From: Zymomonas mobilis subsp. mobilis ATCC 10988 | Lineage (GTDB): Bacteria > Pseudomonadota > Alphaproteobacteria > Sphingomonadales > Sphingomonadaceae | DNA length: 32,000 nt | Assembly: GCF_000175255.2 (NCBI RefSeq) | Contig: NC_017262.1 | Location: 30,001-62,000, forward strand | Reading direction: 5' to 3' | Part shown: positions 1 to 32,000 of the stretch, one piece after another | Layout: the number at the start of each line of letters is the position of its first letter | Numbering within the stretch: the stretch's first letter is position 1 | Program-made: the position numbers and the translations under genes | The notes under the pieces: generated by a model | The model's database searches: none | Seen by the model: only the letters and a program-made list of their open reading frames with translations | Told to the model about the DNA's origin: nothing

Positions 1-139
1 CGACGGTTTCCCATCCCATATCTTCAAAAGTGCGAAGCGCTGTTGATTTTCCGGCACCCGATAATCCGGTTACCAATAAAATACGCGCAGGCGGAGCCGC
101 AGAAGACGAGGGGGCAGAAGACAAATCATTCCGGCTCAT
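1..139 (-). CDS. rapZ: RNase adapter protein RapZ, N-terminal fragment (gene runs off the window start)
   Basis: Reverse-strand translation from the ATG at 139-137 reads MSRNDLSSAPSSSAAPPARILLVTGLSGAGKSTALRTFEDMGWETV. Walker A GLSGAGKS followed by EDMG is the RapZ/YhbJ N-terminal pattern. It lies 22 nt downstream of hprK. Confidence 0.7.
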   Translation of the reverse strand, partial: MSRNDLSSAPSSSAAPPARILLVTGLSGAGKSTALRTFEDMGWETV

Positions 140-161
140 AGGTAAGATATCCTCTTCAATC

Positions 162-653
162 TCAATCTTTTAGCAGAATATCTCCCTGTAAACACGCTAT
201 TTTCATTTCAATTTTTATCGGTGTCGAAGCCTCAAAAGCCTTAAGCGTTAAAAGCGGCAAAGCCCGCCCTAAAATTTCTACAGAATCGGCAGGATCAGGC
301 ATCCGCTCAACGCTGTCATCCAAAATGACAGCCAAGGCCAGATTCGCCTTAGGCGAAAAGGGCATCTTGACAATCCCCACACCTCTTATTTCTAACAAAC
401 CTGCAATATGAGAAGGCGGAGAGGCAACCAAAAGCCGTTTTTCGGGATCATCTTCTATCAAGCTGTAATCATCACTGACCAGAATGGCTCCGCGATCTAT
501 CAGGCGCAAAGCAAGGTCGGACTTCCCGCTACCAGACGCACCGATCAAAAGAACGCCGTGATTTTTGATGAATATCGTCGTTGCATGAATCAAGGCCGAT
601 GATTCGTTTGAACCATCGGCCTTGCGGGTATTTTCAATAGTTACAGAAGACAT
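162..653 (-). CDS. hprK: Short-form HPr kinase/phosphorylase (C-terminal kinase domain only)
   Basis: 163-aa ORF with P-loop GASGSGKSDLALRLIDRG and LLEIRGVGIV, typical of the HprK catalytic domain. It lacks the N-terminal domain, as in alphaproteobacterial HprK, and is located downstream of chvG. Confidence 0.8.
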   Translation of the reverse strand: MSSVTIENTRKADGSNESSALIHATTIFIKNHGVLLIGASGSGKSDLALRLIDRGAILVSDDYSLIEDDPEKRLLVASPPSHIAGLLEIRGVGIVKMPFSPKANLALAVILDDSVERMPDPADSVEILGRALPLLTLKAFEASTPIKIEMKIACLQGDILLKD

Positions 654-795
654 CTCAATTAGAACGCTTTAGCCCATGACATTACAAAGATAATCACAGT
701 CAAAAGCGATAAGAAATAGATATTCCAAAATCACCTTTTTCGGTGGAAATTTTCATCCATTTCGCTTGGAATGTCAGAGCTATTTTATCCATTCT

Positions 796-2433
796 CTAGG
801 CTTTTTTACCATTTTGGGTCGGATGAATGATCGGAGCGGCGGGAAGATGGACAATAAAGCTAGCACCGGCTTTTCCATGCGACCGCTTGGCGACCTCAAT
901 CGTGCCGTGATGGGCTTCAACCGTCGCTTTCGCAATCGCCAATCCCAAACCACTATGGCGACCAAAGGCTTCCTGACTGGGGCGGACAGAATGGAATCGC
1001 CGGAAAATTTCTTCCTTGGCATCATCCGGCACGCCGGGGCCTTCATCTTCTACTCTGATGACAACATCATCTTTGTCGCGGGTTGTGGTAATCGTTACCA
1101 AACCATCCGGCGGCGAAAATGAAATCGCGTTATCGATCAGATTTTCAACAACCCGCGTCAATCTCGTGCCATCGCCCAAAACCACGGCAATACCGGATTG
1201 CGGGCGGGCAAAAGCAATACGGACATCGGCTGCATCAGGCCGCCTCTCGCAATGCTTGGTGACACCTTGAATTAACGGGCCTAAATCAATGACTTCAAAG
1301 CTGGAACGCGCCATTTCTGCGTCAACACGCGAAGCCTCTGAAATATCGGTAATCAGGCGATCTAACCGCTGAATATCGTCACGAATGACGCCGATCAATT
1401 GCTGCCGCAAATGATCGTCTTTTATCATTTCCAGACTATCGACCGCCGACCGTAACGAAGCCAACGGATTTTTCAGCTCATGCGTTACATCAGCAGCAAA
1501 AGCCTCTGTCGCATCAATCCGCTGTTGCAAGGCGGTATTCATATCAGACAGCGATCTCGCCAATAGACCAATTTCATCACGGCGCGCGGGCAGGCGAGGG
1601 ACTTTAACCTCTCTTGCCTGTCCTAAACGGACGCGTACCGCTGCTTTGGCAAGGCTTTTCAATGGGTGAACAATTGTTCGCGCCAAAAATAAAGACAATC
1701 CGACAGAAACACAGGTAACGACCAATAAAACGATCATTGCCCAAAAACGCTGCCGTCTGACCTTATGGGTAATATAACGCGGGTTATCCGTTGCAAATAA
1801 GGTAGCGCCATCTTTCCCGATAGGGGTCGCGATTGAAATCAACGGTGTCCGATCCGCCGCCCATCTTATCTGCGCTGCCATTTCATTCTGGCTACGGGCA
1901 GTCACCGCTTCCGGCCATGCTTGCAGCCGGTCATCTTTCGGTTCCTGATAATAACTTAACGGGCTGGCATGGACGACAATATCATTGATCCGATCCAATG
2001 TGCGGGCAAGACGGTGCTGCCAGTCATCTTTTTTCGGGTCATGAATGGTATAAGTAGGCGGCTGTCCGTCCCAGCTATCAAATTGCCTTTTTCCGTCGGA
2101 ATTAAAAATCCGAATACGAAAGCCGGTTTGCTGTCCCATCTTACCGATCAGGCGATCCCATTCCGCTTCCGGTGTATTTTCGAGATTATCGGTAATAAGC
2201 TCGACCATCGCTTTATATTTACCGGTCTGAAGACCCGTCAGGCGATCGCGATATTGGGCGACATAGAAAAAGGTGCCAGCAAATATCAGAAGAACGAAAA
2301 TATTCACGGCCAGAATACGGGCAGTCAGCGACCAACGCGCTGACCAACCAAGCGCAAGCTCGTTTCTCCGCCAGTGATAGCGGGAAGCCGCGTCTTCTTC
2401 TTTATTCTTCGGCAAATCGGTAGCCGATACCAT
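796..2433 (-). CDS. chvG: Sensor histidine kinase, ChvG/ExoS-like
   Basis: 545-aa ORF with two hydrophobic segments ([19 protein letters not shown] and [22 protein letters not shown]) flanking a periplasmic region. H-box [10 protein letters not shown] and ATPase boxes DNAISFS, DEGPGV and GLGLAI are present. It overlaps the upstream response regulator gene by 32 nt. Confidence 0.8.
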
Positions 2434-3109
2434 AGAGCGTCTCTATACTTTTGAATTGATTATCTACCTGGCGGAATTTACGCCGCAGGCGCTTGATATG
2501 GCTGTCTATGGTGCGATCATCGACATAGACATCATCCTGATAGGCGGTATCCATCAATTGGTCACGCGATTTTACAAAACCGGGACGCTGCGCCAAGGCC
2601 TCAAGGATCAGAAACTCTGTCACCGTCAAGGAAATATCCTCACCGTCCCATGACACCTGATGCCGATCAGGGTCCATCACCAGACGACCTCTAACAATGA
2701 TATGGCTATTTTGGGGCGTTTCTTCAGATTTTTCCTGAAATCTGGCTTCGGTGCGCCGTAACAAAGCCCGAATCCGCGCGATCAACAGTCGCAAAGAGAA
2801 AGGCTTGGCGATATAATCATCGGCACCGGAAGCCAAACCCAAGGCCTCATCCAGCTCATCATCTTTGGAGGTCAGAAAAATGACCGGCACCATGCTTTTT
2901 TCACGCAATCGCCGCAAAACCTCCATTCCGTCCATGATGGGCATTTTGATATCCAAAACAACCAAATCGGGCGGCGATTCCAAAAGTGCATTCAGAGCCG
3001 TTTTCCCATCAGAATAGACTCTGACAGAAAATCCCTCTGACTGAAGCGTCATCGAAACCGAGGCTAAAATATTACGGTCATCATCGACCAAGGCGATTGA
3101 AGCAGTCAT
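2402..3109 (-). CDS. chvI: OmpR-family response regulator, ChvI-like
   Basis: 235-aa ORF with a receiver domain ([22 protein letters not shown]) and a winged-helix C-terminus ([17 protein letters not shown] ... YGIGYRF). It is paired with the chvG-like kinase. Confidence 0.8.
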
Positions 3110-3370
3110 TTATTTTCGCTCTACTGCATAAATCATTGTGAAATGGCAACCATTATCGGCCAAATTTTTTTATCCTTTTGCTACTCTTGATCGGTTCTTT
3201 GATTTATTTCCGCTTCTAACAACGGGTTTAAACAAAAAATGCAAAATAAATAAGGAAAAACCCTATCAGGGTGCTAGAAAGCAAAGCCATCCCATTATAT
3301 AGGGCTACGAATCTTATTGCCCAATCAGATCCTTATGAATTTCTATGATTAAGGTTTTGAACGGGCCTGA

Positions 3371-4843
<1,473 letters not shown>

Positions 4844-4872
4844 AAGCTTTGTTGTAACGATCAAAAGGAGTC

Positions 4873-6105
4873 TTGGCGGTGATCCCTCAAGCCAGAGTAG
4901 AAGCCGCCATAGAACTGCTTGACCAGATTATTCAGGCGGTGCGTGACGAAGGTTCTGCGGCTGATCGACTGATTAGCCAATATTTCAAAACGCGCCGCTA
5001 TGCTGGTTCAAAAGATCGGGCAGCCATTCGCAGCTTGGTCTATCGGGCTATTCGCGAGATAGGCGATTGTCCGATAAATGGGCGCGCTGCGATGATCCAG
5101 TTGGCACAAAATGATGCTGAACTGGCTTTCTTATTTGACGGATCAATGCGCGCTCCTGCGCCCATATCCGATAAAGAATTCGCTGAAGCGGCTAAAATTT
5201 CTCAAAAAAACACATCTTTGCTGCCTGCATGGCTAGCTGAAAAGATGGCGGCCAGCGATATCGACACCGCCGAGCAAAATGCTCTTTTGGGGCGCGCTCC
5301 GCTCGATATTCGCTTTAATCCCCATTTAACGGATATAGACACGGTTCTTGCAGCCTTCCCAGAAGGGCAAGTAATATCCGGCTTACCTTATGCGGTTCGT
5401 CTTCCCGAAGGCACAAAAGTCGATCAATCTCCTTTGTGGAAATCGGGTGCGATCGAAATACAGGATGCCGGTTCCCAATGGGCAAGTTCTATCTGCCAAG
5501 CCCAATTAGGCATGAAGGTCATTGATCTTTGCGCAGGGGCAGGGGGTAAAAGCCTCGCTTTGGCTAGCGATATGTTGGCCAATAACAATGCGGCAAAATT
5601 GGATTTGATCGCTTGCGATACCGACCGCAATCGTCTGTCTCGATTGCAACCTCGCGCGGAACGCGCCAAACTGCCCCCCATTGAACAACGGCTCCTTAAT
5701 CCTAAACAGGAAGAGAAGGCATTAGGCGACCTCGCACATCAAGCGGATCTCGTGTTAATTGATGCCCCTTGTTCTGGAAGTGGCACATGGCGGCGTAATC
5801 CCGAAGCCCGCTGGCGCCTCAATCCGACGCGCTTGCAACGGGTTATCGACACGCAAAGCCATCTTTTGGATGTTGCCTCTCAACTGGTTCGCCCTAACGG
5901 CTATTTGGTCTATGTCGTCTGTTCTGTACTGGATGATGAAGGTGCCAACCAGATCACGGCTTTCCTCAATCGTCATCCTGATTGGACAGTCGAAAATCCA
6001 GATATCCAAGCGGGGTGTTTACGCGGGGATGGTCGTCGCTTTACTGTGCTTCAAGACAAAAGTGATGGCTTTTTTGTCAGTCGGCTCCGTTATATCGGCC
6101 GTTAA
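4873..6105 (+). CDS. RsmB/RsmF-family SAM-dependent rRNA m5C methyltransferase
   Basis: 410-aa ORF with a TTG start 3-8 nt after AAGGAG (4865-4870). It has the SAM motif DLCAGAGGKS, the catalytic PC motif DAPCSGSGTWRRNPE and the second Cys motif YVVCSVL. Confidence 0.8.
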   Translation: MAVIPQARVEAAIELLDQIIQAVRDEGSAADRLISQYFKTRRYAGSKDRAAIRSLVYRAIREIGDCPINGRAAMIQLAQNDAELAFLFDGSMRAPAPISDKEFAEAAKISQKNTSLLPAWLAEKMAASDIDTAEQNALLGRAPLDIRFNPHLTDIDTVLAAFPEGQVISGLPYAVRLPEGTKVDQSPLWKSGAIEIQDAGSQWASSICQAQLGMKVIDLCAGAGGKSLALASDMLANNNAAKLDLIACDTDRNRLSRLQPRAERAKLPPIEQRLLNPKQEEKALGDLAHQADLVLIDAPCSGSGTWRRNPEARWRLNPTRLQRVIDTQSHLLDVASQLVRPNGYLVYVVCSVLDDEGANQITAFLNRHPDWTVENPDIQAGCLRGDGRRFTVLQDKSDGFFVSRLRYIGR

Positions 6106-6313
6106 AGCCGCGATAGAACGCAAAATTTAAAGCCAAAATCGGCGTTTTTGCCTCTCATCAATAACGGATAAAATCTTTACTGACCTGATTGTCTCTTTCC
6201 GCCATCATAACTATTCGTTGCGATGGCAAGATAGTCAGGTTAGAGTTTTCCTTAATCGGTCATTATCGGTTGTCATGGGTAGTCTTCAGTCTGTTCCTTT
6301 TCCGGAGAAAATA

Positions 6314-6904
6314 ATGCATTTTTCGCCTCTAGCCCTTGTCCTTTCTCTGACATTGGCCTCAGGAACACCGGTGCTTCAAGGTAGAGCGGATAGCGATATC
6401 AATCCCTATTCTACCCATTTGATGCTTCAGGCTGAAAAATCGCAAAAAGAAGGCCATCTGGTCGAGGCCGAACAACTTCTTGAAAGCGCTCTGGCCGTCG
6501 ATCCTCGCAATAAAAATGCCTTTATCGCTTTGGGACGTGTGGCCGCTGCACAGGATTTAACCGGAAAAGCCATTCGTTTTTATCGCAGCGCATTAACGAT
6601 TGATCCGACCGACACCACGGCATTGGAAGCGCAAGGCGAAGCCATGGTGGCCAAAGGTGCCATGAATAGAGCGCAGCAAAATCTTACGAAAATAAAAGAA
6701 ATCTGTAAAACAGAATGCCCTGCCTATAATGCCCTTGCTGCCGTTATTGCCAAAGGCCCACCGGCCACCTCACAGGTCAAAACTGCTGATAGCCACATAG
6801 CAAATGACAATTCCGCAACAGTTGCCTCGAATACGCCTAAAAACACTTCGTCTTCCGAAGCCACTTCTAAAACGCCTAACACCTCCAAAAATATTATAAA
6901 ATAA
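6314..6904 (+). CDS. Secreted TPR-repeat protein with S/T/N-rich tail
   Basis: The in-frame ATG at 6314 is preceded by GGAG (6304-6307) and gives the signal-like N-terminus MHFSPLALVLSLTLASGTPVLQG. TPR-like repeats follow (AEQLLESALAVDPRNKNAFIALG, AIRFYRSALTIDPTDTTAL). The longer ORF-track start at 6218 lacks these features. Confidence 0.6.
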   Translation: MHFSPLALVLSLTLASGTPVLQGRADSDINPYSTHLMLQAEKSQKEGHLVEAEQLLESALAVDPRNKNAFIALGRVAAAQDLTGKAIRFYRSALTIDPTDTTALEAQGEAMVAKGAMNRAQQNLTKIKEICKTECPAYNALAAVIAKGPPATSQVKTADSHIANDNSATVASNTPKNTSSSEATSKTPNTSKNIIK

Positions 6905-7326
6905 TATTTTAAGGTCATAATTTTAATTTTTTATACCAAAAATGGGGTTTTATTCCTTTTCTGGAATCGAATAGCAAAGCTCTGCGGGTAAAGCCTTTTC
7001 TGTCCGTGTTTTTTTGTGTATCTCCTCTTCAACTTTTACCTATAAAATTCGCCAGAGCCTATAAAACTCATATCTTGCTGATTTTGTTGTTTTATAATGG
7101 CTATGTCTTTTTATTCATTTGGTATTTTGAGGAGGATGTGCACTGCGCTTTCAAAAGATATCTGAAAATACTCTATTTGTGATGACTGACGATATTATGG
7201 GAAATGAATTCCATCGTTTATTCATCATCAAGATGGTATCATGGCAAGCAATGTCTCATCTTATTCATTTCTCCCTGAAATAACGGAAGAAATAGCCTCT
7301 TTGCTTTGCATAAAATTATTGTATTT

Positions 7327-7354
7327 TTGCAGCAAAAATACTTGATAGTATAAT
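7327..7354 (+). promoter_or_regulatory. Candidate sigma70-type promoter for the 7408-11211 cluster
   Basis: TTGCAG (7327-7332), a 16-nt spacer, then TATAAT (7349-7354), about 55 nt upstream of the ATG at 7408. A GATCTTG/CAAGATC inverted repeat (7359-7365 / 7379-7385) lies in the putative leader. Confidence 0.3.
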
Positions 7355-7407
7355 CAACGATCTTGTAACGGACTTAAGCAAGATCATTACTCCCTAGGTT
7401 TATAGCA

Positions 7408-8130
7408 ATGCCCCAACCCGAGCCTTCCCGAAATAGATCAGCCCCTCTCATCGCCCTTGTCGGTGCCGATGGAAGTGGCAAGACCACTGTTGGTCAGGAA
7501 TTGCTTGAATGGTTGCAGACAATGCGGCCGACGGCTTTTTGTCATCTTGGAAAACAAACCGGAAATTGGGGTCGGGCTATTGCCCGTATGCCTTTTGTGG
7601 GCAAAAAACTTGATAAACAAGTTATTGCCCGCTCTTCCAAAGCACGGGATGAAAAAGGGGCAGGGGCAACGGTTTCAATCGTTATTTTTGCGCTTTCCAT
7701 GCGTCGGGTATTTCGTTTTTTGCGGATGCGAAGACTCCATCGCAAGGGCTTTATGATCTTAACCGATCGTTACCCTCAAGCGGTTGTTCCTGGGCCCATG
7801 GACGGGCCCGGCTTGGTCGCCAGAAATCCGAAAGGCATGATTGCTCGCTTTTTGACGGGGCGAGAGCAAGCCTTATATGATTGGATGGCTTCTTATAAGC
7901 CGGATATCGTGATCAGGCTCAATGTCGATCTCGAAACGGCACTCAAACGCAAACCCGATCATCGACCCGCTTCTTTGGAAAGAAAAGTAAGGGATGTTCC
8001 TCGCTTGTCTTTTAATGGGGCCCCTATTCTCGATCTGGATAGCCGCGAACCCTTGGATCAGGTAATTGGCAAAGCAAAAGCTGCCATTCTCGACGTTATT
8101 GCGCGTTATGACCAAGCGACCGCCAAGTAA
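7408..8130 (+). CDS. Thymidylate-kinase-like P-loop NTPase/kinase family protein, paralog 1
   Basis: 240-aa ORF with P-loop LVGADGSGKTT and a DRY-type motif LTDRYPQA, as in dTMP-kinase-fold proteins, plus DGPGL and RKPDH motifs. It is clearly paralogous to the next gene. Confidence 0.7.
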   Translation: MPQPEPSRNRSAPLIALVGADGSGKTTVGQELLEWLQTMRPTAFCHLGKQTGNWGRAIARMPFVGKKLDKQVIARSSKARDEKGAGATVSIVIFALSMRRVFRFLRMRRLHRKGFMILTDRYPQAVVPGPMDGPGLVARNPKGMIARFLTGREQALYDWMASYKPDIVIRLNVDLETALKRKPDHRPASLERKVRDVPRLSFNGAPILDLDSREPLDQVIGKAKAAILDVIARYDQATAK

Positions 8131-8134
8131 ACCC

Positions 8135-8905
8135 ATGGAATTATTATTGGATAACAAGACGCCACCGATTGAAAAGGCTCCCTACCCAAAGGCTCATACT
8201 CATCCGACGGGTAAATTGATCGCGCTTGTCGGCTGTGATGGCAGTGGGAAATCCAGTCTGACGACAGATCTCATTGCGGCCATACAAAAATATACGCCTG
8301 TCAAACGCTATTATCTTGGCTTGGGATCAGGGGATTTGGGCAGAAAAATCGGACAAATTCCTGTAGTCGGATCATGGATCGAAAATCTTCTCAAGCAAAG
8401 GGCGACTACCACTCGGACAAAAGGCAAAAAGATACCGGGTGTTATGACGGCATTAGTCGTTTATTTTTTCTCTTTACGGCGTTTTTGTTCCTATCTCAAA
8501 ATGAGACGCGCCTTAAAGACTGGTATTACGGTTATCACAGACCGCTATCCACAGGCTGAAATCGCTGGACAATGTGACGGACCCGGCTTGTCAGCCGCTA
8601 AGGCTGGCAATCGTTTTGTCAGTTGGCTGGTGCGGTCAGAAGCTGCACTTTACCAACGAATGGCGTCCTTCCAACCTGATCTCGTTTTACGTCTGGATGT
8701 CGATCCCGAGACAGCCCATGCTCGTAAACCCGATCATGATATTGAGGCGCTGCGTATTAAATCGGAAATTATGCAGCATTTGACTTTCGGTGGCGCCCAT
8801 ATGGAAGTCATCGATGCCACGCGCCCCTATAAGGCTGTCTGGAAAGATATTGTGCGTTTGGTGCAACCCTATCTAACGGTTGACCTCGCTTCAAACCAGA
8901 AATAG
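8135..8905 (+). CDS. Thymidylate-kinase-like P-loop NTPase/kinase family protein, paralog 2
   Basis: The ORF is open from 8066 (TTG). ATG candidates are at 8108 and 8135, and 8135 is chosen because it does not overlap the upstream stop. P-loop LVGCDGSGKSS, ITDRYPQA, DGPGL and RKPDH motifs are colinear with paralog 1. Confidence 0.7.
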   Translation: MELLLDNKTPPIEKAPYPKAHTHPTGKLIALVGCDGSGKSSLTTDLIAAIQKYTPVKRYYLGLGSGDLGRKIGQIPVVGSWIENLLKQRATTTRTKGKKIPGVMTALVVYFFSLRRFCSYLKMRRALKTGITVITDRYPQAEIAGQCDGPGLSAAKAGNRFVSWLVRSEAALYQRMASFQPDLVLRLDVDPETAHARKPDHDIEALRIKSEIMQHLTFGGAHMEVIDATRPYKAVWKDIVRLVQPYLTVDLASNQK

Positions 8906-8990
8906 CACAAAAATCCATTCAATAGGGCCAGACTTCATCCCGAATTTTGGCCTTAAATTTTACTAAGGTAAGAAAAGGCAAGAACCGCCT

Positions 8991-10325
8991 ATGTCAGGAT
9001 GGTTGAAAGACCGCGTTTTTCGAACTGTTCTGAAAAACGCAGGATATCTGGGATCAACAAAACTGATCGGCGCTTTAATCGGGCTAGGCGCGCTGATTGG
9101 GGCAGGGCGGATGCTGACGGCGGTGGAATTCGGTACGTTGATGCTGATTCACACATATGCTTTGGGGGTCGGTGCCTTAACCAAGTTTCAAAGCTGGCAG
9201 ATGATTTTAAAATTTGGTGCCCGTCCTTACGAACAAGGCAACCGTTCTATTGTAGCCAAAGCCATCCGTTTTGCGGTTGGACTGGATATGGCTTCAGGTG
9301 TTTTTGGTATGGTCGTTGGTATGACGATATTGTGCTTTGCGGCTTCCTATGTCGGAATTGGTCAACAATATACACCTATCGCGCTTTTATATTGTACCCT
9401 TATCCCTACAATGTCATCGGCGACTCCAACGGGTGTTTTGCGCTTGGTTGGGCGTTTTGACCTTCTTGCCAAACAACAAATTATTACCCCTCTTTTGCGG
9501 GGCGTTGGCGCGCTGCTTTCTTGGATATTGGGCCTCGGTTTTGTCAGCTTTGTTGCGACATGGTATCTAGCGGATATCGCCGGAGACCTCGTTTTATGGG
9601 TAATGACGGTAAAAGAACTCCGTGAACGGGACATGCAATCCGCTTTGCGTCCCAGCCTTCGCGAGGCACCCGCGTCTTTACCAGGGGTATGGAATTTCGT
9701 CTGGTTGACCAATCTTAACACAACACTGGATGCTTGCTGGTCTCCGGTTGGCAATCTGATTGTGGGCGGTATGTTGGGGGCGGCGGCGGCTGGTCGATAC
9801 AAGATTGCCACGACATTATTGGATTCTGCGGTCAAACCCGCGCGTTTTCTGGAAAAAGGTTTCTATCCTGAAATTATGCGTCTTGATCCCAAAAGCCGCC
9901 ATCCTTGGCATCTGGCTTTACGAACTGGCCTTCTGTCAGGGGCGATAGGCTTATGCGTCATGTTGGTTATCTTAATCGGTGGCAAGCCTCTTATCAGTCT
10001 GTTTGGCCATAAATATGCCGAAGCTTCGACATTGATGACAATCATGTCACCAGCCTTGGTGATCTCTATGGCCTGCTTTCCTCTGGAATCGCTGCTCTAT
10101 ATGGCGGGGCAGGCCAAGGCTGTGCTTGTTGCCCAGATTGTGTCGGTCATCACCTATATTACGGCTCTTGTGTGCTTAACCCATGCCTTTGGCCTGCATG
10201 GGGCAGGGATCTCTTATATTTTCGGTATCTTCCTATTAAATATTTTAGCCATGATTCCGGCTCTTATAGGCTATACACGTCGCTATCTTCTGGAATCCGA
10301 AACTGTTACCAACAGCGAAGTTTAA
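8991..10325 (+). CDS. MOP-superfamily (Wzx/RfbX-like) polysaccharide/oligosaccharide flippase-like membrane protein
   Basis: 444-aa ORF that is hydrophobic throughout, with roughly 12 predicted helices by eye. The N-terminus (FRTVLKNAGYLGSTKLIGALIGLGALIGAGRMLTAVEFG) resembles the Polysacc_synt family start. Confidence 0.65.
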   Translation: MSGWLKDRVFRTVLKNAGYLGSTKLIGALIGLGALIGAGRMLTAVEFGTLMLIHTYALGVGALTKFQSWQMILKFGARPYEQGNRSIVAKAIRFAVGLDMASGVFGMVVGMTILCFAASYVGIGQQYTPIALLYCTLIPTMSSATPTGVLRLVGRFDLLAKQQIITPLLRGVGALLSWILGLGFVSFVATWYLADIAGDLVLWVMTVKELRERDMQSALRPSLREAPASLPGVWNFVWLTNLNTTLDACWSPVGNLIVGGMLGAAAAGRYKIATTLLDSAVKPARFLEKGFYPEIMRLDPKSRHPWHLALRTGLLSGAIGLCVMLVILIGGKPLISLFGHKYAEASTLMTIMSPALVISMACFPLESLLYMAGQAKAVLVAQIVSVITYITALVCLTHAFGLHGAGISYIFGIFLLNILAMIPALIGYTRRYLLESETVTNSEV

Positions 10326-10341
10326 AGAGAGCAGAGAATCG

Positions 10342-11211
10342 ATGGGTTATAAAAAAGCACCGAAAAAGAATATCTCGCTGGCTAATCCGCGTTTTACAGA
10401 TGCCGAACTTGATCAATTATTTGAAAATGTCCTGCTAGATGATGAACCCCATCTTGAAGCCATCTGCCCTGACGGTGATCGACCTGCCTTAAAAGAGCAT
10501 GATAGCGAAGAATGTTATCGCCTTTGCTGGCAACTTCTTGAAAGAGGCGTCAATATACCGGATTTTAGACGACTGGTTTTAACGATTATCCGACGCGGTG
10601 GTACAGAGGATGCCGAAGAAAAACAGGCGTTCAAATATGCCCGCGCTCGTTTCAAACATATTCGCTTTGCTTGTGCCAATATGGATGAACGGCATCGCTA
10701 TCCATGGTCTGTCAATCTGGTAACCAGCCTGATGGGACATATGCAGGATGCGTTTAAAAATCGGCAAAAAGGCAAAACAATTTTGTGGGGCGCATTGCTT
10801 TGGGCTGCGCTGATGCCGCCTTTTTACAATATTGTGCGCTGGCAACTCGCCGATTTCAGACCTGCCAGTGTATCAAGCTTGATGACTTATTTTGCGGATC
10901 AAAATCGTAAAATCAAAACCGCCTTGAAAGATGACAAGGTCACAGGTCATAAATTCCATAATATTCGCAAAATCATCAGCCGTCGCATTTCTTTTAACGA
11001 TACCCTGCGGGTTATCCATCCGGCCAATTGGAATCACCAGATGTCTTTCTATCTGGCTACGATCAATGGCCTTATGGGCGATATGCATGACGAATTGGTC
11101 GAAAAGCAGATTCGAGGTGAACAGGACTATACCCAATTCGCTTTTCCGATACCGGATTCGATCCTTAGCCGTTTAAAAACTCTGTTAAAACTGGGTGAAA
11201 CCGGTTTTTAA
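10342..11211 (+). CDS. Soluble alpha-helical protein with CHAD-like repeated His/Arg motif (function unknown)
   Basis: 289-aa ORF starting 16 nt after the flippase stop. Two copies of a pattern resemble CHAD-domain helices: FKYARARFKHIRFACANMD ... LMGHMQDAF and FHNIRKIISRRISFNDTL ... INGLMGDMHDELV. The domain call rests on pattern recognition only. Confidence 0.55.
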   Translation: MGYKKAPKKNISLANPRFTDAELDQLFENVLLDDEPHLEAICPDGDRPALKEHDSEECYRLCWQLLERGVNIPDFRRLVLTIIRRGGTEDAEEKQAFKYARARFKHIRFACANMDERHRYPWSVNLVTSLMGHMQDAFKNRQKGKTILWGALLWAALMPPFYNIVRWQLADFRPASVSSLMTYFADQNRKIKTALKDDKVTGHKFHNIRKIISRRISFNDTLRVIHPANWNHQMSFYLATINGLMGDMHDELVEKQIRGEQDYTQFAFPIPDSILSRLKTLLKLGETGF

Positions 11212-11222
11212 TCACGACAAAT

Positions 11223-12059
11223 TTACGCCGACAGTTTTTCCCAATGTCGTCCAATGGCAATAAATTCCGCAACCGAAACGGTTTCAGGACGACGGGTTGC
11301 GTCAATGCCCGCCAATTCCAGGGCTTCCATCATATGCTCGATGTTTTTCAGGCTTTGGCGCAACATTTTCCGCCGCTGATTAAAGGCTGCTGCGGTAATT
11401 TTTTCTAACGTCCCTAGAGACAGACCTTCCGGCTGATCTTTCGGGGTTAAATGCACCACCGCAGACATCACTTTTGGCGGTGGCACAAAGGCCGAGCGAT
11501 GCACAGGAAAACTTAATTTTGCCTCGCTCCGCCATTGTGCCAGAACAGATAAACGCCCGTAATGAGGTGTCCCCACCTTGGCTGTAATGCGTTCGGCAAC
11601 CTCTTTTTGAAACATCAAGGTCAAGGAAGACCACCAAGGCTGCCATGTTTTTGCTGTCAACCAACGGATAAGAAGCGCGGTTCCAACATTATACGGTAAA
11701 TTGGCAACGATATGGACATGCTCACCCAAGACCGCTGCTTCGTCGATTTCCATCGCATCGCCGGAAATGACCTGAAGCTGATCGGGAAAATGAGCCGATA
11801 ATTCTGCCAAAGCCGGTAAGCACCGCCTATCCCGTTCTACAGCAGTCACCTTTGCTCCCGCCTTTAACAAGGCACGTGTTAGTCCTCCGGGACCCGGCCC
11901 CACTTCATAGACGGTTTTTTGCGTTAAATCTCCGGGAACACGGGCAATTCTATCTAATAGCTGGCTATCAAGAAGAAAATTTTGACCCAAGCGTTTGTCT
12001 GCCGACAACCCATGACGCGCAATGACAGCCCGCAACGGTTCAAGCGTTTGATCCAGCAT
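11223..12059 (-). CDS. rsmA: 16S rRNA (adenine1518/1519-N6)-dimethyltransferase
   Basis: 278-aa ORF with [20 protein letters not shown] and NLPYNVGT motifs. It is the last gene of the lptD-surA-pdxA-rsmA array. Confidence 0.95.
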
Positions 12060-12069
12060 AGTGATAGGC

Positions 12070-13077
12070 TTATCCGTCTATAGAATTTTGAGCATAGGCT
12101 TGGCGATTATGGGCAGAATTGGCCGCCATCACCAAAGCCGCCACCATGGCGCCTTCATCCGCCTTATTCTTCCCAGCCAAAGGAAAAGCCGTGCCATGAT
12201 CTGGCGAGGTTCTGATAATCGGCAAGCCCAATGTTGTGTTCACACCATTATCAAAATTGATCGTTTTGATCGGGATCAAGGCTTGGTCATGGGTCGGACA
12301 TAATGCGACATCGTAAGTGGCCCGCGCCCGTGGGCTAAACAGAGTATCCGCAGCAAAGGGGCCTTTAATATCAATATTTTCGGCTTGAAGCTGCCTGATT
12401 GCAGGTTCGATACTATCGATTTCCTCGCGTCCAATCGTGCCATTTTCTCCGGCATGGGGATTTAATCCGGCAACGACAAGACGAGGGGACGGAATAGCAA
12501 AATTCCGTTTCAGATCTTCTACAGTAACCCGGGCTCGGCTGATAATCAGTTCAGGCGTTAGCTGTTCCAAAACATCACGATAGGGAATATGGATAGTCAG
12601 CGGCACCGTTCTTAAATCAGGCCCCGCCAACATCATAACCGCATCATCGGCAGCAATACCGCAGCGATTAGCCACAAATTCGGTCTGTCCCGGAAAGGTA
12701 AAACCCACCTGATAGAGTTCGGCTTTTGAAACCGGTGCGGTTACCAAAGCCGAAGCCTGTCCCTGTTTGACCAAAGCCACGCCTTTTTCAAGGGCAGCAA
12801 ACGCGACCTCAGCGCCGGCTTTATTGGGTTTACCAGGGATAATGGTTTCTTTTGAGGGGATATCCCACACCGGTAAAGCCTGATCGAAAATAGAAATCAC
12901 TTCGTTCGGATCAGTGATCGCGACCACAGGAATCGATGAAACCGCCTGAATAGAAGCCGCGCTGCCTATCGCAAAGAAAGGCATAATCTGATCGCTTTTG
13001 CGGCGTGACCATGCTTTCGCAACGATTTCAGGGCCTATACCCGATGGGTCTCCCAATGTGACAGCAAGCGGTTTCAT
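12070..13077 (-). CDS. pdxA: 4-hydroxythreonine-4-phosphate dehydrogenase
   Basis: The ATG at 13077 gives [18 protein letters not shown], the canonical PdxA N-terminus. The ORF-track start at 13089 is a TTG 4 codons upstream. Also present are [10 protein letters not shown] and [11 protein letters not shown]. Confidence 0.93.
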
Positions 13078-13118
13078 CTTCTTTTCCAATCTAACGCTAT
13101 CCGATTTTGGTACCGGAT

Positions 13119-14534
13119 TTAACGGTAATCAATAATAGCGTCACGTCTTAAATCGCGTAGATAGCGAATAGCTCTTTTATTGACTCGATCTTCCTGCAAC
13201 TGATTATGAATCTGCTGGAAATTGGGCTGTTTTGCCACTTTCGGATCATCTCGGCCGCAAACAACCAAAACACTGACGCCTTCTTGAATAGAACCAAAGG
13301 GCAAAGTCGATTCACCCACTTGCAATTTGGCGACCATATTTTGCAAAAGCGGCGGCATCGAACGAATGCTGATTTGGTCATTCGACATGACATCAGCCCC
13401 GATTTTGTGGGCGATTTCATCCACCGAGCCACAGCCTTTTAATTCTTTTGTGGCATCTCTTAATTTGGCTGTTTTCTCATCAGCCACATTTTGTGATGTG
13501 CCGGGCGGGAAATTGACATATATCTGTTTCAACGCCACGATTGCATCTTTGGGATCAATGCCCAAAATCTGCTGTTTTTCCAATAATGCCACAATAGAAA
13601 AGCCGCCGGGGGTTTCAATCGGGCCCATCAAACTTCCGACTGGCATATTTTTAACGACGGCTGCCAAGGCATCAGGCAATTGCTCTGCTTGAATAAAGCC
13701 CATATCGCCGCCTCTCGCTGCCGAAGAAGCCTCGGAATATTGGGATGCAAAGGCGCTAAAAAGCCCCATTCTTTCGTTGGTGTTACCCCGTTGCAGAATC
13801 TGGTCTTGAATTTTGTTCGCTTTGGCACGGACTTCGGCACGGTTGGTATCATTCGCAGAAAAGAAAATTTCAGCGATATGATATTCATCTTTACCCTTGG
13901 CCGCCTTCATCCGATTGATGATATTCTGAACTTCTTCATTACTGATATTAACAAAGGGTTCAACGCGGCGGCCTAACAGACGCCGCCAAGCCATATCCGC
14001 TTCAACCTGACGCTTCACCGATTTCGCTGAAGAGCCAATAGCCTGCAAATCTGCGCTAAAGGCCTCCGGCGTTTTTTTCATATTGCGCGCATAATGCTCA
14101 AAGATTTGATCCAATTCAGTCGGCGTGATGATAATATCATTGGCCTTCGCTTCTTGGATTTCCAAAGTTTCATCGATCAGATTGCGCAAAATCTGCAATC
14201 TCGCCATATTGCGATCTTCTTCAGAAATCCTGCTGACATCACCGCCAGCCGAAGCCAGAATCAAAGCAAAGCGCTGCTCAATATCCGTATTGGTAATGAT
14301 GGTGCCATTGACGATAGCCGTCGCTTTATGGACATTCGGGTTGCTTTTACCAAAAACCGTCATTTGCTGCGGTAATTTCAGCCCTAGATTATCGCTTTGT
14401 GCTAATAGGAAGGCGGGGGCAGCCACTGCCACGCCTCCCGCGAATATCATCGCGACAGTTCTTTTGATGCGTTTTTTTGAAACGGTGTATAGTTTCTGCG
14501 TTACCCGCAACTTTGTATCCTCAATGGCTTCCAC
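13119..14534 (-). CDS. surA: Periplasmic chaperone / peptidyl-prolyl isomerase SurA-like
   Basis: 471-aa ORF with a signal-like segment (KRTVAMIFAGGVAVAAPAFLLAQS), a SurA N-domain and a parvulin-like region (GGDMGF ... GFSIVALLEK). It sits between lptD and pdxA. Confidence 0.85.
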   Translation of the reverse strand: MEAIEDTKLRVTQKLYTVSKKRIKRTVAMIFAGGVAVAAPAFLLAQSDNLGLKLPQQMTVFGKSNPNVHKATAIVNGTIITNTDIEQRFALILASAGGDVSRISEEDRNMARLQILRNLIDETLEIQEAKANDIIITPTELDQIFEHYARNMKKTPEAFSADLQAIGSSAKSVKRQVEADMAWRRLLGRRVEPFVNISNEEVQNIINRMKAAKGKDEYHIAEIFFSANDTNRAEVRAKANKIQDQILQRGNTNERMGLFSAFASQYSEASSAARGGDMGFIQAEQLPDALAAVVKNMPVGSLMGPIETPGGFSIVALLEKQQILGIDPKDAIVALKQIYVNFPPGTSQNVADEKTAKLRDATKELKGCGSVDEIAHKIGADVMSNDQISIRSMPPLLQNMVAKLQVGESTLPFGSIQEGVSVLVVCGRDDPKVAKQPNFQQIHNQLQEDRVNKRAIRYLRDLRRDAIIDYR

Positions 14535-14652
14535 AAGACTTCACCTTTATATGGGGAAGCACGTTGGTTTTGAAAATGAAAAATACTTTTTTCACTATAA
14601 ATTTTAAGCAAAATCTCAAGATAGGCAGCTTTCTTCTGCCTAATGCCCAAGG

Positions 14653-16977
14653 CTAACTATTCATATTCTTAAGGGCAAATCGCAGCATGAAACTATTACC
14701 ACGGCGGGAATCCCCGACCGTTGAATAATCGCGCCGCCATGTCACACCCAAAGTCAGACAGTTATCGTCATATTCGATGCCCAAACGATGCCGGACAGGC
14801 TGGAAACCATCAGACAAAAGGCTGCTGTTGGTATTATTATAGAGATCCGCCTGCTGCTGGTTAGCGCGCTGATCTTTCTTGGTGGTCATATCGACCGTGG
14901 TCGAACCAAAAATAGACCAATAATGGGAAATCTGAATACGCCCACCCAGACGCAATTCTCGATAGTTACCCAAATCAGGTTCCAACTGGGTATCAATATC
15001 ACGGCTCAATTGGAGATAACCCACCATAAGATAGGTGCGCTTACTACCGATTGTGGCATTCACTTCCTGACGACGGATAGCCAATGTCTTGCGGTCAAGG
15101 CGAATACGCTCTGTTAATTTAAAGAAAGAACCATAGCTTAAAGTCGCACGACCGACATAGTCAGAGAAGCGGCGATTAAATCCGGTACCCTGCGGGAAGA
15201 TTTCATCTTCGGTAATAATCCGCATACTCTGTCCGACATTGCCATAAAAAGAAAACATCGGACGATGGAAGGTATATTCACCGCCATAGGTCACACGCGT
15301 GCCATCTTCCCAACGGTCATAGCCGGGAAAGCGGTTGATTGAAAAAAGATTGGTATCCTGAAGATCGATTGACCGTGAATCCTCATCAGGAATCGATAAA
15401 TTTCTGACATGTGGCGATGTCACAATCTGGACTCTTGGGGTTAAAACCTGATTGCCGCCAAAGGCTTCGCCTGCAAACGGCCAGCTAACATCGACCGCAC
15501 CAGCGGCGATACCACGTTGCTGCCATCCGCTGGAGCCGCGATATAATTCGCTGGTCAACGCATTGCCGCTGCTATGATACAAATCTTGGCGCAACAAAGC
15601 CGTAAAGGTTACTCTTTGCCCCAAAGGTGTATATTTTCTTAAATTCCATTCCGCACTGGCAAAGGCACGCTGGGTATCTTGTCCGGTGATACGGGTCAAA
15701 TTCATGCTATTTGCTTGGAAGGAAAATTCACCCCCCAACCAAGGATCAGGCATCCGCATCCGCCAATCAATAATAGGCAAAGCCATAGGCTGGGTGCCGG
15801 AATGATCGGTTGGACGCAAACCTTGGATAACCCAACCGGCGACCGAGAAATAACTATTATCGGTAATCCGTTCAAGATTCAGCGTCGAACGCAAACGGTC
15901 ATCCCAAGCAAAGTCATAACGCCGCAAGAAGGTTTTATCAGTCGTTAATCGAATAGAGCCGGTCAAACTCCATTTGGGGTCGATCTGGAATTTACCATTG
16001 GTATTGATATATCCACGCATCTTGGAATGGGCATTGCTATCTGCAAGAGTTGGGTTTTGGGATTCCGTTGGCAAAGGCGTGCTTCGCGTCAACATGCCTT
16101 CAATCTGGAAAAATCCCTTGCTGAAAAGCTGGCGATATTTCGCGCCTAACCCCGGATCAGCTTTAGTAAAAATATAAGGGGTCAGGGTTAAATCACGGTC
16201 GGGTGCCAATCGGAAATAATAAGGGACAGAAAATTCAAAACCGTTCATTTTTGACCGCTGGATATGCGGAATCAAAAGCCCTGAACTCATGGTTGAATTT
16301 TGGTCAGGATAGGAAAAATTCGGCAATTTAAGGATCGTATGCCCCAAAACATCCAGTCTCGGAGATTTGAAAACGACTTTTTCCTTATTCGGATCACGAA
16401 TAATTTTAACCGCTGAAATGCGCCATAAAGGGGTCTTTGGACATCCCTCGTCATTGATAACGCGACAAGGGGTATAGGCCGCCATATCAAGGGTCGTCAC
16501 ATCATTGACACGGGTCGCTTTATTCGCCGCCATCCGTGACCCATTTTGCATAACCAGCAAGATATTCTGGATAACGCCATCTTTCAGATGGGGATCAAGA
16601 TCGGCCTTGTCACTATAGGATATCGTGCCATCTTCCTGAATGATGATGACGTGACCGGTTGCCGTTACTTTATCGGCTTTTCTATCCCATTGCAGCTCAT
16701 CGGCACTTAAACGCGTTTCATTTTGAACCGCATGGACTTTGCCATTTACCGTTACAATGTCATTGTCATGGTCATAGACAAGATTATCGGCTTCAAATGT
16801 AATGGGTGCCTCTTTTTTGCTACCTGCATCAGAGGTTGAAGCCTTATTGGTCGCTGTTTGATCTGAAGAAGGCGCAACCGAAGGTGGCGTGCCTGTTTCA
16901 GCCGCAGCTTGCGATAGGAAAATGCTGGACAGAATCAGCGGCATGGCCGTGAGCATGTCGGTTCTGAGATACTTCAC
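14653..16977 (-). CDS. lptD: LPS-assembly outer membrane protein LptD
   Basis: 774-aa ORF with a signal peptide (MLTAMPLILSSIFLSQAAA), an OstA-like N-domain (ITFEADNLVYDHDNDIVTVNGKVH) and a large beta-barrel region. It is in conserved synteny with surA. Confidence 0.9.
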   Translation of the reverse strand: MKYLRTDMLTAMPLILSSIFLSQAAAETGTPPSVAPSSDQTATNKASTSDAGSKKEAPITFEADNLVYDHDNDIVTVNGKVHAVQNETRLSADELQWDRKADKVTATGHVIIIQEDGTISYSDKADLDPHLKDGVIQNILLVMQNGSRMAANKATRVNDVTTLDMAAYTPCRVINDEGCPKTPLWRISAVKIIRDPNKEKVVFKSPRLDVLGHTILKLPNFSYPDQNSTMSSGLLIPHIQRSKMNGFEFSVPYYFRLAPDRDLTLTPYIFTKADPGLGAKYRQLFSKGFFQIEGMLTRSTPLPTESQNPTLADSNAHSKMRGYINTNGKFQIDPKWSLTGSIRLTTDKTFLRRYDFAWDDRLRSTLNLERITDNSYFSVAGWVIQGLRPTDHSGTQPMALPIIDWRMRMPDPWLGGEFSFQANSMNLTRITGQDTQRAFASAEWNLRKYTPLGQRVTFTALLRQDLYHSSGNALTSELYRGSSGWQQRGIAAGAVDVSWPFAGEAFGGNQVLTPRVQIVTSPHVRNLSIPDEDSRSIDLQDTNLFSINRFPGYDRWEDGTRVTYGGEYTFHRPMFSFYGNVGQSMRIITEDEIFPQGTGFNRRFSDYVGRATLSYGSFFKLTERIRLDRKTLAIRRQEVNATIGSKRTYLMVGYLQLSRDIDTQLEPDLGNYRELRLGGRIQISHYWSIFGSTTVDMTTKKDQRANQQQADLYNNTNSSLLSDGFQPVRHRLGIEYDDNCLTLGVTWRRDYSTVGDSRRGNSFMLRFALKNMNS

Positions 16978-17361
16978 ATTTCTCCTTAACGTGTAATCTT
17001 TGATTTTCCCAAAAAACAGCTTTCGGTGTCATTCCGAAAAGGCGGCTACTCTCTTGCGAACCAAAACAGGGTTGATAAGCGATAGTATATGAATAACCGT
17101 TTGATAAAATGTAATGACAGGATATTTTCTATAAGGCGCTTTGGAAAATCATACAGTAATTTTTCGTATCCAGATAAAAGAACGGGCTGTTTTTGCCTGT
17201 TTCTATCAAAAAATGAAAGCCATCTTTTCCGGTTATTATAACCCCTGACCGATAAATCAATCAGTATGTTAGATTATTTCCTTGATATTCTATTTTGATG
17301 AAATAGCTATATCCTGTAGCCTGATAAAGATGACGGCTGTTTTTGAATGAGAGTTTTAACG

Positions 17362-18846
17362 ATGGCGCTTCCTTTAAATATCGATTTTACGACTGGCAAT
17401 AGTGATAAAAAGACCCCACTGGTTATACCGGCCAAAAAGGGTTTTACAGCAGCAGATCTTTCCCGTTTTGGAGAGGAATCTCAGGCACTGGCCGCCGTTG
17501 CCCTTGAAAATGCCCGCTTTACGGGCAAGGCAGGCAGTCTGGTCGAACTGGTTCTATTGGAAAAGGGCGCGCCAAGACAATGCGTTTTAGCGGGCATCGG
17601 TGCTGATGCTGACTATGACAAGGCGGGTGCTGCGGTGGCCGCTCGTTTCCTGACTTCCGGTATTCAGGCCTTAGAAGTCGATTTTACCGGTTTTGACGCG
17701 GATAAAGCAGGCAAGGCGGCGGCATCTTTTGCCTTTGGCGCGGTTCTGCGAGGCAACAGCTTGAATGGCTATCGCACTACCTTGAAAGAGGATGAAAAAC
17801 CCAGCCTGAAAACGCTTTATTTCAGCCAGATCAATTCTGAAACCGCTGAAAAGAAATGGAAAAAACTTTCCGCTATTGCCGAAGGTATCCTTTTCACCCG
17901 TATGCTGGTGACGGAACCGGGCAATAAACTCTATCCTGAAACTTTCGTTGAACAGTGCAAAAGCCTGACGGATCTCGGTATTGAGATCGAAATTCTTGAT
18001 GAAAAAGCCTTGGAACAGGCGGGCATGGGTGCGCTTCTCGGTGTCGCTCAGGGTTCAGCCCGTGCACCGCGTTTGCTCGCTTTGCGCTGGAATGGCACGG
18101 GTAAGGCGGATTCCCGCCCAGTGGCTTTGGTTGGTAAAGGCGTAACCTTTGACAGTGGCGGTATCTCCCTGAAACCCGGCGCCGGAATGGAAGGCATGAA
18201 ATGGGATATGGGCGGTGCTGGTGCCGTTGTCGGCGCGATGAAGGCTTTGGCACTCCGTAAAGCTAAAGCCGACGTGATCGGAGTTTGTGGTCTGGTTGAA
18301 AATATGCCGGATGCCAATGCGCAACGTCCGGGCGATGTGGTTAAAACCATGTCCGGCCAAACGGTTGAAGTCATTAACACCGATGCCGAAGGCCGGTTGG
18401 TGCTTTGTGACGTTCTGACTTGGGTGCAACAGAAATATAAACCGGAAGTCGTGGTTGATCTTGCCACTTTGACGGGGGCGATGATTATCACCTTGGGTCA
18501 CGAATATGGCGGTCTTTTCTCGAATTGCGACAAATTGGCCGATAATTTGTTAAAGGCAGGACAGAAATCTGGCGATGGTTTGTGGCATTTGCCGATGGGC
18601 GATGCCTATGACAAATTGCTGGAATCCCATATTGCCGATATGAAAAATGTCGGGCCGCGTTATGGTGGTTCGATCACGGCGGCACAATTCCTTAAACGCT
18701 TTATCGAAAAAGAGGTCCGCTGGGCGCATCTTGACATTGCCGGTATGGTCTGGGCAGACAAAGCCGCATCCTTCTGGGATAAAGGCGCAACCGGTTTTGG
18801 CGTGCGTTTGTTAAACCAGTTTATTTCCGATAATTTTGAAGATTAA
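17362..18846 (+). CDS. pepA: Leucyl aminopeptidase (M17)
   Basis: Contains VGKGVTFDSGGISLKP and NTDAEGRLVLCD, the M17 signatures. The ORF is open from an ATG at 17347. The second ATG at 17362 (MALPLNIDF) is preferred only weakly. Confidence 0.9.
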   Translation: MALPLNIDFTTGNSDKKTPLVIPAKKGFTAADLSRFGEESQALAAVALENARFTGKAGSLVELVLLEKGAPRQCVLAGIGADADYDKAGAAVAARFLTSGIQALEVDFTGFDADKAGKAAASFAFGAVLRGNSLNGYRTTLKEDEKPSLKTLYFSQINSETAEKKWKKLSAIAEGILFTRMLVTEPGNKLYPETFVEQCKSLTDLGIEIEILDEKALEQAGMGALLGVAQGSARAPRLLALRWNGTGKADSRPVALVGKGVTFDSGGISLKPGAGMEGMKWDMGGAGAVVGAMKALALRKAKADVIGVCGLVENMPDANAQRPGDVVKTMSGQTVEVINTDAEGRLVLCDVLTWVQQKYKPEVVVDLATLTGAMIITLGHEYGGLFSNCDKLADNLLKAGQKSGDGLWHLPMGDAYDKLLESHIADMKNVGPRYGGSITAAQFLKRFIEKEVRWAHLDIAGMVWADKAASFWDKGATGFGVRLLNQFISDNFED

Positions 18847-18857
18847 GGCATTCTCCT

Positions 18858-19304
18858 TTGGTAGCACGGGTTGATTTTTATCATTTGCTTTCGGCAAAGC
18901 TGGAAAATATTCTGCCGCGTATTGCGGAAAAAACATTGTCCAGCGATAAAAAATTGCTGGTTGTCGTCCCCGATGACCAGCAAGCCCGCTACTGGGATGA
19001 CTATCTTTGGCGTTATGAAGATACCAGCTTTCTCCCTCATGGCAGGGTAGGCGGTGGCGATGAAGCCGAACATCCCGTTCTAATCTCGACGGCAATGGAG
19101 GCGGTCAATCAGGCAAGCTATATTGCGCTAACAGACGGATTATGGCGAGCAGAGGCCTTAAATTTCGAGAGAGTATTTTATTTTTTCGATGAAATCGCGG
19201 TGCAACAAGCTCGGCAAGCTTGGCGTTCTTTGAAAAATATCGACGGTGAATGCCATTACTGGAAACAGGATGAACAGGCGGGGCAGTGGAAGGCCATAGC
19301 CTAA
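18858..19304 (+). CDS. holC: DNA polymerase III subunit chi
   Basis: 148-aa ORF (TTG start) with VDFYHL, LLVVVPDDQQARYWDDYLW and SFLPHG, typical of HolC. It lies immediately downstream of pepA, as in many proteobacteria. Confidence 0.85.
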   Translation: MVARVDFYHLLSAKLENILPRIAEKTLSSDKKLLVVVPDDQQARYWDDYLWRYEDTSFLPHGRVGGGDEAEHPVLISTAMEAVNQASYIALTDGLWRAEALNFERVFYFFDEIAVQQARQAWRSLKNIDGECHYWKQDEQAGQWKAIA

Positions 19305-19346
19305 CAAGTAAAAAGACCTAATCGTCGCACTCGTATCCTAAAATCT

Positions 19347-19379
19347 CTTTTCAAAAGAATACCGCCTCAAAAAAGGCGG
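19347..19379 (-). terminator. Rho-independent terminator candidate for the fumarase gene
   Basis: The minus strand reads CCGCCT-TTTTTG-AGGCGG (19379-19362), followed by TATTCTTTTG. Confidence 0.5.
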
Positions 19380-19396
19380 CATCCTCAAAAATCAAT

Positions 19397-20920
19397 CTAG
19401 CTTAAACAGGCGGAACAAGCTTTCTCTTGAATATAGGCCTGCCATTTTTTCGGGGCTATTTTATGGATATTTTGGCCGTCACTATCGACCGCTACCGTAA
19501 CGGGCATATCCTCAACCTCAAATTCATAAATAGCTTCCATACCCAAATCTTCAAAAGCCAAAATTCTCGCGGATTTGATCGCTTTTGAAATGAGATAAGC
19601 CGCACCCCCGACCGCAATTAAATAAGCGGCCTTATTGTCACGAATGGCCTTGATCGTGGCTTCACCTCTTTCGGCTTTGCCAATCATGCCGATTAATCCA
19701 GTTTCGGCTAATAAACGGGGGGTGAATTTATCCATACGGGTGGCCGTCGTCGGGCCCGCAGGGCCCATCACTTCGCCTTTAACCGGATCAACGGGACCCA
19801 CATAATAGATAAAACGATTTTCAAGATCGACAGGCAAGGCTTGCCCTTGGTCTAACAAATCAACCAGCCTTTTATGGGCAGCATCTCGTCCGGTCAGGAT
19901 TTTACCGGACAGTAATAGGCTGTCTCCAGCCTTCCAATCAGCCATTTCTTCTTTAGTAATGTCGTCAATATTGACCCGTCTAACCGCGCCATCGCTTTTC
20001 TTGGCGATTTCTGGCCAATCATCTAAATGAATTTCCGGCATAATCGCTGCGCCATGCCCATCCAAAGTGATTTCAATATGACGGGTCGCGGCACAATTCG
20101 GTACCAAGGCAATGGGCTTATTCGCGGCATGGGTTGGATAGCTTTCAATTTTGACATCCAAAACCGTGGTCAATCCGCCCAATCCCTGCGCACCAATCCC
20201 CAATTCATTGATCTTACGATATAATTCTAATCTCAAGGCTTCTTCGTGATTTTGTGGGCCTCTTGCCTGCAATTGATGAATATCAATAGATTCCATCGCT
20301 TGGGATTTGGCCATTTCCATAGCCTTTTCGGGATTACCCCCAATCCCGATACCGATAATACCGGGCGGACACCATCCGGCACCTAAATGGGGAATTTGTT
20401 CTAACACCCAATCCACAACGCTATCAGACGGGTTCAGCATCGCAAAACGGGTCTTTGCCTCGCTGCCTCCGCCTTTCGCTGCCAGCCGCAATTTTACCTG
20501 ATCGCCTGCGACTAAATGATGATGAATAATGGCTGGGGTATTGTCACCGGTATTCTTCCGGCTGCCATCGGGATCGGCCACCACTGAATATCGAAGACGA
20601 TTGGAAGGGCAGGTATAGGCTCGTCGCACGCCTTCATTAATCATCTCGTCCAGCGTCATTTCGCCTTCAAAACGCACTCCCATACCGATTTCAGCAAAAA
20701 CGGTGACAATGCCGGTATCCTGACACATGGGGCGCTTGCCGATAGCAGACAGGCGGGAATTGATAAGGATTTGCGCCAGAGCCTCTTTTGCTGCCGGATT
20801 TTCCTCGCGCTGATAGGCTTCATAAAGCGACTGGATAAAATCACGAGGATGATAGCAAGCGATAAACTGTAAAGCATCGGCAACACTATCAATCAGGTCA
20901 TTTTGGCGAATAACGGTCAT
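19397..20920 (-). CDS. fumA: Class I (Fe-S) fumarate hydratase, fused alpha/beta type
   Basis: The start is chosen at the ATG at 20920 (MTVIRQND), preceded by AGGAGG on the minus strand (20931-20936). The ORF-track start at 20980 adds 20 unlikely residues. Motifs include CQDTGI, the Fe-S fumarase N-domain and a C-terminal beta domain (GKAERG, VGGAAY). Confidence 0.9.
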   Translation of the reverse strand: MTVIRQNDLIDSVADALQFIACYHPRDFIQSLYEAYQREENPAAKEALAQILINSRLSAIGKRPMCQDTGIVTVFAEIGMGVRFEGEMTLDEMINEGVRRAYTCPSNRLRYSVVADPDGSRKNTGDNTPAIIHHHLVAGDQVKLRLAAKGGGSEAKTRFAMLNPSDSVVDWVLEQIPHLGAGWCPPGIIGIGIGGNPEKAMEMAKSQAMESIDIHQLQARGPQNHEEALRLELYRKINELGIGAQGLGGLTTVLDVKIESYPTHAANKPIALVPNCAATRHIEITLDGHGAAIMPEIHLDDWPEIAKKSDGAVRRVNIDDITKEEMADWKAGDSLLLSGKILTGRDAAHKRLVDLLDQGQALPVDLENRFIYYVGPVDPVKGEVMGPAGPTTATRMDKFTPRLLAETGLIGMIGKAERGEATIKAIRDNKAAYLIAVGGAAYLISKAIKSARILAFEDLGMEAIYEFEVEDMPVTVAVDSDGQNIHKIAPKKWQAYIQEKACSACLS

Positions 20921-21212
20921 AACAAAAAACGCCTCCTGAACAGAAAGGGCAAGAAAAAGCCGAAAGCTAAAAAAGGCCAATTCATCTTCCGGCGGCGCTA
21001 ACGGATCGTTTCTCCATTCCCTTTCTGAACCAAGGCCGATAGATTTCTGATCCGCTCACTTGATCGGGCGATTGCAGAGATCCATAAAACAGGGCATATC
21101 GCATTTGCCTTCACAAGGTGACAGCAGATAAATATTTTACACTCAAAAAGAAACCGGCAATCTCAAAAGCTTGTCCGACATTCCTGACAGAACAGCCCCT
21201 ATTAAGGTTTCC

Positions 21213-21962
21213 ATGGCGCAAAAAATAAAGAAAAAACGGGTCGATCAACAACTTGTTGAACGGGAAATGGTTGATAGCTTGGCCTTGGCACAGGCCTTGA
21301 TTATGGCCGGAGAAGTCTGGAACAAAGACCGTCGTATTGAAAAAGCAGGGCAGCTTCTACCGATTGATGCGCCGTTGCATCTGAAAGGAAAAGGCCATCC
21401 TTGGGTTTCTCGCGGGGGGATTAAATTAGCGCATGGCCTAAAATATTTCAGCTGGACGGTCGATAACGCCATAGGGCTGGATGTCGGTTCTTCGACCGGC
21501 GGCTTTACCGATGTATTGTTACAATCGGGGGCTGATCGTGTCTATGCGGTAGATTCCGGCACCAATCAAATGGCATGGAAATTACGGCAAGATGATCGGG
21601 TTATCCTATATGAACAGCTAAGTGCGCGCTTGCTGACAACAGACCATATCCCCGAAGAAGTTGATATCGTCGTCTGCGATGTCAGCTTTATTTCGATTAC
21701 CAAACTTTTGGAAATCCCACTTTCTTTTGCCAAAAAAGGCGGTCGTTTATTGGCCTTGGTTAAACCGCAATTTGAAGCCCGAAAAGAGGAAGTCGAAAAA
21801 GGCGGCATCGTCCGCGATCCCGAAGTCAGGCAACGAGTCTGTTCAGAGGTTAAAGCATGGCTGGAAGGTCTCGGTTGGCATGTCATAGGCCTCGAAAAAA
21901 GCCCTATCACCGGCCATGACGGCAATGTCGAATTTCTGCTTGCCGCTGAAAAAATCGGGTAA
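21213..21962 (+). CDS. tlyA: TlyA-family rRNA 2'-O-methyltransferase (S4 + FtsJ-like domains)
   Basis: The ATG at 21213 gives MAQKIKKKRVDQQLVEREMVDSLALAQALIMAGEV (S4-like domain), then GLDVGSSTGGFTDVLLQSGADRVYAVD (SAM site). The ORF-track TTG start at 21171 is less likely. Confidence 0.85.
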   Translation: MAQKIKKKRVDQQLVEREMVDSLALAQALIMAGEVWNKDRRIEKAGQLLPIDAPLHLKGKGHPWVSRGGIKLAHGLKYFSWTVDNAIGLDVGSSTGGFTDVLLQSGADRVYAVDSGTNQMAWKLRQDDRVILYEQLSARLLTTDHIPEEVDIVVCDVSFISITKLLEIPLSFAKKGGRLLALVKPQFEARKEEVEKGGIVRDPEVRQRVCSEVKAWLEGLGWHVIGLEKSPITGHDGNVEFLLAAEKIG

Positions 21963-21989
21963 ATTTATTCGACAAGCGCTTTAAAGCGC

Positions 21990-22004
21990 GGATAAAATTT
22001 ATCC
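21990..22004. promoter_or_regulatory. Perfect 15-bp palindrome GGATAAAATTTATCC, first of a cluster of GGATAA/TTATCC motifs
   Basis: Read directly from the sequence. Further copies are GGATAAAA (22057-22064), TTTTATCC (22074-22081) and TTTATCC (22082-22088), all upstream of the ubiK-like gene. Confidence 0.3.
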
Positions 22005-22167
22005 TATCAGAAATCCTCGACTGTCATCGCTTGAATGAAGTCATTTTTATGTGACAGGATAAAATATTTCCGGTTTTATCCTTTATCCGCAACAACAAGA
22101 TACTTGTAACCGGCTATGATAACCGTCACATCTGTTCTTTAAACGCCGTTAAAGAGTGGAATAGACA

Positions 22168-22383
22168 ATGCAGACAGAAAACCATCTGATTGATGACCTC
22201 GTTAAAGTTATCAATGGCGCGGCCGGTACCTTTGTCGGTATGGGACGCGAAGCTGAAAATGTTTTAAAAGATCGTTTGCGGGAATGGATCGGCGGCCTTG
22301 ATTTTGTCAGCCGGGATGAATTTGAAACGCTGAAAATGCGCGTCGAAGCCTTGGAAGCCGCTTCTAAAAAAGACAACGCCTGA
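22168..22383 (+). CDS. ubiK: UbiK/YqiC-family accessory factor (BMFP-like coiled coil)
   Basis: 71-aa ORF. The run DDLVKVINGAAGTFVGMGREAENVLKDRLREWIGGLDFVSRDEFETLKMRVEALE matches the UbiK family pattern. It lies upstream of ybjN-proC. Confidence 0.7.
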   Translation: MQTENHLIDDLVKVINGAAGTFVGMGREAENVLKDRLREWIGGLDFVSRDEFETLKMRVEALEAASKKDNA

Positions 22384-22511
22384 AAATAAAAGGCTGATAG
22401 CGGTGTTATTAGCTCCAAAAAGCGAATAAACGCTGATCTTTCGCGTGAATTTTTGATATATATCCGCTAATCAGCCTTTACTATTTCATTCTGCCTTGTA
22501 GGGGGCTTGTC

Positions 22512-23021
22512 GTGATTACTGACGAATATGAGTTCGCCCATGATGATTTCGGGCCACTCGAGATGCTGGAACAATATTTTTCGGCACATGGCTGGACTCA
22601 TGAGCGTCAAAGCGATGATGAGGTGATTGCCCATTTCCAAGGCAGTTGGGCGCAATATGAATTACGGGCAATCTGGCGGGAAGAAGATAATGTCCTTCAA
22701 TTTCTCGCTTTGCCTGATATTCGGGTTTCACCGGATCGTCACGCTGTCTTGTATGAAACCTTGGGGCTTATCAATGAACAGCTCTGGATTGGCCATTTTG
22801 AAATGTGGTCAACTTCCGGCATTGTTCTGTTCCGTCATGCCGTCTTGCTAGATGATGACAGCGAAACGGCACTTTCCTTGATTCAAGCTGGAACCGTGGT
22901 CGAAGCCGCCATAGATGAATGTGAACGCTTCTATCCGGTGTTCCAATTCGTGCTTTGGGCAAATAAAAAACCGTCCGAAGCTATTGCCGCTGCCCTGATC
23001 GAAACCATCGGGGAAGCCTAA
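22512..23021 (+). CDS. YbjN-domain protein
   Basis: 169-aa ORF with a GTG start after GGGGG (22501-22505). It is acidic and has YbjN-like content (LEMLEQYFSAHGW ... LWIGHFEMW ... FRHAVLL). It occupies the conserved position upstream of proC. Confidence 0.65.
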   Translation: MITDEYEFAHDDFGPLEMLEQYFSAHGWTHERQSDDEVIAHFQGSWAQYELRAIWREEDNVLQFLALPDIRVSPDRHAVLYETLGLINEQLWIGHFEMWSTSGIVLFRHAVLLDDDSETALSLIQAGTVVEAAIDECERFYPVFQFVLWANKKPSEAIAAALIETIGEA

Positions 23022-23071
23022 AGGCATAAAGACCGTTTTCTGACTGATTTTTGACAAAAAGTGATAGCTTT

Positions 23072-23926
23072 ATGAGTGATACCGCATCAGATTCCGCTCC
23101 TTTGTTACCCAAAGACCAAGCCCCTTTCTGGGCATTCGGTGCCGGTAACATGGCAGGCAGTATGATAAGCTGCTGGCTCAATAATGGGCTTAATCCCAAA
23201 GATATGCTGGTTATCCGTCCCTCCGGCAAACCCGTTGCCGAAGGGGTCAAGGTTGTTACCAGTCTGCCAGAAGACGGTTCTACACCGGCCACTTTACTTT
23301 TGGGTGTCAAGCCGCAAATGCTGCCCCAGATTGCTCCGGCATTGGCGCCCTATATCACGGAAAAGACAACTCTGATTTCCATTCTAGCCGGCGTAGAATT
23401 GGAAACTTTGCGGCATTTCTTCCCGAAAGCCAAAAGCATTGTTCGTGCCATGCCCAATCTTCCGGTGGCGTTAGGGAAGGGCGTTGTTGCCCTTTGCACT
23501 GACAAGCTGACGGATGAACAGCGCAAATGCATTGAAAAATTGGCTTCAACGCTTGGTATCTTTGAATGGGTCAACGAAAACCAGTTTGATACTGCCACGG
23601 CACTGGCCGGATGCGGGCCCGCTTTTGTTTATCGCTTCATTGATGCCTTGGCACAGGCTGGACAAAAATTGGGGCTGACTGCGGATCAGGCTTTACCCAT
23701 GGCTATCGCTACAGTCGAAGGCGCGGCCAGCATGGCAAAACAAGCCGATATTACACCGGCTGAACTGGCTGATAAAGTTGCTAGTCCGGGGGGCAGCACG
23801 CGGAAAGGTATGGATGTCCTTGATAAGGATGAAGCCTTATATCAATTGATGGATGCGACCTTAGAGGCGTCTTTCAAACAAAACCGCTATATGGCCGAAA
23901 AAGCCAAAGAGACTATCGCGCAATAA
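23072..23926 (+). CDS. proC: Pyrroline-5-carboxylate reductase
   Basis: The ATG at 23072 is chosen; the ORF is open from a TTG at 23051. Motifs are FGAGNMAGSMI (NADP site), LLLGVKPQ, ASPGGSTRKG and a C-terminal dimerisation domain. Confidence 0.9.
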   Translation: MSDTASDSAPLLPKDQAPFWAFGAGNMAGSMISCWLNNGLNPKDMLVIRPSGKPVAEGVKVVTSLPEDGSTPATLLLGVKPQMLPQIAPALAPYITEKTTLISILAGVELETLRHFFPKAKSIVRAMPNLPVALGKGVVALCTDKLTDEQRKCIEKLASTLGIFEWVNENQFDTATALAGCGPAFVYRFIDALAQAGQKLGLTADQALPMAIATVEGAASMAKQADITPAELADKVASPGGSTRKGMDVLDKDEALYQLMDATLEASFKQNRYMAEKAKETIAQ

Positions 23927-23971
23927 GCCGATTATAACTCTCTATTTTGAGATAGTTTTGAAATTCCTTTT

Positions 23972-24008
23972 AACGCGCAGTTTTTCAGAAAGCTGCGCGT
24001 TTTTTATT
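23972..24008 (+). terminator. Rho-independent terminator after proC
   Basis: AACGCGCAG (23972-23980), a 12-nt loop, CTGCGCGTT (23993-24001), then a T run (TTTTATT). Confidence 0.7.
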
Positions 24009-24052
24009 CTCAAGCCTTCGCTAAATCCGATCATCTCTCTCAATAGCCGCGA

Positions 24053-24703
24053 TTAGAAAGCCTCTTTTGATTGCAAGACTTCTAAAAAATGCGGGAAACG
24101 ATCGGCTAAAGCCTGATCGACATCGCTCATACTCACCTTTTTCCCTAAGGCATGAAGGCTGGTCACGCCGAATTCACTGATACCGCAAGGAATAATACCA
24201 GAAAAATGCTCAAGATCAGGGCATATATTTAAAGAAAAGCCGTGAAAACTAATCCAACGCCGAACTCGGATACCAATCGCTCCAATTTTAGCTTCGCCGT
24301 CAGGCGTATCGACCCAAATCCCGATCCGTTCAGGATGACTATAGGCCGTCACCCCAAATTCAGCGAGGCTCTCAATCACCCATTTTTCAATAGAATGAAC
24401 AAAACGTCGAATATCATTACCGTGTTTTCGGATATCCATCATTAAATATCCAATCCGCTGACCGGGACCATGATAGGTATAACGCCCCCCACGTTCCGCG
24501 GGATAAACCGGGAAACGATCAGGCATTAACAATTCCCGCCTATCCGCACTACTTCCGGCGGTATAAAGCGGCGGATGCTGCAAAAACCACAGCATTTCAG
24601 AGGCTTCCTGATTGGCAATATCCGCCACCCGTTTCGTCATTTCTGAACGGGCATATTCGTAATCTGTCAGCCCCTCACTGACCCGCCATTCAATAGAAGA
24701 CAT
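24053..24703 (-). CDS. lipB: Octanoyltransferase (lipoyl(octanoyl) transferase)
   Basis: 216-aa ORF with LQHPPLYTAG, RGGRYTYHGPGQ, KIGAIGIRV and IIPCGI motifs. Confidence 0.95.
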   Translation of the reverse strand: MSSIEWRVSEGLTDYEYARSEMTKRVADIANQEASEMLWFLQHPPLYTAGSSADRRELLMPDRFPVYPAERGGRYTYHGPGQRIGYLMMDIRKHGNDIRRFVHSIEKWVIESLAEFGVTAYSHPERIGIWVDTPDGEAKIGAIGIRVRRWISFHGFSLNICPDLEHFSGIIPCGISEFGVTSLHALGKKVSMSDVDQALADRFPHFLEVLQSKEAF

Positions 24704-24830
24704 GCTGTATCCGTTTCGATATTTTGATTATTTTTTAAGGTCATCATGCCTAATTCACAGAGCTTCTACTGCAAATAGCTTCAAAGGCAAAATCAAAGAC
24801 CAGAAGCCCTTCCGAGAATATCGAATAGAT

Positions 24831-24864
24831 TTTTAAAAAGGCTAGAGTAATCTTACTCTAGCCT
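24831..24864 (-). terminator. Rho-independent terminator candidate downstream of the TonB-dependent receptor
   Basis: A perfect 11-bp stem AGGCTAGAGTA (24839-24849) / TACTCTAGCCT (24854-24864) with a 4-nt loop. The minus strand continues with TTTTAAAAAT. Confidence 0.6.
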
Positions 24865-24878
24865 TATGATAGCCAATC

Positions 24879-27308
24879 TTACAAATTTACGTCGACTTTA
24901 AAATAATAGAATCCGCCGTTGATTCCTAATTGTGAAGTATCCATTACGTATTTTTCTGTCCCTAAATAACGATGTGCCAGAGGGACACGGCTAGGATAGG
25001 TATTAAACAGATTATTCGCACCGGCCGTCAAAGATAGCTTGGCATTAACCCGATAAGTTATATCCAAATTGGTTGTATATTTTACCCGATTATGAAAAGC
25101 GACGAAGTCGTAATTCGATAATATATCGCTATTAGCGGTGCCACCATAATAGGATAGCTGCGAGGTTGTATGTCCCCAGCGGATTTCATGTAAACCGACA
25201 ATCCATTTTTTATCGCCACTGGTAAACTGACCACCCCAGATAATTTTACTACGTGGATAAGCGGTAGTGATATAGGCAATGCTTTGCTTGGTCAGAAGAT
25301 CATTGCCATCAGCATCTTTTCCCTGATGCGTTAAAATAGTGCGATTGATATTGGCTGACACACTCCAGTCAATATGACCAATATCACCAAGATAGGTCGG
25401 GTAGGTGGCCGTAATATCAATACCTCTGGTGCGGGTATTGGCGACATTGGCAAACCAATGGGTCGAAATAGAGGCCGCCGTCCAGCTTCCTGCATCCATC
25501 GGCAAGGAAAACCCATTCATGGCAAGCGCACTTAAAGCCTGATTGCCATAGACATTGCCTCCGGGCAAAATTTGGCCACGCAGCTTAATTTGATAAAGGT
25601 CAGCCGTGATATGTAGCCTTTTGATCGGTTCAAAAGTAACACCGGCTGTAATATTGGTTGAATGTTCCGGCTTCAATTTTTTGGAACCATTAGCGAGTGC
25701 ACCGACTGAATTCGGACTGATAATCCCATCCGCAGAGGTAGGTGACACCGCAACCGCACTATAATTTTCTTGTGCCAAAGTCGGGGCATGAAAGGCGTTT
25801 GAAATGGTGCCTCTGAATCCTAACCATTTGAAAGGATCATAACGCAAAGCCACTTTTCCGGTTTTAGCGCTGCCAACATCGGAATAATGCTCGTAACGTC
25901 CTGCGACATCAATTTGTAACTGTTTGACCAAATGGGTCGCTACATCGAAATAACCGCCAAAGACATTCCGGCTGAATTTGCCTGCACTTGCCGCTGATAT
26001 CCCTGGTAAAGCCTCTGATCCACCACCATAAAGGGAATCCGCCGACCCGACCCCAATGGTATAGCTTTCATAGCGATGGGTTCCACCACCCGCGACATTA
26101 ATTTCATGAGGCCAGCCATCAATATGAAAGGCCTTGCTGAAATCAATCGAGTTACTCCATTGCTGGTTATTAAAACGCTGAACCCCCTTAAATGTCGTGG
26201 GCGTTCTTCCTGTATCGGCTTCTATCTGCCGGTTTGAAGAGTTTTTTAAACCGATCGTATTATAGTCACGCCCATAGACGCTAGAAACATCCCAATTCCA
26301 ACCTTTGATCGTGCCTTTCAGACCGCCCATAATTTCTCAATCATTTTCATTCATGGTTTCTATGGGTGAATATCCGTTAGGATAGATCGCCGAATAACCG
26401 GGATATCCGGCCAAACTACTGGCTAGGCGATAATTTTCAAAGGCTTCGGAATAGCGATGAGCATAAGTCGCTAAACCATAGGCTTCGATATTATCGGTAA
26501 TTTCGTAGCCACCTTTAATCGCAAAACTTTCCCGTGTCTGTTCGGGCTGCCCTAATAATTTGTTGTCTTTTTTACCCGTTCTTAAATCAGCAGCACTGCG
26601 ATAACTATGATTCTGACGCAGAAAATCACCACTGACATGAAGGTAACCGCGTGATCCCAGCTTGGTGCCGCCATCAAGATAAACACCCTGTTGAAAGCCA
26701 TCTTTGGCTGCGGTTACGCCTGTCACAGTTTGGGCATGAAAACCATGATCTTGTTTTTTCAGGATAATGTTCACAACGCCAGCCACTGCATCTGAGCCAT
26801 ATTGTGCAGAGGCACCATCTCGTAATACTTCGATATGATCGATCGCCGCCATTGGTATCATATCAATATCGACGGGGGTTGTGCCTTGTTGGGGGCCTGA
26901 ATCAGCATAAAGATTGGCGGTGGTATGGCGGCGTTTGCCATCAACCAGAACAAGGGTTTCGTTGGCGTTTAACCCTCTCAGGCTGATAGAATCCGTTAAA
27001 GCGCCGCTATCATATCCTCCATTGGGAACACTCAAAGAAGGCAGTAATTGCGTCAAGGCATTGCGTAAGCTGGGCATACCTGTCTGGGTAAGCTGCTTGG
27101 CTGAAATAATATCGATAGGCGATATACTCTCACGGGCTTTTTTGCCGGTTTCACGGGTGCCGGTAACGATGATAGCATCACCATTGTTATTAGACGCAGC
27201 ATCCGTTTGTTCAGCTGCAAAGCTCGCATATGGGTATTGAAAAATAGTCCATGAAAGCGAAAAGAAAAAGCTTCCTTTTTTAATAAAATTTTTCATACCC
27301 CACCCCAA
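24879..27308 (-). pseudogene. TonB-dependent outer membrane receptor interrupted by one in-frame TGA
   Basis: The upstream ORF (27308-26337) carries a signal peptide, a TonB-box-like DAIIVTG and the plug domain (LRGLNANETLVLVDGKR, IEVLRDGASAQYGSDAVAGVVNII). The downstream ORF (26330-24879) is the beta-barrel. The two are in the same frame, separated only by TGA (26339-26337) plus 2 codons: ...NEND*EIMGGLKG... Confidence 0.8.
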
Positions 27309-27571
27309 TTATTATAAAATTAATTCCTTATATTTTAATTTTTTCTTCCATTTATTTTGAAATTTTATTGTCTTAAAATAAAATATTTATAACAACATTT
27401 CTTATTTTACTAATAATTTGCATCTTTTCAATAGAAAGTAATGAATATCCCGTTTATTTTGAAATTTAAATGCTAAAATATTGATTTTTTAGGGTTTTTA
27501 TTTTTTAAAAATGATAATTTATAAAAAAATGAAAATTGGTCGGGTTGACTATAATCAGCAAAAATTAGGTG

Positions 27572-27595
27572 AAAATTTATTTTAAAATAAATTTT
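27572..27595. repeat. Perfect 24-bp A/T-only palindrome AAAATTTATTTTAAAATAAATTTT
   Basis: Read directly: the sequence equals its own reverse complement over all 24 positions. It lies in the 620-bp AT-rich gap between the receptor gene and the next CDS. Confidence 0.6.
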
Positions 27596-27929
27596 ATACA
27601 TCCCATAGACTTTAATGATTTTACTTTTATCCAAGCACAATGCTGCTTTTTTAAAGGGATATGCTGACCTGATAGGGTGGTTTTCTACATCGGACGATAA
27701 TGCAATTACCGTCCTTTTTCTTAATGGCAGCGGTTCAGATTCTGCCTTTTCTCTATTTTCAATCCCAAGGCTTTTGCTTTGGATTAAAAAATCCTTCATA
27801 GAAGGCGAGGGGACAAAAAAGCCGGATAGCCTTTTTTATAAAAACGCGTTTATTTTAATATCCAAGCCCCTGTAACGGCTTCATTATCAAAACTGACATA
27901 ACGCAGAATTTCGGGTTAATAAGGAAAAA

Positions 27930-28685
27930 TTGGTGCCTTCTTTTCGCATAAACAATCTTATCATTGATAGCTGGGCTTTCCTCAAACGAGAGATCAAGCT
28001 GATTACGCCGGTGGCGCTATCGACTATCGGCTTTGGCAATCTTCTGATTTTGTTGCTTTTTCCGACAACGCCCATGATGGAAGCCGGAAGTCAGCCGCGT
28101 CTTTTCCCGCTGCTGGTTTTACTGATCGGGGGCAGTTTCAATCTGATTGGTATTCTGGCTCTGTCGCGCTTAACCCTTATTGGGGGCGAAACCGTCAAAG
28201 ACGCTTTTAAAGTAGCGCTGAATCGTCTGATTTCGATTTTTGCCTTTTTGTTTACGATTTCGATTTTGTTATCGCTGACCCTTATTTTGGTTGGGACATT
28301 CCTGTTAAAATTATATGCAGCGCATCATTTTCCGGTTTCAACCTCAATGCTTTTGAGCTTGGGCGGCCTATGCGTCATGCTTTTTCTGGCACTTCAGGTC
28401 AAATTCTTTTTCTGGTATCCGATGATGGCTGAAAAAGATTCCGCTTTTCAGGCTATCAAACATAGTTTTTCTTTAACGCGCGGGCTTTTCTGGCCGTTGC
28501 TTTTAATTTTATTGCCTTTTTTAATCGGTGATTATGGTCTGTCGAGAATTTTAGGACTAGCCGCCTCAATGTCGATCTCGCTGAAAATGGCAGTGAGTAT
28601 TCTCGTAGTATTGCTGACGACCGCCATCAGCACAATGCAGGTTATTATTCAGGCAACATTATACAAAATTGCTAAACTAGAATGA
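27930..28685 (+). CDS. Multi-pass inner membrane protein, function unknown
   Basis: 251-aa ORF with at least 6 hydrophobic helices by eye. AAGGA (27921-27925) precedes the possible starts TTG 27930 and GTG 27933. No catalytic motif was recognised. Confidence 0.6.
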   Translation: MVPSFRINNLIIDSWAFLKREIKLITPVALSTIGFGNLLILLLFPTTPMMEAGSQPRLFPLLVLLIGGSFNLIGILALSRLTLIGGETVKDAFKVALNRLISIFAFLFTISILLSLTLILVGTFLLKLYAAHHFPVSTSMLLSLGGLCVMLFLALQVKFFFWYPMMAEKDSAFQAIKHSFSLTRGLFWPLLLILLPFLIGDYGLSRILGLAASMSISLKMAVSILVVLLTTAISTMQVIIQATLYKIAKLE

Positions 28686-28778
28686 AATGCCACGCAATTC
28701 GAATTGATTATATAACATTTTAGCTCCCCTCTTCCGATCATCTCAGGCATGACAATAGAAATACATCTCGACGATCAA

Positions 28779-28960
28779 CTAAGCTAAGTAATACTGCAAC
28801 AGCATGACGTAGGTTTTGATCAACTCGCCTTTTACGAAATGAACCACTACTGCTTTTTCGGTAATTACTATCGCCCCCAGGCGAAGGATAGAATGGCTGG
28901 GAAGGAAAAAAACGTCGAAACCCCTGGTGCCTGTTCTGCATGCCGAGCAATTTTCTGTAG
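28779..28960 (-). pseudogene. Possible C-terminal remnant of a tyrosine recombinase/integrase (frameshifted)
   Basis: One minus-strand frame reads RHQGFRRFF (resembling the HxxR box). An overlapping frame then reads ...AIVITEKAVVVHFVKGELIKTYVMLLQYYLA*, which has His-x9-Tyr spacing like the LGH...Y catalytic tail. No intact ORF exists, and the N-terminal 250+ codons are absent. Confidence 0.3.
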
Positions 28961-29514
28961 CACTTATTTGACAGTGATCATTTCTAGGAGTTGTGCATCG
29001 AGATAATTTAGCCTCCACTTAAGTATAGAAATAATATTAAAAAAAATTATCTTATATTATTTAAATTTTTTACCAAATTTATTTTAATTATACCGTATTC
29101 AATTAAAAAATAGACTCGACGTATTTTGTGATTTACTGTATAAATATACAATTTTACAGAATTTTAGAAAGAAGTTGAATTATGGTCTATAGGATTTCAG
29201 GAAATTGGTTAATAGGCGTTGCCTGTGATCTTCACACTGTAGAGAGCATCTATCTTGGGGTAGATGAATATGGACATAATAGGTTTGAAAACACAAGAAG
29301 TGTAATTGGTGAATTAGTTTATCAGCTCAAGTATCAGAACGACCAGACGACTATTCCCAAGATTATTGATCTTCTTCTCCAAAACATTAAAGGTATCGAA
29401 TCATTTGATGCTATCATCCCAGTTCCATCTTCTAAAATTCGAAGAATTCAACCTGTAGATGCAATATCTAAAGCCCTCGGTGATAAATGTAAAGTTCCTG
29501 TACTCATCAATTAC

Positions 29515-29969
29515 CTAGGTTTTGTTGACAAAGGAAGGTAACCACAATTTTACGGCCGCGAGATGAAGGAAGGCGAGAAAAGATTTTCTGGTTTTGTCAT
29601 AGCGTGTGGCAATGCGCCTGAACTGCTTTAGCTTATTAAACATCCGCTCAATACGATTACGATCTTTGTAGTGCTGGAGATTATAAGGAATAGGCTTTTT
29701 TCGATTGGAACGAGGCGGGATAACAGGAAGAATGCCTCGAAAAAGCAGTTTTTCGCGTAACCTATCGCTATCATATCCTTTATCAGCGAGAAAACAGTGG
29801 GGTGTTGTGACAGGGATATCTATCAAGCTATCAGCGCCAGAATAATCAGAGACCTCACCACCGGTTAGTGCGAAAGCTAGAGGGCGGCCTTGACCATCGG
29901 AACGGGCGTGGATCTTGCTCGTAAAGCCTCCGCGACTGCGACCAAAGCCTTCCTTATACGTCCCCCTTT
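29515..29969 (-). CDS. IS5-family transposase, orfB (DDE part, -1 frame relative to orfA)
   Basis: The -1 frame is open from 30006 and reads ...GFGRSRGGFTSKIHARSDGQGRPLAFALTGGEVSDYSGADSLI...FLADKGYDSDRLRE...YKDRNRIERMFNKLKQFRRIATRYDK. The likely slip site is the A4G5 run (minus strand CAAAAGGGGGA, 29961-29971). The TAG stop uses the flanking CTAG. Confidence 0.8.
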
Positions 29970-30365
29970 TGCGCCAGCCGCTTGGCTGTGGGCGCGAATA
30001 ATCGTACTATCTATCATATGTTGCCAGTCATCTGTCAGGCCAAGGTCAACGAGAGTTTCAAGAAGAGCGTCCCACACACCCTGTTCTGCCCACCTACGAA
30101 ACCGAACATAGACCGAATTCCATTTCCCATAACGTTCATGCATATCTCGCCACGGGCAGCCTGTTCGAAGCACATAAAGCATACCATTGAGAAATAACCG
30201 ATTACTTTTGGCGGGACGCGCGCAGCGGCCTCGTTCGCTTGGAAGAAGACCCTGTATTATCTCCCACTCCGCGTCCGTCAGATCTCCTCGCATCCTATCT
30301 ACCCTACAAAACTTGTTCTCAAGTTATCTCTAAAAATCTTAAATTATACCCTTTGTCAACAGAAC
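29519..30365 (-). mobile_element. IS5-family insertion sequence (IS427-like two-ORF type), 847 bp
   Basis: The terminal inverted repeats GTTTTGTTGACAAAGG (29519-29534) and CCTTTGTCAACAGAAC (30350-30365) match at 15 of 16 positions. They are flanked by direct CTAG repeats (29515-29518 and 30366-30369). The element carries two overlapping transposase ORFs. Confidence 0.9.
29877..30293 (-). CDS. IS5-family transposase, orfA (N-terminal part)
   Basis: 138 aa. LTDAEWEIIQGLLP ... NGMLYVLRTGCPWRDMHERYGKWNSVYVRFRRWAEQGVW is the characteristic IS4/IS5 N-terminal (DUF4096-type) region. Confidence 0.9.
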   Translation of the reverse strand: MRGDLTDAEWEIIQGLLPSERGRCARPAKSNRLFLNGMLYVLRTGCPWRDMHERYGKWNSVYVRFRRWAEQGVWDALLETLVDLGLTDDWQHMIDSTIIRAHSQAAGAKGGRIRKALVAVAEALRARSTPVPMVKAAL

Positions 30366-30604
30366 CTAGTAAAAAATGGTGATATCGAATTAAAAGGTAT
30401 TACAGATCCAGCAGATCGTGACAGAGCTTTATTTGATAGTATTGTCGTAGCAGGGACAACAGATCTTTCTGAAAAGAATGTTTTACTCGTGGATGATCTA
30501 TATAGATCAGGTGCAACCCTTGATGCATGCTGTCGCGCCCTCAAGAAAAGTACACAAGTAAAAAATATCTGTGTTTTGACAATGACAAAAACTAGGAAGA
30601 ACAG

Positions 30605-31165
30605 ATGACGGTTGTATTCTTATCTGGTTCACGTAGAATTAGCCGCTTAAATGATAAAATTCGCTTTCGTTTACAAAATATCATGAAACAAAATTTTCAG
30701 ATTTTTATTGGTGATGCTAATGGTGCAGATAAAGCTATGCAGTCATATCTCGCTGATCAGCACTACCCAAATGTATCTATATACTTTGTAGGGAGTATTT
30801 GTCGTAACAATATTGGTAATTGGAATACTAAACAAATAGCAGTAGATAAAAATCTGAAAGGAAGAGCATTCTATACCGAAAAAGACAAAGCAATGGCTGC
30901 GGAAGCTGACTTTGGCTTCGTTTTATGGGATGGAATAAGTGAAGGATCGATCAATAATATATTTGAGCTTTTGAATAGTCAAAAAAAAGCAGTAGTCTAT
31001 CTTTCTACACATAAAAAATTTTTTAATATCAAGACAGCTAATGATATTGAAAACCTAATAAACTGCACTGACCCTGAAGCATTATCCAAACTGCAAGGAT
31101 TACGAACTATTCGTAGGCAAATGGAGAAACATAATCTCATGGATCAAGGAAGTTTTCCGATTTAA
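30605..31165 (+). CDS. DprA/Smf-LOG (SLOG) superfamily Rossmann-like protein, ShosA-like partner of the PRTase
   Basis: 186-aa ORF. Its ATG overlaps the PRTase TGA (AGATGA), with AGGAAG 5 nt upstream. The pattern VVFLSGSR / IFIGDANGADKAMQ / VSIYFVG / FGFVLWDGISEGSINNIFELL / KAVVYL resembles the DprA-type GxxxGxD and SxG nucleotide-binding strands. Confidence 0.6.
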   Translation: MTVVFLSGSRRISRLNDKIRFRLQNIMKQNFQIFIGDANGADKAMQSYLADQHYPNVSIYFVGSICRNNIGNWNTKQIAVDKNLKGRAFYTEKDKAMAAEADFGFVLWDGISEGSINNIFELLNSQKKAVVYLSTHKKFFNIKTANDIENLINCTDPEALSKLQGLRTIRRQMEKHNLMDQGSFPI

Positions 31166-31304
31166 ATCTAACTTAGTACTTTGGAAAATAATTCCAAAAG
31201 TTCTTATCTAAAGTAGAAAGGCAGAGTTTAGCAGGTATAAATAGTTTTATATTATATCTGATAAAGGTTAATCGAATTTCCATGTTGAGAGCCTCAAGAA
31301 AACC

Positions 31305-31346
31305 GGCTTTTAAAAAAGAGGATATCGCCCCTTTAAAAGGGGCGAT
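31305..31346 (-). terminator. Rho-independent terminator downstream of queE
   Basis: ATCGCCCC (31324-31331) pairs with GGGGCGAT (31339-31346) across a 7-nt loop. The minus strand continues ATCCTCTTTTTTAAAA. Confidence 0.65.
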
Positions 31347-31352
31347 CATCCG

Positions 31353-32000
31353 CTATTTCACCCCGATCAATTTATGACTTTGAATAGATAACCGCCATAA
31401 AGGCCGCTGCATCACAAAGGCGATAGCCTTTTGGATATTTTCTTTTTGATATTCGTCATCCATTGGCTGGATCAGATAATGATCGAAATCCAGCTTTTCC
31501 AAAGCCTCAATATCAATGCCTTTTTGTGGCCATACCAGTTTTATTTCATTGCCTTTTTCAAGGATAATCTGGCTTCCTGCCTTGGGACTCATGCAAACCC
31601 AATCAATCGCAGACGGGACAGGCTGCGTTCCATTGGTCTCGATAGCGATTTCAAAAGCCTGATTTTTTAAAGCCAGCAGCAAAGCCTCATCTACTTGTAA
31701 TAATGGCTCACCGCCCGTCAAAACGACAAAAGGCCGAACATATTGATATCGGCTTTCAAGCGCCTCTTTCCACAATCGAATGGCCTGTTCTGCCAATTCT
31801 TCTGCGGTAAATCGTCCGCCATTTTCGCCATCAATACCGACAAAATCAGTATCACAAAAACGGCAAGTCGCCTGTTCACGGTCATCTTCGCGACCATTCC
31901 ACAGATTACAACCGGCAAAGCGAATAAAGACAGCCCGTCTTCCAGCTTGGATACCTTCACCCTGTAACGTCAGGAAACTTTCTTTAACGGCGTAATGACG
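31353..32000 (-). CDS. queE: 7-carboxy-7-deazaguanine synthase (radical SAM), 5' end beyond the window
   Basis: The minus-strand frame is open to the window edge: ...YAVKESFLTLQGEGIQAGRRAVFIRFAGCNLWNGREDDREQATCRFCDTDF...VVLTGGEPLLQ...IETNGT...HYLIQPMDD. The ORF-track start at 31796 is an internal TTG. Confidence 0.9.
   Translation of the reverse strand, partial: RHYAVKESFLTLQGEGIQAGRRAVFIRFAGCNLWNGREDDREQATCRFCDTDFVGIDGENGGRFTAEELAEQAIRLWKEALESRYQYVRPFVVLTGGEPLLQVDEALLLALKNQAFEIAIETNGTQPVPSAIDWVCMSPKAGSQIILEKGNEIKLVWPQKGIDIEALEKLDFDHYLIQPMDDEYQKENIQKAIAFVMQRPLWRLSIQSHKLIGVK

Follow-up and report, generated by a model that had tools for sequence, protein, structure and literature searches.

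The ceramide cluster of Caulobacter crescentus, CC_1152–CC_1168, is the closest described system to the locus reported here. It holds spt, acpR, cerR, aasR, the candidate flippase CC_1166, the ceramide kinase CpgB and LptC2/F2/G2. CC_1166, itself a prediction, has been proposed as a sphingolipid flippase, and CC_1162–CC_1166 constitute the gene set matched by the spt loci discussed below (PMC11324152, S1 Text). Taken singly, the proteins of our locus resemble thymidylate kinases (PF02223/TIGR00041), Wzx/PST-type MOP flippases (for example Wzx, WzxE and TacF) and CHAD proteins, or "phosins", such as those of Ricinus communis (6qv5), Chlorobium tepidum with polyphosphate (6qva) and Streptomyces (PptA, 6rn5). 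A sequence-only reading of this DNA could not match the gene combination to a described pathway, and a literature search found neither a paper describing it nor experimental work on ZMO1315–1318. The module is an undescribed combination of known families.

The window is a stretch of 32,000 nucleotides from Zymomonas mobilis subsp. mobilis ATCC 10988. Its cluster of four + strand genes, at 7408–11211, is composed as follows.

7408–8130, + strand: K1 (ZMO1318), a very basic P-loop kinase of the thymidylate-kinase fold, 240 aa, without a transmembrane segment
8135–8905, + strand: K2 (ZMO1317 by position), a K1 paralogue of the thymidylate-kinase fold, 256 aa
8991–10325, + strand: FLP (ZMO1316), a multi-pass flippase of the PST/MOP family, 444 aa
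10342–11211, + strand: P4 (ZMO1315), a cytoplasmic, all-helical CHAD-type protein, 289 aa

By accession, the cluster is ZMO1318 and ZMO1316–1315, with ZMO1317 assigned by position. The open reading frames bear out the same-strand arrangement seen earlier, with gaps of 4 nt (K1–K2), 85 nt (K2–FLP) and 16 nt (FLP–P4). The K2 frame is open from a TTG at 8066, and the ATG at 8135 was chosen by alignment to homologues. The cluster is flanked by rsmB and a TPR protein gene on one side and by ksgA-pdxA-surA-lptD on the other. Genes for a glycosyltransferase, a polymerase or a chain-length regulator are absent from its flanks within the window, as had been noted from the sequence.

The 503 nt upstream of K1 (6905–7407) were previously called a long leader. 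Intergenic region is the better description: some 54 nt before K1 it contains a conserved promoter-like site, and after that a palindrome.

7326–7354, + strand: promoter-like site, TTTGCA and TATAAT separated by 17 nt, 54 nt 5' of the K1 start codon
7359–7385, + strand: palindrome GATCTTG-N13-CAAGATC, just 3' of the −10 hexamer, read from the sequence

The promoter-like site matches 10 of 12 consensus positions, the count of such sites in the region being not above shuffled expectation. It lies within the sole intergenic block that is identical in the window and in the divergent locus of Z. mobilis AN0101 (L007). Both arms of the palindrome are also kept in L007, while the 13–14 nt spacer differs. 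Among all loci compared, the pattern occurs only upstream of K1 in three Zymomonas sequences (the window, L006 and L007). As RNA its fold is not exceptional (z = −1.27), and the palindrome is a candidate operator or 5' stem-loop.

Pfam and fold matches upheld all the family assignments made earlier. K2 scores 30.8 bits against Pfam Thymidylate_kin, above the gathering score of 27, and K1 (AAV89942) 26.2 bits. In the AF2 model of K1 (pLDDT 90.7), thymidylate kinases account for all of the top 50 PDB fold matches (probability 1.0, TM 0.52–0.58). However, assignment of the pair to the well-characterised dTMP-kinase housekeeping family was rejected, as K1 and K2 reach only 29.9 and 40.0 bits against TIGR00041, whose cut-off is 83.25. 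The two are paralogues with 38% identity (E 1e-51) that fall into separate orthologous groups, and they are fused as a single 480-aa ORF in 13 loci of the Bombella/Saccharibacter group. With thymidylate kinases they share the fold, the GxDGSGK P-loop with its Asp, the DRY/F motif and the FSxxR helix. Both contain G-x-D-G-S-G-K-T/S and T-D-R-Y-P-Q, and the conserved motifs of K2 are Walker A, TDRYPQ and RKPDH. The LGKQTG, F/L-S-x-R-R and TDRY/F motifs of the K profile align to FPxRxTG, FSANR and DRY of thymidylate kinase, which bind the acceptor nucleotide phosphate. Unlike thymidylate kinases, K1 and K2 have an additional invariant MDGxGL loop, the RKPDH motif, an Arg-rich helix and a far more basic composition (42 K+R against 23 D+E in K1), and their genes neighbour those for a flippase and a CHAD-type protein instead of DNA-precursor genes. 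An analogy to PPK2 drawn from the sequence is not supported, since neither kinase has a PPK2 Pfam match.

FLP matches Pfam Polysacc_synt with 37 bits (gathering score 28.2) and Polysacc_synt_3 with 29.1 bits, and has at least eight strongly hydrophobic segments. Pfam membership and multi-pass topology are thus common to FLP and the Wzx/PST-type flippases. FLP differs from these in that a PDB sequence search gave no match, with no solved MOP transporter matched, and in having no phosphoglycosyl transferase, polymerase or chain-length genes nearby. It also belongs to its own subfamily, which travels with the K and P4 genes. This subfamily is tight, with more than 50% identity in the best 120 of 504 matches, and comes from Sphingomonadaceae and Acetobacteraceae. 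CC_1166 and FLP are in the same Pfam family, but ZMO1443, rather than ZMO1316, is published as the best orthologue of CC_1166 in Z. mobilis (PMC11324152).

P4 is a divergent CHAD-type helical protein. The window sequence has no Pfam match and lies below the CHAD threshold, while 7 of 31 family members match CHAD PF05235 (best E 4.7e-6) and several homologues are labelled CHAD domain-containing in UniRef. The AF2 model is all-helical (pLDDT 93.4), with the CHAD domains 6qv5, 6rn5 and 6qva as top PDB fold matches (E 0.02–0.25). The P4 motifs FHxxRKIISR and LMGxMHD align to H..R..K..RY and LG..HD of a bona fide CHAD protein, and the invariant residues are basic or His (R101, K105, R108, H118, H206 and R209). 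Neither a transmembrane segment nor a signal peptide was found. P4 therefore shares the helical bundle and conserved His/Arg motifs of the phosins, but its TM-scores to them are only 0.37–0.46, it has no CYTH domain fusion, and it is partnered by kinases and a flippase rather than by polyphosphate kinases or phosphatases. Fusions of more distant P4-like domains to a cytidylyltransferase-like domain and to kinases with different folds (APH/choline-kinase-like, ABC1) also occur, which makes the pairing of kinase and CHAD a recurrent one. K and P4 are both strongly basic.

The four families stay together across genomes, as a check proposed with the sequence-only reading showed. They are adjacent in most of 80 species-level loci. 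Among the 61 species loci flanked on each side by 5 kb or more, a K kinase lies within 7 kb of P4 in 52 and an FLP-family gene is present in 44; the full set K, K, FLP, P4 occurs in 37/43 alphaproteobacterial loci. The kinase accompanying P4 is of the K1 type in nearly all loci, and in several sphingomonad loci the FLP and P4 genes touch or overlap. The wider contexts are unrelated: the module lies by ksgA in Zymomonas, by an efflux pump in Gluconobacter and by hut genes in Roseomonas. The cluster had been called resident rather than recently acquired. Its composition is indeed native (GC 0.44–0.50, resembling the remaining window), but each of the four proteins has its nearest relatives in Acetobacteraceae (Gluconobacter wancherniae, 74/61/68/55% identity), whereas the best identities within Sphingomonadaceae, the family of Zymomonas, are at most 57/51/54/42%. 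These sequence comparisons indicate an old lateral exchange.

The module borders the ceramide operon aasR-cerR-acpR-spt in Methylophilaceae, Rhodocyclaceae and related loci, and in some species lies within it, often with PAP2 lipid phosphatases and a GT4 glycosyltransferase as further neighbours. The FLP homologue there is directly beside the operon, as CC_1166 is in Caulobacter (PMC11324152). The spt-adjoining flippase of Methylophilaceae is 29% identical to FLP over 401 aa, with only 3 gaps. Five loci (L047, L049, L052, L055 and L076) have K-K-P4 beside genes for an OlsC/LpxO-like acyl hydroxylase and a DUF2147 protein, an FLP homologue and spt, which scores 638 bits against the serine palmitoyltransferase model NF047599 (cut-off 500). 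After spt, L076 carries an acyl-carrier-protein gene, checked in this locus only, and epimerase/CerR-like and AMP-binding AasR-like genes; the latter two are also carried by L049. In L072, spt is present too, arranged differently. Two PAP2 genes adjoin K/P4 in 10–11 beta/gamma loci, and one does in Commensalibacter. None of the alphaproteobacterial loci, this window included, has a sphingolipid gene within 10 kb of the module, and in not being beside spt the alphaproteobacterial module is unlike the Caulobacter cluster. Its hosts in Sphingomonadaceae and Acetobacteraceae are sphingolipid/ceramide producers. Z. mobilis spt (ZMO1270) and cerS (ZMO1400) have been listed (PMC11324152, Table S2C), and the organism already has a CpgB-type ceramide kinase orthologue, ZMO1391 (PMC11324152).

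We tentatively propose, with a probability of roughly 0.45, that ZMO1318–ZMO1315 form a self-contained accessory operon whose kinases phosphorylate, in the cytoplasm, the head group of an envelope lipid, ceramide-based or another lipid phosphate, before the lipid is flipped. K1 and K2 would be non-redundant cytoplasmic kinases, probably paired or sequential, with ATP as phosphate donor and the inner-leaflet head group as their target. Since both retain the acceptor-site motifs of NMP kinases, the acceptor could plausibly be a phosphate monoester, in which case the product would be a lipid di- or oligophosphate. P4 may bind the anionic phosphorylated head group or link kinases and transporter. 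Transfer of the lipid to the periplasmic leaflet would fall to the dedicated PST/MOP flippase, after which, in many relatives, PAP2 phosphatases and the GT4 glycosyltransferase may process it. A PST-family (IPR002797/PF01943) candidate flippase and cytoplasmic ceramide head-group phosphorylation would be common to the proposed module and the Caulobacter cluster. The module kinases have the thymidylate-kinase fold, however, while CpgB has the LCB5/diacylglycerol-kinase fold, and no CHAD-type protein is reported for the Caulobacter cluster in the literature searched. The earlier suggestion that the genes phosphorylate and export or modify an envelope or polyphosphate-linked substrate is compatible with these data but unspecific, and foresaw neither the ceramide/sphingolipid loci nor PAP2.

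An undecaprenyl carrier-lipid pathway would account differently for the flippase, which would move a sugar or small glycan linked to Und-PP and synthesised by enzymes whose genes lie elsewhere. The glycan or carrier would then be phosphorylated by K1 and K2, PAP2 would recycle Und-PP and P4 would be an accessory phosphate-binding factor. Characterised Polysacc_synt/PST members flip Und-PP-linked glycans, and polyprenyl-diphosphate-linked glycans are, to our knowledge, the cargo of every MOP/PST flippase characterised so far. Every host has Und-P, the LPS-less sphingomonads among them. Relatives also add GT4 (15 loci), a carbamoyltransferase and PAP2 proteins whose NCBIfam matches include undecaprenyl-diphosphatases, all far below family cut-offs. 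Yet no phosphoglycosyl transferase, polymerase or chain-length regulator lies beside the module in the loci examined, and the Zymomonas, sphingomonad and Gluconobacter versions are without any glycosyltransferase. We know of no P-loop TMK-type kinase in Und-linked pathways. Together with the FLP homologue that directly adjoins spt, downstream on the same strand, in five loci, this makes the pathway unlikely.

Also doubtful, and ranked below it, is a soluble P4–K1 core. Here P4 would bind polyphosphate, and the substrate phosphorylated by the kinases would be a small NMP-like molecule, perhaps with oligophosphates consumed or produced. Flippase and lipid genes would be adjacent for regulation or supply, for example of an activated head-group donor. 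Pseudomonas, Azotobacter and Xanthomonas have only the P4–K1 pair, without flippase or shared lipid neighbours, in contexts that vary and in one case include a PHO4 phosphate transporter, so the substrate of the core pair may be soluble. The retained acceptor-site motifs and P-loop Asp of K, the basic character of K and P4, and the polyphosphate complex 6qva among the P4 fold matches fit with this, CHAD domains being polyphosphate binders; the cytidylyltransferase-like domain of a distant P4-like protein suggests head-group activation. Against it are the scores of K1 and K2 far under dTMP-kinase cut-offs, the lack of a PPK2 match, the dedicated flippase in 44/61 loci, often abutting or overlapping P4, and the PAP2 phosphatases recurrently adjoining the pair. 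The window P4 also falls short of the CHAD model, and its polyphosphate binding is a prediction.

Modification of LPS is very improbable. In this reading lipid A or core sugars would be phosphorylated by the kinases and PAP2 phosphatases would be their counterparts, in line with the weak LpxE/LpxF matches of the PAP2 neighbours, the LpxO/OlsC-like hydroxylase, the synteny of RND efflux genes with the module in many beta/gamma loci and the adjoining lptD-surA in the window. However, the PAP2 and hydroxylase matches are far under family cut-offs, the lptD neighbourhood is Zymomonas-specific, and the complete module is commonest in Sphingomonadaceae, which lack LPS. Chance adjacency of duplicated housekeeping thymidylate kinases, an unrelated transporter and a hypothetical protein follows the public annotations of K1 ("thymidylate kinase" or "nucleoside triphosphate hydrolase") but is already contradicted by the sub-cut-off equivalog scores and by co-conservation in alpha-, beta- and gammaproteobacteria together with gene fusions and frame overlaps, and can be given almost no weight.

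Some 200 bacterial species keep the module together. With 204 matching stretches in 185,579 species genomes it is rare, and it is therefore no part of core sphingolipid synthesis.

The four open reading frames at 7408–11211 are present as the sequence-only reading had described them: two paralogous kinases (K1 and K2), a flippase (FLP) and a CHAD-type protein (P4), all on the forward strand. Together with two upstream elements recognized from the sequence, they are arranged as follows.

7326–7354, +, promoter-like site, TTTGCA-17 nt-TATAAT
7359–7385, +, perfect 7-bp inverted repeat GATCTTG-N13-CAAGATC, directly downstream of the −10-like hexamer
7408–8130, +, K1, 240 aa
8135–8905, +, K2, 256 aa from the ATG at 8135, 4 nt past the K1 stop
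8991–10325, +, FLP, membrane protein of 444 aa, after an 85-nt gap
10342–11211, +, P4, 289 aa, after a 16-nt gap

P4 is ZMO1315 (AAV89939), as named in the record found by exact-sequence cluster look-up. FLP (AAV89940, ZMO1316) and K1 (AAV89942, ZMO1318) were assigned by accession order, and K2 (ZMO1317) by position. The K2 frame is open from a TTG at 8066, and homologue alignments start near residue 40 of that frame. K1 is preceded by 503 nt of AT-rich intergenic DNA and, before that, a TPR-protein gene. On the other side, ksgA is convergent with P4 and ends 11 nt past it, followed by pdxA, surA and lptD. The promoter-like site falls in the sole intergenic part that is invariant between the window and the divergent strain AN0101. 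The arms of the inverted repeat are kept, with a different spacer, in Zymomonas sp. W26 (L006, 484–510) and Z. mobilis AN0101 (L007, 7015–7042), making the repeat a candidate operator or 5′ hairpin. As for a riboswitch or known RNA in the 503-nt region, no Rfam family reached its gathering score anywhere in the window. No intrinsic terminator was found on the forward strand in the three intergenic gaps, and weak consensus matches occurred only inside coding sequence. The short gaps and the lack of terminator-like sites fit co-transcription of the four genes.

K1 and K2 are 38% identical. The AF2 model of K1 (pLDDT 90.7) has thymidylate kinases (TMKs) as all of its top 50 PDB matches, each at probability 1.0, with TM-scores of 0.52–0.58 normalized to the query and 0.58–0.71 to the target, at 16–21% identity. 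From its identity to K1, K2 is predicted to share this fold. The P-loop (GADGSGKT in K1, GCDGSGKS in K2) and the TDRYPQ motif of both proteins are invariant across 31 homologues. In the profile of these homologues, LGKQTGxxGR, F/L-S-x-R-R and TDRY/F align with the FPxRxTG, FSANR and DRY elements of Plasmodium TMK, which grip the acceptor nucleotide and its phosphate. Invariant features peculiar to these kinases are an MDGxGL loop, an RKPDH motif and an Arg-rich helix; the family is very basic (42 K+R vs 23 D+E in K1) and lacks a membrane segment. Profile searches did not place the pair in the housekeeping family: the TIGR00041 dTMP-kinase model, with a cut-off of 83.25 bits, gave only 29.9 bits for K1 and 40.0 bits for K2, while Pfam Thymidylate_kin (PF02223, gathering score 27 bits) gave 26.2 bits for K1, just missing the threshold, and 30.8 bits for K2, just over it. 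Because the TIGR00041 scores are low, the family has its own invariant features and the composition is basic, K1 and K2 appear to have the TMK fold yet not to be the housekeeping dTMP kinase. Hundreds of public ‘thymidylate kinase’ annotations are probably wrong. The analogy to PPK2 polyphosphate kinases drawn earlier was not borne out; with no PF03976 match at E up to 1 and only TMKs among the top 50 fold neighbors of K1, a PPK2 identity was ruled out.

P4 of the window has no Pfam match, CHAD (PF05235) included. CHAD is matched by 7 of 31 P4-family members (best E 4.7e-6), and distant P4-like proteins match it above the gathering score. The P4 motifs FHxxRKIISR and LMGxMHD align with H..R..K..RY and LG..HD of a bona fide CHAD protein, although hhalign of P4 against that single protein gave E 0.0024 at a probability of only 12%. 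The P4 model is all-helical (pLDDT 93.4). Its three best PDB matches are CHAD structures, 6qv5 (probability 0.99), 6rn5 (PptA) and 6qva (polyphosphate bound), at E 0.02–0.25, with TM-scores of only 0.37–0.46 and an rmsd of 11–12 Å, and two more CHAD entries, 3e0s and 6qv7, appear at ranks 21 and 44 (E 0.7–1.2). The invariant residues of P4 are mostly Arg, Lys and His. We treat P4 as a divergent CHAD-type protein that may bind polyphosphate.

The P4 family is small, with 493 representatives at E up to 1e-3 in an exhaustive profile search of 1.84 billion proteins. Its distant members include fusions of a P4-like domain with an APH/choline-kinase-like domain (P0472, P0473 and P0510), with an ABC1 atypical kinase (P0523) and with a cytidylyltransferase-like domain (P0501); in P0399, two P4 copies stand in tandem. 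These fusions make the pairing of a CHAD-type domain with a kinase a recurrent design that draws on non-homologous kinases. The context of the APH–P4 fusions was uninformative on their short contigs, bar one neighbor, a secreted 240-aa protein (L087, 3367–4089) that appears from its sequence to be CYTH-like.

FLP matches Polysacc_synt (PF01943) at 37.0 bits against a gathering score of 28.2, and Polysacc_synt_3 at 29.1 against 23. It is multi-pass, with at least eight segments of mean hydropathy 1.6 or more, and has no sequence match to any solved structure.

Conservation of the module was followed by scanning one genome per species (185,579 species) with a P4 alignment, which gave 204 confirmed stretches; 80 loci were retrieved and searched with the four window proteins. 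The genes are co-conserved: among the 61 loci that extend 5 kb or more to either side of P4, at least one K gene lies within 7 kb of P4 in 52, and an FLP-family gene is present in 44. Two K genes, FLP and P4 occur together in 37 of 43 alphaproteobacterial loci. K1-type and K2-type kinases form separate orthologous groups, and the order is K1-K2-FLP-P4 in Zymomonas and Gluconobacter japonicus and K2-K1-FLP-P4 in Sphingomonas, Novosphingobium, Sphingobium and Roseomonas. In Bombella, Saccharibacter and G. wancherniae, FLP-P4 comes first and the K genes after it lie on the other strand. The Bombella/Saccharibacter group has K1 and K2 fused in 13 loci (L011, L012 and L014–L024, two from unnamed Acetobacteraceae) into an ORF of ~480 aa, K1 N-terminal and K2 C-terminal, convergent with FLP-P4 (for example L014, 10887–12329, − strand). 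FLP and P4 abut or overlap in several sphingomonad loci. The genomic contexts of the module are unrelated, and the module is thus self-contained.

The set can also be divided. In Acetobacter estunensis, K1-K2 and P4 lie at separate sites, and some sphingomonads have a second, solitary P4 paralogue. Pseudomonas, Azotobacter and Xanthomonas have P4 and a K1-type kinase side by side with the other module genes absent, and these pairs have no common neighbors. P4 and K1 are therefore the evolutionary core. In Pseudomonas veronii (L001, region 983–16837), the pair at 8001–9566 is flanked on one side by genes for a canonical CHAD protein, a ParA-like ATPase and Xre-type antitoxins and on the other by a Tn7-like tnsA/B/C/D set, and it may travel on a mobile island. 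An anti-phage defense system was ruled out, though this pair is near Tn7-like genes: PADLOC gave only a P-loop-level match of K1 to VakA (E 0.0036, 28 residues), and K2, FLP and P4 matched none of its defense models. Separately, a gammaproteobacterial MAG contig (L061, 645–5358) carries two P4 paralogues and three K genes within a single 5-kb stretch, with an OlsC-like hydroxylase fragment alongside.

The closest proteins to those of Zymomonas are from Gluconobacter wancherniae, at 74, 61, 68 and 55% identity for K1, K2, FLP and P4, respectively. The Sphingomonadaceae counterparts reach at most 57, 51, 54 and 42%. These higher identities point to probable lateral exchange of the cluster with acetic acid bacteria, which live in the same sugar- and ethanol-rich habitats as Zymomonas, although the composition is native today. 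The sequence-only reading had called the cluster resident rather than recently acquired; its compositional part stands, with a cluster GC of 0.44–0.50 that resembles the window, and its view of the origin is qualified by the probable exchange. At 27001–32000 of the window, GC falls to 0.34–0.41 against about 0.47 elsewhere, and two ORFs of at least 150 aa there (27930–28685 and 30605–31165) have no Pfam match; this region may be an acquired island. A TonB-dependent receptor occupies two consecutive ORFs on the reverse strand at 24879–27308 (Plug, 26337–27308; β-barrel, 24879–26330), which points either to a sequencing error or to a pseudogene with a frameshift or stop codon. At 162–653, also on the reverse strand and next to a ChvG/ChvI-like two-component pair (796–3109), lies a 163-aa ORF whose match to HPr(Ser) kinase/phosphatase (68.9 bits against a cut-off of 240) is limited to the C-terminal kinase part.

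When every ORF up to 8 kb from P4 was clustered, an extended locus emerged that is kept in beta- and gammaproteobacteria, namely Nitrotoga, Methylotenera, Methylophilaceae, Rhodocyclaceae, Burkholderiaceae and several MAGs. It comprises a pair of RND pump genes with an outer-membrane factor, a pair of PAP2 phosphatases, K, P4 and a GT4 glycosyltransferase, with up to two further K genes and, in some cases, carbamoyltransferase/SxtJ genes. The synteny of two RND genes, outer-membrane factor, two PAP2 genes, K, P4 and GT4 is conserved at ~1–16 kb of L035, L038, L043, L046–L050 and L056, often joined by carbamoyltransferase, DUF5989, SxtJ-like and SGNH-like proteins, and it suggests a larger envelope-remodeling or resistance island around the module in these loci. 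PAP2 genes stand beside K/P4 in 10–11 beta/gamma loci, and once more in the alphaproteobacterium Commensalibacter, with K1 on one strand and K2-PAP2-P4 after it on the other. Enzymes of the PAP2 family dephosphorylate lipid phosphates or pyrophosphates and have their active sites in the periplasm.

In five beta/gamma loci the module lies beside ceramide-synthesis genes. In L047, L049, L052, L055 and L076, a K-K pair is followed by DUF2147, an FLP homologue (FLPb) and the serine palmitoyltransferase gene spt, with an OlsC/LpxO-like acyl hydroxylase after K-K in all except L055 and L076. The spt product passes the NF047599 serine palmitoyltransferase model (638 bits, cut-off 500). In L076, the one locus in which an acyl-carrier-protein gene was looked for, spt is followed by such a gene and by NAD-epimerase/CerR-like and AMP-binding AasR-like genes; the latter two are also present in L049. 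L055 encodes a 388-aa protein, a possible bacterial ceramide synthase, with a weak GNAT-family match (E 1.6e-4). In L072, spt is arranged differently, and linkage to spt/acpR/cerR/aasR is partial. The Caulobacter ceramide cluster CC_1162–CC_1165 has the same gene set as the spt-adjacent loci. The alignment of FLPb with Zymomonas FLP spans 401 residues at 29% identity and needs only three gaps (E 1e-40), and no solved MOP transporter comes nearly as close to either protein.

Among alphaproteobacteria, the full module is hosted by Sphingomonadaceae, Zymomonas and Acetobacteraceae, all of them producers of ceramide or glycosphingolipids. Z. mobilis itself has spt (ZMO1270), cerS (ZMO1400), a cpgB-like gene (ZMO1391) and cerR (PMC11324152 Table S2C). 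We favor, at a probability of roughly 0.45, an accessory module for the modification and export of an envelope lipid, probably a sphingolipid. The ceramide link follows from operon-level adjacency in at least two arrangements and several beta/gamma families, together with the host distribution. Cytoplasmic K1 and K2 would phosphorylate the lipid head group; the two would be non-redundant and probably physically paired, being fused in some genomes. P4, also cytoplasmic, would bind the resulting anionic group or couple the kinases to the transporter, and the dedicated PST flippase would translocate the lipid. Where present, PAP2 and GT4 would process it further.

Several observations count against a sphingolipid module. 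No sphingolipid gene lies within 10 kb in any alphaproteobacterium: spt, acpR, cerR and aasR have no linkage to the module over that distance in the window or in any alphaproteobacterial locus. CC_1166, encoded next to the Caulobacter ceramide cluster and of the same InterPro/Pfam family as FLP, has been proposed as a phosphosphingolipid flippase (PMC11324152, S1 Text), and its published Z. mobilis orthologue is ZMO1443 (30% identity, E 2e-69; BLAST tables, PMC11324152 Table S2C), not ZMO1316; accession mapping thus rules out that FLP is this published orthologue. Z. mobilis also already has a CpgB-like ceramide kinase, and CpgB itself has an LCB5/diacylglycerol-kinase fold unrelated to that of K1 and K2.

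An undecaprenyl-linked glycan or carrier-lipid pathway is the least unlikely of the alternatives. The earlier remark that FLP lacks the company of a glycan locus proved right, with the initiating phosphoglycosyl transferase, glycosyltransferases and Wzy/Wzz all absent around it in the window; relatives of the module have, in the neighboring loci examined, no more than a single GT4, and both phosphoglycosyl transferase and polymerase are missing. Next in our estimation, and likewise unlikely, is a soluble nucleotide or polyphosphate kinase pair to which the flippase is secondary. The loci with P4 and K1 alone hint at a soluble molecule as the possible substrate of the core, and they too count against the sphingolipid module.

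Within the preferred lipid-export reading, the acceptor may be a phosphate monoester and the product a lipid pyrophosphate, since NMP-kinase acceptor motifs are retained and MOP flippases, PAP2 and CHAD share a ‘pyro/oligophosphate’ theme. Its most specific form, in which sphingolipid export would run on a pyrophosphate carrier cycle comparable to that of Und-PP, is rather improbable. In such a cycle, K1/K2 (K3/K4 in some genomes) would be lipid-phosphate kinases acting like NMP kinases and would build a di- or oligophosphate from a lipid monophosphate, for example ceramide-1-phosphate or the 3-keto precursor of it. P4 would chaperone the oligophosphate head group to the MOP flippase, and periplasmic PAP2 would strip the phosphates. 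Modification of LPS or lipid A is very improbable, as the sphingomonads, which have no LPS, argue against lipid A as a common substrate. Chance adjacency of housekeeping kinases is contradicted by the low dTMP-kinase scores and the co-conservation, and we give it almost no credence.

A literature search on ZMO1315–1318, ZMO1443 and the combination of CHAD, thymidylate kinase and flippase returned nothing relevant, and public databases label the genes generically or misleadingly (‘thymidylate kinase’, ‘lipopolysaccharide biosynthesis protein’, ‘hypothetical’). The superfamilies of the components are known; the gene combination and its link to the ceramide operon are undescribed. For bacterial sphingolipids, no inner-membrane flippase or transporter has been identified, according to the group that mapped the pathway (PMC11087976), and the sole protein put forward for flipping, CC_1166, is a candidate only (PMC11324152). 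With the module there is a second candidate, a flippase subfamily that is sharply defined and adjoins the ceramide operon in several beta/gamma lineages. Alongside it are two unrecognized partners, the TMK-fold kinases and the CHAD-type protein, that are testable in the tractable industrial strain Z. mobilis ZM4. If the carrier cycle were true, it would be the first bacterial sphingolipid flippase system and would bring a new class of lipid kinase. Even without a sphingolipid substrate, the association of CHAD-type domains with three kinase folds suggests a role for CHAD beyond the decoration of polyphosphate granules.

Follow-up and report, generated by a model that had tools for sequence, protein, structure and literature searches.

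A small AT-rich islet in the chromosome of Zymomonas mobilis carries two overlapping genes, one of them broken by an insertion sequence (IS), and the question is what kind of system these genes represent. We found that the islet bears a widespread, unnamed two-gene module, which consists of a ComF-type phosphoribosyltransferase (PRTase) and an overlapping small SLOG protein. It is a compact, as yet unnamed variation on the theme of PRTase–SLOG conflict modules and is inactivated in this genome. We put the probability that it represents a two-gene toxin/antidote-type conflict module, degenerate in this strain, at about 60%. The window, i.e. the whole stretch of DNA that was analysed, comprises 32,000 nucleotides. 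The islet, delimited by its composition (~33% GC with the IS excluded), occupies positions 28950–31350. According to Pfam searches on the flanking ORFs, its left neighbour is a membrane-protein gene (27930–28685) and its right neighbour a radical-SAM gene on the minus strand (31353–31796).

The PRTase gene lies on the plus strand in two parts. The 5′ part (29182–29518, codons 1–112) was defined from the ORF list and its translation and is the same as in an intact allele, L087. In Z. mobilis it is annotated as a truncated 119-aa hypothetical protein (P0288, 'hypothetical protein [Zymomonas mobilis]'). The 3′ part (30370–30608, with the stop codon TGA at 30606–30608) was obtained by reconstruction and contains the PRPP loop. 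Between the two parts is an 847-bp insertion sequence of the IS5 family on the minus strand (29519–30365), which was identified from its sequence, from Pfam matches and from its absence in the empty-site allele. CTAG is duplicated, with one copy on each side of the IS (29515–29518 and 30366–30369), and the terminal inverted repeats are imperfect, GGTT(T/C)TGTTGACAAAGG when the flanking G/C of CTAG is included. Its transposase is encoded by two overlapping minus-strand ORFs of 138 and 103 aa (Pfam DUF4096, E = 7e-29; DDE_Tnp_1_2, E = 6e-13). The window contains a single copy of this IS. Joining 29182–29518 to 30370–30608 gave a 191-aa ORF bearing IPVPSS...IQPVDAISKALG and VLLVDDLYRSGATL. The intact allele comes from a public 1452-bp contig (Logan SRR10997048) with flanks 99.6–99.8% identical, and it carries the empty site ...ATTACCTAGTAAAAA... 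without the IS. Its PRTase is identical to the reconstructed protein at 191/191 residues and its partner protein is 99% identical.

The partner gene (30605–31165, plus strand) encodes 186 aa. Its ATG (30605–30607) overlaps the TGA of the PRTase gene in the tetranucleotide ATGA (30605–30608), and a Shine-Dalgarno-like motif, AGGAAG (30594–30599, plus strand), is situated 5 nt upstream of the start, within the PRTase coding region. The GC contents of the PRTase and partner genes are 37% and 33.5%, whereas the window as a whole has 46% and the IS 48%. An earlier note on this DNA had predicted that a 191-aa ComF-type PRTase would emerge after removal of the IS, had pointed out the overlap with its Shine-Dalgarno sequence and had described both genes as AT-rich relative to the core. 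The intact allele, the reading of the sequence and the GC values agreed with it on these points. No credible Rfam match and no tRNA were found in or near the islet, and a promoter/terminator scan gave nothing above shuffled controls. As the IS5-family element splits the PRTase gene, the presumed toxin would be dead and the antidote gene alone is intact in this Z. mobilis genome. In Z. mobilis the module is dead, its presumed toxin gene being interrupted by the IS, and it is probably of minor physiological consequence.

The PRTase belongs to type I and is ComF-like, as the earlier note had assumed; profile matches and structural comparison both led to this assignment. Among the PADLOC models, it matched PsyrT (4.4e-12), ShosT (3.8e-10) and the retron model PRTase_III-A (1.9e-5). 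The PsyrT match was confined to positions 537–686 of a 689-position model, and the ShosT match spanned only positions 86–213 of 237. Pfam PF00156 matched at 1.4e-5. A phmmer search against PDB sequences gave marginal matches to purine PRTases and nothing else. We used an AF2 model of a 190-aa homologue (pLDDT 91.4), in which just ~40 β-rich residues precede the first helix. Foldseek returned 202 PDB matches at E ≤ 1e-3, headed by the ComF protein of H. pylori (7p0h, 1.4e-6). Among the 50 of these 202 matches that were listed, ShosT (8zvb, E = 4.5e-5) had the highest TMq, 0.59. The two aspartates of the PRPP loop (VLLVDDLY) align with D331/D332 of ShosT (ILVIDDF), and mutation of D331/D332 abolishes the toxicity of ShosT (PMC11961720).

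The partner is, judging from its predicted structure, a SLOG-fold protein of the DprA/YspA-like kind. Its AF2 model (pLDDT 90.8) starts its first β-strand at residue 3 and has a Rossmannoid core at about residues 1–143, followed by a poorly conserved three-helix tail at residues 145–180. Thus, the protein is indeed small and little more than a Rossmann core, as had been suggested. The family alignment revealed the core motifs FLSGSR, GDANGADKA, CRNNxGxW, KDKxMAxxAD and WDGxSxGS. In the model and the alignment, SGSR, GDANGAD and WDGxSxGS come after strands 1, 2 and 5, and GDANGAD is a GxD/E-like motif. The top PDB match in Foldseek was ShosA (8zva; E = 5.2e-4, probability 1.00, TMq 0.53, 148 columns), followed by TRPM SLOG (LSDAT) domains, HpDprA, YpsA (2nx2; E = 1.2e-2, TMt 0.52) and ThsA. 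Searches against BFVD found viral DprA-like, DUF2493 and YspA proteins (best 5.6e-7). The strongly conserved polar residues of the partner could mean catalysis instead of regulation.

Sequence profiles were much less informative for this protein. The partner in the window had no match at E ≤ 1 in Pfam, NCBIfam or PADLOC, and it failed the ShosA, PsyrA and PF02481 profiles alike. Among 149 diverse members of its family, weak, sub-threshold matches were seen to DNA_processg_A (nine members, best 1.1e-3) and YAcAr (six, best 4.1e-4), and weak ones to Nuc_deoxyrib_tr (three); the PADLOC models, also matched weakly, were ShosA (eight, best 4e-5) and PsyrA (one, 8e-10). LOG (PF03641) was sought among the same 149 members and gave no match, and PF06908 (YpsA proper) was absent from the 25 families listed for them. 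Neither the window protein nor its relatives reached the gathering threshold of a curated SLOG family (PF02481, PF10686, PF06908, PF03641 and others). Profiles built from 30 and 149 sequences of the partner family found nothing meaningful among the PDB sequences. By hhalign, the family was not significantly similar to E. coli Smf or to P2 ShosA alone, nor to an alignment of 31 ShosA sequences (E = 0.21). Sequence-level membership of the ShosA/DprA family is not claimed, though the hhalign alignments (A2) were in motif register. The earlier comparison of the partner with the DprA/Smf-LOG superfamily thus stood at the level of fold, with ShosA at the top, and failed at the level of profiles. At 50% identity the family falls into more than 2,200 clusters, and it occurs in many phyla. 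As it is invisible to Pfam, NCBIfam and PADLOC, it is missed by current defence and toxin-antitoxin (TA) annotators.

The resemblances to ComF and DprA raise the question of whether the two proteins are competence paralogues, derived from ComFC and DprA and acting on ssDNA that enters the cell. By fold, the PRTase has its best PDB match in ComF, sources label its homologues 'ComF family' or 'competence protein ComFC', the partner resembles DprA and the pair is also present in Neisseria. Nevertheless, we consider this origin highly improbable. The comF model TIGR00201 matched the PRTase at 4.8e-9 with 36.4 bits, below its cutoff of 233.55, and no cysteine cluster was visible in the N-terminal residues 1–60 of the sequence. 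The partner has no PF02481, SAM or C-terminal DprA domain, and the module has the character of a mobile islet that often decays.

We surveyed the neighbourhoods of homologues of both genes. The PRTase and the partner were adjacent in 69 of the 86 partner-anchored loci and in 78 of the 80 PRTase-anchored loci, the other two of which were cut by contig ends. Because the same families adjoin, mostly with the same 4-bp overlap, in so many loci, the arrangement is not a matter of chance. The PRTase-anchored survey relied on family-specific peptide patterns and therefore sampled close relatives only; 12 of its loci were undecided at contig ends. The pair was found in Alpha- and Gammaproteobacteria, Nitrospinota, Desulfobacterota, Verrucomicrobiota and Chloroflexota, as well as in a single MAG with an archaeal label. 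Its distribution over phyla is patchy, at 50–60% identity, and the distances among the PRTases correlate with those among the partners (Mantel r = 0.52, p ≤ 0.001). No conserved third gene was found within 2 kb of the pair, the sole recurrent neighbour being Fic in Thiothrix loci. A scan of the IMG/VR viral contigs with the partner gave no relative. Many loci lie amid ordinary metabolic genes, not defence islands, and some lie in TA/defence-rich neighbourhoods (e.g. L006). The earlier note had staked its reading on a type I PRTase, on a DprA/SLOG-type partner and on the co-occurrence of their families elsewhere. All three were found, the second as a fold.

The loss of the two genes is asymmetric. 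An intact partner followed each of the 58 intact PRTases whose downstream DNA could be read (0/58 without one). In contrast, 27 of the 79 intact partners had no intact PRTase (16 had none and 11 had a partial one). This is as expected for a toxin/antidote pair, and the IS-split PRTase beside an intact partner in the window fits the pattern. As far as can be read from sequences, the module thus looks like a toxin-antitoxin system in the generic sense: a small gene pair, apparently inherited as a unit, mobile and patchy in distribution, in which none of the 58 intact PRTases that could be assessed lacked its partner.

The asymmetry also bears on which protein would be the toxin. In type II TA systems, the commonest order has the antidote gene first. 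If the SLOG protein inhibited growth and the PRTase counteracted it, the first gene of the module would be the antidote in just this order. In addition, YpsA, which is among the fold matches of the partner (2nx2), blocks cell division in B. subtilis when over-produced (PMC6459960). However, it is the SLOG gene that is retained by itself or beside broken PRTase genes, and here too it is intact and the PRTase gene is disrupted. The SLOG domain is also fused to antitoxin domains (YhfG, HigA-like HTH), not to toxin domains. Such a reversal of roles is quite improbable, and we retain the PRTase as the presumed toxin.

Several known systems resemble the module. The combination of a PRTase toxin with a DprA-like antidote, as in ShosTA and PsyrTA, is a recently validated anti-phage theme. 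Like ShosTA (E. coli APEC O1 / P2-like prophage; PDB 8zva, 8zvb), the module pairs a PRPP-binding PRTase with a DprA-like Rossmannoid (SLOG) protein, and by this analogy it has the look of a distant, more compact relative of that toxin-antitoxin/anti-phage system. ShosT has 424 aa, of which residues 1–164 form a pyrophosphatase-like hydrolase domain, whereas the PRTase of the module has 191 aa in a single domain with a short tail and no hydrolase domain. ShosA has ~330–350 aa, with a SAM domain at the N-terminus and an unstable tail at the C-terminus, and belongs to PF02481 (PMC11961720 for both proteins); PF02481 was present in 120 of the 120 ShosA homologues listed. In contrast, the partner has 186 aa in a single domain with a three-helix tail and no SAM domain. 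The gene order is PRTase then SLOG in the module and the reverse, DprA then PRTase, in the ShosTA-type P2_4C9 and in phage Mana. The earlier note had left the choice between a ShosTA-like module and a distinct, more compact one. We rejected membership of ShosTA proper, as the partner fails the ShosA/DprA profiles, the extra domains of ShosT and ShosA are absent and the order is reversed; the distinct compact variant is favoured. Since the partner is not detectable as a member of the ShosA/DprA family, the analogy with ShosTA is one of fold and architecture.

The other relatives differ in other ways. [quoted passage not shown] However, PsyrT/RqlH is a large RecQ-like helicase–PRTase fusion (PMC4670107), and the module has no helicase. 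The pair of Burkholderia phage Mana (DprA-like, 282 aa; PRTase, 225 aa) is likewise a compact PRTase/SLOG pair and gave the best sequence-profile links found for both families: hhalign matched the PRTase at E = 4.6e-5 (probability 69%) and the DprA-like partner at E = 4.3e-4 over 131 columns (probability 34%), with all core motifs in register. Unlike our module, it is phage-borne and has longer proteins in the opposite gene order. Retron type III-A systems use a related PRTase clade as the effector (the PRTase_III-A match above), whereas the module has neither a reverse transcriptase nor an ncRNA and its partner is a SLOG protein. As far as they are described in a paper that cites them (PMC6459960), the gene pairs of a YpsA-family SLOG protein and a PRTase reported by Burroughs/Aravind are a predicted nucleotide-centred conflict system with a GxD/E signature; in these terms, the module is similar in coupling a SLOG protein with a GxD/E-like signature to a PRTase gene. 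The module is pared down and reversed in gene order, and its two proteins hardly extend beyond a catalytic or binding core. Such proteins offer a simpler system for asking which molecules the PRTase phosphoribosylates and by what means a SLOG protein could neutralise or sense the PRTase.

For the toxin/antidote reading, we propose the following mechanism, in which toxicity, neutralisation and a role in defence or addiction are inferred. The toxic effector would be a minimal ComF-type type I PRTase, the product of the upstream gene. On the model of ShosT, PsyrT/RqlH and the retron type III-A PRTase effectors, it may bind PRPP, divert phosphoribosyl groups and poison nucleotide/DNA metabolism. 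The antidote, and probably also the sensor, would be a small SLOG protein from the DprA/YspA-like clade, encoded by the translationally coupled downstream gene. Rossmannoid folds usually bind ligands at the loops after their β-strands. The conserved polar motifs come after the predicted core strands, at this usual site, and therefore a ligand-binding partner is favoured. It might bind a phosphoribosyl/nucleotide ligand or ssDNA and keep the PRTase or its product harmless, until a cue from infection or plasmid loss lifts this control. Neutralisation could proceed by direct contact, by sequestration or hydrolysis of a ligand, or indirectly as in ShosTA.

The partner domain was also found fused to other domains. 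Among these were antitoxin modules, namely the dnstrm_HI1420 antidote HTH (five cases), HTH_37 (three), HTH_3 (two) and YhfG (one). On Xanthomonas and Agrobacterium plasmids, the PRTase gene is followed by a SLOG–HTH gene with a HigA-like HTH, annotated as 'addiction module antidote protein'. In Thiothrix, a SLOG–YhfG fusion has a Fic gene downstream. HsdM, NADAR, DUF4326, Abi_alpha and HEPN_AbiU2 were further fusion partners, and P0254 is a natural fusion of a PRTase with a SLOG protein. The fusions to Abi_alpha, HEPN_AbiU2, NADAR and DUF4326 fit a sensor/enzyme role as well as an antidote role.

The fusions help to weigh a purely metabolic function, in which the PRTase would build a ribonucleotide and a LOG-like SLOG protein would cleave its N-glycosidic bond, in nucleotide/base salvage or a modified-nucleotide pathway. 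Both proteins show enzyme-like conservation, SLOG proteins of the LOG clade are phosphoribohydrolases (PMC9503650), three of the 149 partner members had the weak Nuc_deoxyrib_tr matches and many loci lie amid metabolic genes. But a metabolic pair is hardly expected to be fused to antitoxin, Abi and R-M domains, to be patchy over phyla at 50–60% identity, to occupy an AT-rich islet, to adjoin recombinases on plasmids or to have one member so often pseudogenised, and LOG itself matched none of the 149. It seems improbable to us.

Another reading is a nucleotide-centric conflict system without a toxic PRTase. In such a system, infection would cause the PRTase to make an unusual phosphoribosylated nucleotide signal, which the SLOG protein would sense; it would then act through its C-terminal tail or, elsewhere, through the fused outputs HTH, HsdM, Abi and HEPN. 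SLOG domains are known to act as ligand sensors, the fold matches of the partner include ThsA, the conserved polar loop motifs are placed after the predicted core strands, and Abi_alpha, HEPN_AbiU2, HsdM and HTH are found among the fusions. However, no effector domain can be recognised in the compact partner of 186 aa. A harmless generator would be expected to occur alone no less often than its sensor, but 0/58 intact PRTases were without a partner, against 27/79 intact partners without an intact PRTase. Moreover, it is the related PRTases that are toxic in ShosTA (PMC11961720, PMC12961424). Both the PRTase as a signal generator and the SLOG protein as a transducer acting through tail or outputs are unlikely in our view, and the toxin/antidote module remains the preferred reading.

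The recurrent fusions of the partner domain with antitoxin, Fic-antitoxin, R-M and Abi modules suggest a reusable regulatory part. In a bolder and rather less probable reading, it may be a portable sensor-antidote domain, a second 'promiscuous antitoxin' like Panacea/DUF4065, or else a hydrolase of the LOG-like kind by which phosphoribosyl or AMP/ADP-ribose-type modifications would be removed. Such a domain might gate the PRTase, Fic (via YhfG), HEPN/AbiU2, Abi_alpha and possibly type I R-M by one cue, which could be a nucleotide or ssDNA sign of infection. At one locus (L172), a Fic gene lies ~300 bp downstream of a stand-alone partner gene. Plasmid records with matches, which were counted among the antidote-side associations, numbered 101.

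At 29182-31165 lies a copy, inactivated by an IS, of a widespread and unannotated module that pairs a phosphoribosyltransferase (PRTase) with a SLOG protein. The 847-bp IS element (29519-30365) has CTAG on either flank and imperfect terminal inverted repeats, GGTT(T/C)TGTTGACAAAGG, counting the flanking G/C of CTAG. Its two overlapping ORFs on the minus strand matched IS4/IS5-family transposase domains (DUF4096, 7e-29; DDE_Tnp_1_2, 6e-13), and the window has a single copy of it. Joining 29182-29518 to 30370-30608 gave an ORF of 191 aa, whose stop codon shares an ATGA at 30605-30608 with the start codon of the 186-aa partner gene (30605-31165, plus strand); AGGAAG lies 5 nt upstream of the partner start. 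A public contig of 1452 bp (L087) provided independent proof of this reconstruction. Its target site is empty, both flanks are 99.6-99.8% identical to the window, its PRTase is identical at 191/191 positions and the partner, 99% identical, comes next. The anatomy described in the earlier note was thus borne out. The truncated product of 119 aa is already on record as a hypothetical protein of Zymomonas mobilis (P0288). Both genes are also AT-rich, as had been noticed: their GC contents are 37% (PRTase) and 33.5% (partner), compared with 46% for the window. The islet, about 2.4 kb, is bordered by genes for a membrane protein and a radical-SAM protein, and no tRNA or credible RNA family was found near it.

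The first protein is a type I PRTase and ComF-like, in agreement with the earlier reading. It matched PF00156 just below threshold (1.4e-5), comF TIGR00201 far below the model cutoff (4.8e-9) and the PADLOC models of PsyrT (4.4e-12), ShosT (3.8e-10) and retron PRTase_III-A (1.9e-5). For the structure, an intact homologue, 74% identical, was modelled from a 31-sequence alignment (pLDDT 91.4). It had 202 PRTase matches in the PDB at E <= 1e-3, the closest being H. pylori ComF (1.4e-6); among the 50 matches listed, the top query TM-score was that of ShosT (8zvb, 0.59), the PRTase toxin of ShosTA. The PRPP loop VLLVDDLYRSGATL aligns with ...ILVIDDF... of ShosT, and therefore its DD corresponds to D331/D332, mutation of which abolishes ShosT toxicity (PMC11961720). 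The protein has no ShosT-type N-terminal hydrolase domain, PsyrT-type helicase or ComF-type cysteine cluster.

The partner had no match in Pfam, NCBIfam or PADLOC at E <= 1. Sequence searches place it in a large, tightly conserved family: a word-indexed search returned 859 matches, nearly all of about 186 aa and unnamed, and an exhaustive search at E <= 1e-3 returned 2,227 representative clusters. This family is missed by current annotation resources. Its conserved motifs are FLSGSR, GDANGADKA, CRNNxGxW, KDKxMAxxAD and WDGxSxGS. The AF2 model of the partner was confident (pLDDT 90.8, pTM 0.86) and comprised a Rossmannoid core (residues 1-143) and three short helices. In this model, the motifs come after the beta-strands of the core, where ligands are usually bound in Rossmann-like folds, and a pocket may lie there. 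The best PDB fold match was ShosA (8zva, E 5.2e-4, TMq 0.53), followed by TRPM SLOG domains, DprA of H. pylori, S. pneumoniae and R. palustris, YpsA and ThsA. Viral matches in BFVD, down to 5.6e-7, were labelled 'DprA-like', 'DUF2493' and 'YspA cpYpsA-related SLOG'. Among 149 diverse family members, sub-threshold matches to DNA_processg_A (9/149) and YAcAr (6/149) and weak PADLOC matches to ShosA (8, best 4e-5) and PsyrA (1, 8e-10) were observed. With hhalign, the family aligned to the DprA-like protein of Burkholderia phage Mana over 131 columns with all motifs in register (E 4.3e-4); against E. coli-type ShosA, as a single sequence or a 31-sequence profile, the register was the same and the match was not significant (E 0.21). 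We place the partner in the SLOG superfamily, close to the DprA/YspA clades. The DprA/Smf-LOG-like Rossmann pattern proposed earlier was therefore right as to the fold, but the protein lies outside every curated family, including DprA. Specifically, it is not a member of the ShosA/DprA family. PF02481 was present in all 120 ShosA relatives among the matches listed.

We surveyed the pair from both sides. In 80 partner-anchored loci, one genome per species, the PRTase directly upstream was intact in 52, partial in 11 and absent in 16, and one locus was cut by a contig end. In 80 PRTase-anchored loci from metagenome contigs, which covered close relatives, the partner was directly downstream in 78 and the other two reached a contig edge. 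Co-occurrence of the two families was thereby confirmed. All 58 intact PRTases with readable downstream DNA had an intact partner, and the 4-bp overlap was identical in most pairs. Loss is therefore asymmetric in the surveyed loci: many partner genes persist where the PRTase is broken or missing, and the PRTase never occurs without a partner. The IS in the PRTase gene of the window fits this pattern. Such asymmetry would be expected of a PRTase that is harmful alone and a partner that protects against it. We infer a module of toxin/antidote type, with the PRTase as the probable toxin and the SLOG partner as its probable antidote.

The hosts included Alpha- and Gammaproteobacteria, Nitrospinota, Desulfobacterota, Verrucomicrobiota, Chloroflexota, Acidobacteriota and an archaeon-labelled MAG, and identities of 45-60% point to horizontal spread. 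PRTase and partner distance matrices were correlated (Mantel r 0.52, p <= 0.001, n = 100 pairs). No third gene recurred within 2 kb of the pair. Some chromosomal contexts were rich in TA and defence genes, for example L006 (HEPN/MNT, HigB, Peptidase_M78-HTH and a ubiquitin-like/E2/E1 cluster), and others were ordinary metabolic neighbourhoods. In the Nitrospinota contigs L003-L005, and in no other lineage seen, a Band_7/SPFH gene (4684-5436 in L003) overlaps the PRTase start by 11 bp. The partner matched 101 plasmid records, and a search of IMG/VR viral contigs returned no relatives. Two 2.17-Mb records of the plasmid collection, from Neisseria gonorrhoeae (NZ_CP119142.1 and NZ_CP119140.1), are evidently chromosomes, and their partner match (55% identical) has no annotated gene beneath it. 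Both genes of the pair are present in a Neisseria polysaccharea genome (L069).

In architecture and folds the module resembles ShosTA and PsyrTA. Unlike ShosTA, it lacks the hydrolase domain of ShosT and the SAM domain of ShosA, and its partner fails the ShosA/DprA profile; unlike PsyrTA, it has no helicase. The order PRTase-SLOG is reversed in the ShosTA-type pairs of the P2-like phages Peduovirus P2_4C9 (L175, 148-2473) and Mana (L176, 2360-3833; 282 + 225 aa), where DprA precedes the PRTase. The compact Mana pair is the closest sequence-level link to that of the window. Of the two options in the earlier note, a ShosTA-like or a distinct compact module, the latter was favoured, and the module is not a member of ShosTA. 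Gene pairs that couple YpsA-family SLOG proteins with PRTases have been noted computationally by the Aravind group (as cited in PMC6459960). Our literature search found no paper naming or testing the compact pair, and according to a 2025 preprint no defence-associated PRTase other than ShosT has a characterised function.

PRPP use that damages nucleotide or DNA metabolism was shown for ShosT (PMC11961720, PMC12961424). By analogy, the minimal PRTase would cause similar damage through PRPP, which the SLOG partner would prevent. With a pI of 9.7, the partner core is basic, and its invariant residues, placed after the core strands in the model, are polar; we therefore favour a partner that binds ssDNA or a phosphoribosyl/nucleotide ligand. 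Neutralisation might occur by direct inhibition of the PRTase; the overlapping genes and the single natural PRTase-SLOG fusion (P0254) hint at a complex. Alternatively, the partner might sequester the PRTase product or cleave it in a LOG-like manner, or act indirectly as in ShosTA, whose two proteins do not bind each other and whose antitoxin, ShosA, acts via ssDNA and RecA.

The partner domain is also placed on the antidote side of other modules. HTH fusions were present among the 149 members (5 + 3 + 2, with dnstrm_HI1420, HTH_37 and HTH_3, respectively). On Xanthomonas and Agrobacterium plasmids, the gene after the PRTase encodes SLOG fused to a HigA-like 'addiction module antidote' HTH (L168, pXAM48, 3414-4846, adjoining a recombinase; L169, pAt1; about 15 more records). 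The SLOG protein of this plasmid version is 281-288 aa long and fused to dnstrm_HI1420, and current annotation names the HTH part only. In Thiothrix spp., SLOG is fused to YhfG, a Fic antitoxin, and followed by Fic (L028, 5001-6324; also L030, L031, L039 and L043); these five loci have no PRTase. There SGSI replaces SGSR, the YhfG domain matched PF10832 (2e-17) and the protein directly after it carries the Fic motif HPFREGNGR. A Fic-HTH gene lies about 300 bp downstream of one stand-alone SLOG gene. In L149 (3540-6230), directly after the PRTase, the domain forms the N-terminal part of a fusion with a type I R-M methylase (HsdM_N + N6_Mtase). Other architectures were NADAR-SLOG, DUF4326-SLOG, SLOG-Abi_alpha and SLOG-HEPN_AbiU2 (P0178, P0183, P0163 and P0211). 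These fusions argue that the domain is a portable component of conflict systems with a regulatory or ligand-handling role, and the partner appears to serve as a reusable antidote or sensor. Within type I R-M loci, stand-alone partner genes were also seen between an apparent hsdS and hsdM (L047) and after an apparent hsdR (L048), as judged from the translations. Two proteins, P0233 (700 aa) and P0250 (438 aa), have large extensions with no Pfam match.

Elsewhere in the window, a TonB-dependent receptor (24879-27308, minus strand) is apparently split by one in-frame TGA. Its N-terminal ORF (26337-27308, 323 aa) ends in PIETMNEND, and the barrel ORF (24879-26330, 483 aa) begins 6 nt further on in the same frame. 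Either the gene is a pseudogene or the TGA is a sequencing error. The intergenic stretch that separates the receptor gene from the next genes (27200-27800) is very AT-rich (GC 19-30%) and presumably has a promoter or regulatory role.
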